This document shows, piece by piece, positions 1-64,000 of a stretch of 64,000 nucleotides of DNA (position 1 is the stretch's first letter; each line of letters starts with the position of its first letter). The stretch spans positions 23,436 through 87,435 of the forward strand of contig MESW01000009.1 in the NCBI GenBank assembly GCA_001771135.1, written 5' to 3'. The notes beneath the pieces were generated by a model, which was not told the DNA's origin, ran no database searches, and was given only the letters and a program-made list of their open reading frames with translations. The stretch is from a candidate division CPR3 bacterium GWF2_35_18 (GTDB taxonomy: Bacteria > Patescibacteriota > CPR3 > GWF2-35-18). A program made the position numbers and the translations under genes.

Positions 1-19
1 TCATTCTGAGACCAGTCGG

Positions 20-211
20 ATGTTTTATAGTATTTTTGGGTTAGGATTGATGGGATTAATGGCTTTAAATAGCACTGTTATGGAAAAGAAGAAAATCCCC
101 CTACAGGGAACCAATACCTTAACTCATGCAGTAATGTTAGGAATCTCCGTTATGGGAGTAATCTGGGGAAATCTCGGCCTGATTACAAGTGGTCTCAGTA
201 ACATTAGATAA
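20..211 (+). CDS. Small hydrophobic ORF (63 aa); possibly a real small membrane protein or the tail of an upstream gene
   Basis: ORF track; hydrophobic Gly/Leu-rich sequence; no recognisable motif. Confidence 0.25.
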   Translation: MFYSIFGLGLMGLMALNSTVMEKKKIPLQGTNTLTHAVMLGISVMGVIWGNLGLITSGLSNIR

Positions 212-243
212 CTTTTCTACAAATTAAAAAATAATTTTAAAAC

Positions 244-1005
244 ATGAAAAATAAAACCTCTATTATTTCATCAATTCTTTGGGCAGTGTTTTTTATCGGC
301 ATTCTTGAAGTTATGTTTATTTTAATAGAGAATAAGGACATAAATAACTTTTTCATTCTTTCTGGGTTGCTTTGTCTCACAGTTATCATAACTAGTATCA
401 GAACTTACCAACCCCGAATCGGATATTATCATGAAATTGCACCGTACCTAATTCATCCACTTTTCCTCCTTATTGGACTTATTAGCTTTATTATTTTTAA
501 TGATAATCCCTATTTAAGACAGATCGCTATTTTCTCAAGTTTAGTAGGATATTTAATCCTTTTTTCTGAAAACTATTCTGATCTTACTCATAAAGCTCAT
601 GATGGCGTGAAGTTTTTAATTGTCTTTTTTCTATATGATACGGTTTTTGAATCCGTCCATTATTTCAATACTGATCTTCTTATGATACCTCTTTTTATCG
701 GACTAATCTCTTTATTTTTATTCATGCATATGTTTTGGAGGCTAAAAGTTTTGGAGGATAAATATTTAGTTTTAGGTTTACTTTTTTCAACATTGATAGG
801 GACAATTTCATTTCTTGTTATTCAATATTATTTATTAAGTTCCTACCTCATTGTAAGTATTATCTTACTTACAATTTACTATGTATTCTGGGGAATATTA
901 CATCACTATATTCAAAAAAATCTAACCTTACATACCTTTTTTGAATATTTTCTGATTGCCGGAATTATTATCTCCATGTTTTTAGGACTCATTACCGGTT
1001 GGTAA
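244..1005 (+). CDS. Polytopic integral membrane protein of unknown function
   Basis: 253 aa with 7 or more hydrophobic helices; no catalytic motif recognised. Confidence 0.5.
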   Translation: MKNKTSIISSILWAVFFIGILEVMFILIENKDINNFFILSGLLCLTVIITSIRTYQPRIGYYHEIAPYLIHPLFLLIGLISFIIFNDNPYLRQIAIFSSLVGYLILFSENYSDLTHKAHDGVKFLIVFFLYDTVFESVHYFNTDLLMIPLFIGLISLFLFMHMFWRLKVLEDKYLVLGLLFSTLIGTISFLVIQYYLLSSYLIVSIILLTIYYVFWGILHHYIQKNLTLHTFFEYFLIAGIIISMFLGLITGW

Positions 1006-1059
1006 AACTTGCAAAGACACATTCCATCGTTTACTATACTACCCTTAAAATATAATCTT

Positions 1060-2343
1060 ATGACAAATTTTTTTTTACTAACCTTTGGGTGTCCAAAAAA
1101 CGAAGTTGTTTCCGAAAATATTGCCCTAAAACTTTTAGAATTCAATATCCAACAAACCCTTAAAATCAGTGAAGCAGATATCGTCATCACAAATACCTGT
1201 GGGTTCATTACTTCTGCGTTAGAAGAAAATCTGCAAACGATTGAATCTTTAATAAAAAATAAAGGCAAAAATCAAAAAATAGCTGTTTTTGGATGTATTC
1301 CGCAACGCTTTTCTCTTGAAAACCTAATCTTGAAGTATCCTTATCTTAAAAAAATTGACCTTTGGGCGAAGAATTTTATAGATCTTCAAGATTTTATCAA
1401 AAAAAGTCAATCAAAAATTGAGGGTTCGAAATTGCTAACTCGACTTAATACCTTTTCTCCTTTTGCCTACGTCGAAATTGCTGAAGGTTGTTCGAATACC
1501 TGTACCTATTGCACGATTCCTTTTTTTAAAGGTCCTTATAAAAGTAAACCAATCGAACAAATTATTAAAGAGATAGCAAGTTTAATTGAATATAGCGTTC
1601 AGGAAATAATCTTGATCGCTCAAGAAACCACTTTTTACGGATTGGATCTTAACCCAAAGACTTCCCTTACTAATCTTATTAAAAAAATATGTGAGCAATT
1701 TCCCCAACTTCTTCGAATCAGAATCATGTATGCTCACCCCAACGGAATAACTGACGAACTTATTGAGACGATCAAGAATAACCCTCAGGTTTGCCCTTAT
1801 ATTGATATTCCTCTACAACACATTGATACGAAAATATTAAAAAGCATGAATCGATTCTACTCGGAGGAAAAAGTAAAACAGCTCATTACGAAATTAAGGA
1901 AAGCTATTCCGAATATTGCTATTCGTTCAACTTTTATCGTTGGCTATCCTGGGGAATCAGAAGCACAATTTGGAAAGCTGAAGAAATTCTTGAAAGAATA
2001 TCAAATCGATCATGCCGGATTTTTTGCTTTTGAAAAGGAGTCGGGAACAAAAGCTGCAAGATTAAAACACCAAAATTCTCAACAAATAAAACAGAAGCGA
2101 TTAAAAGAAATTTATGCTTTACAAGAAAATATTTCCAAGCAGAAAAATGATGGATTAGTAGGGAAAACCCTTAGCATTTTAACTGACTTTAATGACAATG
2201 ACTTTACCTACGGCAGAACCTATTTCCAAACTCCGGAAATTGACGGATATATTAAAATAAAAGGTCAATTAGAAATTGGAAAATATATAAAGATAACTAT
2301 CACTGGAAACGAATATCCCAATCTTCTTGGAAAAAGAGTTTAA
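1060..2343 (+). CDS. rimO: Radical-SAM methylthiotransferase of the MiaB/RimO family (RimO-like) with C-terminal TRAM domain
   Basis: N-terminal MTTase motif LTFGCPKNEVVSE; radical SAM CSNTCTYCTIP (CxxxCxxC); C-terminal TRAM-like segment. Start taken as ATG 1060 (MTNFF) rather than ORF-track Met 1009. Confidence 0.8.
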   Translation: MTNFFLLTFGCPKNEVVSENIALKLLEFNIQQTLKISEADIVITNTCGFITSALEENLQTIESLIKNKGKNQKIAVFGCIPQRFSLENLILKYPYLKKIDLWAKNFIDLQDFIKKSQSKIEGSKLLTRLNTFSPFAYVEIAEGCSNTCTYCTIPFFKGPYKSKPIEQIIKEIASLIEYSVQEIILIAQETTFYGLDLNPKTSLTNLIKKICEQFPQLLRIRIMYAHPNGITDELIETIKNNPQVCPYIDIPLQHIDTKILKSMNRFYSEEKVKQLITKLRKAIPNIAIRSTFIVGYPGESEAQFGKLKKFLKEYQIDHAGFFAFEKESGTKAARLKHQNSQQIKQKRLKEIYALQENISKQKNDGLVGKTLSILTDFNDNDFTYGRTYFQTPEIDGYIKIKGQLEIGKYIKITITGNEYPNLLGKRV

Positions 2344-3023
2344 TTTTCGATAATTTCGATTCTGTTTATCAAAACATTTTCAGTTGGAAATGACATTTCA
2401 CCGGTAGAACTGGCTTTCACTGGAGTACTCGCGATCATATCAAGCACATATTCTCCAGTAATCAGTTCTCCAAAAATCACATAATCTTTTGATAAAGGAT
2501 AATCTACTGTCATAATAAAAAACTGACTCCCGTTAGTGTTTGGACCCGAATTGGCCATAGCTAAAGTTCCTTTTTTGTAATCACGCGTAATTGATTCGTC
2601 AGCGAATTTGTATCCGGGACCACCTGTTCCAGTACCTTTTGGATCTCCGCCTTGAATCATAAAATTTTTCATAATTCGATGGAATTTAGTTTCGTTATAG
2701 AAATCTTCTTTGGCTAAAAAAACAAAGTTGTTCACAGTAATTGGAGTTTCGGAAGGAAAAAGTTTAAACTCCATATTCCCTTTTGAGGTTTTCATTATCG
2801 CAGTATAATTTTTATTCACATCAATCTGCATTGCAGGAGCTGATGTATAAGTTTTTGCACCACTCACGGTTGATTCCTTTCTTTCAGCAGAATTACTTGT
2901 CTGCTCATTATTATTAAGCTTAACATCATCTGATGTTTCGATATCTTTTACCAACATCACGATCCCAAAAATTAAGATCCCTAGAGTTAAAATAATTACT
3001 ATGGTAATTACCTTATTGTTCAT
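2340..3023 (-). CDS. ppiB: Cyclophilin-type peptidyl-prolyl cis-trans isomerase, membrane-anchored
   Basis: Cyclophilin signature FHRIMKNFMIQGGDP...GTGGPGYKFADE; N-terminal TM helix. Confidence 0.85.
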   Translation of the reverse strand: MNNKVITIVIILTLGILIFGIVMLVKDIETSDDVKLNNNEQTSNSAERKESTVSGAKTYTSAPAMQIDVNKNYTAIMKTSKGNMEFKLFPSETPITVNNFVFLAKEDFYNETKFHRIMKNFMIQGGDPKGTGTGGPGYKFADESITRDYKKGTLAMANSGPNTNGSQFFIMTVDYPLSKDYVIFGELITGEYVLDMIASTPVKASSTGEMSFPTENVLINRIEIIEN

Positions 3024-3034
3024 GATTCCTCCTT

Positions 3035-3532
3035 TTAATTTTTCTCAAGGGTAAATTCTACCATATGATTTCCATGATCATAAATGGCTTTATAGGAAAT
3101 CACGTTTTTCTTGTCTCCAAATATATGATCCAAAATTTCCGAACTAAATTCGGCTAGCAGATTTGGAAGTTTTTTAATTTCGTCTACTGTGAGCCATCTT
3201 AACTCTCCGTCAGGAGAATCAATAACTTCGCCATTCTTAAAATCTGCAACTATCATGTGGAAAAATACTTCTGTACCGATATCCTGCAACCAACCCACTC
3301 CCGTAGCTCTAATTTTCAAATTTTTAATTTTCAGTCCGGTTTCTTCCATCACTTCTCGATGCGCGGCTTCAAAAAGACCCTCTCCTTGTTCTCTTTTCCC
3401 ACCTGGAGCCATCCAGACATTCGGCATAATTTTTTTATCAGAATTACGATGAAGCATCAGATATTTATCATCTTTTTTCACAAAACATTCGAATGTCGCG
3501 TGAATTTTACGATCGGACATATTTCCCTTCAA
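3035..3532 (-). CDS. NUDIX hydrolase
   Basis: Nudix box GGKREQGEGLFEAAHREVMEETGL (GX5EX7REUXEEXGU). Confidence 0.8.
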   Translation of the reverse strand: MKGNMSDRKIHATFECFVKKDDKYLMLHRNSDKKIMPNVWMAPGGKREQGEGLFEAAHREVMEETGLKIKNLKIRATGVGWLQDIGTEVFFHMIVADFKNGEVIDSPDGELRWLTVDEIKKLPNLLAEFSSEILDHIFGDKKNVISYKAIYDHGNHMVEFTLEKN

Positions 3533-3540
3533 TAATAAAA

Positions 3541-5058
3541 TTAATGTTTATCTTTTCTCAAAATAAGTACAACAGCATTATCGGCATCAACTTCAATATT
3601 ATCACCATCTTTAATTATTTGAGTCGCGACTTTTGTTCCGACAATACAAGGCACACCAAATTCTCGAGCTAAAATTGCTGCATGACAAGTAATCCCTCCT
3701 TCATCCGTCACAAAAGCACTTGCTTTCTCCATTGCCATTATATAATCAGGAGTTGTCATGGATGCAATAAGAATTTCCCCTTTATTGAGTTTGAATACAT
3801 CTTTATAGGTATTTAAAACCTTCGCAATTCCTCTTACTTTTCCTCTCGAAGCAGATCTCCCAATAATTTTATTATCCAATTTATCTGTATCTTTTGTTAA
3901 TATTCTCTTTATCTTCCGGATTAATAATAATGATTCATCCCCAAATAACGTTTCTACTTTTCCATTAATCCAAATAATTATAAATCCTTTTTCTCTTTTT
4001 TCAATTATTTCATTAACAGAATCATCTCTACATTTAAGATTTTTAACAATCTCAATCGATGATAACATTGTAATATCGTTAAGATTTAAATCAAGTCGAT
4101 TACTAATCTCTTTAAATAAAATACTTCTTCCGATAAAGAACAAATAATCAGAAACTTCTGTAGTATGGGTTCTTAAAAAAATAAAGGATCTTACTGCTTC
4201 AATCAGACTCAATGTTTCGCTATTAAAATGATGTCGTCTAATGATCGCTTCATAATCTTTTTGCTTTTGTTTCCTTATCGAATTAATTCTAGAGATTTCT
4301 TTCTCAGAATCTTTTTGAATCATCAATCTTAATCTATCAAGATAATCTTTTTTAGTAAACGTTAAGAAATTATAAAATAAAGAACCTTTTAACCAAGAAT
4401 ATTTTTTAATATGATTTTGAATTCTATCATTTATATCTTCTGGTAATTTTGATAAATTTATTTTCTTATCTTTTATTTCAGTCGCAATTTCTAATAGATG
4501 TAAAGGTTCATCAACGTATGATAATTCTCCCAATTCTGGATATGTAGCAATTTCCGAGAAGATAGCTTCTATTTCACTGTCTTCAAAATGATATTTATTT
4601 CTTAGATCTGCTTTTAATTGAATTTCTAAATAATTATCCGGCCTCGTCCAAGCAGGAATGAAAGATTCAATATAGTGATTCACAAAATCTTCAAAAATTG
4701 AAATTAATTCGTTATTGTTCAGATTATCTAATTTTGTTCTTTTCAATTCTTCTGTATATTTTATAGTTCGTGATGTAATATCAAAAAGTTTTTGAGAAAA
4801 TTTATTAAAAAAGTCATTATCATCATTAAATTTTGAATCCCAAAAAGAGTACCAATTTTCAAATTCATTTTGAGAATAATACTCTTCCCCATTAAGAATC
4901 AGATAATTTTTATATGGATTTGCAAATCCTAAATATTTTTGCTGCTCGTTTCTTGAATTTGCGAGAATCTGAATATTTTCCACAAACCAATTAAATTTTC
5001 GGCAGACATCAAATACCCATTGAATCTCTTTAACTTGAGAAATTAAGTTAGAATTCAT
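3541..5058 (-). CDS. Protein with C-terminal PEP-utilizing-enzyme mobile (phosphohistidine swivel) domain and an uncharacterised ~400-aa N-terminal region
   Basis: C-terminus GEILIASMTTPDYIMAMEKASAFVTDEGGITCHAAILAREFGVPCIVG matches the PpsA/PPDK/rifampin-phosphotransferase swivel domain with catalytic His; no ATP-grasp (PPDK_N) or TIM-barrel motifs seen. Confidence 0.6.
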   Translation of the reverse strand: MNSNLISQVKEIQWVFDVCRKFNWFVENIQILANSRNEQQKYLGFANPYKNYLILNGEEYYSQNEFENWYSFWDSKFNDDNDFFNKFSQKLFDITSRTIKYTEELKRTKLDNLNNNELISIFEDFVNHYIESFIPAWTRPDNYLEIQLKADLRNKYHFEDSEIEAIFSEIATYPELGELSYVDEPLHLLEIATEIKDKKINLSKLPEDINDRIQNHIKKYSWLKGSLFYNFLTFTKKDYLDRLRLMIQKDSEKEISRINSIRKQKQKDYEAIIRRHHFNSETLSLIEAVRSFIFLRTHTTEVSDYLFFIGRSILFKEISNRLDLNLNDITMLSSIEIVKNLKCRDDSVNEIIEKREKGFIIIWINGKVETLFGDESLLLIRKIKRILTKDTDKLDNKIIGRSASRGKVRGIAKVLNTYKDVFKLNKGEILIASMTTPDYIMAMEKASAFVTDEGGITCHAAILAREFGVPCIVGTKVATQIIKDGDNIEVDADNAVVLILRKDKH

Positions 5059-5125
5059 ATGATCCTATTCTACTCAAAAATATATAATTGTCGAGTTTAT
5101 AATAATGGGAGATTATTTTGGAAAA

Positions 5126-8100
5126 TTAAAAACAAGCCGTAGCCGGACTATGTAACTGAACATCATTTGTCCCATCACAATAACACATGTAATTACCAGT
5201 ATCGTTATAAAAAATCGTTCCTTCAGGGTAACCAGATCCACAAGGATCCGCAGTCACAGAAATTGGTTTTATCCCACCGTTTACTTCTAACTTCGTTTCA
5301 GGATTTGTCGTTCCGATACCGACGTTACCATTTGCTGAGATCATAAAATAATCATTTGTCCCAAACCCCGAAGACATTGAAATTTTGAAACTTCTATCTG
5401 TTATATCTCCTCCCATTACCCAATTAGTACCTGTTGATGGAGTATAATAAATAGTAATTCTTACGTGATCTATATATGCAGTTCTGTTTCCACCTCCGTC
5501 ATCTCTGGCTCTAATGGCTACACCAAAGGTTGAGTTATTAACTTGAGTGGCGGTAAGTCCTACCACACCCCATAAGTTACTACTGCCACCATATCCTGTA
5601 TAATCGTTGGGATCAGTAATTCCCCACTCCAAATCGGTTTGTAGATCGTTTCCAGAATAAACGTCATCAACTACAAGCATCACGGACTGATCAGTCACAC
5701 CACTACCTGAAGCATACCTTTCAAATTCTACGTATACTCCGTTTATAGTAGCATCAGCGGGAATAGTAAATCCAAAATCAGTTATTTTTAAATATTCAGT
5801 CGTATAACCGGTAGGCATTGTAGAAGATGTATATACATTATTACTTGAATATACATTTTGAGGATTAGACCAATCAGTCTGATTAGAAGCAGGAATTGAT
5901 TGTGCTAATGCTGGAGAATTGGCATCAGATGGCGAGACGGACGCCGGAGCATCTAGGAATACGATAGGATCGTATCCTGCTGCCACTATATGTAGAGGTT
6001 GGGATGGAGATGATGTCCCTAATCCTACATAACCACCATCTTCAATAAAAAGACCTAAATTCCCTCCATCATCAAATATTTGTAAACCAGATGCTGAGGA
6101 TGCTCTTAAAGTAGAAACATCAACATCATCTTCTAATGAAAATTCAGCAACATTAAGATCGAGATCATCACCGGCTGTATAACTGCTTCCTCCATCTAAC
6201 GCCGTCCACTCTTCGGCTGAATTTTTATACTCAATAGTTCCAGCATTGTCTCTAATACCATAACCAGATTCACCATCTGTAGAGCCAAAATTAAGATACC
6301 CACCTGCACTTACACCAACATTTCCAACAACGTCTAATTTATGATTTGGACTTGTAGTACCGATCCCAACGGCGCCAGTACTAGTAACAACAAAGTTATT
6401 ATTGACATCAAACAATTGTGAAGGATTGATATTGCCTACACCAAGTTTACCTGTATAGTCTAGTATCATTCTCTTTGTTATTGCACTGGATTGTGTTGTA
6501 TAAAAAACCATATTTGTTTCCGCCGGTCCCATGAGATTGCTCTCTATTCTTGATGTGACAGTTGTTCCCCATCCAAAATCTATTTGGGTTTTGTCAGCTC
6601 CTGCGTATCGAGAGCCCGTAAGCGCTAATTTTGATGTTTCTGATGATCCCGTAAAGGAGGCTAATGTATTTACTGATGAAATTACTGTGAGGGGATAACT
6701 AGGTGCTGTTGCTCCTATTCCAACATTTCCTTGTACAATAAGACTATCCGCTGGGGCTGTTAATACATCATAATTTGACCCAATTGCAACATTTCCATCC
6801 ACTGATAATAATGAGCCAGGATTATTTGATCCAATACCTATATAACCCGCGGCGCTGATATATATGTCGTCACCCGTAGCGTTTCGTGCAAAGGCTTGTG
6901 CTGCTCCACTTTTATAAATATAGAATTGACTACCGACTACTGTTTCTTCAAGTATTAAATAAGGATTGTTAGAAACAATACCTCCTCTAAAATTACTAAT
7001 GTTTTGAGCTGTTGTTAATACATTTTGATTTACTTGTAAACCACTAGGACTAGTAGTACCAATCCCCACGTCCCCATTAAAACTAACTAAATCGTTTGCA
7101 AAGTCACCCCAAATAAGTGGCGATACCGAGTTTGAGTTTTCAATGTAGAGTTTATCTGAACCGGTTTCTGCACTTCCGGCACTTGTTCCAATAAAAACAC
7201 TTCCACTACCTAGATTGCTGTATCCCGCACCCACACCTATTGCGACATTACTCCCCCCTGAAATGTTTTGGTAAAGTGCACTGCTTCCCAGTGCGATATT
7301 ATTACTTCCTGTTTGTAATGTATACAGTGGTCTATACCCAATGCCAATGTTATCGTCGCCGCTAGTAACTGCAGATAGGGGATAACTACCTATTGCGACA
7401 TTACTCTCGCCATTTGTTACTACATTTAGAGCTTTGTGCCCAATACCAATAAGCCCGGTTCCGGTAGTAGTTGTATTTCCGGCAAGAGATCCAATGAACT
7501 GATTAGTTATATCTGTTCCTAGGTTTAGAAATAATCGCCCTGTGTTATTAACATATCCCAAAGGAGTACCGCTACTGTTCTGCCACTCTAGAATATTGGC
7601 TGTTTGAGTACCATTAGCCGTCACGATTAGTTGTTGTGTGTCTGTCGTACCTAATATATGTAGTTTTGCGGTAGGATTTGTTGTTCCTATACCCACATTA
7701 CCACTACTTGTAATTGTAAAATTGTTATTTGACAAGCCACTGTTTAATCCAAAAAATGCACTGTTATCTTTAACACCCCAATATCCTGTTGTATCATTAT
7801 CACTTATCAAAATTTGCGCCAGATCATCCGTATTATAAAAACGTGCCACACTATCAGTTGTTTCACCGTTTACATCCAATCTATAAGATGGAGGAGAACT
7901 GTAAATACCTACATTTTTGCCAACGATATTAATCGAACTATACGAATTTGTTCCAATTACAAATCTATCGTTAGCATCTACAAATAATCTCCCCACTGAT
8001 ATGGGGGTACCTGCTCTCAAGACGCTAATTCCTCTATCGTTACCTGGCGTTCCTCCGGTAATTCCTTGATCTACATATAGTTGCGAAAGTGGAGAGGTTG

Positions 8101-10231
8101 TTCCAATACCCACATTCCCATCTTTATCTAAAACCATTTTCGTAGACACCGCAGCAGTACCGCTCGCTGTCCCAAATTCTAATCTTCCATAAGGATGTAC
8201 GGCATCAAAATCACTCTGTGCTATAACTCTTGCATATCCAGCCACATTCGAACCTGTTAATGATGTATCGTTAGAATAAAAATCTAATTCTCCTATCATT
8301 TGACCAATTCCGACGCCAGTATCAGTACGTTGAAGAGTCAAAATTGGAGATGAGCTACCTACATGCAGAATTGAAACAGCATTTTCAATACCAATACCAA
8401 AATTTCCACCACTTTCTATAATTGCTTTCTGTGCACTTCCAATAGTTGTCCCAGTACCAAAAACTAGATTACCATTTGAAGCATAATAACTTAAATAATA
8501 ATTTTGAGCTTCTCCATCAAAAATTATTCCAGTATCCTCTGCCCCATTGTCACCCAAAGTCAGGAATGGAGTCGTTCCTCCTATTTGAAGCTCTGTAGAA
8601 GGATTTGTTGTTCCGATCCCCACATTACCAGCAAAATATGAATTTGATGTTGCTGCAGAATAAATTGCATAACGATTCGTTCCAATATCAATAGAAGAAT
8701 GTAAATATATACCATACGAATTATCTACTGTTCCCCCATTTGAATAACCGTTAAGCAGTACTCCATACGCATTATTTATCGTTCCGCTAGAGTTTCCAAT
8801 CGATCCACGTAATAACGCTGCTTCTGCAATTGTTCCTCCACCAGAATTATTCATTTGCGCCCTATAATTATATGCTGAAGCTACATAACCAGATCCATAA
8901 TTGCTAAACATAGAGCTATTACCATATCCAACCGTTGCAATATTTCCATAATTAAACACCCCTGATGATAATCCATACATCCAATTTACGGTTCCATCAT
9001 TGGTATTTATTGATCTACTTGATATTCCAGTCATTCCATGTTGCGTATCTGTACCTGTAAATTCATTCACAAGTTGCAAACCTGTAACATAAGGAAAGCC
9101 AACCGTATCTCCCTCTGTTACGTTAGTATGTAAATAACTGGAATAACTTGATATATTACCATTTGTTATTCTCTCTAAATGAAACAATGATGTAGGGTTC
9201 GTCGTTCCAATCCCCACATTGTAACTTGTATCATCAGGATAAAGATTTGATCCCGAAAGTGTCCAAGGTCCTCCAGTCGAAGAGACATCTGTCCAGGAAG
9301 CCACTCCAGATCCATCGGTAGTTAAAACATATCCACTAGAAGCTCCTGACGCCATAGTAAGTGCTGTGATATCTACACTCCCTCCAGAAAGAGATCCTGT
9401 AACATTCCCGGTTAAGTTCCCGGAAAAAGAGGTCGCGGTAATACTTCCCCCATTGGTAAGATCATTGGTTCCGAGATTAATATCTCCACTCATCGTTCCT
9501 CCAGAAAGAGGTAGATAGTTGGAAGCAGTAATTGTGTTAGGAATCATATTATCCGTTAAAGAGTTATTAGGAAATTTGATAGTCCCAAATACTGTCAGAT
9601 TTGTGGTAGAGAGTGTTCGAATATTGGTAATATTATGATCGTTAAGTTTCACATTACCATTAATTGTCCCTCCAATTACAGGAAAGTATTTTGAAGCCGT
9701 AATGCTATTGGGAATCATGGCGTCGGTAATAGAGTTATTAGGTAAAGTCACTATTCCTAAAGTAGTCAGGTTGTTCACAGTAAGAGAAGGGTTGCCAGAT
9801 AATCCGGTAGCATTTCCAATCAGAGACCCTGTTACGGTTCCTTCTACATCTCCAGTAAGGTTACCTTCAAACTCTCCCTGAAAAAGATCGGCGATTAAAC
9901 TTCCCCAGACCTCTAGGTCTGTGGTTACAAATACCCTTTCTCTTGATTCCAGGAAGAGGTAATCATCTGTTACAATATGCATGTGCACATCATCATAGAT
10001 CTTTGACCCCCCTTGATTCAGATTGAAAGACATATACTTACCTTGATTGAAGGTCTCTGATCCCAGAGTAACCTCTGTTCCGGAGATATTAAGGTCTCCA
10101 ATAATGGATAGCTCTTCCGTAATTGTATAAGCATTTGTGATAAGTGGATTAATTAATACAAAGAAGGTGAAAAAGAATACCAAACTTATAATTGATAGAA
10201 ATAATAGTTGCTTTTGAGACAGTGTAAACAT
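5126..10231 (-). CDS. Giant (1701 aa) secreted repeat protein with phage tail-fibre-like repeats; putative adhesin
   Basis: N-terminal signal peptide (..LINPLITNA|YT); at least 11 dispersed copies of the motif GNVGIGTT(N/S)Pxx(K)L(H/E/D)V; N-terminal tandem repeats containing PLSGGTMSG and LTGNVTGSLSGG, typical of tail-fibre/beta-helix proteins. Confidence 0.7.
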   Translation of the reverse strand: MFTLSQKQLLFLSIISLVFFFTFFVLINPLITNAYTITEELSIIGDLNISGTEVTLGSETFNQGKYMSFNLNQGGSKIYDDVHMHIVTDDYLFLESRERVFVTTDLEVWGSLIADLFQGEFEGNLTGDVEGTVTGSLIGNATGLSGNPSLTVNNLTTLGIVTLPNNSITDAMIPNSITASKYFPVIGGTINGNVKLNDHNITNIRTLSTTNLTVFGTIKFPNNSLTDNMIPNTITASNYLPLSGGTMSGDINLGTNDLTNGGSITATSFSGNLTGNVTGSLSGGSVDITALTMASGASSGYVLTTDGSGVASWTDVSSTGGPWTLSGSNLYPDDTSYNVGIGTTNPTSLFHLERITNGNISSYSSYLHTNVTEGDTVGFPYVTGLQLVNEFTGTDTQHGMTGISSRSINTNDGTVNWMYGLSSGVFNYGNIATVGYGNSSMFSNYGSGYVASAYNYRAQMNNSGGGTIAEAALLRGSIGNSSGTINNAYGVLLNGYSNGGTVDNSYGIYLHSSIDIGTNRYAIYSAATSNSYFAGNVGIGTTNPSTELQIGGTTPFLTLGDNGAEDTGIIFDGEAQNYYLSYYASNGNLVFGTGTTIGSAQKAIIESGGNFGIGIENAVSILHVGSSSPILTLQRTDTGVGIGQMIGELDFYSNDTSLTGSNVAGYARVIAQSDFDAVHPYGRLEFGTASGTAAVSTKMVLDKDGNVGIGTTSPLSQLYVDQGITGGTPGNDRGISVLRAGTPISVGRLFVDANDRFVIGTNSYSSINIVGKNVGIYSSPPSYRLDVNGETTDSVARFYNTDDLAQILISDNDTTGYWGVKDNSAFFGLNSGLSNNNFTITSSGNVGIGTTNPTAKLHILGTTDTQQLIVTANGTQTANILEWQNSSGTPLGYVNNTGRLFLNLGTDITNQFIGSLAGNTTTTGTGLIGIGHKALNVVTNGESNVAIGSYPLSAVTSGDDNIGIGYRPLYTLQTGSNNIALGSSALYQNISGGSNVAIGVGAGYSNLGSGSVFIGTSAGSAETGSDKLYIENSNSVSPLIWGDFANDLVSFNGDVGIGTTSPSGLQVNQNVLTTAQNISNFRGGIVSNNPYLILEETVVGSQFYIYKSGAAQAFARNATGDDIYISAAGYIGIGSNNPGSLLSVDGNVAIGSNYDVLTAPADSLIVQGNVGIGATAPSYPLTVISSVNTLASFTGSSETSKLALTGSRYAGADKTQIDFGWGTTVTSRIESNLMGPAETNMVFYTTQSSAITKRMILDYTGKLGVGNINPSQLFDVNNNFVVTSTGAVGIGTTSPNHKLDVVGNVGVSAGGYLNFGSTDGESGYGIRDNAGTIEYKNSAEEWTALDGGSSYTAGDDLDLNVAEFSLEDDVDVSTLRASSASGLQIFDDGGNLGLFIEDGGYVGLGTSSPSQPLHIVAAGYDPIVFLDAPASVSPSDANSPALAQSIPASNQTDWSNPQNVYSSNNVYTSSTMPTGYTTEYLKITDFGFTIPADATINGVYVEFERYASGSGVTDQSVMLVVDDVYSGNDLQTDLEWGITDPNDYTGYGGSSNLWGVVGLTATQVNNSTFGVAIRARDDGGGNRTAYIDHVRITIYYTPSTGTNWVMGGDITDRSFKISMSSGFGTNDYFMISANGNVGIGTTNPETKLEVNGGIKPISVTADPCGSGYPEGTIFYNDTGNYMCYCDGTNDVQLHSPATACF

Positions 10232-10295
10232 AAAAATCTCTTAATAAAAAGATTAAGAAAATGATAACAGAAAAAAACCCAAAAGAAAAGTCAAT

Positions 10296-11405
10296 TTATT
10301 CGCGTTCGAAGCGGAAAAGTCTTAGGGCTAAAGTGATGGAAATTATCAACCATCCACCCATAAAAAGAAGTTCTGTTTGAAGCTCAAAAAGATTCGCATC
10401 CTGCAAGGCGATTTTTCGCAAGGCTTCAATAAAAGGAGTAAGAGGTAAATAAGAAACGACATTTTTTATCACATCTGGTAAAGCCTCTTTCGAAAAGAAA
10501 ACGCCCGAAAGAAACATCATCGGCATCGAAACAACTTGAATCATTCCTTGAGCGGCATCCACGGTTTTGGCGACACCAGCCACCGCAAACCCTAAGCTTA
10601 AAAATATTAACTGCCCCAACAAACCGATAAAATAAAGATAAAAAATATTTCCAAAGATATGAACTTTGAAGATAAAAAGAGAGATCAAAATTATCAGAGT
10701 CATTTGGATCAAACTGATAAGAAGATTGGATAAAACAAAAGCCAACAGAAATGACCTTGTCCGAAGAGGTGTAGACATGAGCTTTCGTAAAGTATGTTTT
10801 TCACGAAAAGAAACAATACTCATAGCGATTCCAAACAATCCACCTTGCATCAGAGACATTCCTATTATTCCAGGAACTAGAACATCTAGATAATTAATAT
10901 TCTTGGATTCGATCTCCTGTTTTTCATAGGAAAAAACTTGAGGGGTTTGGAAAATCTGAATATTCATTCCAGACATAAATTGTTCAAGTAATCCAAAAAC
11001 AATCCCGTTTAACTGCACATTACTTTTGTCGTAAAATACCTGAATCGGCTCCACGGCAACACGAGAAGGTCCAGATTCGGTCATTTGTAAATTAAAATTC
11101 TGTGGAATTATGAAGACAAAGTCAAGATCTCCATCTAAAACAGCATTTTTCGCTTCTTCCTCATTTTGATAGTTATCGTCTATTTTCAAAACTTCAACTT
11201 TTTTTAAATTATCGACAAAATCTTTTGAGAATTCTGAATCAGCATTATCTATCAAAGCCACATTTGAGACACCCATCTTATCAAAATTAAAAAGTCCAAA
11301 AATCAGAATAAACATTATCGGAAAAAAGATCATCCAAAAAAGGGTATCCTTTTGCCTTAAAAACATTTTGATTCTGGCAATAAATAATTTCCAAAAAGAC
11401 TTCAT
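10296..11405 (-). CDS. ABC-2 type transporter permease
   Basis: N-terminal TM, ~190-aa extracytoplasmic domain, then 5 C-terminal TMs; directly downstream of an ABC ATPase with a 2-nt gap. Confidence 0.7.
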   Translation of the reverse strand: MKSFWKLFIARIKMFLRQKDTLFWMIFFPIMFILIFGLFNFDKMGVSNVALIDNADSEFSKDFVDNLKKVEVLKIDDNYQNEEEAKNAVLDGDLDFVFIIPQNFNLQMTESGPSRVAVEPIQVFYDKSNVQLNGIVFGLLEQFMSGMNIQIFQTPQVFSYEKQEIESKNINYLDVLVPGIIGMSLMQGGLFGIAMSIVSFREKHTLRKLMSTPLRTRSFLLAFVLSNLLISLIQMTLIILISLFIFKVHIFGNIFYLYFIGLLGQLIFLSLGFAVAGVAKTVDAAQGMIQVVSMPMMFLSGVFFSKEALPDVIKNVVSYLPLTPFIEALRKIALQDANLFELQTELLFMGGWLIISITLALRLFRFERE

Positions 11406-11407
11406 TG

Positions 11408-12205
11408 TTACTCCCTTAAACTTTTCCCAGTAAGATTTAAAAAAACATCCTCAAGATCAGCAAGCTGCCGGACTCTTTCTTTTTTAAATCCAGACTTCAA
11501 TAAATTTTCAATTAATTTTTGTGGGGTATCCAAAGTGATAATTTTACCCTCATCCATAATGGCCACTCGGTCACACAGAACCTCTGCTTCTTCCATATAG
11601 TGTGTAGTTAATATCACAGTTTTTCCTCTTTGTTTTAGCTTTTTGATTATTTCCCAGGTATGACGACGGGCTTGCGGATCAAGTCCAGTTGTAGGTTCGT
11701 CAAGAAAAATCACCTCTGGATCATTTACCATAGCTACTCCAATTGATAATCTCTGTCGTTGTCCACCTGAAAGCTTCTTAACCAAAGTATTTTTCTTCTC
11801 CTGTAAATCAAAATCATCTATTATTTCTGCTAAATCTTTCTGATACTTGTAAAATGAAGCAAAAAGATCCAGAGTCTCACAAACTGTCAGCTCTTCAAAA
11901 AATGCCGATGACTGTAATTGCACTCCAATTCTTTCTTTTAACTCTTTGATATTTGTACGAACATCAAATCCTAAAATCGAAATTTCTCCATTACTGATAC
12001 TCCTTAAGCTTTCCATCATTTCCACCGTTGTAGTTTTCCCTGCTCCATTTGGACCCAGTAGACCAAAAACTTCGTTTTTGTAGACCTCAAAGGAAATCCC
12101 TTTTACGGCTTCGAGCTCACCGTTATATTTTTTATGCAGATCTTTTACTTTGATAACAACTTCTTTTTTCATATTAACTATTACTAAATAAAGATAAGAA
12201 AACAA
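11408..12205 (-). CDS. ABC transporter ATP-binding protein
   Basis: Walker A GPNGAGKTT; signature LSGGQRQRLSIG; Walker B IFLDEPTTGLD; true start probably MKKEVV at 12172. Confidence 0.9.
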   Translation of the reverse strand: MFSYLYLVIVNMKKEVVIKVKDLHKKYNGELEAVKGISFEVYKNEVFGLLGPNGAGKTTTVEMMESLRSISNGEISILGFDVRTNIKELKERIGVQLQSSAFFEELTVCETLDLFASFYKYQKDLAEIIDDFDLQEKKNTLVKKLSGGQRQRLSIGVAMVNDPEVIFLDEPTTGLDPQARRHTWEIIKKLKQRGKTVILTTHYMEEAEVLCDRVAIMDEGKIITLDTPQKLIENLLKSGFKKERVRQLADLEDVFLNLTGKSLRE

Positions 12206-12249
12206 TAAACCAGTCTAGCAAAATGATAATTAAAGTCAAGAGGAGAATG

Positions 12250-13293
12250 TTATACTTTCAAAATATCCATCGCCACTTTATTCACAAAACGGTAGTGAAT
12301 TACTTCCATAAATGCGTCGGCAAAAAAATCCGCAGCATTTCCCATTCCTTGAGCTAATCGTAATACCCTTTTCTGAATATTTTGGTATTTCAATATATTT
12401 TGAATCTTTGGAGTATCGTATTCTGGAGCAATAATTTTTCGAGCAACCTCTTCACCTGTAACAATAGCATTATAAATCCCCTCTCCTGTTAACGGAGCTG
12501 TAAAACCACCAGCATCTCCAATTAAAAACATATTTCCAAACTCAAATCCTTGATAATCATAGTTTATAGGAGCACTTTCATACTGACATTTTGAAAGATC
12601 TATTTTCTTACTTTTAATGAAATCTTCTAATTTAGGCTTAATATCGCTAATCTTTGATCTTTGCGTAACATCTATTCCAGTTCCAATTGATGTAAAATTC
12701 TGGTGAGGAAATATCCACAGATACGTAAACCCATATTTTTCAACATTAACAAATAATTCCATATCTTGCATCTGTTTAGGCACTACATAGTGAAAAGCTA
12801 CTAAAAGATTCTTAGATTCCAAATTAAGAGATCGGCGTACTACCGAACTTGCGCCATCTGCACCTATCAAATAATCAAAACTAACTTCTTGTCCGCTATT
12901 TAGATAAACTTTTTCTTGATCTACTTTTATCACCGTACTAGTAACTAAAGGAACTCCCAACTTCTTAACTATTGAGTATTGCCATTTACCTAAAACTTCT
13001 CGATCAATTGTATAGGCAAGAGGAATTTCAATCCTAACTCTACTTATTTTGTGATGACTATGGAGAAGAACTGAGGAAAATTCTCGAGAAATAATATCTT
13101 TTGGAATACCTGATTCTAAATCTTTATGAGTTAATCCACCGGCACAAACTTTCTTCCCAATCACTTTATTCTTTTCTAAAATAACGACTTCTTTTCCTGC
13201 CTCTTTTAGAATTCTAGCTGCAGCTAATCCTGCTGGTCCTGCTCCAATGACGATAACTTCATAATGAGATTTAAGCTTATTTTTGGGAGTCAT
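12250..13293 (-). CDS. Geranylgeranyl reductase family FAD-dependent oxidoreductase
   Basis: FAD-binding VIVIGAGPAGLAAARIL; GGR-type motif FLIGDAGGFTAPLTGEGI. Confidence 0.7.
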   Translation of the reverse strand: MTPKNKLKSHYEVIVIGAGPAGLAAARILKEAGKEVVILEKNKVIGKKVCAGGLTHKDLESGIPKDIISREFSSVLLHSHHKISRVRIEIPLAYTIDREVLGKWQYSIVKKLGVPLVTSTVIKVDQEKVYLNSGQEVSFDYLIGADGASSVVRRSLNLESKNLLVAFHYVVPKQMQDMELFVNVEKYGFTYLWIFPHQNFTSIGTGIDVTQRSKISDIKPKLEDFIKSKKIDLSKCQYESAPINYDYQGFEFGNMFLIGDAGGFTAPLTGEGIYNAIVTGEEVARKIIAPEYDTPKIQNILKYQNIQKRVLRLAQGMGNAADFFADAFMEVIHYRFVNKVAMDILKV

Positions 13294-13684
13294 TTTTTAT
13301 TTCTGTCTTGATACTTTTTTTCTCTAATAATAACCCAAGCAATATACTGTTTATCGGAATTGATAAATACCGAAAACCAATTTCTTTCATATAGGTTACA
13401 AAAGTCATATCTTTATTGAAAGACAACACGCCCACAATATCGAGCAAAATTCCCAAAACGAAACCAAAAACACCAATCAAGATACCATCAATTAAAAAAT
13501 GGCTCTTTTTATCCATATAATAATAATAGGATAATCCACACCAAGTAAGCATTCCAATCACAATCATAATGGTTTTGAAATAATGGATATCTGTCTGCAT
13601 CAAAGGGAAAAAAAGTAGACTAAAAGCATAAGGAATTGCCCACATTAAAAAAGTAATCAGCAAAATTGTAAGGTATTTTTTCAT
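13277..13684 (-). CDS. Small integral membrane protein, 4 TM
   Basis: 135 aa hydrophobic; 17-nt overlap with the downstream reductase gene suggests coupling. Confidence 0.5.
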   Translation of the reverse strand: MKKYLTILLITFLMWAIPYAFSLLFFPLMQTDIHYFKTIMIVIGMLTWCGLSYYYYMDKKSHFLIDGILIGVFGFVLGILLDIVGVLSFNKDMTFVTYMKEIGFRYLSIPINSILLGLLLEKKSIKTEIKNDSQK

Positions 13685-13694
13685 ATTTAATCCT

Positions 13695-14525
13695 TTAATT
13701 TTCTTTCAAAGATTTTAGCTCAGCAATAATATCTTGAATAATATCTTTAGCTTCCTGAACTTCCTGTTTTGCCTTCTGTAAATCTTGCTTTCCCGCCTCT
13801 AAATAAGCCTCAGATTCAGTAGTATCTTCAGCAGGTTCCATAGCTCGAAAATTACTTTTGGCAGAATCAAGATAACCTTGAATTTCTTGGAATTTTGCCT
13901 GTAAATTATCAACTAGACCCTCAACAACAGTAGTATCTTTTCCTGCGTTTTTATATTCTTCAATAGCTATTTCTATTCTCGTAATTACTTTTGCCTCATT
14001 CTCGGATAAAACGTATTCTGCCCATCCAACGGCGCGCAGCCCTCGATCTTTGGGGAGCTCAACAATATAAACACGGTAATCATAAAAAATATTCCTTATT
14101 AGATCTTTTAAAGAAGCTAAATCAGTAGCGCTTTCTATAGAAGCTTTAAGTGCAACTAAACCGTCATAACTTGTCTGCATATTCGTCACAATTTCATCGC
14201 GATTTTCTTCTGACAATCGCAAAGTATTCCCGAGAATTTCCTGGGCTTTGGTCAGATCTTGCAGTCGAACATCAATCAGCTTAATTGCATATTCCTTTAA
14301 CATTTGAAGCCTATCTTCAGCTAAAGAATTTCGGAAATTTTCCAGTGTTTGCTGTAGTTCTGCTTGATTCTCTTGAAGCTGTGTCCTAATTTCACTCACG
14401 TATTGATTTTTATTTGAAGAAGAAGTGCTTTGAAGGAAATCTCCAAAAGCTAAAGATGATTGAGGAGTAAATAATATTAAAGCAAAAATAATGCTTAATA
14501 TGGTTTGAGTTTTGTTTTTCTTCAT
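13695..14525 (-). CDS. Secreted coiled-coil protein
   Basis: Signal peptide (..SSLAFG); heptad-like Q/E/L-rich sequence. Confidence 0.5.
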   Translation of the reverse strand: MKKNKTQTILSIIFALILFTPQSSLAFGDFLQSTSSSNKNQYVSEIRTQLQENQAELQQTLENFRNSLAEDRLQMLKEYAIKLIDVRLQDLTKAQEILGNTLRLSEENRDEIVTNMQTSYDGLVALKASIESATDLASLKDLIRNIFYDYRVYIVELPKDRGLRAVGWAEYVLSENEAKVITRIEIAIEEYKNAGKDTTVVEGLVDNLQAKFQEIQGYLDSAKSNFRAMEPAEDTTESEAYLEAGKQDLQKAKQEVQEAKDIIQDIIAELKSLKEN

Positions 14526-14573
14526 ATCTTTAGTCCTTTTTAATCTTTATGTTTTAATTCTAAAAATCTTTTA

Positions 14574-14981
14574 CTAGATAGTAGGCATGGTATCATCTTG
14601 TGTTTGATAGTCCTCAATATCAACTAGAGAATTTTCTAAATCTACTAGAGCATCATCTAACTCATCATTAAGATTATTCAACTCTATGATTCCCTCACTT
14701 TGATTATCTTGTTCTGTTTTTGTTGTCGCCTCCGAGGTTGCTTGTTCAATATCAAAAGATCGCTGTGCTGACTGGGAAGAGGTATTATTATCTTCGGAAG
14801 TTGAAGGTTTACTATTTACCAAAAAAAATATTACTACTATAACCAAAAAGATAAAAATTAAAAGAAAGAGAATAATTAGAACAGAAAAACCTTTTTTTGT
14901 TTCTGGAACATAGTTTTGACTAGAAGCAGCTTCCTGCCACTTTGATTGATTTTGAACATTGTTTATATTATTTTCTTTCAT
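14574..14981 (-). CDS. Single-pass membrane protein with acidic C-terminal tail
   Basis: Central TM (LIILFLLIFIFLVIVVIFFLV); D/E-rich C-terminus. Confidence 0.45.
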   Translation of the reverse strand: MKENNINNVQNQSKWQEAASSQNYVPETKKGFSVLIILFLLIFIFLVIVVIFFLVNSKPSTSEDNNTSSQSAQRSFDIEQATSEATTKTEQDNQSEGIIELNNLNDELDDALVDLENSLVDIEDYQTQDDTMPTI

Positions 14982-15209
14982 AATCTTCCTCCTATACTAC
15001 TTTTTACTTGCACATATAATGCTAAAGGAAATAATTAAGAAATGCAACATGAGGTATTTTATAATTCGAGAGTAGGAATTAATATGAGTTAATTCTAAAA
15101 AATTTCCATGAACGTAAGTTCGTAGATATGCCAAATCCTAATATGATTTAGAGCCATAATCTTCGCAAAGCGAGAATTAGAGATACCACAGATGTAAGTC
15201 CGTGATAGT

Positions 15210-15977
15210 TCATTTGAAATTCCTAGTCTCAAATATGCTATAAAGAATAATCGAACCTGCAATCGTCGCGTTTAGAGAATCAACTTTCCCTTTCATTGGA
15301 ATTGAGATAAGACCATCACAGTTCTTTTTCACTAAATCTCTCAACCCTTCTCCCTCACTTCCAACGACAACTCCAACTGGACCAGATAGATCTTGTTCGT
15401 TATATTTCACTCCTTCATTTACACCACCAAGTCCATAAACCCAGACATTCTTCTCTTTCAAGACCTGAATTGCCTGAGAGATATTTGCAACCTGAGAAAT
15501 CAAAAGATGTTCAGCAGCTCCAGAGGAAGAGTTTACAACAGACGGAGTTATCCCCACAGCACGTCGTTCTTGAATAATCACACCATGCACACCGGTTGCT
15601 TCCGCAGTTCTCAGTAATGACCCCACGTTTTGAGGATCTTGTAAAAGATCAAGGATTAAAACTAAAGAATCTTCATTTTGATTCCGACTAAAAGTGAAAA
15701 TCTCATCAAGAGTTACATAAGGATACGTACTTCCTTCCAAAACCACACCTTGATGCTGTCGATGTTTAACTATCGCTTCGAGTTTGTGTTGAGTAATCGG
15801 CGTGATCGGAATCTTCTTTGAACTACAAAGGGATTTTATCTCGGTAATAACATCGGATTTTAAATCAACTCCTTGAGAAAGATAGAGATTTTTAAATTTC
15901 CGACGGCTTGCTCTTAATGATTCTAGAACTGGATTTCTTCCGTATAAATATTCCATATTGATTAATTTAAATATCAA
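15210..15977 (-). CDS. rlmB: SpoU/TrmH family 23S rRNA (guanosine-2'-O)-methyltransferase
   Basis: Motifs LDLLQDPQNVGSLLRTAEATG, GSEGEGL, IPMKGKVDSLNATIAGSIILY; start may be MEYLYG at 15956. Confidence 0.8.
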   Translation of the reverse strand: MIFKLINMEYLYGRNPVLESLRASRRKFKNLYLSQGVDLKSDVITEIKSLCSSKKIPITPITQHKLEAIVKHRQHQGVVLEGSTYPYVTLDEIFTFSRNQNEDSLVLILDLLQDPQNVGSLLRTAEATGVHGVIIQERRAVGITPSVVNSSSGAAEHLLISQVANISQAIQVLKEKNVWVYGLGGVNEGVKYNEQDLSGPVGVVVGSEGEGLRDLVKKNCDGLISIPMKGKVDSLNATIAGSIILYSIFETRNFK

Positions 15978-16043
15978 AGCTCAAAGTAAATACTAATTAA
16001 CTAATGCGTTTGTGTCAATGTGAAAAGTGATAGGTGTCAGAAA

Positions 16044-16562
16044 CTACTTTACGACATCAATTCTTACTTTCAATACTCCACGCGAAAGAGGAGATAGTTC
16101 TGCAAAAGCTGCTTTTGATAAATCCAAAGATACTCCACGTGAATAAAAAGCTCCACGATCATTTACTTTTACCTCTATCGAATTACCATTTTCAATATTG
16201 GTAACTTTTAAGATTGTTCCAAAAGCATACTCTGGAGATGCTGCAGTTGTATAAGCATTCATATCAAAGACTTCTCCACTACTTGTTCTGCGACCATGTA
16301 AAGCATCACCATAATAGGTAACCACACCTATGCCTTTATCTATATACGTCTTTTTTTTAGCCCCAATTTTTACCTCTTCATTAAGGCTAACTTGTTTCTT
16401 GGTGCCGATTAAAATCTTATCCCTATTTTCAATTTTTGTTTCTAAACGTACTACCGCTCTAGCATGTTTTGGAAAAACGACCTTATCTAAAGGGTAAGTT
16501 GTCGAAACAAGATTAAAAACAAAAAAACTGCTAAAAAGCGCAGTCCTTTTAAACACATCCAT
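16044..16562 (-). CDS. rlpA: RlpA-like double-psi beta-barrel lipoprotein (septal ring lytic transglycosylase family)
   Basis: DPBB motif YYGDALHGRRTSSGEVFDMNAYTAASPEYAFGTILKVTNIENGNSIEVKVNDRGAF; N-terminal signal/anchor. Confidence 0.8.
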   Translation of the reverse strand: MDVFKRTALFSSFFVFNLVSTTYPLDKVVFPKHARAVVRLETKIENRDKILIGTKKQVSLNEEVKIGAKKKTYIDKGIGVVTYYGDALHGRRTSSGEVFDMNAYTTAASPEYAFGTILKVTNIENGNSIEVKVNDRGAFYSRGVSLDLSKAAFAELSPLSRGVLKVRIDVVK

Positions 16563-16628
16563 CTAATAATATTCTGTGGGGCAGAATACAGACTTCAATA
16601 ATTAATCTTTACTGACTTCAGCCAGCTG

Positions 16629-16714
16629 CTAATCTTTAAATCCTAAACAATAATTAAATATAGAAATAATTAATTACAATAAAGTTGGGGGATTGTTTAG
16701 GATTTAAAGATTAG
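16629..16714. repeat. Perfect 22-bp inverted repeat pair (CTAATCTTTAAATCCTAAACAA / TTGTTTAGGATTTAAAGATTAG) with a 42-nt AT-rich spacer in a divergent promoter region
   Basis: Arms at 16629-16650 and 16693-16714 are exact reverse complements. Confidence 0.8.
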
Positions 16715-16850
16715 AATTCAAAAAATTTGATAGTACGGGTTGGAAGGATAACAAAAAGATAAAAATATGTCAAATTTAAGCATTTTTGGTGATAACGATA
16801 TCTTTTTCTGCTACAATTGAAACCTAATATAAAATTACTAATTTTTACCT

Positions 16851-17651
16851 ATGTCCTTGAAATTAAATTGGATTGAAAAAAATAGATCTGCCGAAATCGT
16901 CATCGTCTTTGTGATTTTCATTTCTATAACCGCTGTACTTTTTATTTACTTGAATCCTCAAGAAATTATCAAACAGGTTCGTGACGCCAAAAGACTGGAC
17001 GACATGAACAAAATAAGAAGCGCTTTGGACCATTACAAAGCTGAACACAACTGGACCTATCCAAATAATATATTCCTACTGACAGACTATATCTCTCCTA
17101 TACCCACCGATCCTTTAACTCACAAATATTATGGTTATGTTGTAAACAGTTTGAACACCCTATACGAACTGAACTGCAATTTGGAAAGTATCAAAAAATT
17201 ACCTCTAGAAAAAACCGACAACGGAGACAACGATAATCTTTATGAAATTGGAACAGACCTCACTCTGATGAAACAAGGACTCTATAACAATCTTGGAGTC
17301 AATCCTCCTCCAAATGTTTTCGAACTAATTTCTCCAAAAGAAACAGACACAATTAGTATTAAAGAAACCGATAAAGGCTGTTTATTCAATACCACCCTGT
17401 CTTGGCAAGAAGCGATAGATCCAGGAGATACAAATAGCTATTTCTATTACATTGATAATAACCCTGATTTTAGCAGCCCCGAAATTGTCGGAAAGACTTC
17501 AAATACCACAATCGCTTTGACTGAATATTTCAAAAACGTTAATTGTGCGGAAGTGGAAGACAAAATGTATCTAATTCTGGTAGCTCAAGACAGTGGAGGA
17601 AATTTAACAGACACAAATCCGATAATCATCAAAACTACACTTTCTCAATGA
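16851..17651 (+). CDS. Type IV pilin / pseudopilin-like secreted protein with non-canonical leader
   Basis: N-terminal hydrophobic helix AEIVIVFVIFISITAVLFIYL followed by the pilin-like segment QVRDAKRLDDMNKIRSALDHYKAEHNWTYP; lacks the canonical G|FTLIE cleavage motif. Confidence 0.5.
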   Translation: MSLKLNWIEKNRSAEIVIVFVIFISITAVLFIYLNPQEIIKQVRDAKRLDDMNKIRSALDHYKAEHNWTYPNNIFLLTDYISPIPTDPLTHKYYGYVVNSLNTLYELNCNLESIKKLPLEKTDNGDNDNLYEIGTDLTLMKQGLYNNLGVNPPPNVFELISPKETDTISIKETDKGCLFNTTLSWQEAIDPGDTNSYFYYIDNNPDFSSPEIVGKTSNTTIALTEYFKNVNCAEVEDKMYLILVAQDSGGNLTDTNPIIIKTTLSQ

Positions 17652-18201
17652 TCCTTTGGAGGTTCGGAATTCTAAACTCTTTTTTAAAATTATATAAACG
17701 AGTCAAAGGACCTTTTCCAAATTTTTGATACTGTTGCTCTCTTTTTTCAAAAGTTACGAACCCTTTATCTTTACTGTGAAATTTATCTGCGTAACAAAGG
17801 ATTTTTTCCTCAAGGGTCTCGGGAATAAAATCTAAATGAGGTAAAGGATAATTATGATCTTCAATTTCTTTTTTAGAAATTCCTAAGCCAATATGACGTT
17901 CTACCATTCTAATAATAGCTTCAGAAAATCCTTCGGCTCGTAGGATCATCGCGCCTAGAAAAGCATGTTGAATATATGGCTTAACAACACGTGGACCGTA
18001 AACCTTTTCACATTCAAAAACTCCAATATCATGAAGTAATATTCCTTTTTCCGCAATATCCCAGTTTAGAGACAGCTTGTTTTCAGACACAATCTGTTTG
18101 GCAATTTGTAAAGTAATTGTTGTATGAAGAAAAACATCTTCTGCTCCTTTTTGAGTCGGAGAATATTTTTGAAACAGCTTAAAAAATTCCTTCATCACCA
18201 A
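17635..18201 (-). CDS. HD-domain phosphohydrolase
   Basis: HD motif ILLHDIGVFE with upstream His (FLHTTITLQ) and downstream RHIGLG, CYADKFHSKD. Confidence 0.7.
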   Translation of the reverse strand: MVMKEFFKLFQKYSPTQKGAEDVFLHTTITLQIAKQIVSENKLSLNWDIAEKGILLHDIGVFECEKVYGPRVVKPYIQHAFLGAMILRAEGFSEAIIRMVERHIGLGISKKEIEDHNYPLPHLDFIPETLEEKILCYADKFHSKDKGFVTFEKREQQYQKFGKGPLTRLYNFKKEFRIPNLQRIIEKV

Positions 18202-18961
18202 AAATTCCTTTCATTAAAGATATCGAAATATAACCTTTATTCAAAGCTCCGGTATCCAGTTTTTCATCTAGCTCTCGTTCTATTTTAGAAGCATAAACTT
18301 CTTTATTATAAATAAAGGTGTGCGTTTTATGATCAATTATGACTGGATAATGCCAGTATTTGGTGCTATTACCACTCACTTTTGTAAACTTTACCTGAGT
18401 CGTTGCTTCATGGGGAAAATTTACATTTATTAATTTCGCTTCGTATAAATTCTTGGCAATACAATCATCAATAACTTTAGAGGCCATTTCTCCTGGATAT
18501 TTTAGAAATTCTTGAAAACCATCTTCCAAACTGTGATTTCGAAGCCAATCATTACTATTATTTCTTTTATAGCTCAAACAGATAGCCTTCTCTGATAACT
18601 GAACACTAAGACCCCGGATTGCCGCCGCAACTGTTCCCGAAGAGATATTGGCATAAGCAATATTTTCCCCCCAATTAATTCCCGAGATAATAAGATCAAA
18701 CTTATTCTTGAAATAGCCTTGAGCAAATTCCATCGTGTCTGCGGGAGTTCCGTCTACCCAAAATGCCTTTACCCCTTCAACGACTTCCTCTCCCCAAGAA
18801 TGAGAGGCAAGAAAAGTTAATTTTCCTCCTACTCCAGATTGTTGGGTTTTGGTAGCGGCAATAATCAAGTTGTATTTATCTTTAAGTAAACGAGCTAAAA
18901 CTCTCGTACCCAGAGAGTTATACCCATCATCGCCGGTAAGCAAAATATTCTTAACTTCCAT
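18179..18961 (-). CDS. surE: 5'/3'-nucleotidase SurE
   Basis: N-terminal ILLTGDDGYNSLG; SurE core ISGINWGENIAYANISSGTVAAAIRG; 23-nt overlap with the downstream HD gene. Confidence 0.8.
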   Translation of the reverse strand: MEVKNILLTGDDGYNSLGTRVLARLLKDKYNLIIAATKTQQSGVGGKLTFLASHSWGEEVVEGVKAFWVDGTPADTMEFAQGYFKNKFDLIISGINWGENIAYANISSGTVAAAIRGLSVQLSEKAICLSYKRNNSNDWLRNHSLEDGFQEFLKYPGEMASKVIDDCIAKNLYEAKLINVNFPHEATTQVKFTKVSGNSTKYWHYPVIIDHKTHTFIYNKEVYASKIERELDEKLDTGALNKGYISISLMKGIFGDEGIF

Positions 18962-18964
18962 AGT

Positions 18965-19405
18965 TTATCTTTCTAAAACCTTTATATCTGTAACGGTTTT
19001 AATTTTGCCTAAATATATTGGTAAAACTTTTTGATGTCCCACAAAAAAAGGTTCTGGCAATTCATCTTTAGAAAACCAATTCCAACCTTCACAACAATCT
19101 GGTTCAGCATTTGCAATTTCACCTTTCCAACTTTTTATAATGTAAACAAAACGGACATAATGCTCCTCCTGATGATTCGGAGTATCGTTAACGACTGCAA
19201 ACAAATCGATCTCATTTGCTTTAACACCAGTTTCTTCGAACAGCTCCCGTTTTGCACAGTCTAGAGTAGATTCTCCAACTTCAAGGTGTCCTCCGGGAAA
19301 AGCCCATTGCCCAGCCCCAAAAATATTCTTACGCTTTCCCAGTAGTACTTTTCCTCCTTTTTCCAGGATCATTTCACAAGAAACTTTGACTATTTTTTCT
19401 TTCAT
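18965..19405 (-). CDS. NUDIX hydrolase
   Basis: Nudix box GGHLEVGESTLDCAKRELFEETGV; 4-nt ATGA overlap with the upstream gene. Confidence 0.8.
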   Translation of the reverse strand: MKEKIVKVSCEMILEKGGKVLLGKRKNIFGAGQWAFPGGHLEVGESTLDCAKRELFEETGVKANEIDLFAVVNDTPNHQEEHYVRFVYIIKSWKGEIANAEPDCCEGWNWFSKDELPEPFFVGHQKVLPIYLGKIKTVTDIKVLER

Positions 19406-19902
19406 TTTTCTCCTAGGTAATGACCAATATATGGTAATGAAAACTTCCGTTTCAGATATTTTTTGTAGAGATTAATTGCATTTGCATGATCAAAACCAAT
19501 TTGGGAATTTTCCGGTAGATTATTAAAATCAAACCAAAGGACTTCCGAAATCTCTCGATCATGATCCCCAGTTTTTTCTTCTACATCTACCACATAAAAA
19601 AAGCTGATATTTTGATTATCTTCGACGTTTGTTCTTTTTGGATCATCATTGATTTGAAGTAAAAACTTAATTTTTCCAAGATAACCTGTTTCTTCTTTTA
19701 ATTCTCGTAATACCGCCTCACTGACAACTTCATCTCGATCAATATAACCACCCGGTAACGCGTATTTTCCTGGTTCAAAAAAAGCAGTATTTGATCGTTT
19801 TACCATCAAAATTTTATTGTCTTTAATTACAATAGCATCACAGGTTACATGACGCAATTTGGCTGGATTTCCATTGGGAAATTTACAAGTAATCATATTC
19901 AA
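19402..19902 (-). CDS. NUDIX hydrolase
   Basis: Nudix box GGYIDRDEVVSEAVLRELKEETGY. Confidence 0.8.
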   Translation of the reverse strand: MNMITCKFPNGNPAKLRHVTCDAIVIKDNKILMVKRSNTAFFEPGKYALPGGYIDRDEVVSEAVLRELKEETGYLGKIKFLLQINDDPKRTNVEDNQNISFFYVVDVEEKTGDHDREISEVLWFDFNNLPENSQIGFDHANAINLYKKYLKRKFSLPYIGHYLGEK

Positions 19903-21161
19903 ACTCTTAAATCTTTAATAACGTTAACTAAAACTTTTATTCCTTTATCCAAAACTTCTTTCTCAATTGTGAGTGGTGGCATAAGCTGAATCACACTTTC
20001 ATGATCACAGACCAAGTGCAAACCTTTTTTCCAAGCATGCAAAACAATCTTTTCGGTTAACTCCGGATATTTTTGCTTAGTTTTTTTATCTTTCACAAAA
20101 TCGAGACCCAAAATCATTCCCATTCCCCGAATATCCCCAACATTTGGATGATCTTGTAAATGTTTTTTCAACTCACCCATCATGTAGTGACCTGTTTTCT
20201 GTACTCTTTCCCAAATTTTTTCCTTCTCATGGATTTTCAAAGTTTCGAGAGCCGCGGCGCAAGAAATTGGTAACCAACCAAAAGTAGATTGTAAGTTAGC
20301 GGGATCAGCTACTTCCGCGATTTTTTCCTTGGTCACCATTGCTCCAATTGGAGCGACTCCGTTACTCATTCCTTTAGCAAAAGTTACGATATCGGGAACG
20401 ATATTTTCGTGCTTCATACCAAACAATTTTCCCGTCCGGCTGAAACCAGTTCCGACTTCATCGAGGATAAGAAGTGTTCCATATTTTTCCGTCAATCTCC
20501 GAACAACGGTTAAAAATCCAGTAGGAGCCACATAGGCTGAACCCCAACCGGAAATTATCCCGGATTCCGCGAAAACCGCCGCCACATCTTCATTTTCTAA
20601 AACTGCTTCTAATCTTTTTTCAAAATCGTGAAGAACTTCAGTTTCGTTCAAATCGGTTCTATAAATATTGGGATATTCCAAATGGATGTAATCTGAATTG
20701 TCTGAAGATATGCTTGTTAACCACTCTTTCCTATAACCTACCTCTAACATGGATAAATTGTTTCCATGATAAGTTTCATAGAATCCTAAGATTTTTTTTC
20801 GCCCAGTGTAAGCTCGGGCCAGTTTCATGGCATGTTCATTTGCTTCAACCCCACCAGTTACTCTACTACAAGAATCTAACTCTTTTGGTAAAACGTGATG
20901 TAAGGCTGAAGCATATTTTTCTTGGAGATCATCACAAAACCACATTGAGGCGTAAGTATTTTTCATCACCTGACTAGAAACTGCTTCCGCAATTTCGGGA
21001 CGATTCCAACCCAAATTTGTCACATTCCAACCTGAAGTAAAATCAATATATTGCTTCCCTTTATCGTCCCAGAGATAACTACCACAAGCGTCTTTTATTT
21101 TAAATCGCCATGCTGAAAATTTTGTGTAAATAATATGTCGATGTACCATAATTACCTCCAT
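19899..21161 (-). CDS. Class III PLP-dependent aminotransferase
   Basis: LILDEVGTGFSRTGKLFG motif and TFAKGMSNG (PLP lysine); 420 aa. Confidence 0.85.
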   Translation of the reverse strand: MEVIMVHRHIIYTKFSAWRFKIKDACGSYLWDDKGKQYIDFTSGWNVTNLGWNRPEIAEAVSSQVMKNTYASMWFCDDLQEKYASALHHVLPKELDSCSRVTGGVEANEHAMKLARAYTGRKKILGFYETYHGNNLSMLEVGYRKEWLTSISSDNSDYIHLEYPNIYRTDLNETEVLHDFEKRLEAVLENEDVAAVFAESGIISGWGSAYVAPTGFLTVVRRLTEKYGTLLILDEVGTGFSRTGKLFGMKHENIVPDIVTFAKGMSNGVAPIGAMVTKEKIAEVADPANLQSTFGWLPISCAAALETLKIHEKEKIWERVQKTGHYMMGELKKHLQDHPNVGDIRGMGMILGLDFVKDKKTKQKYPELTEKIVLHAWKKGLHLVCDHESVIQLMPPLTIEKEVLDKGIKVLVNVIKDLRV

Positions 21162-21815
21162 TTAATTGTAGATAGATTGAGTTTCAAACGGTAAAAAGTA
21201 TACCTTAAATAGTTGCCAGAGTCTAACAAAACGACAAACAGAAAAGCTACTTCCAGTTCTATCACCAAAAATGGAAAAAAACACTGTTTGCAATCCACCG
21301 AAAGGATATTCCGAAAAAGCAGCTAAATTGGCTTGAAATTCTTGATTTCCTTCTTCCATATTTCCTTCCTGCATCATATGTTCGAATTCATGACGTTTAA
21401 CAAAAAGCTTTGCAGAAACAGGTAAATCCTCTCGGACATATCCAAAATCTCCACAAGAAATTCCATTTAAACCTGGCATCTCCTCTTTCGAAACTTCAAT
21501 CATAAAATAATCTGAGGCTTGACGATACTCTTCTTTGGAAATTTTGAGACCTTCTTTTCTCTTTTGTCTCAACGATTCTAACCAATTTCGATCCTCCTCA
21601 TTAAAAAAAGAATCAAAGGTATAGCCTCCCTCCCAATCTCCGTTTTCTAAAAGAGTAAACGTATAACAATCAGGATGTTTGGGAAAAGCAATTTTAGGAC
21701 ACTGATAATATCGACTAAGAAACTCGAAACTAATTATGCTTATTATAATAAAAACAAGAGAAAAAATAACAAAATATTTTAAAAATTTTAGGAACTTTTG
21801 TTTTTTATTGAGCAT
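21162..21815 (-). CDS. Membrane-anchored protein with HExxH motif (putative zinc metallopeptidase)
   Basis: N-terminal TM; RHEFEHMMQE (HExxH); directly abuts the aminotransferase gene (start 21161 / stop 21162). Confidence 0.45.
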   Translation of the reverse strand: MLNKKQKFLKFLKYFVIFSLVFIIISIISFEFLSRYYQCPKIAFPKHPDCYTFTLLENGDWEGGYTFDSFFNEEDRNWLESLRQKRKEGLKISKEEYRQASDYFMIEVSKEEMPGLNGISCGDFGYVREDLPVSAKLFVKRHEFEHMMQEGNMEEGNQEFQANLAAFSEYPFGGLQTVFFSIFGDRTGSSFSVCRFVRLWQLFKVYFLPFETQSIYN

Positions 21816-21844
21816 TTTCTTTTACATTAAATAAAAATATCAAC

Positions 21845-22396
21845 TTAGTATCTAAAACAATTCATTAGATGATCATTCACCATCCCTGCCGCCTGCATAA
21901 AAGCGTAACAAATAGTCGGACCAACAAAACGAAAACCTCTCTTTTTCAGATCTTTGCTCATCGTTAACGCCTCTTTCGATTCTACCGGAATCTCTTTCAA
22001 AGTCTTCCAAGAGTTCTTAATAGTTTTCCCATTAACAAATTGCCAAATGTAAGAATCAAAACTCCCAAACTCTTTTTGTACTTGTAAAAAAGCCTGTGCA
22101 TTAGAAATAGTCGCGCTGATCTTTAAACGATTGCGAATAATTCCAGCATCACATAACAAACTTTCAATTTTTTCTTGCTTATACATAGCAATTTTTTTGG
22201 CGTTAAAGTTGTCAAAAGCACGCCGAAAATTTTCTCTCTTATTAATAATAATTTCCCAAGAAAGTCCGGCCTGAAAAGCATCAAGGATCAAAAACTCAAA
22301 AAGATTGTGATCATCATGAAGAGGAACTCCCCATTCTTTATCGTGATAAGCAATCATTAAAGGATTTTTTGAAACCCAAGGACAACGATTTTTCAT
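21845..22396 (-). CDS. tag: DNA-3-methyladenine glycosylase I
   Basis: RCPWVSKNPLMIAYHDKEWGVPLHDDHNLFEFLILDAFQAGLSWEIIINKRENFR matches the Tag family. Confidence 0.85.
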   Translation of the reverse strand: MKNRCPWVSKNPLMIAYHDKEWGVPLHDDHNLFEFLILDAFQAGLSWEIIINKRENFRRAFDNFNAKKIAMYKQEKIESLLCDAGIIRNRLKISATISNAQAFLQVQKEFGSFDSYIWQFVNGKTIKNSWKTLKEIPVESKEALTMSKDLKKRGFRFVGPTICYAFMQAAGMVNDHLMNCFRY

Positions 22397-22797
22397 AACG
22401 TCTTAATTAACTCCTTTAAGCTTTGGTTTGAAACATAATATTTGTCAGTTAAAAATTCTTTTTGAGAAACCCAACGAAATTCTTGAATCGGCTCTTTGGT
22501 AGGATTAATTGAAAAATCTACTTTATAATTTTGAGTTAAACACAAAAAAGTCGTACAAACAACTTGGTTCTGATCGGTTCTGAAAAACCACCAGATACCA
22601 AGAACTTTACCTATTTTAATTTCTAAACCAGTTTCCTCTTTGACTTCACGCTGCAAACACTCATGTGGCGTTTCTCCATATTCGATTTTTCCACCTGGAA
22701 GATCCCAAAACTCTTTATCTCCAACAACTTGTTTAATCACTAAAAATTTATCTTTGTTATGAATAATCGCTTTAACAGCAGGGAAAACTTGAGACAT
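22393..22797 (-). CDS. NUDIX hydrolase
   Basis: Nudix box GGKIEYGETPHECLQREVKEETGLEI; 4-nt overlap with tag. Confidence 0.8.
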   Translation of the reverse strand: MSQVFPAVKAIIHNKDKFLVIKQVVGDKEFWDLPGGKIEYGETPHECLQREVKEETGLEIKIGKVLGIWWFFRTDQNQVVCTTFLCLTQNYKVDFSINPTKEPIQEFRWVSQKEFLTDKYYVSNQSLKELIKTL

Positions 22798-22808
22798 GTT
22801 ATTTTAAA

Positions 22809-23378
22809 TTATTTTATAAAAAACGTCAGAAATTCTTTGATCGATTTATACTGCGTTCTTAACTCTTTTCGGCAAATATCAAGACTCAAAGCATTCCATT
22901 TTTCATCAGCCTTTTGCAAATAGAGCTTAACCATATTTTCGAGTTCCATCTTCCGACCATTAATTATTCCCCCGAGAACTCCTTCAACCGAAACAAAGCG
23001 GTAACAATCAGAGTTACAACAAATTTCAGATTCCAAAGAAAAAAATTTGGGAACTCCATGATGTTCGGAAACACAAGCTAGAATATTTTCTTTTTCCCTT
23101 CGAGATAGCTCTGAAAATGAATCTAAAAAATTCTTAGTTTTTGTAACCCCAGTATTAATATGCTCTTTCAAATTACCTTTACTAAAAACCTCTCCTAATC
23201 CACAATCCATCAAAGTAGTTCCTAAATAGACTATGCTTTCATTAGCCTTTAATTTTTGCGAAAGAATTTGGCCTTTATTATTTGCAAGTTCTAAGTGGAA
23301 TTTTGAAGGCACTTGATATTTTTCAATTTCAGAAAGAGCAAATTGATTTGCTTGTTGCAAAATTGTTTTTGAAATCAT
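22809..23378 (-). CDS. Hypothetical protein, possibly a degenerate HD-domain-like hydrolase; first gene of the operon
   Basis: 189 aa; segments LMDCGLGE and VSEHHGVPKF loosely resemble HD-domain metal-binding motifs; weak. Confidence 0.4.
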   Translation of the reverse strand: MISKTILQQANQFALSEIEKYQVPSKFHLELANNKGQILSQKLKANESIVYLGTTLMDCGLGEVFSKGNLKEHINTGVTKTKNFLDSFSELSRREKENILACVSEHHGVPKFFSLESEICCNSDCYRFVSVEGVLGGIINGRKMELENMVKLYLQKADEKWNALSLDICRKELRTQYKSIKEFLTFFIK

Positions 23379-23431
23379 GTATACAATTATACCTTAATAT
23401 AAAATCATGGTCTAACACTAAGTAAAAACAA

Positions 23432-23468
23432 TTAGAGGTCTTACCCCATTATGGGGTAAGACCTCTAA
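23432..23468 (-). terminator. Strong intrinsic terminator-like hairpin (15-17 bp perfect stem, 3-nt loop) followed by a T-rich tract on the minus strand
   Basis: AGAGGTCTTACCCCA-TTA-TGGGGTAAGACCTCT; minus-strand 3' flank is AATTGTTTTTACTT. Confidence 0.6.
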
Positions 23469-23503
23469 AATGCTGAAACGAAAAATAATTTACCAAAGAA
23501 ATA

Positions 23504-23545
23504 GTGCGGCCTCGTGGAAAGCTGCCTAAATCCACAAGACCGCAC
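23504..23545 (-). terminator. Intrinsic terminator of sod (15-bp stem, 12-nt loop, T-rich tail on minus strand)
   Basis: GTGCGGCCTCGTGGA...TCCACAAGACCGCAC; perfect on the minus-strand RNA (two G-U wobbles) but two C-A mismatches on the plus strand; followed by CTATTTCTTTGG on the minus strand. Confidence 0.6.
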
Positions 23546-23596
23546 CATTTCTAATCCATAAATACTACATTTATGTGGGAAATATTTCGAATACCT

Positions 23597-24208
23597 CTAT
23601 CTAGTAGCATCCAAATAGTTCTGCTCCACTTGCTCCCAATTGACGACATGCCACCAAGATTTAATATAATCAGCTCGTCGATTCTGATAATGTAGATAAT
23701 ACGCATGTTCCCACAGATCTAGGGCCAAAATCGGTTTTAGACCTTCTAATAAAGGAGAATCCTGATTTGCAGTTGAATGTATTTTTAAGTGTTTATTTTC
23801 ATCAAGAGAAAGCCAAGTCCAACCACTTCCAAATCTGTTTAAAGCTTCGCTGGTAAACTTATCGTGAAAATTTATAAAACCACCCAATTCCTTATCAATA
23901 ATAGGCGAAAGAATCCCATTTGATTCTCCACCACCTTTTGGTTTCATGACTTTCCAAAAAAATGAATGATTATAATGTCCTCCCCCGTTATTCCGGACCG
24001 CGGTTTGAATCTCTTTAGGAATAGATTCCAAAGAGATCAAAAGCTCTTCTACTGTTTTTTTTGAAAGTTCATCATGATCTTTCAAAGCTAAATTTAACTT
24101 ATCAACATAAGTCTGGTGATGTTTTGAATAATGAATCTCCATTGTCCGCGCATCAATATAAGGCTCTAAATCCGCATAAGAATAAAGAAGTTTAGGCAAA
24201 GTAAACAT
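23597..24208 (-). CDS. sodA: Fe/Mn superoxide dismutase
   Basis: Start taken at MFTLPKLLYSYADLEPYIDARTMEIHYSKHHQTYV with an AGGAGA RBS 9 nt upstream; C-terminal DLWEHAYYL; longer ORF-track start 24286 is unlikely. Confidence 0.9.
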   Translation of the reverse strand: MFTLPKLLYSYADLEPYIDARTMEIHYSKHHQTYVDKLNLALKDHDELSKKTVEELLISLESIPKEIQTAVRNNGGGHYNHSFFWKVMKPKGGGESNGILSPIIDKELGGFINFHDKFTSEALNRFGSGWTWLSLDENKHLKIHSTANQDSPLLEGLKPILALDLWEHAYYLHYQNRRADYIKSWWHVVNWEQVEQNYLDATR

Positions 24209-24309
24209 AATATTTTCTCCTGACATACTAACACTAATTAGGTAAGAGTATAATATATTAAACATTTTGTCAAGTTGCTTTTTCAAAGAATCTTACTTAC
24301 AATAAAATC

Positions 24310-25119
24310 ATGATAGTAACTAATCCTCAATTAAGAACAAAGGAAGAACTAGAATTGTTACCAAACGAAGTTTTAACTTCTCCTCTTCCAGAATTAAGAC
24401 CAGTTTCTGGTTTTGAATTACCTCTCCCAGTTACAGGACCAAATCTAAAAAAAACTGTTTTAATCAAAGACGCCGTAAACACATATAAAGAATCTCCGAT
24501 TCAAGAAAAGTTACACAACCTTCAAAGAGAGTTACAAACTGCTCAGCTTTCGCTAAAAAGCCCTTATCGTAATACCTCTATTCAATCTATTGAGGAAACA
24601 ATTAGGCGAATCACTGAAAGAGATATTCCGGAAGCACAAAGAGAGCTAGCCAAACTTACTTTTCCGGTTATTGCTGATGTTAATATTGATCATGACGGTC
24701 GAATAAATATTAATGGCACACCACAAGAAGGTCGACATGTTATCGTGGCTTATGATCCAGAGAAAAAACAAACATACGCCAGATATTTACCAGGACGTCC
24801 CGTATCCACAGCAGTAACCGGTAGCATGGGAGAAAATATCCAGATCCCCATTCAAGAAGATGATGGAAAAATGAGAATGTTATTACCAATTGCTTATCTA
24901 GAATCTACGGAAACAGCACCAAAAAGTGGAATCTGGAATCTGCAGATATCTCAAACAGCTTTTAATAACAAAGAGCCATTTCCCATTGATGTGGAAACTA
25001 TTGATCAAAGCCCTCAAAAAGTAGTAACAAGTAGTGATCAAGAATCATTAATGGCTCAGTTCAAAGACACGCCTTATAAAAAGAAAGAAAAACCGAAAAA
25101 AGGTTGGTCTACATCTTGA
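24310..25119 (+). CDS. Hypothetical soluble protein
   Basis: 269 aa, no TM or signal, no motif recognised. Confidence 0.45.
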   Translation: MIVTNPQLRTKEELELLPNEVLTSPLPELRPVSGFELPLPVTGPNLKKTVLIKDAVNTYKESPIQEKLHNLQRELQTAQLSLKSPYRNTSIQSIEETIRRITERDIPEAQRELAKLTFPVIADVNIDHDGRININGTPQEGRHVIVAYDPEKKQTYARYLPGRPVSTAVTGSMGENIQIPIQEDDGKMRMLLPIAYLESTETAPKSGIWNLQISQTAFNNKEPFPIDVETIDQSPQKVVTSSDQESLMAQFKDTPYKKKEKPKKGWSTS

Positions 25120-25125
25120 GAATAA

Positions 25126-26010
25126 CTAGCTTTTCATCCGTTTTTGCTCCTCGAGATACATGTCATTTTCTCCCCAAGATTTTACAACTTCCTCAGTAAC
25201 CGGCTTTGCAATATCCCAAGTAATTAAAAATATTGACTGCAAACTTTGAGCAAGCAATTTGCTTTTGATTTTCAAACCCCAAATTTCATTATCTTTGGCA
25301 CTAATTATTCGTAACCAATCACCTTGTATTGCAATTCTTTGGTTTAAGATAAACTCCGGTTTATCGATATATCGCATTTCCCATGCTTTAATATACTCTG
25401 GATTATGACTATATTGATACGTCAATACATGCTTTGTCCAATCGTTAAGAGGCATCACTTCTTTAATTGGATGTTTCGCTTTTTCACGAAGAGCAATCTC
25501 TTCCTGTACAAGTTTATTCATGTCTTCTCGACCAAAAATATCCATCGGCATCTGCAAATCAAAGGCATATACTGGCATTTCTAGCTCAGAAATCATCTTA
25601 TCCATATAGACATTTTTGGCGCCTTCAATACCAGGAAAAAATTGGAAATCAGCATTCACTTTATTTTGATGAAAATCAGCTTTAAGGTTTGGTAAAAAAT
25701 TCAGAATATCCAATTCCAGAGAAGTTAATTCTTTTCTCTTCCCCTGAAGTATTGTCCGTAAAATAGAAGGATTTTTAGCTCGAATTTTGGTTTGTTGCTT
25801 TTGAATTCCATCAGATTGTTCTAGCTCAATTAAACCTTTCAAGGATAACTCCATCACCACATCGTAAACTGTAGTTCTGGGAATTCCGGTTGCTTTTGAT
25901 AATTGGAAAGGAGATGTTTCATTGTGTTTCAAAGATTCTAAATAAACTTTCGTCTCATTTTCGCTTAAACCAAATCTCTTTAATGTTTCCAAAATCATAT
26001 TATTTTCCAT
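25126..26010 (-). CDS. TrmB-family transcriptional regulator
   Basis: N-terminal winged HTH LKRFGLSENETKVYLESLKHNETSPFQLSKATGIPRTTVYDVVMELSLKGLIE. Confidence 0.65.
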   Translation of the reverse strand: MENNMILETLKRFGLSENETKVYLESLKHNETSPFQLSKATGIPRTTVYDVVMELSLKGLIELEQSDGIQKQQTKIRAKNPSILRTILQGKRKELTSLELDILNFLPNLKADFHQNKVNADFQFFPGIEGAKNVYMDKMISELEMPVYAFDLQMPMDIFGREDMNKLVQEEIALREKAKHPIKEVMPLNDWTKHVLTYQYSHNPEYIKAWEMRYIDKPEFILNQRIAIQGDWLRIISAKDNEIWGLKIKSKLLAQSLQSIFLITWDIAKPVTEEVVKSWGENDMYLEEQKRMKS

Positions 26011-26228
26011 ATTTAAACGCCAGATGAAAGAAAAAATATAAATTGACAGTAAAATAAGCGTTAAAAACGTGCATGTTTGACGAGCGAAACGAGGAGTTAC
26101 ACGTTTTTTAGCTTATGAACTGATCAATTTCTTTTTCTGTAATATGGCGCCTCCTTTTGATGCTATCTTTTGGATGAACAAAAGATATTTTGAAGCTATT
26201 CTATTATTTCCGACACTGTCCGTCAACT

Positions 26229-26258
26229 TTGACACTACTTTCACAACTATACTATAAT
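26229..26258 (+). promoter_or_regulatory. Sigma70-like promoter (TTGACA-18 nt-TATAAT) upstream of the 26283 transporter gene
   Basis: TTGACA at 26229-26234 and TATAAT at 26253-26258, 24 nt upstream of the ATG. Confidence 0.5.
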
Positions 26259-26282
26259 CTCGTCCAAGTTTAATTATTAACT

Positions 26283-27149
26283 ATGACAAATGTCGTTTTG
26301 TTATCATTTATTGCCCTCGCTTTTTTCGCCACCGAAACCGTCTTACATAAATTAACGGCAAAATATGTGGTCAAAAATCCATTAACTTTTAACTTTTATT
26401 TGACTCTTTTTGAGTTTATATTTGTACTTCCTAGTTTATTTTCAAACCAAATTACATTTCCCTCTCTTATTGACTTCAAATATATATTTTTAACATCCCT
26501 CACAATTACGATCGCCATGATTCTGTATTTTTTCGTCCTATATCATATTGATGCTTCAGTAATTGGACCGTTGTATAATTTTCGGATAATTTTCTCAATT
26601 CTGCTCTCTACAATTTTTTTACATGAAATTCTGAATCCAACTTACTATCTTTGGATTGGTATTTTAACAATTGGCGGTTTCTTTGTTACCTTTAATGAAA
26701 AGACAAAACTCAAATCATTTTTCCAAAAACCGGTTTTTATTTTTCTCATTTATGTCTTTGGACTTGCGCTTATGTCTATTTTTATTAATAAAGGTGTGAA
26801 TATAAGCGGATATTGGAATTTTACATTTTGGTACAAAGTAATATCTTTTATCTTAGTATTATTCACAATCCCTTTTTTCAAAAAAGATTTTAAAGTTTCT
26901 AGGAAGCAATTTAGCACGATTTCAATAATTTCTTTAATCGGATTTTTAGGAACTCTTTTTGCCAATCAGGCTTTTTCCATCAATGTCACAATCCCCACCG
27001 CTATATTTTCTATTCCCGGATCGATGATCATTATTTTTATTCTCTCGAGATTAAAACCAGATCTTTTAGAAAAACATAGCTTAAAAGTGTATACGATACG
27101 TTTTTTTGCGGCTTCAATTATGATTTTTGCCGCATTTCAGCTAAAATGA
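26283..27149 (+). CDS. DMT/EamA-like polytopic membrane transporter
   Basis: 288 aa with ~10 TM helices in two halves. Confidence 0.55.
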   Translation: MTNVVLLSFIALAFFATETVLHKLTAKYVVKNPLTFNFYLTLFEFIFVLPSLFSNQITFPSLIDFKYIFLTSLTITIAMILYFFVLYHIDASVIGPLYNFRIIFSILLSTIFLHEILNPTYYLWIGILTIGGFFVTFNEKTKLKSFFQKPVFIFLIYVFGLALMSIFINKGVNISGYWNFTFWYKVISFILVLFTIPFFKKDFKVSRKQFSTISIISLIGFLGTLFANQAFSINVTIPTAIFSIPGSMIIIFILSRLKPDLLEKHSLKVYTIRFFAASIMIFAAFQLK

Positions 27150-27168
27150 AAACAAGGAGAAATTCAAG

Positions 27169-28353
27169 ATGACAAACTATAATTTCACTCATAGAGTCCA
27201 AGATGTCCCTAATTCCGGGATCGGTTTTATGATGCGTTATGCTTCAAAATACGACGATGTCGTTTCCCTGGGACAAGGAACTCCGTTATTCCCAACGCCG
27301 AGTTTTATCTATGACGAACTTTATAAAAAATCAAAATCAGATCCAACGATTGGACAGTACTCCAGCGCCAAAATTGAAAAAGAGCTCAAGAATTTAATCG
27401 TGAAAAACATCGAAAAAAAATATAATTTCACACCTGACCTTAGTGAAATATATCTTACAGTCGGTGGAATTGGTGGTTTATTTGCCGCATTAATGGCTTT
27501 TGTAGAAAAAGATGACGAAGTGATTTATTTCGATCCCAGCTATCCTCTACATCTTTCTCAAATATATCTTACTCAGGGAAAACCAGTCTTTGTTTCTTTA
27601 ATAGAAAAAAAAGGGTGGCAGATTGATTTGGAAAAATTAGAAAAATCGATTACTCCCAAAACAAAAGTAATAATTCTAACAAATCCAAACAACCCAACCG
27701 GTACCGTTTTATCCGAGCAGGAAGTCAAAAAAATTGCCGAAATTGTTTTGAAGCATAATCTAATTCTGATTCTCGATGAAGCATATGAATTTCTGACTTA
27801 CGAAAAAAAGCTTTTTTCACCACTAAAACTTCCAGAACTCCGCAATAACATTGTGCTCTGTAAAAGCTTTTCCAAAGAATTTGCAATGACTGGTTGGCGT
27901 ATCGGTTATGTCTACAGCCATAAAGAAATCGTGTCTAAAATTAGTAATGTTCATACCTATTTCGCCATTTCACCGGCAACGACTTCAATGATTGCCGTTA
28001 TAACCGCACTCTCAGATCCTCGTGGAGATAAAGCGATGCAAGAGTTTAAAGAAAAATTCACTGAAAGTAGAAAAGCAATTTGTGAAAGACTTGATAAACT
28101 GCCAAAATTATTTTCTTACCACAAGCCTGATGGCGCGTATTATATCTTTGCCAAATATTTAAATTTCAAAATGGATTCTTTTGAGTTTGCAAAAAAGCTT
28201 ATTGATGAAGCAAAAGTAATCACAATTCCAGGATCAACTGGAGGACCTTCGGGAGAAGGACATATCCGCATGTCTTTTGCCGCGGATACAAAATTAATCC
28301 ATCAAGCCTTTGATCGAATTGATAGATTCGCACAGAAATACGGGCAAAAGTAG
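27169..28353 (+). CDS. Class I PLP-dependent aminotransferase (aspartate/aromatic aminotransferase family)
   Basis: SFSKEFAMTGWRIGY (PLP-lysine motif), NPNNPTGTV; AGGAG RBS. Confidence 0.85.
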   Translation: MTNYNFTHRVQDVPNSGIGFMMRYASKYDDVVSLGQGTPLFPTPSFIYDELYKKSKSDPTIGQYSSAKIEKELKNLIVKNIEKKYNFTPDLSEIYLTVGGIGGLFAALMAFVEKDDEVIYFDPSYPLHLSQIYLTQGKPVFVSLIEKKGWQIDLEKLEKSITPKTKVIILTNPNNPTGTVLSEQEVKKIAEIVLKHNLILILDEAYEFLTYEKKLFSPLKLPELRNNIVLCKSFSKEFAMTGWRIGYVYSHKEIVSKISNVHTYFAISPATTSMIAVITALSDPRGDKAMQEFKEKFTESRKAICERLDKLPKLFSYHKPDGAYYIFAKYLNFKMDSFEFAKKLIDEAKVITIPGSTGGPSGEGHIRMSFAADTKLIHQAFDRIDRFAQKYGQK

Positions 28354-28354
28354 G

Positions 28355-29263
28355 CTAAAATTTACAGGGATCTTGTTTTACCTCTTTCAAGGAATAGAAG
28401 TTAATAATCACAATCGATAATAATATAAGAAAACCCCCAATTATTTCTGTAGTGTTTGGAAATTCTTTTAAAAAGATTGCGTTTAAAAAAAGCAAGATCA
28501 CTAATTCCACTGAGGTTACGATATTACCAAGATTCAAATCAAAGTTTTGAAAACCATAAAGATACAATCCACCGATTAAAACCATACCAACGCCGAGCGC
28601 AATCACGGCTAGTATTGAAGGCATCGATACTGAAGCAGATATACTTTCTTGAAAAAGCAAAAACAGCAATCCACCTACAACAACTTTGGAAATATTCTGA
28701 AAAATCAGCATTGTAGCTTTGTCAAATTTACCCAAATATTTAGCCATCGCATTATCAAGACTGTCTAAAACTCCCGGGATAAACCCAAAGATTACTCCTA
28801 ACAAACTCGTCCCCTCCAAAGGATAAGCCATCAAAAAAATTCCCACAAGGGAAATAATAAGAACCATAATTTTCATCTTCGTGATCTTTTCGTGATACCA
28901 AATCCAACCAAAAAACAGAGAACTAATTAAAACTCCAGCATAGATGTAAAAGAGCGTATTGGCCGCTTTGACCAGATTAATCGAGATCACGGTCGAAATA
29001 ATAGAGAACGGCGGCAAGATAGAATAAATGAACAATTTTCTTTTATCGATTTTTTTGTCTACTTTGATTTTTTTACGGGTAACAATCATCCATCCCAAAA
29101 TAAATAAAACACTCACTAAACCTCGCAAAAAACTCTGAGCAAACGGCCCAAATGATTGACTGGAAAGACGAATAAATATTCCAAAAAATGCATAGATAAA
29201 AGCCGAGGAAAAAAGTGCTAAAAAACCGTATTTTTTATTCATAAAATTAACTTCTAACTTCAA
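28355..29263 (-). CDS. DMT/EamA-family membrane transporter
   Basis: 302 aa, 10 TM, two EamA-like halves. Confidence 0.6.
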   Translation of the reverse strand: MKLEVNFMNKKYGFLALFSSAFIYAFFGIFIRLSSQSFGPFAQSFLRGLVSVLFILGWMIVTRKKIKVDKKIDKRKLFIYSILPPFSIISTVISINLVKAANTLFYIYAGVLISSLFFGWIWYHEKITKMKIMVLIISLVGIFLMAYPLEGTSLLGVIFGFIPGVLDSLDNAMAKYLGKFDKATMLIFQNISKVVVGGLLFLLFQESISASVSMPSILAVIALGVGMVLIGGLYLYGFQNFDLNLGNIVTSVELVILLFLNAIFLKEFPNTTEIIGGFLILLSIVIINFYSLKEVKQDPCKF

Positions 29264-29948
29264 AATCTAAAAGATTCTCAAACAATTTAATCACTCTTTT
29301 TTCAGCAAAAATCCACCGTCCTTTTTGTTTATCCGAAGCTTGAATCGTACACCAACTTACTAAATAAGGGTTACTCACTGAAACAATTTCAAAACCGGCA
29401 TAGTTTTTATTACTTGTAAGAGGTAAACTATCTCCCATTTTTCTTTTGAGAATTTTTTCCGAGATAATTTTTTCTTCTCCTCTTTCCCATAACTTTTTTT
29501 CACCATAAGTTTTCCACCAATTAACAACAAGAACTACAACAATACGATCGAGGTCTTTTTTATTAATTAACCAATCTCTTTTCCCTGTCATATTTTTACC
29601 CATTGTTTCACAAATAGATTTAAAATTTGGTTGAGATGAATTCCAAACCGCATTACAAACCTTGTCCAAAAAATCAACATATCCATTTACTTTTGTTAAA
29701 TCTCGAGAATATTTTGTCCCAAAGTACAAATCATAACCATCAATTGTTTTAAAAAAAGCTTCAATACTGACCATTTTGGTGTTTTTTTGCCCTACGAATG
29801 CTTCAATCTCAGCGATACTTGGTCTCTCTTTTCGAGGGTTCGGTTTCCAAGATTCTTCATAAATCCCGTTTCGAGCCATATGAATGTAAAACGGCCGACC
29901 CGATTTAACAATAGTATTCACTTTATCTATCATTTTTGACTCTCCCAA
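29247..29948 (-). CDS. Hypothetical protein
   Basis: 233 aa; overlaps the upstream Ldh_2 gene by 19 nt and the downstream transporter by 17 nt. Confidence 0.45.
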   Translation of the reverse strand: MGESKMIDKVNTIVKSGRPFYIHMARNGIYEESWKPNPRKERPSIAEIEAFVGQKNTKMVSIEAFFKTIDGYDLYFGTKYSRDLTKVNGYVDFLDKVCNAVWNSSQPNFKSICETMGKNMTGKRDWLINKKDLDRIVVVLVVNWWKTYGEKKLWERGEEKIISEKILKRKMGDSLPLTSNKNYAGFEIVSVSNPYLVSWCTIQASDKQKGRWIFAEKRVIKLFENLLDFEVRS

Positions 29949-30958
29949 TTTTTCAGTTTTTCATAAATTCCTAAATCTAACTCTAAAACTCCTTCAGCGC
30001 GCAATTTTTTGGCACGAAAGTGCGCATGATCCCCCGGAACAATAACCTGTGTAACATGATCTCCATGTTTTTGACTACGAATATCTTTACACATTTTAGA
30101 CACGGAAGATTTGAATTTATCTAAATCCGTTAAACCTGATATATCAATCGCAATTAATAAACCACCATATTCATGTTTCGTATACTTGGCGCTTTTTTCT
30201 AATCCCATAAAACTGCGTACTAAAGCTCCTGTCAAAATCTCTATCAAAAGAACAATATTATAACCTTTATATCCTCCACCCATAGGAAGAATTCTAGCGT
30301 TTTCTTTATCTTTAGATATCGCAATAACAGGATCGCAGGTTAAATTTCCATTTTGATCGACTAAAACACCCTCTCTCATTCTATGTTTATCCTTCAAAGC
30401 TCGACTATACTTATAAAAAGCTGATTCCGAAGTTGCCATATCAACGAGAATAGGATCATCCTCTGTTGGAATAGCATAAGATAATGGATTAGTTCCAAAA
30501 ATTGGCTCACTCCCACCATAAGGAACAGTCCCTAAACCACCATTAAATACGTACATTGCGATTAAATTACGTTTCGCCAAACCATAAGTCCAAAGTTTTA
30601 ACCAATCAGTCACATTAGAATTATTGAGTCCAAACATCGCAATACCATTCAATTTAGCTTTTTCCTCAATTTTGTCATGCACCCACTTTAATTTAAGTGA
30701 AGGTCCCAAACGATTAAAATCGACTAGAAAAGTTCCTGATTTATCAACTTGTATCTCGATCTTTGAAGCTTTTAACTTTTCCCAAGACTCCAGATCTTCA
30801 ACCGCAGAATTAATTGGATTGACGTCCGGATACATAAAAAGGGTACATTCTATTTGAGCTTTTGCAAAGTACTGTGCTTCTTCTAAAGATACAAATTTAG
30901 CAGCAGCTTTACTAAGTAATTTCTCAATTTCAATTAAACTAACTTTTTGACTAGACAT
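29930..30958 (-). CDS. Ldh_2 family (malate/L-lactate/sulfolactate dehydrogenase type 2) NAD(P)H-dependent oxidoreductase
   Basis: Family-typical segments VPYGGSEPIFGTNPLSYAIP and MGGGYKGYNIVLLIEILTGAL. Confidence 0.65.
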   Translation of the reverse strand: MSSQKVSLIEIEKLLSKAAAKFVSLEEAQYFAKAQIECTLFMYPDVNPINSAVEDLESWEKLKASKIEIQVDKSGTFLVDFNRLGPSLKLKWVHDKIEEKAKLNGIAMFGLNNSNVTDWLKLWTYGLAKRNLIAMYVFNGGLGTVPYGGSEPIFGTNPLSYAIPTEDDPILVDMATSESAFYKYSRALKDKHRMREGVLVDQNGNLTCDPVIAISKDKENARILPMGGGYKGYNIVLLIEILTGALVRSFMGLEKSAKYTKHEYGGLLIAIDISGLTDLDKFKSSVSKMCKDIRSQKHGDHVTQVIVPGDHAHFRAKKLRAEGVLELDLGIYEKLKNWESQK

Positions 30959-30974
30959 GATAAAACTCCTTTAA

Positions 30975-31676
30975 CTAACTGTACTTAAGATAAATTATAT
31001 AATATTGTGCTGTTTTTATCTCCTGCAGATTTTCACCGCCTAAAAGTTCTTGCAATTTTTTTATTTCTTCATCTGTCCACCACTTCGAGGTATAACCGGT
31101 TTTACTTTCAAACCAGCCTTTGTCAAAATTACACTTGCTTAAATCCGGCTCGCCATTCATCGTTGATCCGTGATAATAGGTCATTAAACCCCAATCTCTT
31201 AGAGCTTGTTGTCTATATAAAGATAAAATAATCTCCCCTTGATACTTTTTTCCTACTTTTTTCATTCCTTGTAAAACCTTTTGCCAGTCTCCTTCAATTG
31301 TTCCTAAAGTATTTTGAAGGCATAACAAAAGTGGTTTATGTACTACAATATTTCGTGCCTTTAACAATTTTGACAAATATGTCACATCTTCTTTTAAGAC
31401 TGTAACATTAGGATAGACATTCGCTCTTTTCTCTAATTCTTTAAACATTTCAGGATTAACATCAATTCCTACTATCTGCTTAACTAAAGGAGAAACCGTT
31501 TTTAAGATTCTTCCATAACCTGCTCCTAAATCAATAATTGTTTTCTTTTCCAAATTTTTAATTTCACGAATAAGCTTAAACTCATCTTTCTCGTGAGATT
31601 TAATAACCGGATCATCCCAATCTTCAAATAATTTATAATATTGTTTTGCGTTAAAGTTTCTCATTATATTGTTCAT
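30975..31676 (-). CDS. Class I SAM-dependent methyltransferase
   Basis: Motif I IIDLGAGYGRIL, motif II-like VGIDVNPEM; start taken at MNNIMRNF (31676); the longer ORF to 31799 would overlap the divergent regulator gene. Confidence 0.65.
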   Translation of the reverse strand: MNNIMRNFNAKQYYKLFEDWDDPVIKSHEKDEFKLIREIKNLEKKTIIDLGAGYGRILKTVSPLVKQIVGIDVNPEMFKELEKRANVYPNVTVLKEDVTYLSKLLKARNIVVHKPLLLCLQNTLGTIEGDWQKVLQGMKKVGKKYQGEIILSLYRQQALRDWGLMTYYHGSTMNGEPDLSKCNFDKGWFESKTGYTSKWWTDEEIKKLQELLGGENLQEIKTAQYYIIYLKYS

Positions 31677-31731
31677 ATTTAACAACAACCTAATTTCGCG
31701 TACTTTACAATAAAACATTATTCCTGTAAAA

Positions 31732-32517
31732 TTGTTGTTCATAATGATGAACAACAATACAATCATTGAACTGCTTAAAAATTTCGACTTAAATTCCAAA
31801 GAGGGAGAAATTTATTTGACTCTTCTTCAAAAGGGAATTCTTTCACCGCTACAACTCTCGCGGGCAACCCTGTTGAATCGAACTACCATCTATCGAATCT
31901 TAGAAAAACTCAAAAAAATCGGTCTTGTAGAGGAAGTTCTGGACGAAAAAAGAACCAAAGCCAAAGCAATCTCTCCCGATAATTTTGAGATGATTGTTAA
32001 ACAAAAAGAATCCGAAATTGATAAACTCAAACAAACACTTCCCGAATTAAAAGCACAACTAACAGCTATTCAAGGTTTGGCTTCTCCGGAAACTAAAGTG
32101 CTTTATTACCGCGGTCAAGATGGACTCAAACAACTGCTTTGGAACACCTTAAATGCTGAAAATGAAATTATCGGATATGGTTATATGAACTGGAATGACG
32201 TAGTTGGAAAAGAATTTGCGGAAAAGCTACGTCAAGAAGTAGTTTTAAGAAAAAGATATTCTCGAGAGATTCAAAACAGTAATTCGATAGACCCATTAAA
32301 AACATATACCTCTGTTCCCAGTTATGACAAATACTATTCCGGAAAAAAGATTCCAAAAGAAAAAATAGCAATTAAACATGACACCTATATTTACAATAAT
32401 GTATTTGCTTTTTCACATTTTATCAAGGAAGAATTTTTTGGAATTGAAATCTATAATGCAGAAATAGTTCTAACCCAACGTCAGATTTTTGAAATACTTT
32501 GGGCAATCGCTGTTTAG
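31732..32517 (+). CDS. TrmB-family transcriptional regulator (second paralog)
   Basis: N-terminal HTH LKNFDLNSKEGEIYLTLLQKGILSPLQLSRATLLNRTTIYRILEKLKKIGLVEE. Confidence 0.6.
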   Translation: MLFIMMNNNTIIELLKNFDLNSKEGEIYLTLLQKGILSPLQLSRATLLNRTTIYRILEKLKKIGLVEEVLDEKRTKAKAISPDNFEMIVKQKESEIDKLKQTLPELKAQLTAIQGLASPETKVLYYRGQDGLKQLLWNTLNAENEIIGYGYMNWNDVVGKEFAEKLRQEVVLRKRYSREIQNSNSIDPLKTYTSVPSYDKYYSGKKIPKEKIAIKHDTYIYNNVFAFSHFIKEEFFGIEIYNAEIVLTQRQIFEILWAIAV

Positions 32518-32558
32518 AAGTATCAATAAAACATTGCTTTGTCACTACAAATTTAATG

Positions 32559-33410
32559 TTAAATAAGAAGTATTGCTCCAATAATTACGACGACCGCTCC
32601 CAAACCTTTTTGCCACAAATAATCTTTCTCTTTAAGAAAAATGTATCCCAAAATAACAGTTAGAATAATTGATAATTGCGATATCGGAGAGATTTGAATT
32701 ACCGTTCCTCCGGATTGATAAGCCCAAAATACAGTTAACGCGGCAATTGCCCAAAATAAACTAGTAACAAACATTTTGATAAAGCGTTTTTTATCTAAAA
32801 ACAGTCTCAAGTTTTTGAATGCTTTAGGTTGAAGTAACAGAAGAAAAACAGATGGCAGCGCAAAAGATATAGCTAAATAAGAAGGCACATTAGCAAAGTG
32901 GTTAATTAAAAAAGCATCATTGGTAAAAGCTGTGCCAAAGAAAAAAGAAGCTAAAATCGCAAATAAATGACCTTTACTTAGTTTCCATGATTTTGAACGC
33001 CAAGAAACAATAATAACTCCCAATACTATAAAAATTATTCCTACAATTTTTTGAAAATTCAAGGCTTCTTGGAGAAAGATAGCCGCAGCCACAACTGACC
33101 ATAATGTCCGGGAAGCAAATAAAACGCTCACTTCCGAAGCTTCCGCAGTCTGATAAGCTCTAAATAGACAAAAGTTAAATAAAGCGTAAAAAACCGTCAT
33201 CAAAATCAGATTTGGGATTAACGGAATCAAATTCGGGATAGAAAATCCAACAAATAAAGAATAAATGAAAATAATTAAGGCCGTAAGCATTTGGAAGAAA
33301 AACCCATAGGCAATTGGATCGCTCTGTTCTTCTCTAAGAAGTATTTTCTGGAGAATTCCGGCAATAGAAAAAGTAACCGTACTAATTAAAACAAGTATTA
33401 ACCAAGTCAT
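32559..33410 (-). CDS. DMT/EamA-family membrane transporter
   Basis: 283 aa, 10 TM. Confidence 0.6.
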   Translation of the reverse strand: MTWLILVLISTVTFSIAGILQKILLREEQSDPIAYGFFFQMLTALIIFIYSLFVGFSIPNLIPLIPNLILMTVFYALFNFCLFRAYQTAEASEVSVLFASRTLWSVVAAAIFLQEALNFQKIVGIIFIVLGVIIVSWRSKSWKLSKGHLFAILASFFFGTAFTNDAFLINHFANVPSYLAISFALPSVFLLLLQPKAFKNLRLFLDKKRFIKMFVTSLFWAIAALTVFWAYQSGGTVIQISPISQLSIILTVILGYIFLKEKDYLWQKGLGAVVVIIGAILLI

Positions 33411-33445
33411 GGTAGATAAATATTAAAACAACGCTGTCTGTGAAA

Positions 33446-34552
33446 TCACTCAGTAACAATTTCCATACTACCGGTTCCAATATCAACATCAAATTCAACT
33501 TTATAAGTAGAGCTATCAAACTTATCCGAAATATAGTTACCATCACCTTTGATTTCCGTATCATTTAACTCAATTTTCCCTGTTCCAATTTCGTATTTTA
33601 ACTTCAATTCTGTATTTTTTGGTAAGGTAATTTTGGCCGAACCAGTCCCAATCTTAATTGTGATTTTAGAAGATGGCAAAGCATATTGCCCCAAATTAAA
33701 ACTAATTGAACCAGTACCAACTTCTGCGTTTAAGGTATTTAAATTCATCTTATCAAAATTGACAGTTCCCTTTCCCGTACCAAGATCAATATTAATATCG
33801 GTAGGAATCCCAGTTTGCCCCATACTAAAATCGTATTTTACCTTGTTGCTATCAAATATGCGTCCGAAGAAAAAGACCCCTGATTCCGTGGAAAAATCTA
33901 ATGAAAGAACTCCATCTTTGAATCTTTTCTCCAAACTTGGTTTTCCAAAATCATCATAATAACTAGACGTAATGTCCAAATAATTATAGGTGTCATCGTC
34001 CGTAATACTAAACTCCGAGACTCCTATATCTACGGTTAATTCTCGACTAAGCACTCCTTCGTAAGCATCTTTAGCAACAGTGATTTGATCCTGTTTTAAT
34101 TCCTGTTCGGAAAGGTTAAAAACACTATTTTCCGGCCACCAAGAAAATCGATTATGCATGTAATTTTCTAACTGACTATTTACCGATGATAAAGATAAAC
34201 AAACAATAATCGTAATTGTTGCCAAACCTAAAATCGCTACAAGCCATTTTGCAATAAAAGATTTTCCCAAGACTATCTGTAATCCGCCTAAAATCAGAAA
34301 TACCGGCCAGAATCTCCACAATGTTCCCCAAACAGACCAAGGTAATATATTAAAGTTATTCAAAAGAAAAATTACGCCCAAACCGATTAAGATAAAAGCC
34401 CCAAAAGGATTGCTTCCATGATCTTCTTTAATATAATGGATCTCTTTCACAAACTGTTTGTCTTCTTTTTGTTTATCATTTTGTTTACTTTCTTTAACTT
34501 CTTCTTTTTCTTCAGGTTGAATTTTTTCCTCTGTTTGTTTTTTATTTACCAT
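33446..34552 (-). CDS. LiaF-like / DUF4097-like membrane protein (Lys/Glu-rich N-terminus, 4 TM, C-terminal beta-rich GTG-repeat domain)
   Basis: C-terminal repeats IGTGSISFN, IGTGSAKITLPKN, IGTGKIELN, IGTGSMEIV; start taken at MVNKKQ (TAATG overlap with the PspC stop). Confidence 0.5.
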   Translation of the reverse strand: MVNKKQTEEKIQPEEKEEVKESKQNDKQKEDKQFVKEIHYIKEDHGSNPFGAFILIGLGVIFLLNNFNILPWSVWGTLWRFWPVFLILGGLQIVLGKSFIAKWLVAILGLATITIIVCLSLSSVNSQLENYMHNRFSWWPENSVFNLSEQELKQDQITVAKDAYEGVLSRELTVDIGVSEFSITDDDTYNYLDITSSYYDDFGKPSLEKRFKDGVLSLDFSTESGVFFFGRIFDSNKVKYDFSMGQTGIPTDINIDLGTGKGTVNFDKMNLNTLNAEVGTGSISFNLGQYALPSSKITIKIGTGSAKITLPKNTELKLKYEIGTGKIELNDTEIKGDGNYISDKFDSSTYKVEFDVDIGTGSMEIVTE

Positions 34553-35055
34553 TAGTTTCTCCTCCCTAGAATTAAAAATCCTAGAATTATTAAACCTAGA
34601 GGCCATAAATGCCAAACATTAATATGGAGAACTCGGAAAAAACCAAAATTATCAAATAGAAAAAGTAGTCCTATTACGATTACGATAATTCCCCACCAAA
34701 TGCGTGATTCATCTTTTTTGGCTGACTTTTCAACGTTTTTGGCGAATTTTTCTGCTTCTCCAGCTATTTCTTCTACGTTTTTTTCAATTATTTTTTCAAC
34801 ATCGCTATTACTTGCTGTCTCGGAGGGTAAAATCACCCAAAGGATTATATAGACTAGAACCCCCGCTCCACCCGCTAGGACAATCAGAGCAAATATTAAT
34901 CTCACAATACTAGAATCAATATTGAAGTATTCAGCAATTCCACCACAAACACCCCCAATCATCTTATCTTTTTCTGACCGGCAAAGCCTTTTTGAGCTTA
35001 CAGTCTCTTTATTATTATTCACATTTTCTTGTGACTCTTTTGTATTTTCCTTCAT
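34552..35055 (-). CDS. PspC-domain membrane protein (phage-shock/envelope stress)
   Basis: PspC motif MIGGVCGGIAEYFNIDSSIVRLIFALIVLAGGAGVLVYIILWVILP. Confidence 0.75.
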   Translation of the reverse strand: MKENTKESQENVNNNKETVSSKRLCRSEKDKMIGGVCGGIAEYFNIDSSIVRLIFALIVLAGGAGVLVYIILWVILPSETASNSDVEKIIEKNVEEIAGEAEKFAKNVEKSAKKDESRIWWGIIVIVIGLLFLFDNFGFFRVLHINVWHLWPLGLIILGFLILGRRN

Positions 35056-35104
35056 AGTATTTATCCTCCTAAAAAGTTATTATATATATTTATAATCAAA
35101 TTAT

Positions 35105-36325
35105 CTACTCGTATCTCAAAGCATCAAGAGGTTTCAGCTTATGTGCTCTAATAGCTGGATAAAAACCGGTAATTAATCCAATGAATAAACCGATCAAGAT
35201 AATATAAAAAACAATGTATGGAGGAGTGTAATAAAAAGAAACAGGAGAAACTCCTCTTCCCAAAGCAATTATTTGAAAAGATTTTTCTAAAATAAATCCC
35301 AAAACGAAACTCAAAATAATTCCTAAAATTGAACCTAATAAACTTATTGTAATAGATTCAATGAAAAATAAAATAAAAACTGAACTATTTCTTGTTCCCA
35401 AAGCTTTCATGATCCCAATTTCTCTCATCCGGTCTAAAAGAGATATTGTCAACGTATTAAACATACCTAATATGGCAATTGTAACTCCCACAAAACCGAT
35501 AACCATTAAAATAATTCTAAAGGTCGTAAAAACGGTCTGAATCTGTTCTAAAGTATCAAAAGCAGAAGAAGTTGTATACCCCATAGCTTCAATCTTGGCG
35601 CGCACTTCAGTTAATCTTTCCTGATCACTAAGAAGAACTTTAACCTTTGAATAACTGGGATTATTAAGTTCGGGTAAGGAATCAAAAAAAAGATATGCTG
35701 TTGGACTCTCTTTCTGATTTTTTCGATCTGTCACAACGCTTTCAATTGTTAAATCTTTCTTCCTCGTTTGTATTGCCAGACCATCTTCACTTTTTATAAT
35801 ATTTGTAGGAAATATTATTTCAAGTTCAGCTTTCTGACCTATAAAATTATTAACATCCTCATTCTTGGTTCCTAGGATATTTGGAATAATCTCATTTACA
35901 ATTAAATTAGGAGAACTAAGCTCTGCAAAGGATTTCCCGGCAACTAAGCTCTTGTAACTGTATTTTAGATAATTGTTATCCATAACTAATACTGTAATAT
36001 CAAGCACTGAACCACCTAACTTTAATTTACCCACACAATTGATTTGAGGAATGATCGTTTCTACTCCTTCAAGTTGTTTAATTTTATTTACTGAATCACT
36101 ATTAAGAAGTAAAACTGCTGATTGTTCACTGTCTACATCTATACTTCTTAATGCATCTAATCCAACTGTCTGTTCTTGAACCAATCTTTCTAAACCATAA
36201 CCTATTGAAAGAAGAATAATTACAAAAGCCATTCCGATAGCAATAGCAAATATAGTAAAAAAACTACGGCTTTTCCGATTTAAAAGGTTTAAAATAGCAA
36301 TTCGTACTAATTCAAAAAACTTCAT
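35105..36325 (-). CDS. MacB/FtsX-type ABC transporter permease
   Basis: TM1, large extracytoplasmic domain, then 3 C-terminal TMs (FtsX fold); 406 aa. Confidence 0.8.
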   Translation of the reverse strand: MKFFELVRIAILNLLNRKSRSFFTIFAIAIGMAFVIILLSIGYGLERLVQEQTVGLDALRSIDVDSEQSAVLLLNSDSVNKIKQLEGVETIIPQINCVGKLKLGGSVLDITVLVMDNNYLKYSYKSLVAGKSFAELSSPNLIVNEIIPNILGTKNEDVNNFIGQKAELEIIFPTNIIKSEDGLAIQTRKKDLTIESVVTDRKNQKESPTAYLFFDSLPELNNPSYSKVKVLLSDQERLTEVRAKIEAMGYTTSSAFDTLEQIQTVFTTFRIILMVIGFVGVTIAILGMFNTLTISLLDRMREIGIMKALGTRNSSVFILFFIESITISLLGSILGIILSFVLGFILEKSFQIIALGRGVSPVSFYYTPPYIVFYIILIGLFIGLITGFYPAIRAHKLKPLDALRYE

Positions 36326-36332
36326 GGTAGAT

Positions 36333-37157
36333 TTAGACTTCTGGCATTAATTGATTTCTCAAAAACTGTTGGATTTCATGAATACTTTCGTGAATTCCTT
36401 TTACTTCACCATCAAGTAGATGTAAAACTCTATTCGCTCGTAATAGAAATGAATAATTATGTGTCACCATCACAATTGTTCTTTTACCTTTTCGATTAAT
36501 CTCGGTAAGCATTTTAATTATCTCTTCTTCAGATTTACTGTCAAGGTTACCGGTAGGCTCATCTAGAAATAGAGTCCAAGGATTTTTTACCAAAGCTCGA
36601 GCCAAACTGACTTTCTGTTGTTGTCCTCCTGAGAGTTCAGTAGGAGCATAATTCCTAAATTTACTCAAACCCATTTCTTCTAAACGACGTAATGCTTGAT
36701 TGATGGCATTCCTTCGGCTCTCTCCTGTCAATATTAAAGGATACGCCACATTATCTAAAACTGATAAACTTCTTATCCAAGTTGGCTGTTGATACACAAC
36801 ACCCAATCTTTTTGCTCGTATATCAGCTCTTTCACTTTCATTTAAAGAATATGTTTTGGTATCACGCAAAATGACTTCTCCAGAATCTGGTTCTTCCAAT
36901 CCCAAAATCACATTAAGTAAAGTTGATTTTCCACAGCCTGAAGGACCAAAAATAATTAAAAAATCCTTACTATAAACTTTGAAAGATATATCTTTTAATA
37001 TTGGTATTTTATTGTTACTAACCTGAAAGGATTTTTCTAAATGATTAACTTTAATAACCACGGTAGAATGATGCTTTTTCTTCACCTTTATTGAATGAAG
37101 TTCTCGTTTCTTTTTCAAGTCCAAATTAGAAGTTAAACTTTTAGTAGTTTTCATCAT
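36333..37157 (-). CDS. MacB/LolD-type ABC transporter ATP-binding protein
   Basis: Walker A GPSGCGKSTLLNV, signature LSGGQQQKVSLARAL, Walker B LFLDEPTGNLD. Confidence 0.9.
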   Translation of the reverse strand: MMKTTKSLTSNLDLKKKRELHSIKVKKKHHSTVVIKVNHLEKSFQVSNNKIPILKDISFKVYSKDFLIIFGPSGCGKSTLLNVILGLEEPDSGEVILRDTKTYSLNESERADIRAKRLGVVYQQPTWIRSLSVLDNVAYPLILTGESRRNAINQALRRLEEMGLSKFRNYAPTELSGGQQQKVSLARALVKNPWTLFLDEPTGNLDSKSEEEIIKMLTEINRKGKRTIVMVTHNYSFLLRANRVLHLLDGEVKGIHESIHEIQQFLRNQLMPEV

Positions 37158-37174
37158 TTTTAATTTTTATCTCA

Positions 37175-40100
37175 TTATTCTCCAAATAACCATCCAAAAG
37201 AACGACGCAAAGATTCAAGGACTAACTCTAATATATTCTCTGCTGGTTCATCCGTAACTACGATATTATTATCAGAAATCGTTAGATTTCCGGCACCATC
37301 TTCGGAAAGAATCCGAAAATGATAACCCTGAGATGGATTCAAATCCGGAATTATTATAAGGTGAGTTGTAACTAGATTTGAATCTTCTTTAGTCTTTTGA
37401 GAATAAACAGTCTTTGAACCAATACCTTCTCCAATACCTAAATCATATTCTATTTGACTGCTTGCAAGCTCATCTGTTTCCCAACCAATAATAAGTTGCG
37501 CTGTTGCTTTTGATCCTTGTCCGATAATTCTAGTATCTATCGTAATATTTGAAATCATTGGAGGACGACTATCAATCGCAGTTGTAAAAGTAAATAGATT
37601 CGATTCTGTCTGAGATCCAAGAGAATCCCGACCATATACAATAATTTCATATGTAGTATTATCAAAAAGAGAACTGATTATTAGCTCATGATTAGTTTCC
37701 AACTTTGCCGTCGAAACTTCTTCTATTCTAGAATCGTTTCGTTTATTATAACGAATAATTCCAGTAGTAGGCACATTTGTTTGCCAAGTTACTTTAACTG
37801 TTCCCGTAGCTTTATCTTTCTGTTGTTCAAGTTCTACATTAAAAACTTTAGGATAAACCGCGGTTGTAAATAAGTGCTCTTCTCCAATCAAAGTATTTCC
37901 CTCTTCATCAATTCCTGATACTCTTAATTCATAATTACTTGCAGGAATTAATTCATCCAACCTCACTGTGTGAACAGTAATTCCGCCAACAGACATATCT
38001 TCAATAATTCTCTCCTGTCCCCCTTCAGATTTTAAATAAATCAGTGAAGTCGACGGGACCTCAGTTATCCAAGAAACGATGCAAGAACTATATTTAATAT
38101 CTGTTACTTCTAAATCGCGAATCCGAGGTAACTCACCGGTAGTAAAGGTATTATCCTCACTAAAAGAATTTTCCGTTTCATAATCAATTAAGTCAGGATC
38201 ATCTAGACTTTGAATACGATAATGATAGGTAGTTGAAGGCATTAATCCCCTAACTACAATCTCATGTTTTATAACTGGATCCCACTGTCCTTGGGTACGA
38301 GTATAAATTTCATTGGTCCCAATTTGCACAAAACTATTTGAGAGCCGATCAGTTTCCCATGTAATCGTAGCCGTCGTCGAACCAGTATTAACATGAGGAG
38401 CAATAACAATTGTCGGTGGAGTGCTATATTTACCTGTTGGTCTTCGACTCACTATTGTAGAATAAGCACTCTCTTTACCCGCATTATCTTCGGCGGTTAT
38501 CTTATATGAATAAGTAATTTCATTATCTAATCCTGAATCAAGATATCCCAAAGAAATGACCTCTGCAATCTGTTGATAATCTTCTCTCTTATTTTTACGA
38601 TAAATATTATAATGATCGATCTCTCCAAGAGCAGGAGCTATAAAACGAACTGTCAGAGCATAATCATCAAGGTCACGATTACTAGAATCTATGATAGTTA
38701 CATTTGTGGGAATTCCTGGAGCGATTGTATTAGCAGTAAAATCAACAGAAGCATAATTGTCATAGTTGAAATTTCCGGCACTATCAATCGCTAACACATA
38801 GAAAGTATTAGTACCTTGCTGTGTTGCATAAGGACCTTCTGGTAGTTCTGTATCTTCTATTTCACTTATATTATTTTCATTTGGTTCTTGATTAATAGAA
38901 TAATAATATGAACTAATAACAACGCCAATATCACTCGGAGCATTCCAAGAGAAAGAAAAACTGTTCTGATTATTTGAGCTTGGTGTTACCGTTAGATTTG
39001 TCGGAGCTGAAGGAGCGTCAGAAGTCGTAAAACTATCTTCTTCAGAATAAGCTACATTGTTATCTTCATCCTCACAGCGGATACGATAATAATAAAGGGT
39101 GTCACGTTTTAAACCCACAACTGTTACTTCATGAGCAACAGCCTCTTCTCCTTTACCTTGTTCCCAATAAGCATCATTTTGATTCTCACGATATTGCACA
39201 TATCCTTGACATTCGCGTTCCATAGTCCAACTTATAGTAGCAGATAGAATATGTGTTTCAACCGATGGCGAAATAAGTATCTCAGGTGGGGTTGTGTACC
39301 GACCGGTTGGAATATCGGATACGACAGAAGAATATGCACTTTCGGCTTGAGCATTATCTTCAGAGGTAATTCGATAATAATAAGTAACCGTATTACTTAA
39401 AGTGGTATCTAAATAACCAGTGCTTTGAGTAGTTGCTATATTAGAAAAATTAATTCCATCCGTCGAGCGATAAATATTATAATGCTCTATTCCCGACCCT
39501 ATATTAATAGGAGCTTCCCAAGTCAAAGTAAGTTGATATTTTTGAGTCTCACGATTAGAAGAATCTGTAATCTGAACATTCGTTGGGATTCCCGGAGCGC
39601 TAGTTTGAGCTTCAAAAGTTTGAGATCCGTAAGCATCAAAGTTCACATTTCCAATATTATCTTCGGCTACTATATAAAAAGTATTAATGCCTTGCTTTGT
39701 AGCAAGAGGTAAAGGTCCAATTGTTCTCGTTGCCGTTTCACTTATGGTTGTTTCGGTAGAGTTATACGCGTCTGGTTCTTCGTTAACACTGTAGTAATAT
39801 TTTGCGATTGTACCCAAATATGTTGCTGGCTCATTGAAACTCACCGTAAAACAGTTATCCAAAGAACTACAATTAGTATCTTCTATTGTATCAGCTGGAG
39901 TAATAACAATATCCAAAGGAGCAGAGGGAGCAGAAGCATTGTAATAATAGTTCACCTGGGCATAACTAGAATTTAAATTTCCGGCATTGTCTTTTGCTCG
40001 AATGTAAAAAACATTTTCTCCATTTTGATAAGAAGGAATATTGGCAATTGAAGTTACTTCCAAACATTGATCATTATAATATTGACTCTCTGAATCGGCA

Positions 40101-43100
40101 GTACCGAGTTTATAACAATATCCCCAGACCCCTGAATCTAAATCTGATCCTGACGGCCAATAAAAGTCAAAAGAATTTACAGAAGAGTAACCTACCGGAT
40201 TAACAGAAACTACAACCGGATTTATCGGTTCTGATTGATCAAAATGATAAGTCCATAAAGTTTCCGCCAGGCTTACTGAACCAGCATTATCTTTAGTTTT
40301 TATTCGTAAATAATAAATTCCGTCTTGATCTAAAGCAGTCTCTGGAGGAAGCTGAAATGAAACTTCTCCCGAAACTGGATCTTCGACAAAAGTACCAGCA
40401 ATTTCTGGATCAGCAGTTTCGTTCTCTCCAAAATATACATAATAACCATCAACACCTGATGGACCTTCCCCACTATCACTAGCTCCACCTACTTCTCCAG
40501 ATCTTGGCCAGGTAAAATAAGGACGACTACTATTAGCCCAATAATCATTTACAAAAACACGTTCTTTTGTATCATCATAAAAAGCAGAAATATCCGTAGG
40601 ATTTGTAGGAGCCAAATTATCGGGAGTGTAATTAAACCTTACTCCAGTTAAAGAAGGAGATTGGTAATTACCTGAAGAACTAGTATAAACTGCTTTAAGA
40701 AAAATAAAACGATGAGGATCAGATTGAATTTCATTACCAGAAAGAGATAAATAATCTCCCTCACTACAGGTATCGGTAATAAAATTTTTGGTACAAGTGG
40801 AAACAGCTAGACTTCCATCATTCAAAGTCTGAGTTAATGCAATATCATCACCAGTACTCCAATCGGAAACCGCAGTTAGATCAATTTGACCACTGTAATA
40901 TGTTCCCGTATCTTCATATCTACCAATAACATCCGCCTGACTATGTGTCAATAATCCCTGATAATATAAATCTGTAATCTCTGAAGCAGTTAAAGCTGAA
41001 TCAAAAACACGAAGATCGGATAATACAAAATCTCCATTGTTACTTCCATAACCTATGGTTATGCTTTGAGTGTAATCATTTCCAGACACATAGTTTCCAC
41101 TCGTTCCAACTACGTTATTTACATAAACTTTTAACATATTTCCTGTTGCTGACCAAGTTCCCACTACATGAGCCCACCTATCCTGAGTAAAACCACTACT
41201 ATTTAGTAGTGATGATGAATATGTATTATTGCTATCCAACCTTCCATAACAACCATGGACTGTTTCGTAATATAACCCCAAATTCATGTTTGTCCATGTA
41301 GGATCTGTGCCATTAACTCTCAAAATTGTAAATTTTCCTCCGTTACCATGAACCGAACAAGAAACATTCAACTTGATCCAAGCGCTAATAGATCCTTCAT
41401 TTTTATTTATATTAGTATTTGGATAAGACAGAGCAGCCGATGTTCTGGTACTTGTACTATCATGAGTCGTACCCGTCCAAGCATAACCAGTGCCGAAAGA
41501 ACCATCAGCATATGATGTCGTAAATCCTAACTGTTCTAGCTGTACTCCATCCACATAAATAGTTTTTCCTGCCATAACTTGAACTCCATAATAAAGAGAA
41601 GCATCAATGGTAGTTGTTGAGTAGGTTAACCTCCACCAACCTCCTCCCATATCTGTGTAAGTACTAGGAGTAACAATAGTGCTTCCAAAATAAAGATTCG
41701 CCACAGTTGCATCTACTGTCCCTCCGATACTCCCACTAGTTCCGTTATACACATAAGCACTGAGAGTATGAGTAGCAGTAGAATTTGGATCAATTGAGAT
41801 TGCATATTCATCTTGAAAATCTTGACCAATGAGTTTAACTGACTTACTCCCAAATTTGTAGTACGGTATAGTTGTATTTTCGCTAATAGATGAGGTGACA
41901 AAAGAAGAAAAAGTAGCATCAGCCTGTTGACCACCTGTCGAACTTGATCCCCAATATGCGGTATTGGGAACATTTGTAAAATTTGTCGGATCATCTAGCA
42001 CAACACGTTCAACACCATCAACCCATAACGACATGCGAGTTGAAGAATATCTCAATTCCATATGATAAGTTGTTCCCGCTATAATCGATCCGTATGCATT
42101 CCAGGCAACTCCATAATCGGTCCCATCGCTATCAACACTAAATATCTGCAATGAAGAATTATCACTCCAATAAATTCCAAACGAATTACTCGCATCAGCT
42201 TGAAATCGGACAACATAGCACACACCACCAAAGCTATACATTGTTCCCGCACTATGTCTTGGCGTGTATTTAAATTTCACAACCCCATTTGTAGCAGAAA
42301 GTCCTGTAATTGGTTGAGTAAGTGTATCCGCTCCATCCACTCGAAGACCAGTAGTTTCAGTGGAATTTGTTTGATTTGCCGGCGTTACTGTTAACGAGAC
42401 ATCGGTTAATGACACCACGTATGTATCATCCACATAAGCTACAATCGAACCGTTATACCACTTCATGAAGCCAAAATACGTACCCAAATAACTTGATGAG
42501 TTTTTTACTACCCGATGGTACACACTCCAATCTCCAGTTATATAGTGCGAAGGACCTGTTTGATTTACCTCTGATAAATGCTGTAGGGGTTGAGTGTATT
42601 GGTTATACATAAATCCAAAAGTATCCCCTGATTCTCTTTTCCCCCAACCTCCTTGAGCATAAAATTTTCCTCCAGAATATGAATGGTTAAAATACACCCC
42701 ATCACTTGTCTCATCACCTGTGAATTTTGCTGCACTCAAACCAGAATGCACTATCGTAGTTTCTTGCGTTACTTCACCCACTTCAGCTCCAGAATTAGAC
42801 CATCCGGTCGGCAGCCAGGGATCACCTGATCCAGATTCAAGAGAAGGATTACTAACTAGATTTGTATACACCTCTACTTGATGCCAGTAACAAGTGTCTC
42901 CTGTGGATGAATCGTTATACAATTCAATTATTTCCGAAGTATTTCCCGATGGTGCTTCCCATGTAAATAAAAGCACGTCCGGATCTGTTCGAGTTGAGGT
43001 ATTTGTTCCTGCCAAACTGGTTATCAACACTCCATTGTTATTATTCCAAACCTTAATAGTTGGCATACAGGATCCATCTGAGTGAGCAATAGCCCGAATT

Positions 43101-46100
43101 ACATAATCATTTCCTTGTGCAGTAGACAAAGTGTAGCGTAAAGCAGCACTCGTATTCCCTGTCACTTTATAACCTCCAGCGTAAATTTTTTCGGATGTCA
43201 GTAGAGCAGATATATCCGTATAAGCACCATAATTACTCCATCCATCATTAGCATACGTACCATTCATCATAAATCCACCTGTATTGGTTGTAGACGTATA
43301 CAAAAGATTGGACGAATGCGGATGGCTCCAAGCGTTACCAGTACCGGTAGATAGTATGCCAGTCGAAGCATTTGTTGGAAGTGCAAAAACGACATCCCAC
43401 GATCCCGTCACCAAGGTCGGATCTTTACCTGTACCGCTGTTGTAAATCTGAGCTATCTCATCTCCATTTCCGACATCAATACCATAGGTACCATCAAACA
43501 ATGGACGACGATAAATAGTAAAACCTTCGATAATTGAACTACTTGAGTTAGAAGTACCATTAGTTCCAATTCCAATAATATTGATCGCTGGAGCTGTTAT
43601 CGTACTCGTTGATCCAAAATTATGTAAATCATTAACACTCACCGATACATAATTCGTGGCCGAAATCAAATTTTTAGTATCCCATCTAGCTATCACATTA
43701 TAGGTTGTTCCCGCAACCCAATTGGAAATATCTATATTCGAAACACTGCTACCTCCTATCGAAAAACTCAACATCCCTGCTGACGATTTCCACATTCCGA
43801 TTGTTCCTAATTGAAAATCTTGAATTAAAGCTCTTGTAACTCCATCATTTCCATTCCATTCTGGTGTAATCCAAAAAACAATACTTCCCTGATTAGTATC
43901 TATATTTGGATAAAATCTTCCTGAAATAGTTGTTCCTGGAACTATTGACAATGAATCACCACCTGAAGCGTCAATTCTATTTCCTTGCACCATTGGACCA
44001 GCAGCAAACGGACCGGTAGAATTACGCTTCGCCATATTAGGAGTAAATGTGGCTGAAGCTGTCAGATAATTAAAATATGGAGAAAACCAGTTATTATTAT
44101 AAGTAACATGTTCAAAAGAGGGATTTGTAATCAAATTCGTCGTTCCTTCTTCTAATAAAACTCCTTGATGAGAAGCATAGCTTTGTGTTGAAAGGTAACC
44201 GGTATCGTTTATAGAAGAGTTAACCCCAATTAAACCAGAGATATATTTTGCTCCACTAATCGTTCCATGATTCCCATTTCCAGAAGCATCCAGTACTTTA
44301 CCAATATTTCTAGGGTCATCACCATTTTCGTCAAAGTGGTAAAGAAGTTTCGTATTAACATCAGAAATAAGTGATCCTGTTTGTGGAATGAAGTTTGAAG
44401 TATATCGAACAGAATCAGATATTCTAAGCTCATCTACCAACATTCTAGGTCTTGCACTCCATCCAGCCATTGCAATATCGGCATTTATGCTCCACACACC
44501 TGATGCTGGTTCTGTAGCTACAAGAGTACCATTACGATATGTTCTAACTTGACTTCCATCATATACAACCGCATAATGAGCCCACTCATTAGCTAGTAAT
44601 CCAATATTGACAAATTCCGTAATACCCCCTATATCTTGTCGTAAAACCAGAGATCCCCACCAACCACAAATACCAGTTGCCCAACCAGCTCCTATAACAG
44701 ATGCGCTACCTCCTTGTGATCCATTGACACCCAAATTATTAATATTTGCCCATAGTTCGACGGTAGCAGCACTGCTTGTTGAATAACTGAATGAGTTATC
44801 AATATAATCATTCATCCCATCAAAGCTCAAAGCACTTTTACCTCCTGAATAACGAATGGCACCGGTTGCTGAAGTTGGTGTTTCTTCATTCACACAGGTC
44901 GTCGAGCCACTAAACGGACACACCAAAGTAGCATTCTTATCTCCCACCGAATACGCTCTGGTTCCTCCCGTCACCCAAGACGGATCATCAGTACCACTAT
45001 TTGAGTTGACTCCCAGCGTTCCATTAAATCCGTTTCCCGAACTATCAGTTACTGTCTGTCCCGTCCCATCATCTAATTTCCAATTCGCCATTAGATTATT
45101 CCAATACGCATCCGCTGTGGTGACATTTCGATTCATTCTCTCGGTAATCTCACTTGCGGTTAGTGCTCGATTCCATAATCTCACCTCATCAATCTTTCCG
45201 GTCACAAATTGTGATACTCCTCCTCTTGATCCAATCACTTTCATAGTATTTGTTGACACATACTCCACTGCCAATTTACTCGTCAATGTCTGAGACACCC
45301 CATCGATATAAATTGCGTGTTCGTCAGCCGTTCCGTTTTTAGTATAAGCAATGTGATACCACCTTCCCGTAGTGATCAAACCATTACCTGTCACCGCCTG
45401 ATATATCCCTGGAGTAATTACTTCAACTTGACCTGTAACATTGATCTCCAATTGCGGAATCAACCCCGTACTATTCCCCGACAAATCAATAATCGTTTGC
45501 CGCGTCAGACTGCTCACATATACCCAAGCCTCGATAGTTAAATGATTGTAATCAAACCCAAAAGCATTGTTGATATAAGCTAAATCTCCCCCATCAAAAC
45601 TTAAATACTTTTCCCTAGGAAACGACGGGGCTGTTGCTGAACTATTCCCATAGTAGATTTCATAGTTAGCATCTGAGCCGGAAGTCACAATTTGCTCTTG
45701 AAGGGGAAAAGTAATAGTGGAAGCAGTGGTATTACAGTTAGTTACTGACCTGGGAATTTCCACTCTGGTATTAGCTAAGGCTGTAGCAACAAAGACTACT
45801 CTCAAATCATCACAATCATTTTGAATTCTACCCGCATCATAAAGCTCTTTTGTATTTAAAATGAGTTGAACGGTTGAACCAACTAGTAAAGTATTTCCGG
45901 AAATATTCTGCAAAGTTGCTTGCCTTCTGGCTACATAATCTTCATTCCACCAACCTTCAATAGCAGAAAGCCTCACTTCAGTATCTCCCACTACTACGTT
46001 TACAGTGTTAGCATTATCATAACCATCGCTAAAACTTCTTTGAGTAGGCATAATGAATGACGTCTCTTCTAAACCTAAAATCGAAGGATTCAGTTTGTGA

Positions 46101-46297
46101 CTAAAAAATCTATATGCGGTCGTCGTTGAAATAACAAATAGCAATATCGTAAATAACCAGGTTAAGAAGGCAGTTTTTTTACGAATTTTGATAGAATTTA
46201 ATTGTGGGAATTTACCACCTAAAAAAGATGTGCTTTTCCAAGAAAATGGACAAGAAAAATCTATATTATGATATATTTCTGTTATTTTAAATTTCAT
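37175..46297 (-). CDS. Giant (3040 aa) membrane-anchored extracellular protein with LamG/concanavalin-like and fibronectin-III-like domains
   Basis: N-terminal TM (aa ~45-66); LamG-type motifs DEVRLWNRALTASEI (aa ~370), VDELRISDSV (aa ~622), LSDLRVFDSALTASEITDLY (aa ~1760); FN3 / purple-acid-phosphatase-N-like repeats from aa ~1900-3000 (e.g. YYYRITSEDNAQAESAYS, YHYRIQSLDD). Confidence 0.8.
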   Translation of the reverse strand: MKFKITEIYHNIDFSCPFSWKSTSFLGGKFPQLNSIKIRKKTAFLTWLFTILLFVISTTTAYRFFSHKLNPSILGLEETSFIMPTQRSFSDGYDNANTVNVVVGDTEVRLSAIEGWWNEDYVARRQATLQNISGNTLLVGSTVQLILNTKELYDAGRIQNDCDDLRVVFVATALANTRVEIPRSVTNCNTTASTITFPLQEQIVTSGSDANYEIYYGNSSATAPSFPREKYLSFDGGDLAYINNAFGFDYNHLTIEAWVYVSSLTRQTIIDLSGNSTGLIPQLEINVTGQVEVITPGIYQAVTGNGLITTGRWYHIAYTKNGTADEHAIYIDGVSQTLTSKLAVEYVSTNTMKVIGSRGGVSQFVTGKIDEVRLWNRALTASEITERMNRNVTTADAYWNNLMANWKLDDGTGQTVTDSSGNGFNGTLGVNSNSGTDDPSWVTGGTRAYSVGDKNATLVCPFSGSTTCVNEETPTSATGAIRYSGGKSALSFDGMNDYIDNSFSYSTSSAATVELWANINNLGVNGSQGGSASVIGAGWATGICGWWGSLVLRQDIGGITEFVNIGLLANEWAHYAVVYDGSQVRTYRNGTLVATEPASGVWSINADIAMAGWSARPRMLVDELRISDSVRYTSNFIPQTGSLISDVNTKLLYHFDENGDDPRNIGKVLDASGNGNHGTISGAKYISGLIGVNSSINDTGYLSTQSYASHQGVLLEEGTTNLITNPSFEHVTYNNNWFSPYFNYLTASATFTPNMAKRNSTGPFAAGPMVQGNRIDASGGDSLSIVPGTTISGRFYPNIDTNQGSIVFWITPEWNGNDGVTRALIQDFQLGTIGMWKSSAGMLSFSIGGSSVSNIDISNWVAGTTYNVIARWDTKNLISATNYVSVSVNDLHNFGSTSTITAPAINIIGIGTNGTSNSSSSIIEGFTIYRRPLFDGTYGIDVGNGDEIAQIYNSGTGKDPTLVTGSWDVVFALPTNASTGILSTGTGNAWSHPHSSNLLYTSTTNTGGFMMNGTYANDGWSNYGAYTDISALLTSEKIYAGGYKVTGNTSAALRYTLSTAQGNDYVIRAIAHSDGSCMPTIKVWNNNNGVLITSLAGTNTSTRTDPDVLLFTWEAPSGNTSEIIELYNDSSTGDTCYWHQVEVYTNLVSNPSLESGSGDPWLPTGWSNSGAEVGEVTQETTIVHSGLSAAKFTGDETSDGVYFNHSYSGGKFYAQGGWGKRESGDTFGFMYNQYTQPLQHLSEVNQTGPSHYITGDWSVYHRVVKNSSSYLGTYFGFMKWYNGSIVAYVDDTYVVSLTDVSLTVTPANQTNSTETTGLRVDGADTLTQPITGLSATNGVVKFKYTPRHSAGTMYSFGGVCYVVRFQADASNSFGIYWSDNSSLQIFSVDSDGTDYGVAWNAYGSIIAGTTYHMELRYSSTRMSLWVDGVERVVLDDPTNFTNVPNTAYWGSSSTGGQQADATFSSFVTSSISENTTIPYYKFGSKSVKLIGQDFQDEYAISIDPNSTATHTLSAYVYNGTSGSIGGTVDATVANLYFGSTIVTPSTYTDMGGGWWRLTYSTTTIDASLYYGVQVMAGKTIYVDGVQLEQLGFTTSYADGSFGTGYAWTGTTHDSTSTRTSAALSYPNTNINKNEGSISAWIKLNVSCSVHGNGGKFTILRVNGTDPTWTNMNLGLYYETVHGCYGRLDSNNTYSSSLLNSSGFTQDRWAHVVGTWSATGNMLKVYVNNVVGTSGNYVSGNDYTQSITIGYGSNNGDFVLSDLRVFDSALTASEITDLYYQGLLTHSQADVIGRYEDTGTYYSGQIDLTAVSDWSTGDDIALTQTLNDGSLAVSTCTKNFITDTCSEGDYLSLSGNEIQSDPHRFIFLKAVYTSSSGNYQSPSLTGVRFNYTPDNLAPTNPTDISAFYDDTKERVFVNDYWANSSRPYFTWPRSGEVGGASDSGEGPSGVDGYYVYFGENETADPEIAGTFVEDPVSGEVSFQLPPETALDQDGIYYLRIKTKDNAGSVSLAETLWTYHFDQSEPINPVVVSVNPVGYSSVNSFDFYWPSGSDLDSGVWGYCYKLGTADSESQYYNDQCLEVTSIANIPSYQNGENVFYIRAKDNAGNLNSSYAQVNYYYNASAPSAPLDIVITPADTIEDTNCSSLDNCFTVSFNEPATYLGTIAKYYYSVNEEPDAYNSTETTISETATRTIGPLPLATKQGINTFYIVAEDNIGNVNFDAYGSQTFEAQTSAPGIPTNVQITDSSNRETQKYQLTLTWEAPINIGSGIEHYNIYRSTDGINFSNIATTQSTGYLDTTLSNTVTYYYRITSEDNAQAESAYSSVVSDIPTGRYTTPPEILISPSVETHILSATISWTMERECQGYVQYRENQNDAYWEQGKGEEAVAHEVTVVGLKRDTLYYYRIRCEDEDNNVAYSEEDSFTTSDAPSAPTNLTVTPSSNNQNSFSFSWNAPSDIGVVISSYYYSINQEPNENNISEIEDTELPEGPYATQQGTNTFYVLAIDSAGNFNYDNYASVDFTANTIAPGIPTNVTIIDSSNRDLDDYALTVRFIAPALGEIDHYNIYRKNKREDYQQIAEVISLGYLDSGLDNEITYSYKITAEDNAGKESAYSTIVSRRPTGKYSTPPTIVIAPHVNTGSTTATITWETDRLSNSFVQIGTNEIYTRTQGQWDPVIKHEIVVRGLMPSTTYHYRIQSLDDPDLIDYETENSFSEDNTFTTGELPRIRDLEVTDIKYSSCIVSWITEVPSTSLIYLKSEGGQERIIEDMSVGGITVHTVRLDELIPASNYELRVSGIDEEGNTLIGEEHLFTTAVYPKVFNVELEQQKDKATGTVKVTWQTNVPTTGIIRYNKRNDSRIEEVSTAKLETNHELIISSLFDNTTYEIIVYGRDSLGSQTESNLFTFTTAIDSRPPMISNITIDTRIIGQGSKATAQLIIGWETDELASSQIEYDLGIGEGIGSKTVYSQKTKEDSNLVTTHLIIIPDLNPSQGYHFRILSEDGAGNLTISDNNIVVTDEPAENILELVLESLRRSFGWLFGE
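38140..39940 (-). repeat. Tandem duplication of a ~300-aa module (FN3-FN3-PAP_N-like) inside the giant gene
   Basis: Protein aa ~2120-2425 and ~2426-2720 align end to end (APSAPLDIVITP.. / APSAPTNLTVTP..; TSAPGIPTNVQITDSSNRE / TIAPGIPTNVTIIDSSNRD; YTTPPEILISPSVETH / YSTPPTIVIAPHVNTG); nt coordinates derived from aa index. Confidence 0.7.
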
Positions 46298-46307
46298 TTA
46301 TGTCTGT

Positions 46308-46496
46308 TCAATTTTTAAAATTTAATCTTTCCAACCCAGCTAAAGATGTCTTGAAGATTATTAAGAATAAGATCAAAAACGTTATCCGAAGCTTTCCCGG
46401 TAATAACAACGTTACCCGATGATTCGAATTGATTTCCTGCATTATGTTTAGAAACTTTGAAAGGGTGACAATATATTTGCTATGATTAGCAGCCAT
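46308..46496 (-). CDS. Small ORF (62 aa) ending 10 nt upstream of the giant gene start; possible leader peptide or spurious
   Basis: ORF track only; no motif recognised. Confidence 0.2.
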   Translation of the reverse strand: MAANHSKYIVTLSKFLNIMQEINSNHRVTLLLPGKLRITFLILFLIIFKTSLAGLERLNFKN

Positions 46497-46596
46497 AATT
46501 ATAAAGCCTTTAGACCATGAAAATAATACATAACAATACCTAAAAAAGGAGTACTTTTAATATATCATATGTGATAATTAATTGGAATATTTTTTA

Positions 46597-47031
46597 TTAG
46601 AAAAAAGTTGTCTTCCTGTATTTCAAATATCTATCTCCGAATTTTTTCTCTAGATTGTATTCCTCAATAATGCGAGTATAAAAAAGTAACGGTAAAAGTA
46701 CGATAAGAGTCAAGAATAAACCAAAATTAGATTCTAAAAAAAGATTAAAACCAAAACAGATAAAGATTAAACCGATATAGATAGGATGTCTTGTCTTTGA
46801 ATAGATTCCCGTCGTTATCAGATCTTTTGGTTCAAAGAATGGATTAAAATGTCCTTTAAGAGATATTTCTCCTACAATATATAAAAGAAAACCTACAAAC
46901 ATCAAAAAAAATCCGAGAGAGGTGATAAACAAATTTCCCTCAAACTGATATCTTGTCAAAATCGTAACGACAATCGTTAGCAAACTGACTGCGATTCGAA
47001 GTAAAACTAGCGTTTTTTCGGACATCAACAT
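46597..47031 (-). CDS. Isoprenylcysteine carboxyl methyltransferase (ICMT)/phospholipid methyltransferase family membrane protein
   Basis: KTRHPIYIGLIF ... EEYNLEKKFGDRYLKYRK, characteristic of ICMT/PEMT-like methyltransferases. Confidence 0.7.
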   Translation of the reverse strand: MLMSEKTLVLLRIAVSLLTIVVTILTRYQFEGNLFITSLGFFLMFVGFLLYIVGEISLKGHFNPFFEPKDLITTGIYSKTRHPIYIGLIFICFGFNLFLESNFGLFLTLIVLLPLLFYTRIIEEYNLEKKFGDRYLKYRKTTFF

Positions 47032-47243
47032 CCTCCTTGGAAAAAATCATTTAACTTAAATTATCATAACATAAATACTCTTTTTTTTCTTTTGACAACT
47101 CACTTTTTATCTATACCCAAATGAATTTCTCTTTTGAAATATAAAATATGTGATTTGGGTTATACTTATCTACAACTATTTACGATATAAGAATATAACT
47201 ATATTACGATAATAGTCATTGTTAAAAAAGAAAGGAGTCTTTC

Positions 47244-47633
47244 ATGAAAAAATTATACCTTTTTGTCATTCTCATCATCATCGTCATCGTTGGCACGTAC
47301 ATTCTAATGAATCAAGGTAAAGACAAAAATACTTCATCGGAAAATAATACCACTCAAAATGAAAGCACCCAGAGTGCTACAGATAATAAAAAATTCACCT
47401 TAGAAGAAATCGCTACCCACAATTCCGAAGATGATTGTTATCTAATAATTGAAGATAAAGTGTACAATGTAACATCATTTATTTCTTCACATCCGGGAGG
47501 ACAAGCAATTCTTCAAGGCTGTGGAACTGATGCGACCACTCTTTTTGAGACAAAACCAATGGGCAGTAATACTCCCCATTCACAAAGTGCTCGAAATTTA
47601 TTACAATCATATTATATTGGTGATTTAATTTAA
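47244..47633 (+). CDS. Secreted or membrane-anchored cytochrome b5-like heme-binding domain protein
   Basis: N-terminal hydrophobic anchor; FTLEEIATHNSEDDCYLIIEDKVYNVTSFISSHPGG ... TPHSQSARNLL matches cyt b5 (HPGG and second His); GGAG RBS. Confidence 0.75.
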   Translation: MKKLYLFVILIIIVIVGTYILMNQGKDKNTSSENNTTQNESTQSATDNKKFTLEEIATHNSEDDCYLIIEDKVYNVTSFISSHPGGQAILQGCGTDATTLFETKPMGSNTPHSQSARNLLQSYYIGDLI

Positions 47634-47641
47634 GTAACTTC

Positions 47642-47866
47642 ATGGTCATATTTACCCAAATTGCTTATTATCCAATCTTGGGAAAACCTTTAATTTTTTA
47701 TTTGGGGATTCTCGCAATTAGTTCGCTTTTATTTACAGCTTCAATTGTGCCTTTGAACAAAAAAGGATTTTGGAAAATTCCCTTCAAATATCACCCACTA
47801 ATGGCAAAGGTTACTATTACTTTCGCCTTAATTCATGGAATTCTTGCCATACTCACAAATCTTTAA
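47642..47866 (+). CDS. Small 2-TM membrane protein (74 aa)
   Basis: ORF track; hydrophobic. Confidence 0.3.
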   Translation: MVIFTQIAYYPILGKPLIFYLGILAISSLLFTASIVPLNKKGFWKIPFKYHPLMAKVTITFALIHGILAILTNL

Positions 47867-47874
47867 ACTTATTC

Positions 47875-48651
47875 ATGTCCGAAATAATTAATCTTTACAA
47901 GCAAATTGGCGAAACACCATATCAAGCGATTCTAAAATTCAAACAAAAATACCCAGAATATCAAAAAGAAAAAATTAGCTGTGCTGGCAGGCTAGACCCA
48001 CTGGCCCAAGGAGTTCTATTGTTATTAATTGGAGATGAAAACAAAAATCGGCTTTACTATGAAAAGCTAAGAAAAAATTATGAGTTTGAAATATTATTTG
48101 GAGTCTGTACTGACACTTATGATCTTTTGGGTGAAATCAAAAAATCTTCAAGTATTTTCAATACTAACTTATCTGAATTACAAAAACAAATCGCAGAGAT
48201 TATGCCATCTTTTATTGGAAAACAGTCTCAGTTATATCCTCCCTATTCAGCAGTGAGAGTAAAAGGTCATCCCCTATTCTATTGGTCCAGACATAAAAAA
48301 CTAAACTCCATAAATATTCCGCAGCACCAGATTGAAATTTACAATCTCAAAATCTTAGACAATTACCTAATTACGATCAAAAATCTAGAAGAAGTAGTCA
48401 CAAAAAATATAAATAAAGTAGAGGGGAATTTTCGTCAAAAAGAGATTTTGGAAACATGGCAGGTTTTTTATAAAGAGTATCGAGGAAAAGAAATACCCAT
48501 CCTAAAGATGGAGATTTCCTGCACAAGCGGTACTTATGTACGGCAGTTTATTCATGATATTGGGAAAAAATTAAAGATACCAACCGTTACTTTCAGCATC
48601 AAAAGAACTGCTATCGGTTCATATGAAATTAAAGAATCTGTCAAAATCTAG
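47875..48651 (+). CDS. truB: tRNA pseudouridine(55) synthase TruB family
   Basis: SCAGRLDPLAQGVLLLLIG (catalytic Asp motif); start at ATG 47875 (MSEIINLY), not the ORF-track 47770. Confidence 0.8.
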   Translation: MSEIINLYKQIGETPYQAILKFKQKYPEYQKEKISCAGRLDPLAQGVLLLLIGDENKNRLYYEKLRKNYEFEILFGVCTDTYDLLGEIKKSSSIFNTNLSELQKQIAEIMPSFIGKQSQLYPPYSAVRVKGHPLFYWSRHKKLNSINIPQHQIEIYNLKILDNYLITIKNLEEVVTKNINKVEGNFRQKEILETWQVFYKEYRGKEIPILKMEISCTSGTYVRQFIHDIGKKLKIPTVTFSIKRTAIGSYEIKESVKI

Positions 48652-48654
48652 CTT

Positions 48655-49788
48655 CTAATGATGAATACTTTCAGGTAAAGTATTTTCAAGAAGGTCAGGG
48701 TTCTTTTTTATTTGCGGCTCTTCTTGAGGCGGAAGGACTTGCTTGGGGTGATAAATAAAACCTAGGATAAAGAGTATAACCGCTATCACAAAGACCAAAA
48801 CTGAGAAAATTAACAATTGTCCTAAAGTATCGAAATAAACAGTTTTAAGAAGAGCAATAAAATAGCTCTGAAATATAAAAAGATATTCTCCCGGTAACTG
48901 CATTTGAATCACTTCTATTAAATCATAGAATTTTTGTCTCAAGGTCAAACTGCCAACTAAAACTAAAGAACTTGGGAAAAATAAAGTAATTCCTGACATA
49001 ATAAGACCATTTTTAAAACCTGGAGTTATTAGAAGTAATAATAATATCATTATAATAAGTATTCCCAAGCTAATAAGAGGTAGTAATCTTAAATAGTAAA
49101 AGCCGGTTTGAATCTGTCTTGCTAACTGCGGATCTATGCTAATCATATCGGAAGAGATTTTCATTGATTCAATTAGGGTATCCAGTTCTGGTTTATCTTT
49201 GTTGACAGAGATAAATTCAACAATGACGTTTTCATCAAAACCAGCGGGTTTACACTCCATGACAAAAGGATTTAAATCTTCAGGTCTCACAAAGTTAGGA
49301 TCACAATCAGGAAGTACTCGGATTTTTTCTTTAAACATTACGGATATAATACTAATCATAGTCTCTTTATCTTCAGCAATTTTGATCTCAAAGATTGGCT
49401 TTTCTGTTTTTCCCTCCAAAAAATCATAGCTACCATCAATTACTTTATTAACACTCGTTTCTAGGAATTCTGGAGTAACAAGACTATTAATAAGTTGCCC
49501 CAATTCACTATCTTCATCACTAATTTTTTTAGTTAGATCCGTAAAAAAAGCGTTGCTACCCGGATCACTTTCTGGGTCTTCATTCTTTTGCAAAGACATA
49601 ATATCAATTGTAATTTTCAGCGCATTATTATAAAGATTCGATTCCTGTAACCAAGTTTTTACATGATCTCTGTTCGTAGCAATTTGGGAAATGGAATTTA
49701 AAGGAATAACTATTAAAATAATAAAAACAAAAATAAAACTAAGTAGTAAAGAGATGAACCACCGAATGATTTTGATAAAAGTTTCCAT
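48655..49788 (-). CDS. Integral membrane protein of unknown function
   Basis: N-terminal TM, ~200-aa soluble domain, C-terminal multi-TM region. Confidence 0.5.
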   Translation of the reverse strand: METFIKIIRWFISLLLSFIFVFIILIVIPLNSISQIATNRDHVKTWLQESNLYNNALKITIDIMSLQKNEDPESDPGSNAFFTDLTKKISDEDSELGQLINSLVTPEFLETSVNKVIDGSYDFLEGKTEKPIFEIKIAEDKETMISIISVMFKEKIRVLPDCDPNFVRPEDLNPFVMECKPAGFDENVIVEFISVNKDKPELDTLIESMKISSDMISIDPQLARQIQTGFYYLRLLPLISLGILIIMILLLLLITPGFKNGLIMSGITLFFPSSLVLVGSLTLRQKFYDLIEVIQMQLPGEYLFIFQSYFIALLKTVYFDTLGQLLIFSVLVFVIAVILFILGFIYHPKQVLPPQEEPQIKKNPDLLENTLPESIHH

Positions 49789-49899
49789 AAAAAAATTCTA
49801 CACCCAAAATACTTCTTTCCGCAATTTTTAATTAAATACCAAAAAAGGGGTAAAGATTTTTTTAAAATCTTTACCCCCTCTAGATGCTAATTCAGAATC

Positions 49900-50277
49900 C
49901 TAATTTGATTCTGTTTCTGATAATGTAAGTCCGCGACGCATACCTTTTCCCATTCCACCTCGTCCCCAATTTCCGCCATTTTCATCATAAAACTCATGCA
50001 TCTGATCAATCGTTTCCTGATCTTCACCATTCAAGTTAATCTGGATACCATCATCAGTCTTTGTTACAGTTCGTTCAATGTTATCATGTAAATTACGCAT
50101 CGTTTCCCCGTTAGCTCTAATCTGATCCCTTTCTTCCTGGGTCAGATTAGCATACATCGGACAATCAGTTGTTGAGATTTCGGTATCATCCGCTCTTACG
50201 GTTTGAAATACAAAACCACCCAAAGCCACTCCGATTGTTAAAGCTAAAGTGGATATAATTAAATTCTTCTTACTCAT
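49900..50277 (-). CDS. Small secreted protein, possibly Spy/CpxP-like periplasmic stress protein
   Basis: Signal peptide (..GGFVFQTVRA); LTQEERDQIR motif; acidic. Confidence 0.4.
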   Translation of the reverse strand: MSKKNLIISTLALTIGVALGGFVFQTVRADDTEISTTDCPMYANLTQEERDQIRANGETMRNLHDNIERTVTKTDDGIQINLNGEDQETIDQMHEFYDENGGNWGRGGMGKGMRRGLTLSETESN

Positions 50278-50342
50278 TAAAAATCACCTCCTTTTAATAA
50301 TCTATATCTACATTACAAGTTCAAAATCATTTTTCTTACATT

Positions 50343-51122
50343 TTACTGACAACTGCCTCCATAACAAGGTTGAATACTATTAATTCTCAACCTTCTATAA
50401 ATTCTAGTAACCCCAGTAATCCCATACGCTCTAAAAAATTCACCTTCCCAAATTCCGACAATCCGAAGCTCTGTTCCCAAATTAAATCCTAATCCCGAAG
50501 GAAAGATAGCCTCATTATCAACAATAACTTCTACTTCTTCTCCATGTGGAATCTCAATCGTTAAAACATCATTATCGTAATCAATATCTTTCAAAGTCCC
50601 TACAAGCCAAGCTTCTCCTTTATATTTGTGACCGTAAATTACCTGTAAATTCGATTCATTTTCGGCTATCTCATTCAATCCAATTTGATCCAGTAAAAAC
50701 CCTATTCCCACTGTAGAAACCAAAACTATTAAAATTAAAGCCATAAAATTTTTATGATATGAAAAATCGTACTGTTTGAGGAGCTCGATCCCGATAATAA
50801 CGGCAACGATTGCAATCACAATATGCCACCAAGGAAAAGTTTCAACAAAGGGTTGTAATCCAGTTAATCCAAAATCTAAAAACTTGAAGGGAACAAATAT
50901 TCGTAATTTATATAAAAATAGATTAAAAAGATAAATTGTTACAAGTAAAGAACAGATAACTCCTAAGGTTAGAATAGTTGATCCCAAAACAAAATATATC
51001 GGAGACCGCATCTTTACATGTTTCTGTTCAATTTCTTGCATCACCGATTCTGCAATATCGGGATCTAAATTTTCTTTTATGAGTTTATTTCGTTCCATCA
51101 AAACTTTTTTCTTTTTCTGCAT
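50343..51122 (-). CDS. Membrane protein, candidate anti-sigma factor cognate to the upstream ECF sigma
   Basis: Located 93 nt downstream of an ECF sigma gene; 3-4 TM plus a C-terminal soluble domain; no conserved anti-sigma motif verified. Confidence 0.4.
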   Translation of the reverse strand: MQKKKKVLMERNKLIKENLDPDIAESVMQEIEQKHVKMRSPIYFVLGSTILTLGVICSLLVTIYLFNLFLYKLRIFVPFKFLDFGLTGLQPFVETFPWWHIVIAIVAVIIGIELLKQYDFSYHKNFMALILIVLVSTVGIGFLLDQIGLNEIAENESNLQVIYGHKYKGEAWLVGTLKDIDYDNDVLTIEIPHGEEVEVIVDNEAIFPSGLGFNLGTELRIVGIWEGEFFRAYGITGVTRIYRRLRINSIQPCYGGSCQ

Positions 51123-51215
51123 TTTTACCTCCTTTCTAGGGAGTTTTATATGCCCGAATTAACCTAAGTTAAAATAATGGTAATTCGGGTATACCCAACT
51201 TACCTTTTTTTAAAC

Positions 51216-51788
51216 TTAAGGATGTTGAGTATATAATTCAACTAACATTTTTTTAGCTCTGTTAATTCTGGTTCCCACTGCCCCTAAGGAAATCCTTAAA
51301 ACATCGCTAATCTCTTCATAAGACTTCTCTTCAAAATAATACAAAATGATTACCTCTTCATATTTAAAAGGTAATCTATGCACAGCTCTTTTCAAATTTT
51401 CGCGTAACTCTTTTTTTTCAAAAATTTCTTCAATGTTTTTTGTATGATCCAAAAAGACAGCTTCAAAATTTTCATTACCTTCCAGTGAAACTTCCCGATG
51501 ATACTTTTTTATGGCGTTAATTGATTCATTGTGGGCAATACGATACAACCAACTTGAGAATTTAAGATGACTATTAAATCCCTGTAGATTAATATAGCTC
51601 TTAATAAAAACATCCTGTACCACATCCGCCGCTTTGTCGTAATCAGGAATATAATATCCCACGTAACTTAGCAATTTTTTCTGATAACGACGAACCAAAA
51701 ATTCATAGAGATTATGATCTTTGGAAATAACCAATTTCACAATCTCTTCGTCGGACAAATTTTTATATTCTCGACTCTTTGTATTCAT
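51216..51788 (-). CDS. ECF-subfamily RNA polymerase sigma-70 factor
   Basis: Region 2 (DVVQDVFIKSYINL) and region 4 HTH (SYEEISDVLRISLGAVGTRINRAKKML). Confidence 0.8.
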   Translation of the reverse strand: MNTKSREYKNLSDEEIVKLVISKDHNLYEFLVRRYQKKLLSYVGYYIPDYDKAADVVQDVFIKSYINLQGFNSHLKFSSWLYRIAHNESINAIKKYHREVSLEGNENFEAVFLDHTKNIEEIFEKKELRENLKRAVHRLPFKYEEVIILYYFEEKSYEEISDVLRISLGAVGTRINRAKKMLVELYTQHP

Positions 51789-51981
51789 CTTGAGTTATAC
51801 AATTTATTACTAGTTTTTCTTTCTAAAAGACAAGTATCTTATAAAAAGATTAACCCACCTGTTTAGATCAAATTAAAATTCGATAGATATATGAGTGAGT
51901 AACGCCTGACAATGTCATGCGTTATGCACTCTAAATAGTAAAACTATTTTTGCTCTTAATTATTACTTTTAGGAGAAGATT

Positions 51982-52716
51982 TTACGAAGGAAATTGCAAA
52001 AAATATTGGATCTTTGCATTAGTTTGAAGTTCAGTAATCCACTCATTAACCGCAGTACTTTTTTTCTGTTGCAAAACTGTCTCTTTGGTTTGGTTCTGAA
52101 AATCTTCTGCACTAGTTCCTTCCGGCGCTGTTAACTTATTGGTATCAATATAGGTTTTAACCTCTTCATCGCTAACCGTAATACTAGCTAAAACAATTTT
52201 CTCCACAATTTTTTGTAATTTAATCTGTTTTCTAAAATCATTTAAAGTCATATTTTCTTCTTTTAAAGCGGCTTCTAATGTAGTACCGGAAGCGCTGATA
52301 CTCTGTTCTACGCTGGAAACCTGAGCATTAATTTCATCATCAGTCACAACCACCTTTTGCTCCTTAGCTTTTTGTAAAATCAATGTTTCAATAATAAGAT
52401 TATCCAAAGTTTCTTTTCCTGATTTTTTCTCCAGTTCACTGATTAGAGTCCCTCGGAAAATAGGAGTACCGTTTACAATCACGGGAATAAATTGTCCTTT
52501 AAAATAAAAAAGTAATCCCCCTAAAACAATCACTATAAAAAGTGGTAAACCATACTTAACTACTTTTGGATTTAAACTAAATGACTTGATTTTTTCAGAA
52601 TCTGGAGTAAAAGTTTTTTTTGAATCCAAATTTTTGGTAACAGGTAGTTCTTTAGAGACCTTTGTTTTCAAAGTTTTTTCTTTCTTTAATGAATCCTTTT
52701 TTGTTTTAGAAGGCAT
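51982..52716 (-). CDS. SurA-N-terminal-domain-like periplasmic chaperone, membrane-anchored (no PPIase domain)
   Basis: Lys-rich N-terminus, TM, then a SurA_N-like segment (LISELEKKSGKETLDNLIIETLILQKAKEQ). Confidence 0.45.
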   Translation of the reverse strand: MPSKTKKDSLKKEKTLKTKVSKELPVTKNLDSKKTFTPDSEKIKSFSLNPKVVKYGLPLFIVIVLGGLLFYFKGQFIPVIVNGTPIFRGTLISELEKKSGKETLDNLIIETLILQKAKEQKVVVTDDEINAQVSSVEQSISASGTTLEAALKEENMTLNDFRKQIKLQKIVEKIVLASITVSDEEVKTYIDTNKLTAPEGTSAEDFQNQTKETVLQQKKSTAVNEWITELQTNAKIQYFLQFPS

Positions 52717-52900
52717 AATAATCCTTTTTATACCAAATTAACTTAAGATTAAATTGAGAAGTAGTTTTTCGGTATCTTCAACTACATTTTCAAATACTTA
52801 AAAACATACTATATCATATTTACATTACAATATGAAAATTGTGTGAAAATTATAAGTTAAAAGGCTTTCTTTCCACTCTCTGAATCTTTAATTCTAACAG

Positions 52901-54100
52901 CTATTCAGCCGGAAGAAGAAAAACTACAGATGTCGTATTATGAAAACCACTGAACTCTCCTTTGACGTAACAAACCTCTCCGTATGTTTCAAATCCAGAC
53001 AGCGGAATTTTGCCCAAAACTTTTTTGAATTCATCGACAGCCATATAAAAATCATTACCTAAAATGAGTCCCCGACAAACACAATCAAAAATTAAAGCTC
53101 CAGCAATAGCAGTATTTTCTGGAACTTCGGAAAGAGCTAGACTCACAGCCTTATTCGCTGATTCTGTTTGTTTCTCTTTGACGCTTTTCATAATGTTAAA
53201 AGATAATCCTTGCGGAATCGTACAAGCGAAATTAAGAGAACCATCCTTATTTTTACTTAAAGGAACTCTAATTTTATAATCATCATTTCCCATAGGAATT
53301 CCCATTTCGTAACAGATAAGATGATTTCCAATCTCTGTAGTTTCATTTAATTTATGAACATCGATTCCCTTTTTACTAGCATCAACGGCAGTTTTTTCCT
53401 GCCATACTTCCCATGCCGGACGATTATCGATTTCAAAAAGAACGCTACCTTGTGATTTGGTTACTTGTAAGGTTTCGCTCAAAACTATATGTCCATGTTT
53501 TACCCCAGTATAGAAAGGAGTTTTTGAATCAATCACACAAATACTAACGGCATCTGCCAAAACTAAATCATTACAGAAAACGAATGTTTGCTTAAATTTT
53601 AGATCATCTCCTGCAGCGCCACCTACCAATTTGGTCTCAATATCTAAAGCGTTTACGGCAGCAATTGCAATCTCTTCACCTTTACCAGCCAATCCATCCA
53701 TAAAAATAATTGCTGCTCGATGAGGATATTCTGCATTTTTTGGTGATACCTGAGAGACAATCTCTTTCATCACTAGATTTTCGTTTTCTTTAACTCCGGA
53801 GGCTGAAGCCGTAGAGAATTTCATTTTGTCAGATGAAATTAAAGTTACCGCAACACTTCCATTTTCCACCGCTTCTTCATTGAATTCTCCCCCGGTGGAA
53901 CATCCTATTAACGGTGCATTCTGAGTAAATTTTCGAACAGTAGCAACAACATCTTCATAGTTATAATTAGTCGCACTATAAACAATGGTAAGATCTATTC
54001 TTTGTTCTCCCAATTTCTTTTTAGCAATTTCTACCGCTTCTTGCGCCACCTTTATTCCATCCTCACCTTTTGAAAGTCCAGTAGCCATTTTTGTACTCAT
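52901..54100 (-). CDS. FIST-domain (FIST_N/FIST_C) signal-transduction-associated protein
   Basis: 399 aa; LIGCSTGGEF and overall FIST-like pattern; weak motif-only call. Confidence 0.5.
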   Translation of the reverse strand: MSTKMATGLSKGEDGIKVAQEAVEIAKKKLGEQRIDLTIVYSATNYNYEDVVATVRKFTQNAPLIGCSTGGEFNEEAVENGSVAVTLISSDKMKFSTASASGVKENENLVMKEIVSQVSPKNAEYPHRAAIIFMDGLAGKGEEIAIAAVNALDIETKLVGGAAGDDLKFKQTFVFCNDLVLADAVSICVIDSKTPFYTGVKHGHIVLSETLQVTKSQGSVLFEIDNRPAWEVWQEKTAVDASKKGIDVHKLNETTEIGNHLICYEMGIPMGNDDYKIRVPLSKNKDGSLNFACTIPQGLSFNIMKSVKEKQTESANKAVSLALSEVPENTAIAGALIFDCVCRGLILGNDFYMAVDEFKKVLGKIPLSGFETYGEVCYVKGEFSGFHNTTSVVFLLPAE

Positions 54101-54147
54101 GAATAAACTCCTTTTTTACATTGAGAAACTATTTACAAACTAAAGCT

Positions 54148-54390
54148 TTAATCTGATAAACCTTTACAAATTAAATTTATTTTGAGATTACGGGCGACAA
54201 ATGCTACGTATCCACCATAAGAAATTAAAGCTTCCAAAATTTTCATCATCTCCTCAGTGTTATATTCATTTTTATCTTCCAATCCAGATTTTACGATTGC
54301 TCCACTTATCTCCTGATCTATCACTGCTGCATCCTGAAAAAGCTTCAGTTTTTCTCGAATAACATCTTTATTCCAAAGAACTTCTGCCAT
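54148..54390 (-). CDS. Small hypothetical protein (80 aa)
   Basis: ORF track. Confidence 0.35.
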   Translation of the reverse strand: MAEVLWNKDVIREKLKLFQDAAVIDQEISGAIVKSGLEDKNEYNTEEMMKILEALISYGGYVAFVARNLKINLICKGLSD

Positions 54391-54431
54391 TAAGAATCCT
54401 CCTTTATCTCAAATTGAATTTAATCGCTAGA

Positions 54432-54743
54432 TTATACTTTCTTAATCTTCGCCTTATATTTATTCAGTTGTACCTCAATCTTTTCACGCAGATCTGTTAA
54501 ACAGGCGAGTAAATCTTTATTAATTGCTTCTGCAAAGATGTGTTCTTTGATAGGTAAAAGTGCATCAAATTTTACTTTAAACCCCCACCTACTTCTTTTA
54601 TTAATTGTCACGTTCGCGCTTAAACTTTCTACATTACTAATTTTATTTAAAAGTCGATTCAGTTCCTTTCCGATTTTTTCATCAATATATTCTCTAATTT
54701 GATCGTTAAGCTCAATATTTTCAGCATTAATAATAATTTTCAT
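54432..54743 (-). CDS. hpf: Ribosome hibernation promoting factor / RaiA (short HPF, YfiA family)
   Basis: MKIIINAENIELNDQIREYIDEKIGKELNRLL ... LREKIEVQLNKYKAKIKK matches the ~100-aa HPF/YfiA pattern. Confidence 0.75.
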   Translation of the reverse strand: MKIIINAENIELNDQIREYIDEKIGKELNRLLNKISNVESLSANVTINKRSRWGFKVKFDALLPIKEHIFAEAINKDLLACLTDLREKIEVQLNKYKAKIKKV

Positions 54744-54761
54744 CTGCTTTACAAATCCTTT

Positions 54762-55460
54762 CTATTTTTTTCTTAAAATCAAGATGCTTAAAATAATATT
54801 CAGAATAACCGATAATCCTAAACTAACATATATAAAATATATCCAATTCGGAAAACCTTCACAAGATTCTGGATATTCTTGAGTTGTCGTTGTAGCCGTA
54901 GTTTCTTTTACCTCAGCACTTTTAGTCGCGCTTTTGGTACTTTGATCTGTCTTTACCGTTATTGATGGAGAATCAGTTTCAACTTTATAAAGACGTACTG
55001 TTCCGTTTCCGGACGGAATGGAACATTGACGCGGATTGGCAACCACAGCTTCATATAAACCTTTTGGAAACACCTTGTCGATTTTTAGATCTCCATTGCA
55101 CCAAGCAGTCTGATAAGAATCACATTGACTGCGAATTACCTCTCCAGAAAGGAAATCCTGACCATCTTTTTTGACCGTAAAAGCAAGCTCTGTCTCCCCA
55201 CTATTCCATTTGTACCAAACTTGAAAAAGATCAACCTGAAGGTCTTCGGTCAAAGTCCAAGTTGTGCTATCTGTATAGCTGCATGTTCCTAGATAATGAT
55301 TACTGGTATCAAAAATTACAGTCTGAACATCGGCAGCCTTTACCGGAATTGCGAAAACGACTAGAAGAATCAAGGTAAATAGAAAAGGGAAAAAGATAGA
55401 ATATTTTTTCATCGCTGGTCTCCTTAATTTCCATACTAACATCTTTAAAATAATTAGCAA
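54762..55460 (-). CDS. Type I membrane protein with secreted Cys-containing domain, Thr-rich linker and C-terminal TM anchor
   Basis: Signal peptide (likely start MKKYSIFF at ~55409), TTATTTTQ linker, C-terminal TM. Confidence 0.5.
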   Translation of the reverse strand: MLIILKMLVWKLRRPAMKKYSIFFPFLFTLILLVVFAIPVKAADVQTVIFDTSNHYLGTCSYTDSTTWTLTEDLQVDLFQVWYKWNSGETELAFTVKKDGQDFLSGEVIRSQCDSYQTAWCNGDLKIDKVFPKGLYEAVVANPRQCSIPSGNGTVRLYKVETDSPSITVKTDQSTKSATKSAEVKETTATTTTQEYPESCEGFPNWIYFIYVSLGLSVILNIILSILILRKK

Positions 55461-55701
55461 TTATTAGAATTCAAATCTGATATTTAAGATTGGTTGTGAA
55501 TTTCCAAATATATAATTAATTTTTATAGGGAGGTTAAATAAATTCTTATGTTTTATTTACAATATCTAAAAGCAGAGCTTTTTCGCCGTTTTGGAAAAAC
55601 TTTAAGGTATGAATTTTAATGAAATTCACGCTGAAACGATACTATACTGCATTAATTAACTAAAAATGAAATTTCTGTTTAAGAAAAGGATTGAATAAAG
55701 A

Positions 55702-56070
55702 TTATTTTCCTGCTGGACATTCTTTCCGATAATATGCCCATTCTTCACAAATTGTCCCGTCTGCCAAAGTACAATATCCGGTTTGTCCCTCCTCATCTTC
55801 ACGGATATTGAGTATCCCCCCATTTTCTATGCAATAAACCGAAGCCGGATTGGCTCTTCCGGCAGAATTAGATGACTCTGTAGTTTCATTATTTTGCGTC
55901 TCTGTTATTGCACACTCAATCGTCGGTTTTGGAGCAAAAGGATTTCCGTGTTTCACCCACTGCCCATTTTCACAGGTCCAGGTATCTTCATCTCTGCGTA
56001 GAAAAAGAAGTATTCCAAAAAGGACAATTACAATTCCGATAGCCACAATTAAATAATGGCTTTTTTTCAT
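55702..56070 (-). CDS. DUF333-family (putative hemolysin-like) membrane-anchored protein
   Basis: ANPASVYCIENGGILNIREDEEGQTGYCTLADGTICEEWAYYRKECP matches the DUF333 pattern. Confidence 0.6.
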   Translation of the reverse strand: MKKSHYLIVAIGIVIVLFGILLFLRRDEDTWTCENGQWVKHGNPFAPKPTIECAITETQNNETTESSNSAGRANPASVYCIENGGILNIREDEEGQTGYCTLADGTICEEWAYYRKECPAGK

Positions 56071-56117
56071 AATAGAACCTCCATTAAATATGGAGTTTAC
56101 AAAATTATTTTGAGTTT

Positions 56118-56852
56118 TTAATTTAAACTCCTATATTTCTGATATAAAACCGATATATTAAAAGGAAAAATAATCAAGGCATTTATCCCGTTAAACATCA
56201 ACTGTTCAAAGAATAATGGCAATTTCAAAGCTTCGGAGATCATCGCCGTAGTGGCATTCGGAATTATAAAAATCAGAAGCATCATAATTAAGGTTAGAAC
56301 AACGCTAACAAAATGACCTTTGACTTTCAAACGACTATCTTCCAACGCCTGATACCCGGTTTTCCCTTCGATTATATAAGCTAATGGCGCAAAAATAAAC
56401 CAGGTCAGAAAAATTAAACCGGGGATTATAAGCAGAATTGAACCACCAATAAATGAAATTCCTATTAGTATCATAATTATCAAAAAGTGAAACAAGTGTT
56501 TAAAAGCTTTATGGTATATTTCCAAAACTTTCAGTTTTTGATTTTCAGTCTTTTGAAGTAAAAAGAAAGTAATCAGTAAAATAATCATTCCTCCGGCAAA
56601 GACGATAAAACCTAACGGTAAAAGTAATTTACCGATCTGTCCCATTTCCGGAGTCATTAACCCCCACTCATCGGTTTTCATCCCTAAAGTGCCTTCAAAA
56701 TAATAACTACCCGGAACTCCGATCAACATATAGATTAAGGCAAGCTGTAGGATTTTTAGATAATTCATCCGGAAGAACTTAAATGCCTCTGCAAAAACTT
56801 GGAAAAAAGATGTTGGATACGTTTGTGATATTGGCTCTTGTGAACTTTTCAT
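56118..56852 (-). CDS. Polytopic membrane protein
   Basis: 244 aa, ~6 TM. Confidence 0.5.
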   Translation of the reverse strand: MKSSQEPISQTYPTSFFQVFAEAFKFFRMNYLKILQLALIYMLIGVPGSYYFEGTLGMKTDEWGLMTPEMGQIGKLLLPLGFIVFAGGMIILLITFFLLQKTENQKLKVLEIYHKAFKHLFHFLIIMILIGISFIGGSILLIIPGLIFLTWFIFAPLAYIIEGKTGYQALEDSRLKVKGHFVSVVLTLIMMLLIFIIPNATTAMISEALKLPLFFEQLMFNGINALIIFPFNISVLYQKYRSLN

Positions 56853-56898
56853 ATTTAACTCCCGTTAATACTAATGGTAGCATTAAATTACTATTATG

Positions 56899-58188
56899 TT
56901 AAATATTCTTTTTAGTTTTTTTAGAAAAATTGAGTTTCATGGTTACAATTTTGTCAGTCGAAAAGATCTTCGCCGCAATAATCACAAAAATAATAAAGAC
57001 TACTAGCTGATAAATAATACCGTAGATTACAAAAGAGTAGTTGTGAAGATATAGGTTTGGTGCCGCCAAAAAAATATGCGAAAAAGGAATCGCGTAAACC
57101 GCATAACGCATTATCGGGCTCATATTATTAAGATCGATAAACATGGTAAAAAAATAGGGAATCATGACCAAAACCATCACCGGCGTTGTTAAACCTGCGA
57201 CACTTTTTACATCTTCAGCAAATGAACCCAAAATTAAAGAGATTGCCAACGCCACTAAAATACCGATAAATAGAGAAAGGCCCAAGAGCAAATAATTCTG
57301 GGGCGTAAAGGTCAATCCCAATTGACTCATAACCTCGCCTATTTGTGAAGAAGCTTCTTCACTCCCAACTACTCCGTTAATATAGCTTTTGAAACCGATC
57401 ATATATACTCCAGAAGATAGCAAGGCAATGAGTCCTGCTGCGGTCATCTTGGCTACCACAATTGCATGCCGAGAAATGGGAGTAGTCAGCAGTGTTTCCA
57501 AGGTTTTATTCTCTTTTTCATTAGCTATTGCGGTGGCGATCATCTGTGAAGCAAAAACCACCACCATAAAAAGAATGATGGGAATAAATAAAGTCTGCTG
57601 CGAAACAAAACCCATAATTGCCGCGGGGCTGATATTGGCTTTTTTATCTCCTACGACGATAAATTCATCCACCTGAATGGGATTTTTCAGCACTTCCGGA
57701 GAAACTCCGGAAACTTTTTGTGACAGCAGTGAGTTGCTGAATGATTCATTCACAACTACAAGCGCGGTCATGAGATTACTGTAGTTGCGTCCACCCAGAA
57801 GAGTGAGATCGCGAATAATGGTATACGTTCCGATTTTAAGAGGTGTAAGCTCAGTAATGCTTTTTTCAAAACCATTTGGAATTACAAACAAAGCCGCTTT
57901 GTTTTCTGTACTGGTTCTTGTTAGGGCTGTTTCCATATCCACATCTGTAAGTAGCTCTACATTTAAATTCGCAGTTTTGAGGATTTCGATAATCTGATTG
58001 GAAGTAGCGTTATCAGTGTCTTCATTTAAGACAATTACATCGAGAGGCTTTTTCGCTTTTTCCTGTTCCTCGCTCATTACTCTCCCAATGAAACCAAAAA
58101 GAACCGAAGTAATAATAAGGGGTAAAATAATCTGTAGAGTAAGAAGCTCTCTGATTTCTTTTTTCAATAAAATTAAAAACTTTCGCAT
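56899..58188 (-). CDS. ABC-2 family transporter permease with large extracytoplasmic domain
   Basis: N-terminal TM, ~170-aa loop, 5-6 C-terminal TMs; downstream of an ABC ATPase. Confidence 0.65.
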   Translation of the reverse strand: MRKFLILLKKEIRELLTLQIILPLIITSVLFGFIGRVMSEEQEKAKKPLDVIVLNEDTDNATSNQIIEILKTANLNVELLTDVDMETALTRTSTENKAALFVIPNGFEKSITELTPLKIGTYTIIRDLTLLGGRNYSNLMTALVVVNESFSNSLLSQKVSGVSPEVLKNPIQVDEFIVVGDKKANISPAAIMGFVSQQTLFIPIILFMVVVFASQMIATAIANEKENKTLETLLTTPISRHAIVVAKMTAAGLIALLSSGVYMIGFKSYINGVVGSEEASSQIGEVMSQLGLTFTPQNYLLLGLSLFIGILVALAISLILGSFAEDVKSVAGLTTPVMVLVMIPYFFTMFIDLNNMSPIMRYAVYAIPFSHIFLAAPNLYLHNYSFVIYGIIYQLVVFIIFVIIAAKIFSTDKIVTMKLNFSKKTKKNI

Positions 58189-58256
58189 AGTCTCTTAAAT
58201 CCTAAACAAATTAGAATTTGTAATTTTTTTAGAGTTTAGTTTTTATTATTTCGAAT

Positions 58257-58982
58257 TTACTTTTTAGTTGCTTTGACGAAAACTTCTTCCAGATTTTCAG
58301 CTTTATATTTTTCTTTGAGATCTTGCGGCGTCCCAATCTCATGAATCTTCCCTTTATCAATAATCGCCACCCGATCTGAAAGCATTTCAATTTCTAACAT
58401 ATTATGGCTGGAAAGTAAAACCGTGGTTCCATGATTCGTCATTTCTTTTACCTTGTCCCGAATCTCAATCGCATTCACAACATCTAGACCGCTAGTCGGC
58501 TCATCCAGAATCGCGAGTTTCGGACTCACCATTACGGTCCGGCCAATCAATAATTTTCGCGTCATTCCTTTGCTGTAGGTACTGGTTTTATCTTTGAGTC
58601 GCAGATCGAGACCACTGATCTCTTTTCCCAGTTCTACATAATCTTTCATCTTTTTCACATTATCAGAATAGAGTCCGGCCATGAATTGCAGATACTGCAT
58701 TCCGGTCAGATTTTTGTAAGCCCCCGAGTCTTCGGGTAAGTAGCTAATTAGCTCACGGACGCGTGAAGCTTCTTTCACAACATCAAGACCATAGATAAAA
58801 ACTTCACCGGAGGTCGGGGATAAAAGAGTGGCAATAATTTTCAAAGTCGTGGACTTCCCGGCCCCGTTTGGACCGATCAGAGCAAAGATTTCGTGAGGAC
58901 GCACTGTGAAGGAAATATCAGAAACTGCTTCGACATTACCATATTTTTTAGTGAGATTTCTCACCGTTAACGCATTTTCCAT
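58257..58982 (-). CDS. ABC transporter ATP-binding protein
   Basis: Walker A GPNGAGKSTTLKI, signature SKGMTRKLLIG, Walker B AILDEPTSGLD. Confidence 0.9.
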   Translation of the reverse strand: MENALTVRNLTKKYGNVEAVSDISFTVRPHEIFALIGPNGAGKSTTLKIIATLLSPTSGEVFIYGLDVVKEASRVRELISYLPEDSGAYKNLTGMQYLQFMAGLYSDNVKKMKDYVELGKEISGLDLRLKDKTSTYSKGMTRKLLIGRTVMVSPKLAILDEPTSGLDVVNAIEIRDKVKEMTNHGTTVLLSSHNMLEIEMLSDRVAIIDKGKIHEIGTPQDLKEKYKAENLEEVFVKATKK

Positions 58983-59037
58983 ATGGGTTCATTATAGCGG
59001 ATATAGAAGAGTTTGGGAAATTAGTAAAAAAGATTAG

Positions 59038-59553
59038 TCATAAATCACACAGTTTTAATTCTAAATTTTCCATTTCTTTTTGTGAAAGATTTCTTAGACC
59101 ACTTAATTTCAATTTTTTCCCAAGTTTTTGTGCTTCTATAGCTCTTGGTTTAAGTTCTTCTGGTATATCTTGAAATGATATATGATGTGAATCTTTATAA
59201 TATATTCCTTTAGAATATTTATTAAAAAATTCATTTATATCTTTAACGTATTTTCCATAATTACGGTTTGGTAATCTTGTATATAGAATAAATTCTTGAT
59301 CCTTGTTATTAATATCAACGATAAAGTCCTGTTTAAATCTTTCAGGACGAGAAAGATAATCATATGCAAATATACCTATAATTTTATCTTTGGGTACTAG
59401 TTTAGAATATGATATTACTATTGCTAATAAAGCGATAAATCTTTTGGGATAAATAATTTTCAAGGCTGCAAAAAAATCTGGATGCTTCTTTAACCAGTGT
59501 CTAATTCCACTAGAAAATGGCATCATTTGTATGATAATTTCTTCTCTAGTCAT
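59038..59553 (-). CDS. Hypothetical protein
   Basis: 171 aa, no motif. Confidence 0.45.
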   Translation of the reverse strand: MTREEIIIQMMPFSSGIRHWLKKHPDFFAALKIIYPKRFIALLAIVISYSKLVPKDKIIGIFAYDYLSRPERFKQDFIVDINNKDQEFILYTRLPNRNYGKYVKDINEFFNKYSKGIYYKDSHHISFQDIPEELKPRAIEAQKLGKKLKLSGLRNLSQKEMENLELKLCDL

Positions 59554-59640
59554 ATAAATTATAAACAGGTATATTTATAAATAAATATTACTAAAGTATA
59601 GCATTTATACCTTGTAATAACAACGAAAAACGGCATTTTT

Positions 59641-59717
59641 GTCATTCCCGATTCAATCGGGAATCTAGAGAGATAAATAGGAAAATTATATAGATTCCTG
59701 GTCAAGCCCGGAATGAC
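59641..59717. repeat. Nested imperfect inverted repeat / candidate structured RNA or MITE-like element
   Basis: Outer arms GTCATTCC (59641-48) and GGAATGAC (59710-17); inner 10-bp stem 59656-65 / 59693-702 with two G-U wobbles on the plus strand; symmetric 7x7 internal loop; alternative local hairpin TTCCCGA-TTCAA-TCGGGAA (59645-63). Confidence 0.5.
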
Positions 59718-59764
59718 AATAGGATGGGATAACAAGAAAATTGAAAGGAAGAAAACAACTAACA

Positions 59765-59794
59765 GGGGTGATACCCCTTAAGGGGTATCACCCC
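59765..59794 (-). terminator. Perfect 30-nt palindrome GGGGTGATACCCC-TTAA-GGGGTATCACCCC; terminator-like hairpin for the 59813-60217 gene
   Basis: 13-bp GC-rich stem; minus-strand 3' flank CTGTTAGTTGTTTTCTTCC is T-rich. Confidence 0.55.
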
Positions 59795-59812
59795 AAAAGA
59801 ACATTTAAACTG

Positions 59813-60217
59813 TTAACTTTTCACAAACTCTTTTTTCCCACGGATAAGCAGTACCACAATTGCCACATCAATAAGTAGTGCAAGAAGGTCAGTTAACCCA
59901 AATTGATCGGCAAATGCCAAAATAATATTTACGAACATGTAAACGATCGTTCCGTAGTAAATGAGCTGAATCTTCTTTTTAAGAAGGAACGCCAAAACAA
60001 TCATAATAATTCCATTTACAAACATCATTACGGAAATGATGGCAATGAGAAATGTCTGATCTGCATATCTCTCATAAAGAGTAAAAAAGTAGATGACGCT
60101 CAAAATAATCCAGGTAGCAGATTTGATATATAACAAAATCTGCACTACGCTCATAAAGCTCTTTGTAATAATCATTTTCTTAGCCATGAGTTTTACCTTT
60201 TTCTTTAATCTTCTCAC
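59813..60217 (-). CDS. Small polytopic membrane protein (134 aa)
   Basis: 4 TM; overlaps the next gene. Confidence 0.4.
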   Translation of the reverse strand: MRRLKKKVKLMAKKMIITKSFMSVVQILLYIKSATWIILSVIYFFTLYERYADQTFLIAIISVMMFVNGIIMIVLAFLLKKKIQLIYYGTIVYMFVNIILAFADQFGLTDLLALLIDVAIVVLLIRGKKEFVKS

Positions 60218-60524
60218 CTAGTTCATACCAACGCTGCGTCGTGTTTTCTAAATCACGATAGTGAAAGATGTATGGTACAGTCAAACCCATAAAAAGAATG
60301 TCTAGAGGTAGTAACCAAATCTCATCAAGAAGCAGGGTAAAATAGATTGAAAGCAATCCAAACAAACCTACAAAAAGCATCACCAGAAGGTGAACAAGCC
60401 GTTCATGCTGCAGATAAGCAATGAATTTCCGATGGTCTTTTTCCAGATGCTCAAAATCCACCTTTTCCTTTCCGGCTAACGAATCATTTATCTTTTTTTC
60501 CCAATTAATAAATATTTTCAGCAT
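60180..60524 (-). CDS. Small membrane protein (114 aa)
   Basis: 2 TM. Confidence 0.4.
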   Translation of the reverse strand: MLKIFINWEKKINDSLAGKEKVDFEHLEKDHRKFIAYLQHERLVHLLVMLFVGLFGLLSIYFTLLLDEIWLLPLDILFMGLTVPYIFHYRDLENTTQRWYELGEKIKEKGKTHG

Positions 60525-60542
60525 TATAAAAAGTCCTTTCCT

Positions 60543-60884
60543 CTACCATTTTTTGGTCCAAATTGAATTTGGATATTTGGCCTTTACATAAAATGCGATA
60601 CAAATTAATAAATAAAATACGATGCTGTAAATAAGCATTACGAGCATCAATCCAAAAAAAGTTGGCGTTTGCTGCCTCCCGATTAGTCCCATAGTCCACT
60701 GCAGTAATCCAAGTTGTCCCAGCAAAGGATAGAAAGGTACGCACAAAGAAAGGCTAAAAAGCATCATATAAATACCTAAGTATGGAAGTGGATAACAAAT
60801 ATAGTTCAAAACCGGGAGAAAGAAAAAGACAGCCGGAAAAGCCAGCTTCTGATAAGTAGGTTGGAAAAAAGATATTTTGTTCAT
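60543..60884 (-). CDS. Small polytopic membrane protein (113 aa)
   Basis: 3-4 TM. Confidence 0.4.
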   Translation of the reverse strand: MNKISFFQPTYQKLAFPAVFFFLPVLNYICYPLPYLGIYMMLFSLSLCVPFYPLLGQLGLLQWTMGLIGRQQTPTFFGLMLVMLIYSIVFYLLICIAFYVKAKYPNSIWTKKW

Positions 60885-60887
60885 ATA

Positions 60888-61877
60888 TTATTTCCCTTCC
60901 AAAAATTTAAAGCTATCAATTATTTCATTGTCCAAGCTTTCGTATGGATAGCTTGAAAAGAAATTGGCTGATTGCCCAACACCCCAAGAGATGACTTTGT
61001 TTGCCGACGGATAATATTTCAACACATAGATATAGTTCAATTCACAATCGACCACAATCTGTTCGTCAAGTGAATCCGCTTCACCACTACTGACCGTCAC
61101 ATCAAAAACCCCACTCTGTTCCGTCTCGGTTTTTGCTCCCAAGCTACAACCAGATCCATATTGCTCCTTGATAAAAGCAGTCAGTTCCGTATCATTGGCA
61201 ACCTCCGCTCCTACAATTTCCCAAGCATCTATAGCAGAATCTGTACTCTTCAACTCTGCGAGAGAATTTGTCACCTTGTCACACTGCGAAAAATAGGTAT
61301 GACTATCTTCCGTAGTCTTTCCTCCTAATTCGTAAAAATACTCGATTGAAAGATATACCGTATTATTTGTGAGATCTTCAAAAATCTTCAACGGCACAAT
61401 TCCCTCTTTTGGACGATAAGAATGATCTCCATCACTTTCACTCCAGACACAAGAACCAGATGATGTTTCTGAAACTAACGGAATTTTTAGTGAAAAACCC
61501 AAAGTCTCATTGGTATAAGTTTTCCAAGTATCACCTGCTTCAGACTCAGTGTCCTGATTCAGATCTTCGGCCGAACCGGTACTCTCCTCTATGTCTTCCG
61601 CTGACTTTGTACTTTCATCCTGAACCTCTGCCGATATCGAAGTTTCACTTTGATCATTACCCGCTTTGTACTGTAAATCAAAGGTCTTAATTATTTTATT
61701 TGAGAGAAAAATCAGGATGATGAAAATTACAAACAAAACAAAGACCACTATCAAACAACCCACAATACAACCTTTTTGGGCGAATCTTTTTTTACTCTTT
61801 GAAGTCTCAACTTTCTGTTCCTCATTTTGAGTAGGAACAGTTTCCGTTATTTGGGTATCCATAAATAAACCTCCCAC
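60888..61877 (-). CDS. Membrane-anchored secreted protein with acidic low-complexity linker and C-terminal globular domain
   Basis: N-terminal TM; S/E/D/T-rich linker; Cys-containing C-terminal domain. Confidence 0.5.
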   Translation of the reverse strand: MGGLFMDTQITETVPTQNEEQKVETSKSKKRFAQKGCIVGCLIVVFVLFVIFIILIFLSNKIIKTFDLQYKAGNDQSETSISAEVQDESTKSAEDIEESTGSAEDLNQDTESEAGDTWKTYTNETLGFSLKIPLVSETSSGSCVWSESDGDHSYRPKEGIVPLKIFEDLTNNTVYLSIEYFYELGGKTTEDSHTYFSQCDKVTNSLAELKSTDSAIDAWEIVGAEVANDTELTAFIKEQYGSGCSLGAKTETEQSGVFDVTVSSGEADSLDEQIVVDCELNYIYVLKYYPSANKVISWGVGQSANFFSSYPYESLDNEIIDSFKFLEGK

Positions 61878-61971
61878 GTTTTCTGCGATAAAATAATTAA
61901 GATGTTTTTTTAAAGCTCTAAGATATATCCTCGTTGTTTTAACTCTTTACGGATGTTTTATCAGTATTAAA

Positions 61972-62448
61972 CTATTTTTCATTAGCTACTTTTGCGTAAA
62001 TATTTTCTACTTTGGCTTTCAATTTTGAAGTCTCACAGGAGTAACAGATTCCGTCATGACAGGAAATAATTCCGCCGCATTTTTGACACTTCCAACGTTT
62101 TTCCTGTGATTCTAAAAATTTATCCATCCCCTTTTCTTTAATGAAATTCTGATTTTCTCTCATACTCATCTGATATTTTTTGCGATAACTCGTGTCAAGT
62201 CGTATTAGATTTTCACAGGGAAAAGTAGCACATTGATAACAATAATCAATTTTTGAACCTACTCCGTGCGGACAACGTTTTTTGATGAAAGCGCAGTTTT
62301 TGTGGCGAACATTACACGAAGTACAATAGGTAATATTAACCCCTTTATTTTTGACATCATTCTTATAAGCAAGATAATTGCTACAAATCCCACAGTTCAT
62401 CCCACATGGGGCTATAAGACCAGGTGAAAAATGTTTTTCGGCTCTCAT
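61972..62448 (-). CDS. Cys-rich putative metal-binding protein (multiple CxxC pairs; DUF3795-like)
   Basis: CGMNCGICSNY, CTSCNVRHKNC, CYQCATFPC, CQKCGG, CYSCE. Confidence 0.5.
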   Translation of the reverse strand: MRAEKHFSPGLIAPCGMNCGICSNYLAYKNDVKNKGVNITYCTSCNVRHKNCAFIKKRCPHGVGSKIDYCYQCATFPCENLIRLDTSYRKKYQMSMRENQNFIKEKGMDKFLESQEKRWKCQKCGGIISCHDGICYSCETSKLKAKVENIYAKVANEK

Positions 62449-62619
62449 ATACTTTAAGCATAATCCTTTTATTTTAGTTTATCAACACTTCAAGATTTCC
62501 CTTCTCACTCATAAAAACTTGTATATTTCAAAAAATTCTGCGAAGATTAATTTATACCTAGCGATAATTTTTAAATTTAAGATGTTGGGTAAATAGTATA
62601 AACACTAAGGAGGCCAATT

Positions 62620-63282
62620 ATGGCAGAATCAGAAGTTAACTCTCAACCGACAACAGCACCTACAGCTCCAGCTACTCCAGCAGCAGCGCCAACGACCACG
62701 ACAACGACTACGACAACGACATCTCCTAGCAAAAAAGGGATGTCCACCGGAGCAAAAGTTGCTATCGGTCTTTGTGGTGGATGTTTGGGTCTAATTATTA
62801 TCCTGGGAATTGTTTCGGCCGTAGCCGGTACGGCACTTCTAAAGAGCATGCCTAGCTTTATTCAAAATGCTTTTGAAGAAGAAGGTCTTACCTTTGATGA
62901 AAATAATGGAGAATTTACAATCACTGATGATGAAACAGATTCTAGCCTTACAGCGGGAGAATCGATAGATCTTCCCAACAATTTTCCTAGTGATATTCCG
63001 GTATATGAACCAGCTGATGCTACCTTCAAAATGACCGAAGGGAAAAATGGAACAGTCATGTTCACCACCTCAAAAGACGTTGCCACAGTAAAATCTTATT
63101 ATATGTCGGAGATGAAGAAAAAAGGTTGGACCGAAGATAGTAATATGGAATTCAATGAAGCAGTAATCTTAACCTATACCAAGGGAGACTGGACCTCCAG
63201 TATCACCGTCGCTGAAGATTCCGATGATACTACAAAAAATTCAATCACAGTTACCTATTCATACACCGATTCAACTGAATAG
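62620..63282 (+). CDS. Membrane-anchored secreted protein with poly-Thr/Pro/Ala linker
   Basis: AGGAGG RBS 7 nt upstream; PTTAPTAPATPAAAPTTTTTTTTTTSPS; TM; C-terminal globular domain. Confidence 0.6.
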   Translation: MAESEVNSQPTTAPTAPATPAAAPTTTTTTTTTTSPSKKGMSTGAKVAIGLCGGCLGLIIILGIVSAVAGTALLKSMPSFIQNAFEEEGLTFDENNGEFTITDDETDSSLTAGESIDLPNNFPSDIPVYEPADATFKMTEGKNGTVMFTTSKDVATVKSYYMSEMKKKGWTEDSNMEFNEAVILTYTKGDWTSSITVAEDSDDTTKNSITVTYSYTDSTE

Positions 63283-63300
63283 TTTATAGAAAGAATTAAA

Positions 63301-63336
63301 AGAGGGGGAGGCGAGCGAAAGCTGGCCTCCCCCTCT
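63301..63336. terminator. GC-rich hairpin capped by a GAAA tetraloop (12-bp stem + 3 bp + GNRA loop)
   Basis: AGAGGGGGAGGC-G-AGC-GAAA-GCT-G-GCCTCCCCCTCT; 19 nt after the stop of the 62620 gene. Confidence 0.5.
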
Positions 63337-63418
63337 TACGTTAAAAAATTTTAAACCGAAATGTCTCGCTTGTGAAATTGGTAATATCTAAATAGTGAAA
63401 AAGCCAAAGATTTCGTAA

Positions 63419-63461
63419 AGAGGGAGAAGTCGTATTTACTACTTCTCTCTCTTTCTTTTTT
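63419..63461 (+). terminator. Intrinsic terminator (12-bp stem with one G-U wobble on the plus strand, then TTTCTTTTTT)
   Basis: AGAGGGAGAAGT...ACTTCTCTCTCT followed by a T-run. Confidence 0.55.
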
Positions 63462-63936
63462 ATAGATCCGGATCCACAAAAAGAGACATATATGGTAATC
63501 TCACCACATTTTCCACTTCTAGATAATCAATAATTGCCGTCCGTGCATCATCATACGCCGCCTGTGACATCTGCGATGGAATCCCTCCGGTAAAAAAATA
63601 CTCGGCAAGAAACACGATCGCTTTCCCGGGTGACTGGGCTACTTTGTAAGCAAAATCTTCCCCAAAAACAAGTCCATAAAGTTCGGCTTCCACTGACCAG
63701 GTAATCTGAAAAACAAGGGTATGCGGAGAGAAAACCGCGGCAATGGAAATACCGGTATCCAAAGTATCGGAAACAATTTTCTCGGTATAAGCGGTTTTCA
63801 GAATTGGATCATTGGTATTGGCCAATTTGTACGAATCATAAGCAACTTCCACAACTCCGATGGCGACCGCAATTCCAACTCCAGCTTTTTTAGAAGTTAA
63901 CTTTGCCAACTTCCCCGCTTTACCCGCGTAACCCAC
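63460..63936 (-). CDS. Hypothetical protein
   Basis: 158 aa, no motif. Confidence 0.45.
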   Translation of the reverse strand: MGYAGKAGKLAKLTSKKAGVGIAVAIGVVEVAYDSYKLANTNDPILKTAYTEKIVSDTLDTGISIAAVFSPHTLVFQITWSVEAELYGLVFGEDFAYKVAQSPGKAIVFLAEYFFTGGIPSQMSQAAYDDARTAIIDYLEVENVVRLPYMSLFVDPDL

Positions 63937-64000
63937 GGTATTTTCTGAAATCTTTACGAGATTCGCAGTTGTTTGCGTACCAGCAATAACAGTCTTGGCT

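What the first reader, a model, noticed from the sequence alone, without database searches (positions are those of the whole stretch)
17635..23378. Nine-gene translationally coupled operon packed with nucleotide phosphohydrolases (3 NUDIX + SurE + HD + HD-like), Tag glycosylase, class III aminotransferase and an HExxH membrane protein
Seen in sequence: consecutive minus-strand genes joined by 4-nt ATGA overlaps (22393-96, 19899-902, 19402-05), a 23-nt overlap (18179-201) and directly abutting genes (21161/21162), bracketed by tandem terminators upstream. Established: NUDIX, SurE and HD enzymes hydrolyse (d)NTP/NDP-X, NMP and dNTP substrates, and Tag excises 3-methyladenine. Inference: this is a dedicated nucleotide-pool sanitation, salvage or modified-nucleotide processing module, and the aminotransferase plus metallopeptidase-like gene suggest an extra tailoring or regulatory step. 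Three NUDIX paralogs in one operon, four in the window, is unusual. An alternative reading is an uncharacterised nucleotide-based defence or anti-defence cassette.
Basis: partly seen in the sequence, partly recalled or inferred. Interest (0 to 1): 0.7.

Follow-up and report, generated by a model that had tools for sequence, protein, structure and literature searches.

The report
Mixed housekeeping operon in CPR3 bacterium
Nine tightly packed genes in a tiny-genome (CPR3/Patescibacteria) bacterium really do encode mostly small nucleotide-cleaving enzymes, but relatives shuffle, drop and interrupt them with unrelated genes, so this looks like an ordinary run of independent housekeeping genes, not a dedicated pathway or defence system.

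Summary
Nine co-directional minus-strand genes (17635-23378) encode an HD-fold protein, NUDIX, Tag, a membrane-anchored HExxH zincin-like protein, a class III aminotransferase, two more NUDIX, SurE and an HD/HDIG protein. They lie between tandem terminators plus a promoter-like site and a convergent gene. Spacing is tighter than elsewhere in the window. Small corrections: one cited "ATGA" overlap is TTGA, and two junctions depend on start-codon choice.

The genome is candidate division CPR3 bacterium GWF2_35_18. In four CPR3-like relatives the same chromosomal block (SOD ... DPBB, SpoU) is collinear, but the gene set varies. Only four of the nine genes recur in both relatives that span the block. 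An iron permease, a malic enzyme, a P-type ATPase or a glycosyltransferase sit between them. Around 63 aminotransferase orthologues, 80 homologues of the last HD gene and two further g1 homologues, none of SurE, Tag, g4 or the aminotransferase recurs nearby. NUDIX genes are not enriched next to the aminotransferase. Multi-NUDIX clumps recur in other Patescibacteria. No defence-system signature was found.

Best reading: a lineage-specific, probably co-transcribed assemblage of independently acting house-cleaning and salvage enzymes. Low novelty.

The parts
23497..23550 (-). First hairpin terminator after the upstream Fe/Mn superoxide dismutase gene (23597-24286)
   Evidence: Sequence read. The RNA fold of 23379-23600 shows a roughly 22-bp stem followed by UAUUUCUUU.
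23432..23468 (-). Second hairpin terminator (17-bp stem, 8 GC pairs, T-tail)
   Evidence: Terminator scan and RNA fold. Rfam gives no riboswitch here, only a spurious mir-140 hit below threshold.
23386..23414 (-). Promoter-like site TAGACC-17-TATAAT, 8 nt upstream of the g1 ATG
   Evidence: Best-scoring sigma-70-like match in 16500-25500, 10 of 12 positions. This is a consensus match only and has not been shown to be functional.
22809..23378 (-). g1: 189-aa HD-superfamily-fold protein of a Patescibacteria-restricted family, with a degenerate HD dyad (M57-D58)
   Evidence: No Pfam or NCBIfam hit. 71 homologues were found. Invariant residues are D58, H73, H106, H107, E116, E118 and D124. The AF2 model has pLDDT 97.6. 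Foldseek top hits are 2pjq and YpgQ 5dqv, E about 2e-4, TM 0.6-0.7.
22393..22797 (-). g2: 134-aa NUDIX hydrolase (MutT/NudJ-like, substrate unassigned)
   Evidence: Pfam NUDIX 73.9 bits. Complete Nudix box GKIEYGETPHECLQREVKEETG. Below every NCBIfam equivalog cut-off. Orthologues are present in L002 (54%) and L006 (58%).
21845..22396 (-). g3: 183-aa DNA-3-methyladenine glycosylase I (Tag); ATGA overlap with g2
   Evidence: Pfam Adenine_glyco 282.8 bits. TIGR00624 scores 249.5 against a cut-off of 232.5. Present in L006 (72%) and absent from L002.
21162..21815 (-). g4: 217-aa membrane-anchored HExxH (zincin-like) protein, restricted to CPR3
19899..21161 (-). g5: class III (omega-type) PLP aminotransferase; the likelier start is ATG 21149
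   Evidence: Pfam Aminotran_3 297.5 bits. No NCBIfam equivalog is reached: the best is PRK05769 at 292 against a cut-off of 552. The closest PDB entries are generic class III transaminases or racemases and GABA or AcOrn aminotransferases. Orthologues at 45-60% identity are widespread in Patescibacteria and Nitrospira.
19402..19902 (-). g6: 164-166-aa NUDIX hydrolase (weakly NadM-Nudix/ADP-ribose pyrophosphatase-like)
   Evidence: Pfam NUDIX 68.6 bits. Nudix box GYIDRDEVVSEAVLRELKEETG. Best NCBIfam hits are the NadM-Nudix C-terminal domains at 50 bits, far below cut-off. Orthologues in L002 (67%) and L006 (47%).
18965..19405 (-). g7: 146-aa NUDIX hydrolase of the NUDX1/NUDT15/MutT-like type; ATGA overlap with g6
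   Evidence: Pfam NUDIX 90.9 bits. Closest PDB entries are Arabidopsis NUDX1 (E 2e-24) and NUDT15 (5e-17). No orthologue in L002 or L006.
18179..18961 (-). g8: 260-aa SurE-family 5'/3'-nucleotidase
   Evidence: Pfam SurE 120.5 bits. TIGR00087 scores 128.9, just under its cut-off of 135.1. The GDDG and GINWGEN motifs are visible in the translation. Present in L002 (73%). Replaced by an unrelated 209-aa ORF in L006.
17635..18201 (-). g9: 186-188-aa HD/HDIG phosphohydrolase (TIGR00295-like) with the full H..HD..H..H..D motif; its 3' end overlaps the convergent + strand gene 16851-17651 by 17 nt
   Evidence: Pfam HD 38.5 bits. HDIG TIGR00277 scores 40 against a cut-off of 27.6. Invariant H24, H55, D56, H77, H101 and D137. 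790 cluster representatives at E<=1e-3. Orthologues in L002 (78%) and L006 (59%).

Best explanation
This is a compact, probably single-promoter array of nine genes in candidate division CPR3 bacterium GWF2_35_18, a reduced-genome Patescibacterium.

It is a lineage-specific assemblage of independently acting housekeeping enzymes.
- Three NUDIX pyrophosphohydrolases cleave NTP, dNTP or NDP-X compounds to monophosphates.
- A SurE nucleotidase converts NMP to nucleoside plus phosphate.
- One canonical HD phosphohydrolase of dinuclear type and one divergent one are present.
- A Tag glycosylase removes 3-methyladenine from DNA.
- Two genes have no demonstrable nucleotide role: an omega-type aminotransferase and a small membrane-anchored zincin-like protein.

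Inferred: they are co-transcribed from the promoter-like site at 23386-23414, with translational coupling at the two ATGA junctions. This would give coordinated low-level expression of 'house-cleaning' and salvage functions in an organism that must live on scavenged nucleotides.

Shown:
- the domain identities;
- the tight spacing;
- the variable composition of the block in relatives;
- the absence of conserved linkage outside the lineage.

Not shown: the transcript, any substrate, and any metabolic hand-off between the enzymes.
For: Organism: P0121 and P0129 are 100% identical to CPR3 GWF2_35_18 proteins.

Operon-like anatomy:
- terminators plus a promoter-like site upstream;
- no credible internal terminator;
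- gaps significantly shorter than elsewhere in the window.

Co-directional arrays are the norm in this window: 84% of genes are on the minus strand, 93% of the sequence is coding, and same-strand runs reach 18 genes.

Variable content in CPR3-like relatives:
- L002 (AT 84% identical): SOD | g2 g4 g5 g6 g8 g9 | convergent gene, with 78-122-nt gaps and no g1, g3 or g7.
- L006 (AT 61%): SOD | g2 FTR1 g3 malic-enzyme g5 g6 209-aa-ORF g9 | convergent gene, DUF202, DPBB, SpoU.
- L007 (AT 62%): g1, P-type ATPase, g4, g5, GIY-YIG.
- L155 (SOD 79%, g1 64%): SOD, g1, PMT_2 glycosyltransferase.
- The flanking SOD, convergent ORF, DPBB and SpoU genes are equally collinear, so the retained order is background synteny.

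Beyond CPR3:
- 63 species-representative genomes with an AT orthologue (952 kb) hold no SurE, Tag or g4, one weak HD hit and one weak g1-like hit.
- NUDIX within 2 kb of AT: 5 observed against 4.2 expected, P=0.41.
- 80 metagenome loci with g9 homologues (526 kb) hold no SurE, Tag, AT, g1 or g4.
- g1 homologues in L009 and L010 sit among unrelated genes.
- AT orthologues at 54-59% identity sit with Aldedh+GNAT, Nuc_deoxyrib_tr or GTPases.

NUDIX clumps recur elsewhere: L055 has 4 in 5 kb, L016 has 3 and L044 has 2.

Context: 93% of Patescibacteria genomes lack de novo nucleotide synthesis (bioRxiv 10.64898/2026.06.21.733656).
Against: - The array is tighter than its surroundings, and seven of nine products touch nucleotides or DNA. 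That is more thematic coherence than a random draw of genes would give.
- Three NUDIX genes in 5.7 kb compares with a background of about 1.1 per 64 kb.
- g2, g5, g6 and g9 persist in the same order in all three genomes where the whole block is visible.
- g4-g5 adjacency recurs in the window, L002 and L007.
- Only four CPR3-like relatives, all short metagenome contigs, could be examined. The GTDB scan returned no CPR3 genome closer than 57% AT identity.
- The tblastn and seed-HMM detection of HD and NUDIX neighbours is less sensitive than Pfam.
Confidence: 0.7

Rival explanations
1. Dedicated nucleotide-pool sanitation and salvage module. The NUDIX enzymes strip pyrophosphate from scavenged or damaged (d)NTPs or NDP-X compounds. 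SurE and the HD enzymes dephosphorylate the products. The operon exists because these steps form one pathway in a nucleotide-auxotrophic cell.
For: - Seven of the nine genes belong to nucleotide or DNA-base hydrolase families.
- Gene spacing is significantly tight and there are two ATGA couplings.
- The g8-g9 overlap is kept in L002.
- The g2, g5, g6, g9 order is kept in L002 and L006.
- Patescibacteria depend on imported nucleotides.
Against: - Composition differs even between the closest relatives: g1, g3 and g7 are missing in L002, and SurE and g4 are missing in L006.
- Unrelated genes (FTR1, malic enzyme, P-type ATPase, PMT_2) interrupt the array.
- No linkage of any pair is seen outside CPR3 in about 1.5 Mb of homologous neighbourhoods.
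- NUDIX plus SurE acting in series would destroy NTPs to nucleosides. That is counter-productive for a cell reported to conserve phosphorylated nucleotides.
- The aminotransferase and zincin have no place in such a pathway.
Confidence: 0.18
2. Biosynthesis or tailoring of a modified nucleotide, cofactor or phosphonate-like metabolite. The class III aminotransferase (or a PbfA-like lyase) and an HD enzyme (PhnZ-like oxygenase or phosphatase) would act with NUDIX enzymes on one small molecule.
For: - The aminotransferase scores 272 bits against the PbfA model, and g9 scores weakly against Phn-HD (E 0.003).
- g9 carries the dinuclear H..HD..H..H..D motif shared by the HD oxygenases (PMC8177086).
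- AT-NUDIX adjacency is seen in the window, L002 and L006.
Against: - All these scores are far below the family cut-offs, and equally good generic hits exist: AcOrn and GABA aminotransferases for g5, and TIGR00295 at 74 bits for g9.
- AT-NUDIX proximity is at chance level across 63 genomes.
- No PhnY-like dioxygenase or other pathway gene is present.
- AT orthologues elsewhere pair with aldehyde dehydrogenase and GNAT, which is typical of omega-amino-acid catabolism.
Confidence: 0.06
3. An uncharacterised nucleotide-based anti-phage defence or anti-defence cassette, for example nucleotide depletion or signal-nucleotide degradation.
For: - All three NUDIX proteins match the PADLOC candidate PDC-S07 (E 3e-20 to 5e-11).
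- The content varies between relatives, as it does in defence islands.
Against: - PDC-S07 is simply a NUDIX-domain model matched by all three paralogues, and the other six proteins hit nothing.
- The CapP similarity is generic zincin fold, with M32, M48 and Spartan scoring nearly as well.
- No integrase, transposase, toxin, nuclease-NTPase or sensor gene is present.
- G+C of the nine genes (0.32-0.38) matches the window.
- The flanks are housekeeping genes (SOD, SpoU methylase, DPBB) that are syntenic in relatives.
Confidence: 0.03

Closest known systems
'House-cleaning' NUDIX/MutT-type pyrophosphohydrolases (E. coli MutT, NudJ; plant NUDX1; human NUDT15)
   Same: g2, g6 and g7 pass the Pfam NUDIX threshold and carry a complete Nudix box. 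g7 aligns with NUDX1 and NUDT15 at E 2e-24 and 5e-17.
   Different: None reaches an NCBIfam equivalog cut-off. The three are only 26-30% identical to each other. The substrates cannot be read from the sequence.
SurE 5'/3'-nucleotidase. In E. coli it is encoded in the mixed-function surE-pcm-nlpD-rpoS region (from my own knowledge).
   Same: g8 matches Pfam SurE at 120.5 bits and covers the full length of TIGR00087. As in E. coli, it sits in an operon with functionally unrelated neighbours.
   Different: The score of 128.9 is just under the TIGR00087 cut-off of 135.1. The gene is absent from the syntenic position in L006.
YpgQ-type HD-domain (d)NTP pyrophosphohydrolases (B. subtilis YpgQ, PDB 5dqv; function as summarised in PMC8177086)
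   Same: The g1 model superposes on YpgQ and related structural-genomics HD hydrolases, TM 0.6-0.7, E about 2e-4 to 7e-4.
   Different: There is no Pfam HD hit. The His of the HD dyad is Met throughout the family, and the first His is not invariant. Sequence identity is 12-16%. Metal binding and activity are unknown.
TIGR00295 / HDIG family HD phosphohydrolases, dinuclear H..HD..H..H..D class (for example YqeK and PgpH as functional analogues)
   Same: g9 passes the HD and HDIG thresholds and has all six motif residues invariant.
   Different: It scores 74 bits against a TIGR00295 cut-off of 172. The closest PDB sequence hit is only YhaM at E 0.005. No member of its close family is characterised.
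Minimal zincin metalloproteases (IrrE/ImmA M78, CapP, minigluzincins, SprT/Spartan)
   Different: It has no Pfam or Foldseek-significant match. It carries an N-terminal membrane anchor and four invariant Cys. It is restricted to a handful of CPR3 genomes.
DNA-3-methyladenine glycosylase I (E. coli Tag)
   Same: g3 exceeds the TIGR00624 cut-off (249.5 against 232.5) and matches Pfam end to end.
   Different: It is below the E. coli-type equivalog model PRK10353 (220 against 349). Otherwise it is an ordinary member.

Membership tests
NUDIX hydrolase superfamily (PF00293) | Nudix box GX5EX7REUXEEXGU and a score above the Pfam gathering threshold | tested here: met
   g2, g6 and g7 score 73.9, 68.6 and 90.9 bits against a threshold of 21.1. 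The regex G.{5}E.{7}RE..EE.G is found in all three and in the fourth NUDIX gene at 3035-3532.
MutT / 8-oxo-dGTP diphosphatase equivalog (TIGR00586, NF008044) | Score above the curated equivalog cut-off | tested here: not met
   The best scores are 48.6-53.1 bits against a cut-off of 97.9, and 44-51 against 148.
SurE 5'/3'-nucleotidase (PF01975, TIGR00087) | Pfam domain above threshold; equivalog cut-off of 135.1 | tested here: inconclusive
   Pfam scores 120.5 against 22.1, which is met. TIGR00087 scores 128.9 against 135.1, which is marginally missed. The DDG and GINxGxN motifs are present in the translation.
DNA-3-methyladenine glycosylase I, Tag (PF03352, TIGR00624) | Full-length match above the curated cut-off | tested here: met
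   282.8 bits over profile positions 1-176 of 177. TIGR00624 scores 249.5 against 232.5.
HD-domain phosphohydrolase (PF01966): g9 | The H...HD...D metal-binding motif and a score above the Pfam threshold | tested here: met
   38.5 bits against 22, and HDIG 40 against 27.6. H24, H55-D56, H77, H101 and D137 are invariant in 22 homologues.
HD-domain phosphohydrolase (PF01966): g1 | HD fold | tested here: met
   AF2 pLDDT 97.6. The top 15 or more Foldseek PDB hits are HD-superfamily hydrolases.
HD-domain phosphohydrolase (PF01966): g1 | Conserved His-Asp dyad and a sequence-profile match | tested here: not met
   No Pfam or NCBIfam hit at E<=0.01. The dyad position is Met-Asp in most sequences of the 38-row alignment (I, A or K in four rows); only the Asp (D58) is invariant.
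Class III PLP aminotransferase (PF00202) | Full-length Pfam match; assignment to a specific equivalog | tested here: inconclusive
   Pfam scores 297.5 bits over positions 11-403 of 403, which is met. None of the 69 NCBIfam models reaches its cut-off, so no substrate class can be assigned.
Zincin (HExxH) metalloprotease: g4 | HExxH motif plus a third ligand; zincin fold | tested here: inconclusive
Conserved functional gene cluster (operon conserved across lineages) | Co-occurrence of the member genes in the neighbourhood of orthologues in other lineages, beyond background synteny | tested here: not met
   Only within-lineage collinearity is seen, and it is interrupted by unrelated genes. There is no linkage in about 1.5 Mb of neighbourhoods elsewhere.
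Known or candidate anti-phage defence systems (PADLOC-DB 2.0) | Matches to system-specific protein models in a coherent set | tested here: not met
   Only a generic NUDIX match to the single-gene candidate PDC-S07. The other six proteins have no hit.
Single transcription unit (operon in the strict sense) | One transcript covering all nine genes | not testable with these tools
   Only indirect evidence is available: a promoter-like site, upstream terminators, short gaps and no credible internal terminator.

The most novel reading that the evidence does not exclude
The core that persists in the CPR3 lineage is NUDIX g2 ... aminotransferase g5 - NUDIX g6 ... dinuclear HD g9. SurE, the zincin g4 and the degenerate HD g1 would be optional accessories. 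On this reading the core is a lineage-specific pathway that processes one scavenged nucleotide-linked or amino-bearing metabolite. That would make it a previously undescribed salvage route of nucleotide-auxotrophic Patescibacteria, not a set of independent house-cleaning enzymes.
Probability: 0.1. Interest if true: 0.5.

Novelty: new member of a known kind. Interest (0 to 1): 0.2.

Why it matters
If the main reading is right, the locus matters little. It is an ordinary compact operon of uncharacterised members of well-known enzyme families in a streamlined CPR genome. It also shows that thematic gene clustering in such genomes should be checked against synteny before a pathway is inferred.

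Three points have modest value:
- The high and clumped NUDIX load fits the nucleotide-centred economy of Patescibacteria.
- g1 defines a well-conserved, unannotated HD-fold family that lacks the canonical His and occurs across Patescibacteria.
- g4 is a CPR3-restricted membrane zincin that often sits beside the aminotransferase.

These are reasonable targets for biochemical annotation. None opens a long-standing question.

Tried and rejected
1. A genome-contig scan with g9 as a single protein found no confirmed relatives. It was replaced by the AT alignment scan and a g9 alignment scan of metagenome contigs.
2. A riboswitch or other RNA leader upstream of g1 was ruled out. Rfam at E<=1 gave only spurious snoRNA and miRNA hits, and the structured RNA there is the pair of SOD terminators.
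3. The defence hypothesis was tested with PADLOC and gave only generic NUDIX matches.
4. A phosphonate-catabolism reading (PbfA-like AT plus PhnZ-like HD) was considered because of the NCBIfam hits. It was rejected because the scores are generic and far below the cut-offs.
5. A specific AT-NUDIX association was tested statistically across 63 genomes and rejected (5 observed against 4.2 expected).
6. Recent tandem duplication as the origin of the three NUDIX genes was rejected. Their pairwise identity is only 26-30%.
7. Foreign origin of the variable genes g1, g3 and g7 is not indicated by G+C or GC3.
8. Literature searches for NUDIX in CPR or Patescibacteria found nothing relevant.

Full report
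**Observation**

ORF listing shows nine consecutive minus-strand ORFs between 17635 and 23378.
- Pfam confirms three NUDIX domains: g2 22393-22797, g6 19402-19902 and g7 18965-19405.
- It also confirms Adenine_glyco/Tag (g3 21845-22396), Aminotran_3 (g5 19899-21161), SurE (g8 18179-18961) and HD (g9 17635-18201). All are well above the gathering thresholds.
- NCBIfam agrees at family level. Only Tag (TIGR00624) and the HDIG domain pass a curated cut-off. None of the NUDIX proteins, SurE (128.9 against 135.1) or the aminotransferase reaches an equivalog model, so no substrate can be assigned from sequence.

The two genes without Pfam hits were examined by homologue collection and structure prediction.
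- g1 (22809-23378) belongs to a well-conserved, roughly 190-aa family with 71 hits; every hit that carries a source name is from Patescibacteria.
  - Its AF2 model (pLDDT 97.6) matches HD-superfamily hydrolases, including the (d)NTP pyrophosphohydrolase YpgQ (function from PMC8177086).
  - The family has Met-Asp where the HD dyad should be. It keeps D58, H73, H106, H107 and D124 invariant.
- g4 (21162-21815) has only eight homologues in 5.8 billion proteins. One is 100% identical and named as candidate division CPR3 bacterium GWF2_35_18, which identifies the source organism.
  - It has an N-terminal helix, an invariant HExEH motif plus E159, and four invariant cysteines.

**Junctions and boundaries**

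- Two junctions are genuine ATGA overlaps (22393-96 and 19402-05).
- The third cited overlap reads TTGA. The likelier ATG at 19896 leaves a 2-nt spacer.
- The 23-nt g8/g9 overlap becomes 17 nt with the ATG at 18195.
- The 'abutting' g4/g5 junction becomes a 12-nt gap with the GGAGG-preceded ATG at 21149. The database representative of g5 is 416 aa.
- Upstream, two strong hairpins follow the SOD gene, and a TAGACC-17-TATAAT site lies 8 nt before g1.
- Rfam finds no riboswitch.
- Downstream, g9 overlaps a convergent + strand gene by 17 nt.
- Gaps inside the array have a median of -2 nt and are all 30 nt or less. The rest of the window has a median of 47 nt (P=0.002-0.005). Co-transcription is therefore plausible.
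- The window as a whole is 93% coding and 84% minus-strand, with same-strand runs of up to 18 genes. Co-directionality alone therefore says little.

**Comparative test within the lineage**

Contigs carrying the closest aminotransferase and g1 homologues give four CPR3-like relatives.

| Locus | Similarity to window | Gene order |
|---|---|---|
| L002 | AT 84% | SOD, g2, g4, g5, g6, g8, g9, convergent ORF; lacks g1, g3, g7; gaps of 78-122 nt between several genes |
| L006 | AT 61% | SOD, g2, FTR1 iron permease, g3, malic enzyme, g5, g6, unrelated 209-aa ORF, g9, convergent ORF, DUF202, DPBB, SpoU |
| L007 | AT 62% | g1, P-type cation ATPase, g4, g5, GIY-YIG |
| L155 | SOD 79%, g1 64% | SOD, g1, PMT_2 glycosyltransferase |

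- The flanking genes SOD, the convergent ORF, DPBB and SpoU are collinear with the window.
- Only g2, g5, g6 and g9 recur wherever the whole block is visible.
- The block is therefore a syntenic chromosome segment in which genes, including ones unrelated to nucleotides, are gained and lost. It is not a fixed module.

**Comparative test beyond the lineage**

- A GTDB species-representative scan with an aminotransferase alignment returned 63 loci, mostly Patescibacteria, at 31-57% identity and totalling 952 kb.
  - tblastn with the nine proteins found no SurE, Tag or g4, one weak HD hit and one weak g1-like hit, and NUDIX genes in about ten loci.
  - With a seed HMM, the NUDIX density is 1.14 per 64 kb. 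There is no enrichment within 2 kb of the aminotransferase: 5 observed against 4.2 expected, P=0.41.
- Aminotransferase orthologues at 54-59% identity sit next to aldehyde dehydrogenase plus GNAT, a nucleoside deoxyribosyltransferase-like gene, GTPases or a Trp repressor.
- The g9 family has 790 cluster representatives and carries the complete H..HD..H..H..D motif.
  - It was scanned in metagenome contigs. The 80 loci (526 kb) contain no SurE, Tag, aminotransferase, g1 or g4, and only scattered non-adjacent NUDIX genes.
- g1 homologues in two other Patescibacteria lie among thioredoxin/DsbD, peptidase and unknown genes.
- NUDIX clumping recurs elsewhere. A Nealsonbacteria locus (L055) has four NUDIX genes in 5 kb, mixed with methyltransferase, NYN and MBL genes. 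L016 has three NUDIX genes and L044 has two.

**Interpretation**

- The best-supported reading is a lineage-specific, probably co-transcribed assemblage of independently acting house-cleaning and salvage enzymes, plus two unrelated genes.
- The nucleotide theme is real. It fits an organism from a phylum in which 93% of genomes lack de novo nucleotide synthesis (bioRxiv 10.64898/2026.06.21.733656).
- The comparative evidence does not support a dedicated pathway.
- A serial NUDIX-to-SurE route would degrade the phosphorylated nucleotides that such cells are reported to conserve.
- The defence reading has no specific support. PADLOC gives only a generic NUDIX match, and there are no mobile-element or effector genes, no compositional anomaly and housekeeping syntenic flanks.
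- A phosphonate or modified-metabolite reading rests on sub-threshold generic hits.

**Limits**

- Only four short CPR3-like contigs were available.
- The GTDB scan returned no close CPR3 genome.
- Neighbour detection used tblastn and a seed HMM, not full Pfam annotation.
- No expression or biochemical data exist for these genes.
- A lineage-specific functional core (g2-g5-g6-g9) therefore cannot be excluded. I give it about 10-18%.

**Verdict**

- Novelty is low. These are new members of known enzyme families in an ordinary arrangement.
- Two side notes deserve annotation: the Met-Asp HD-fold family (g1) and the CPR3-restricted membrane zincin (g4).

Noticed in passing
window 22809-23378 (g1); alignment A1: g1 belongs to an unannotated Patescibacteria-wide family of about 190 aa with 71 hits and no Pfam match. 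It has an HD-superfamily fold, but Met-Asp replaces the HD dyad. D58, H73, H106, H107, E116, E118, D124 and C125 are invariant. Its neighbours differ in every lineage examined.
   Followed up: partly
window 21162-21815 (g4); L002 7565-8224; L007 5525-6172: g4 is a CPR3-restricted membrane-anchored HExEH zincin-like protein with four invariant cysteines and only 8 database homologues. It lies immediately upstream of the class III aminotransferase in the window, L002 and L007, with a 4-nt overlap in L007. In L006 a malic enzyme takes that place.
   Followed up: partly
L055 12264-17337; L016 11953-12863 and 18193-18780; L044 262-2631: Other Patescibacteria carry clumps of 2-4 NUDIX genes within a few kb, mixed with unrelated genes: a methyltransferase, NYN, a metallo-beta-lactamase and RsgA in L055. 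NUDIX clustering therefore appears to be a recurrent feature of the phylum.
   Followed up: partly
window 3035-3532 (-): A fourth NUDIX gene of 165 aa (Pfam 62.3 bits) with a complete Nudix box lies 15 kb from the cluster.
   Followed up: yes
window 17635-17651: The 3' end of g9 overlaps the 3' end of the convergent + strand gene 16851-17651 by 17 nt, and no terminator is predicted between them. That gene encodes a 266-aa protein with an N-terminal TM segment and no Pfam family. The same convergent arrangement is kept in L002 and L006.
   Followed up: partly
window 5126-10231 (-) and 37175-46297 (-): There are two giant ORFs of 1701 aa and 3040 aa. The regions they occupy have higher G+C (0.39-0.41) than the window average of about 0.34. 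They were not examined.
   Followed up: no
P0047, P0059, P0084, P0112; L003 8618-11697: Close homologues of the aminotransferase (53-55% identity) occur in Nitrospira as well as in many Patescibacteria. In L003 the gene sits between an aldehyde dehydrogenase and a GNAT acetyltransferase, which suggests a role in omega-amino-acid or polyamine metabolism.
   Followed up: no
window 24310-25119 (+): A 269-aa ORF between SOD and the TrmB-family regulator has no Pfam match. The corresponding position in relatives holds different small ORFs.
   Followed up: no

Follow-up and report, generated by a model that had tools for sequence, protein, structure and literature searches.

Members of the type VII ABC transporter fold work through extracytoplasmic partners, according to the available text of PMC12646458. 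Systems of this kind include FtsEX with EnvC or PcsB, LolCDE with LolA, MacAB with TolC, YbbAP with TesA, and YtrEF of B. subtilis. We analysed a 64,000-nt stretch of DNA (the window) that contains a locus with several of their features. The permease combines MacB_PCD and FtsX regions with four transmembrane (TM) segments, the first two of which (TM1 and TM2) enclose a large extracytoplasmic domain; the ATPase, whose motifs are intact, is a protein of its own; and a partner gene adjoins them. The presumed partner is what sets this locus apart. It belongs to a set of FN3-stalk proteins of 1000–3500 aa that end in an FN3-helix tail, and is distinct from the coiled-coil hydrolase activators, lipoprotein chaperones, membrane-fusion proteins (MFPs) and lipases. 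The cassette contains no MFP gene, and the proposed partnership is read from gene order only.

A role in host attachment is presumed for the giant surface proteins found in CPR/Patescibacteria and DPANN, as in three papers on the giant membrane proteins of Vampirococcus (PMC8080830), the large exoproteins of Patescibacterium danicum (PMC11809585) and the Absconditicoccaceae (PMC13059738). The protein of the window resembles these giants in its huge size, its export, its combination of FN3, concanavalin/LamG and adhesion-type domains and its origin in a small, low-GC genome. It differs from them in having a conserved C-terminal tail and a MacB-type ABC pair, neither of which is mentioned in the passages of these papers that were searched.

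[quoted passage not shown] However, the giant of the window has an N-terminal Sec-type segment, its ABC permease has the MacB/FtsX fold and is not of the HlyB type, and neither an MFP nor outer-membrane components accompany it; its relatives are titled Patescibacteria, which are taken to be single-membraned. The GGxGxD motif is absent from the protein and Pfam returned no RTX match. A T1SS RTX adhesin was rejected on these grounds, the lack of RTX repeats and the FtsX fold of the permease. Sortase-anchored MSCRAMM adhesins share the polarity of the giant, with an N-terminal signal, a ligand-binding head, a repetitive Ig/FN3 stalk and, at the C-terminus, an element on which attachment depends. 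The giant, in contrast, ends in an amphipathic helix that closes with FGWLFGE. Sortase/LPXTG anchoring was rejected because the motif (LP.[TSA]G, found nowhere in the giant), a C-terminal hydrophobic or TM segment and a positively charged tail are all missing.

Anatomy of the giant protein

The initial annotation described a giant LamG/FN3 surface protein of the length given in Table 1, and the ORF list, the translation and Pfam agree with it: the reading frame is uninterrupted from its ATG start and the domains were recovered. The identical protein was also found in a JGI metagenome, on a contig of 112.5 kb (P0001). A Kyte–Doolittle scan with a threshold of 1.6 revealed a single strongly hydrophobic segment (aa 40–66). 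It is consistent with the N-terminal anchor proposed at the outset and may be either a signal peptide or a signal anchor. In relatives the matching position is occupied by a TM segment or by a signal peptide of canonical type. Lowering the threshold to 1.2 added a weak second segment at aa 534–552.

Matches to PF13385 (147.8 bits, cutoff 27.6; E 3.4e-43 for the whole protein) place the giant in the Laminin_G_3/concanavalin-like lectin superfamily. They fall in four stretches, with per-segment E values of 9.7e-23, 2.6e-24, 8.2e-13 and a weak 2.1e-4; a weak LamG stretch lies at aa ~1364–1463, and one that was placed less exactly at aa ~500–640. At least three LamG-like motifs with ALTASEI had been noted. 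The LamG domains are present, but only two of their end motifs contain ALTASEI, and a divergent end motif, EGFTIYRRPL, is located at aa 924. The C-terminal array of FN3 and purple-acid-phosphatase-N-like domains, also anticipated, is recovered by Pfam over aa 2249–2906, where fn3 (PF00041; 69.3 bits, cutoff 25) and Pur_ac_phosph_N (PAP_N, PF16656; 84.2 bits, cutoff 30) match in three stretches. The complete giant gave no match when compared with the sequences in the PDB. This domain content supports a giant exported, multi-domain LamG/FN3 protein, a type commonly interpreted as an adhesin. Scans of the window for Rfam families and tRNAs found nothing, and a promoter/terminator scan gave 67 promoter-like sites against 55 expected, a comparison blunted by the AT-rich DNA.

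Table 1. Features of the giant gene and of the ABC genes downstream, with positions in the window
Feature	Residues of the giant (aa)	Position	Strand	Basis
Gene for the giant (3040 aa), coordinates with stop codon		37175..46297	-	ORF list, translation
N-terminal hydrophobic segment, signal peptide or signal anchor	40-66	46100..46180	-	Kyte-Doolittle scan
LamG domain 1, ending DEVRLWNRALTASEI (motif aa 370)	238-384	45146..45586	-	PF13385, E 9.7e-23
LamG domain 2, approximate bounds, ending DELRISDSVRY (aa 622)	~490-640	44378..44830	-	PF13385 segment scan
Best-conserved part of the head, no Pfam family	641-1030	43208..44377	-	Orthologue identity, alignment
LamG domain ending SDLRVFDSALTASEI (motif aa 1760)	1619-1774	40976..41443	-	PF13385, E 8.2e-13
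Module A: Ig-like + fn3 + Pur_ac_phosph_N-like FN3	2109-2413	39059..39973	-	Self-BLASTP, Pfam
Module B: three domains as in module A	2414-2724	38126..39058	-	Self-BLASTP, tree
Two more FN3/PAP_N-like domains	2725-2910	37568..38125	-	Pfam fn3 2726-2802, PAP_N 2830-2906
Terminal FN3 domain, W[EDT]TDE..SQ motif, family hallmark	2911-3015	37253..37567	-	AF2, Foldseek, conservation
C-terminal amphipathic helix ENILELVLESLRRSFGWLFGE		37178..37243	-	AF2 tail model, hydrophobic moment
ABC ATPase, 274 aa, 17 nt after the stop of the giant		36333..37157	-	PF00005, E 9.4e-33
Type VII (MacB/FtsX-type) ABC permease, 406 aa		35105..36325	-	Pfam, TM scan, PDB relatives

The head is conserved most strongly at aa 641–1030, where identity to orthologues reaches 52–69%; elsewhere the same orthologues share ~40%. 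This region contains the LamG-like prelude LLYHFDENGDDPRN, the sequence NLITNPSFE and a near-invariant block, GNGDE...DPTLVTGSWDV...AWSHPH...TGGFMMNG, in which the columns GNG.E, DPTL.TGSWDV, AW.HP and TGGFM.NG of the alignment are invariant. Pfam found no family match for it. An AF2 model of aa 641–1310, based on an alignment of eight sequences, is all-beta and poor (pLDDT 51.6). Judging by its domain families, the head presumably binds glycans or other ligands.

The internal module pair

Two collinear paralogous modules had been recognised in the C-terminal array, and BLASTP confirms their relationship (43% identity over 292 aa, E 5e-67). Within module A, Pfam places fn3 at aa 2249–2321 and PAP_N at aa 2352–2425. 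The pair had further been described as highly identical and as the product of a recent duplication, and neither description holds. In a global alignment the modules share 45.7% of amino acids and 54.9% of nucleotides. Fourfold-degenerate sites in identical residues agree in 47.5% of cases, against 34% expected from composition; synonymous sites between the two modules are close to saturation. The off-diagonal line expected in a dot-plot is clear at the protein level but leaves a mere trace at the nucleotide level, where the self-comparison of the giant gene yields a single HSP of 156 nt (68.6% identity, 876-nt offset). Tandem Repeats Finder found no repeat. An assembly artefact was ruled out as the source of the duplication, as the copies are only 55% identical at the DNA level.

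In a neighbour-joining tree on Kimura distances with 300 bootstraps, module B pairs with the lone module of the homologue P0015 as its sister, and not with module A (bootstrap 0.94). Module B is 53–55% identical to the single modules found in P0015 and in the L089 protein, whereas module A reaches 44% with either of them, and 44–45% with module B and with every orthologous module. The saturation of synonymous sites and the grouping of module B with P0015 instead of module A argue that the duplication is not recent. The distance between the modules (45–46% amino-acid identity), which equals the distance of each to orthologues in other genomes, argues the same. As judged from these comparisons, the duplication is real but ancient, module A being the old extra, more divergent copy, and module B the one whose orthologue is the lone module of the closest relatives. 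The adhesin interpretation of the initial annotation stands insofar as the protein is a LamG/FN3 giant of the usual adhesin kind. The modular expansion that was attached to it has little support: each of the 24 giant homologues compared at the protein level has one module per gene, and none of 75 related loci that carry the module has a tandem pair, which leaves the giant of the window as the single case.

A possible origin of module A, if a somewhat doubtful one, is insertion by ectopic recombination from a paralogous giant of the same genome or of another lineage, with no tandem duplication in place. Such an event would match the equal distance (~40–45%) of module A from module B and from closer orthologous modules, while the flanks of module A in the giant (aa 1801–2108 on one side, module B and the tail on the other) are 54–58% identical to P0015. 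Two or three paralogous cassettes often adjoin in genomes and could act as donors. However, no donor for module A closer than 44% was found in 170 loci, and the tree leaves the position of this module at a support of just 0.43–0.58. An old in-place duplication fits equally well if copy A was afterwards lost in the P0015 and L089 lineages, or changed faster. The duplication is of minor weight: one lineage gained three domains of the stalk (~305 aa) long ago, the gain is fixed, and the pair gives no sign of continuing copy-number variation. The C-terminal tail and the ABC pair downstream, absent from the initial annotation, are more telling about the working of the protein.

The C-terminal tail and the downstream ABC pair

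The AF2 model of the last 130 aa of the giant is a beta-sandwich (pLDDT 89.7) with a predicted helix at residues 112–124 of the model, and the best Foldseek matches of the terminal domain are FN3 domains. The helix has a hydrophobic moment of 1.68 and a mean hydropathy of 0.46, and its L, F, G and L positions are invariant or nearly so in the alignment. We used the last FN3 domain and the helix, L..L...FG[WF]L located 0–16 aa before the stop, as the signature of the tail. It was found at 502 or more loci in species-representative genomes. Among the best 80 of the 502, which come from genomes mostly titled Patescibacteria, the tail lies at the extreme C-terminus without exception (80/80).

By its architecture, the pair of genes downstream encodes a type VII (MacB/FtsX) ABC transporter. 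The ATPase has an intact Walker A motif (GPSGCGKST), signature (LSGGQQQ) and Walker B motif (LFLDEPT). The permease matches MacB_PCD (PF12704, 1.5e-12) and FtsX (PF02687, 1.8e-18), and its TM segments (19–49, 261–297, 313–355 and 366–394) leave an extracytoplasmic domain of ~210 aa between TM1 and TM2. Its relatives in the PDB are YtrF (9o9x, 2.4e-28), 5xu1, MacB and LolF/C/E. No membrane-fusion (HlyD/MacA-like) adaptor was found beside the pair in the window or in five orthologue contexts, and a tripartite MacAB-type efflux pump was rejected because no such adaptor is encoded with the pair. In the window the ABC genes are followed by PspC and LiaF-like envelope-stress genes.

The order of giant, ABC_tran and MacB_PCD/FtsX genes is found in the window and in all five orthologue contexts, where the other flanks are unrelated. 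We detected the ATPase and the permease downstream and on the same strand in 66 of 71 tail loci that have enough downstream sequence, drawn from the best 80 of the 502. In these 66 loci the ABC genes mostly begin between -60 and +170 nt from the stop of the giant; the pair is missing in five of the 71, and a gene of ~2.9 kb intervenes in three more. A tail-bearing protein of 1003 aa that consists of FN3 domains only also has the ABC pair, and a Kelch-headed giant at the locus L002 has a pair of its own. What these cassettes have in common is therefore the stalk with its tail, and not the head. None of three LamG-only giants that share the head and have no tail is accompanied by the pair.

The association was also examined in reverse, starting from relatives of the permease with at least 30% identity and enough upstream sequence. 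A tail-bearing ORF ends at the start of the ATPase in every one of the low-GC relatives (11/11). The corresponding figure for higher-GC loci at this level of identity is 3 of 24 (GC 0.47–0.51), and permease relatives below 30% identity gave 0 of 13. Inspection of the tabulated loci places GW[LIM]F tails in 24 of 27 loci with permeases of ~400 aa and in none with long or fused permeases; this covariation of tail and permease type is confounded with phylogeny, separating roughly Saccharibacteria-titled from Microgenomates-titled genomes. From these sequence comparisons we delimit a family of Patescibacteria giants with an FN3 stalk and a C-terminal helix, defined here by the tail and the ABC pair and not by the head domains. 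The giant of the window has the terminal FN3 motif, the C-terminal helix and the ABC ATPase and MacB/FtsX permease downstream. Our literature search found no link between CPR giant proteins and MacB/FtsX-type ABC systems, an absence that is no proof.

A proposed role for the ABC pair

We propose, with a probability of roughly 55%, that the gene encodes a giant exported surface protein of what is probably an ultrasmall, Patescibacteria (CPR)-type organism, that the C-terminal end of its stalk is coupled to a type VII ABC mechanotransducer dedicated to it, and that it carries an ancient module duplication. The placement of the organism is indirect: RimO, taken as a taxonomic marker, finds no relative above 57% identity, and the best named ones are Chloroflexi at ~40%. 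The protein consists of an N-terminal signal or anchor, a head of ~1800 aa with LamG/concanavalin-like and other beta-sandwich domains, and a stalk of ~1200 aa with about a dozen Ig/FN3/PAP_N-like domains, closed by the family-specific FN3 domain and the short amphipathic helix. Gene order suggests that it may act as the extracytoplasmic partner of the ABC system, on the model of EnvC/PcsB with FtsEX, LolA with LolCDE and TesA with YbbAP. Docking of the C-terminal FN3-helix on the extracytoplasmic domain of the permease would keep the base of the stalk at the membrane and point the lectin-like head outward, a polarity like that of C-terminally anchored Gram-positive adhesins. ATP hydrolysis could then be passed mechanically to the giant, resulting in its anchoring, a conformational change or its release. 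If the N-terminal segment stays in the membrane, both ends of the giant would be membrane-proximal.

The ABC pair might act differently, as a release or maturation machine that extracts a membrane-embedded part of the giant from the outer leaflet in the manner of LolCDE or YbbAP, for handover to the wall or surface layer or for shedding. What is extracted would be the signal anchor at the N-terminus or else the amphipathic helix at the C-terminus, which would lie in the membrane plane. In the PDB, LolC/E/F do occur as relatives of the permease, and the type VII fold has YbbAP-type extraction among its established activities; the N-terminal hydrophobic segment of the giant has no obvious cleavage site, and the C-terminal helix resembles in-plane membrane anchors. 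We nevertheless regard extraction as rather unlikely. Kelch-headed relatives combine ordinary, cleavable-looking signal peptides with the same tail, and the Kelch-headed giant of L002 has an ABC pair of its own; the N-terminus is therefore not the common element. As to the helix, extraction and docking are equally compatible with the results. It is highly improbable, in our view, that the genes are coincidental or loosely linked neighbours. The giant would then be a passive adhesin, exported by Sec and tethered through the TM segment at its N-terminus, and the ABC genes would encode an efflux or antimicrobial-peptide resistance pump that merely shares the operon. Adjacency in 66 of 71 loci, across many Patescibacteria-titled groups and with varying other neighbours, speaks against coincidence, as do the tracking of the tail and not the head by the ABC pair and the complete reverse association in the low-GC relatives. 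Relatives of the permease are annotated as 'ABC-type antimicrobial peptide transport system permease', and the operon of YtrF, its nearest solved relative, is induced by cell-wall antibiotics according to the available text of PMC12772383. The envelope-stress genes downstream would also suit a resistance pump, but PspC and LiaF are missing from the other five contexts inspected.

A different role has to be considered for the head as well, that of an enzyme or a toxin-delivery module which degrades glycans or the host cell wall and uses LamG for substrate binding only. There is a precedent in predatory bacteria, for whose giant proteins such a role has been suggested. The region aa 641–1030 could be catalytic, being the best-conserved part of the family and yet outside any Pfam family; conservation of this strength is more typical of an active or specific binding site than of a spacer. 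However, Pfam, NCBIfam and the PDB sequence search detected no catalytic family in the giant, the predicted secondary structure of the block is an all-beta sandwich (in a low-confidence model), and the existence of FN3-only and Kelch-headed cassettes indicates that the head is exchangeable. An enzymatic head seems very unlikely to us.

Patescibacteria account for much of bacterial diversity, and a life in attachment to other cells is assumed for them. Apart from type IV pili and a few adhesins, little is known of how they attach. The three-gene cassette of a tail-bearing FN3-stalk protein, an ABC ATPase and a MacB/FtsX permease occurs in hundreds of species and is a genetically testable candidate for a display or attachment machine. 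It would also bring a new type of partner to the small known list for type VII ABC mechanotransducers. An extension of the docking proposal, which we consider unlikely in its full form, is that the cassette constitutes a new surface apparatus of ultrasmall episymbionts. In such an apparatus the type VII ABC transporter would use ATP to actuate, tension, retract or release the FN3-stalk giant through its C-terminal FN3-helix, and exchangeable heads (LamG, Kelch or none) would set the host target.

Architecture of the giant protein

The 3040-aa gene described by the initial annotation is one uninterrupted open reading frame with an ATG start. A hydropathy scan recovered the N-terminal hydrophobic segment claimed for its product as the sole strongly hydrophobic one (aa 40-66). 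In Pfam the giant protein matches Laminin_G_3 (147.8 bits, four stretches), fn3 (69.3 bits) and Pur_ac_phosph_N (PAP_N; 84.2 bits, three stretches). We placed the domains by a Pfam scan of ten overlapping 400-aa pieces, which located the predicted C-terminal FN3/PAP_N array and left about aa 650-1360 without any family match. At least three LamG motifs carrying ALTASEI had been claimed; four LamG end motifs were located, but ALTASEI occurs in only two of them. The best-conserved block of the whole family (aa 641-1030) contains the invariant stretches GNGDE, DPTLVTGSWDV, AWSHPH and TGGFMMNG, is present twice in the homologue P0002, and has no Pfam, NCBIfam or PDB sequence match. The GC content of the giant gene is 0.37-0.41 (window 38001-46000) versus 0.30-0.34 in surrounding genes, a difference that either a Gly/Thr/Ser-rich composition or foreign ancestry of the gene might explain.

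Coordinates of the giant protein, its domains and other genes of the window
Feature	Position	Strand	Remarks
RimO-type methylthiotransferase	1009-2343	+	
Second large ORF	5126-10231	-	1701 aa
ABC-2 permease and ATPase pair	10296-12205	-	just upstream of second large ORF
PspC-domain and LiaF-like genes	33446-35055	-	LiaF-TM + LiaF_C; 49 nt past permease
MacB_PCD/FtsX permease	35105-36325	-	four TM segments, ~210-aa extracytoplasmic domain
ABC ATPase	36333-37157	-	begins 17 nt past giant's stop; motifs intact
Giant ORF	37175-46297	-	3040 aa
LamG domains of giant	aa 238-384, ~500-640, 1619-1774; weak fourth ~1364-1463	-	Pfam piecewise scan
fn3/PAP_N array of giant	about aa 2249-2906	-	Pfam piecewise scan
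LamG end motif	aa 370		DEVRLWNRALTASEI
LamG end motif	aa 622		DELRISDSVRY
LamG end motif	aa 924		EGFTIYRRPL
LamG end motif	aa 1760		SDLRVFDSALTASEI
Conserved block of giant	43208-44377	-	aa 641-1030
Cytochrome b5-like haem-binding protein	47244-47633	+	
FIST-domain protein	52901-54100	-	

The second large ORF of the window is G/S/T/N-rich, with a signal-like N-terminal segment and a Cys-containing C-terminus; it has no Pfam match and lacks the FN3-helix tail of the giant family. The nearest relatives of the RimO-type protein are only 57% identical and the best named ones, from Chloroflexi, about 40%, so the source organism appears to be poorly sampled; its taxonomic placement was instead taken from the closest relatives of its giant-ATPase-permease genes.

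Age of the module duplication

When 300-aa chunks of the giant were compared by BLASTP with its remaining sequence, aa 2109-2400 aligned with 2414-2689 (43% identity, E 5e-67), and fainter matches joined 1972-2176 to 2384-2573 and 2565-2699 to 2847-3000. The first match is far beyond chance, so the collinear paralogy reported initially for two three-domain modules, A (aa 2109-2413) and B (aa 2414-2724), is real. The high identity and recent origin ascribed to the pair did not hold up: aligned globally, the modules are 45.7% identical in amino acids and 54.9% in nucleotides, and fourfold-degenerate sites in identical residues match in 47.5% of cases, where base composition predicts 34%. An offset of about 900 nt had been anticipated; self-BLASTN yielded a single HSP (156 nt, 68.6%, offset 876 nt), and Tandem Repeats Finder found no repeat.

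Each of the 24 giant homologues checked carries one module. In a neighbour-joining tree, a simple distance method, module B joins the single module of the orthologue P0015 (bootstrap 0.94) and module A falls outside. Identity to P0015 is 54% over aa 1801-2108, 55% in module B, 58% in the tail and 44% in module A; a 1003-aa protein from the fetched locus L089 repeats this pattern (53% to B, 44% to A). Nothing in any fetched locus exceeds ~44% identity to module A, and a tandem module pair occurs in 0 of 75 module-bearing loci, where second matches lie at least 4 kb off, within neighbouring paralogous genes. Judged from these comparisons, the duplication is an ancient extra copy, unique in our sample to the giant's lineage, which may have arisen by old in-place duplication or by ectopic insertion.

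The conserved tail and ABC cassette

A protein collection search recovered the exact giant sequence on a 112.5-kb contig of a JGI metagenome and about 20 full-length relatives (2500-4000 aa, 31-46% identity), of which P0012 alone has a source name, Patescibacteria. Solved relatives of the downstream permease (YtrF, Spr0695-type, MacB and LolC/E/F) place it in the type VII (MacB/FtsX-type) ABC fold. The order giant, ATPase, permease, here called the cassette, is kept in all five orthologue contexts (P0015, P0013, P0012, P0008 and P0002), the remaining neighbours all differ, and one of these genomes has a Kelch-headed giant with its own ABC pair. The envelope-stress-type PspC/LiaF-like genes are missing from all five contexts inspected and are therefore probably not part of the cassette.

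All relatives with an FN3 stalk, Kelch-headed ones included, share the ending VVVTP....A.D....NL...FG[FW]L. AF2 modelled the last 130 aa of the giant (alignment A1, 14 sequences; pLDDT 89.7) as an FN3 sandwich with a helix behind it (residues 112-124), and Foldseek matched the model to generic FN3 domains. The helix is amphipathic, its hydrophobicity being too low for a TM segment. LamG-only giants, which share the head and have no stalk, lack this ending, and 0 of 3 have ABC neighbours. Small PF05635 genes are interleaved with them (23S_rRNA_IVP or bAvd-like four-helix proteins, a family known to include accessory proteins of diversity-generating retroelements), as in the tandem arrays of L006 (597-25078) and L007 (2525-17182).

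We searched with A1 in one genome per species (GTDB) and fetched the best 80 of 502 confirmed loci. In all of these 80 the tail match ends 0-16 aa ahead of the stop codon, and in 66 of the 71 with at least 3 kb downstream an ABC ATPase and MacB/FtsX permease lie on the same strand, usually beginning -60 to +170 nt from the giant's stop; in about a dozen the two are fused. Lineage-naming titles among them are mostly Patescibacteria. Contig titles naming Gammaproteobacteria, Pseudomonadales, Bdellovibrionales or Limisphaerales (L026, L029, L033, L036-L038, L041, L042, L045, L050 and others) are probably placeholder names or mis-binning, not real occurrences of the cassette beyond Patescibacteria.

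The reverse search, with the permease alignment A3, gave 80 metagenome loci, 48 with enough upstream sequence. At 30% identity or more, a tail-bearing ORF ends at the ATPase start in 11 of 11 low-GC relatives and is also present in three loci of GC 0.47-0.51; none was found in the other higher-GC loci, mostly FtsX-domain-only matches of GC 0.55-0.67, with L095 and L098 being full-length permease matches. Below 30% identity the count is 0 of 13. Of 27 loci with ~400-aa permeases, the window's class, 24 have a GW[LIM]F tail, and by table inspection none with long or fused permeases does; phylogeny is a confounder of this covariation. Outside P0015's genome, the window's permease is closest to P0106 (50% identity), which is preceded by the L089 protein; that protein is FN3-only and has the same ETFGWLFGE ending. 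What travels with the ABC pair is therefore the stalk with its tail rather than the head.

Proposed role of the giant protein

We infer that the giant serves a type VII ABC mechanotransducer as its extracytoplasmic partner, analogous to the partners in FtsEX-EnvC, LolCDE-LolA, MacAB-TolC and YbbAP-TesA (PMC12646458). The giant would touch the ABC system through its terminal FN3-helix, and the FN3 stalk would carry the LamG-rich head, which would bind ligands on another cell. Alternatively, the ABC pair may extract or release the giant in a LolCDE-like manner, or may be an efflux pump merely co-located with it; the head, for its part, may be an enzyme.

Giant FN3/concanavalin-type surface proteins of CPR bacteria, presumed adhesins, are already accepted (PMC8080830, PMC13059738, PMC11809585). 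The literature covered by our search, full text included, gave no account of the tail or of any tie between it and a MacB/FtsX-type ABC pair. The giant thus belongs to a known sort, and the cassette is a new variation on the theme of a type VII ABC system plus partner. Many genomes hold two or three paralogous cassettes, often adjacent (L013, L002, L014, L047, L050, L059, L068, L070; the pairs L009/L010 and L023/L068, each within one MAG; and L020/L073 on one contig). Such paralogous cassettes would supply substrates for domain exchange among giants.
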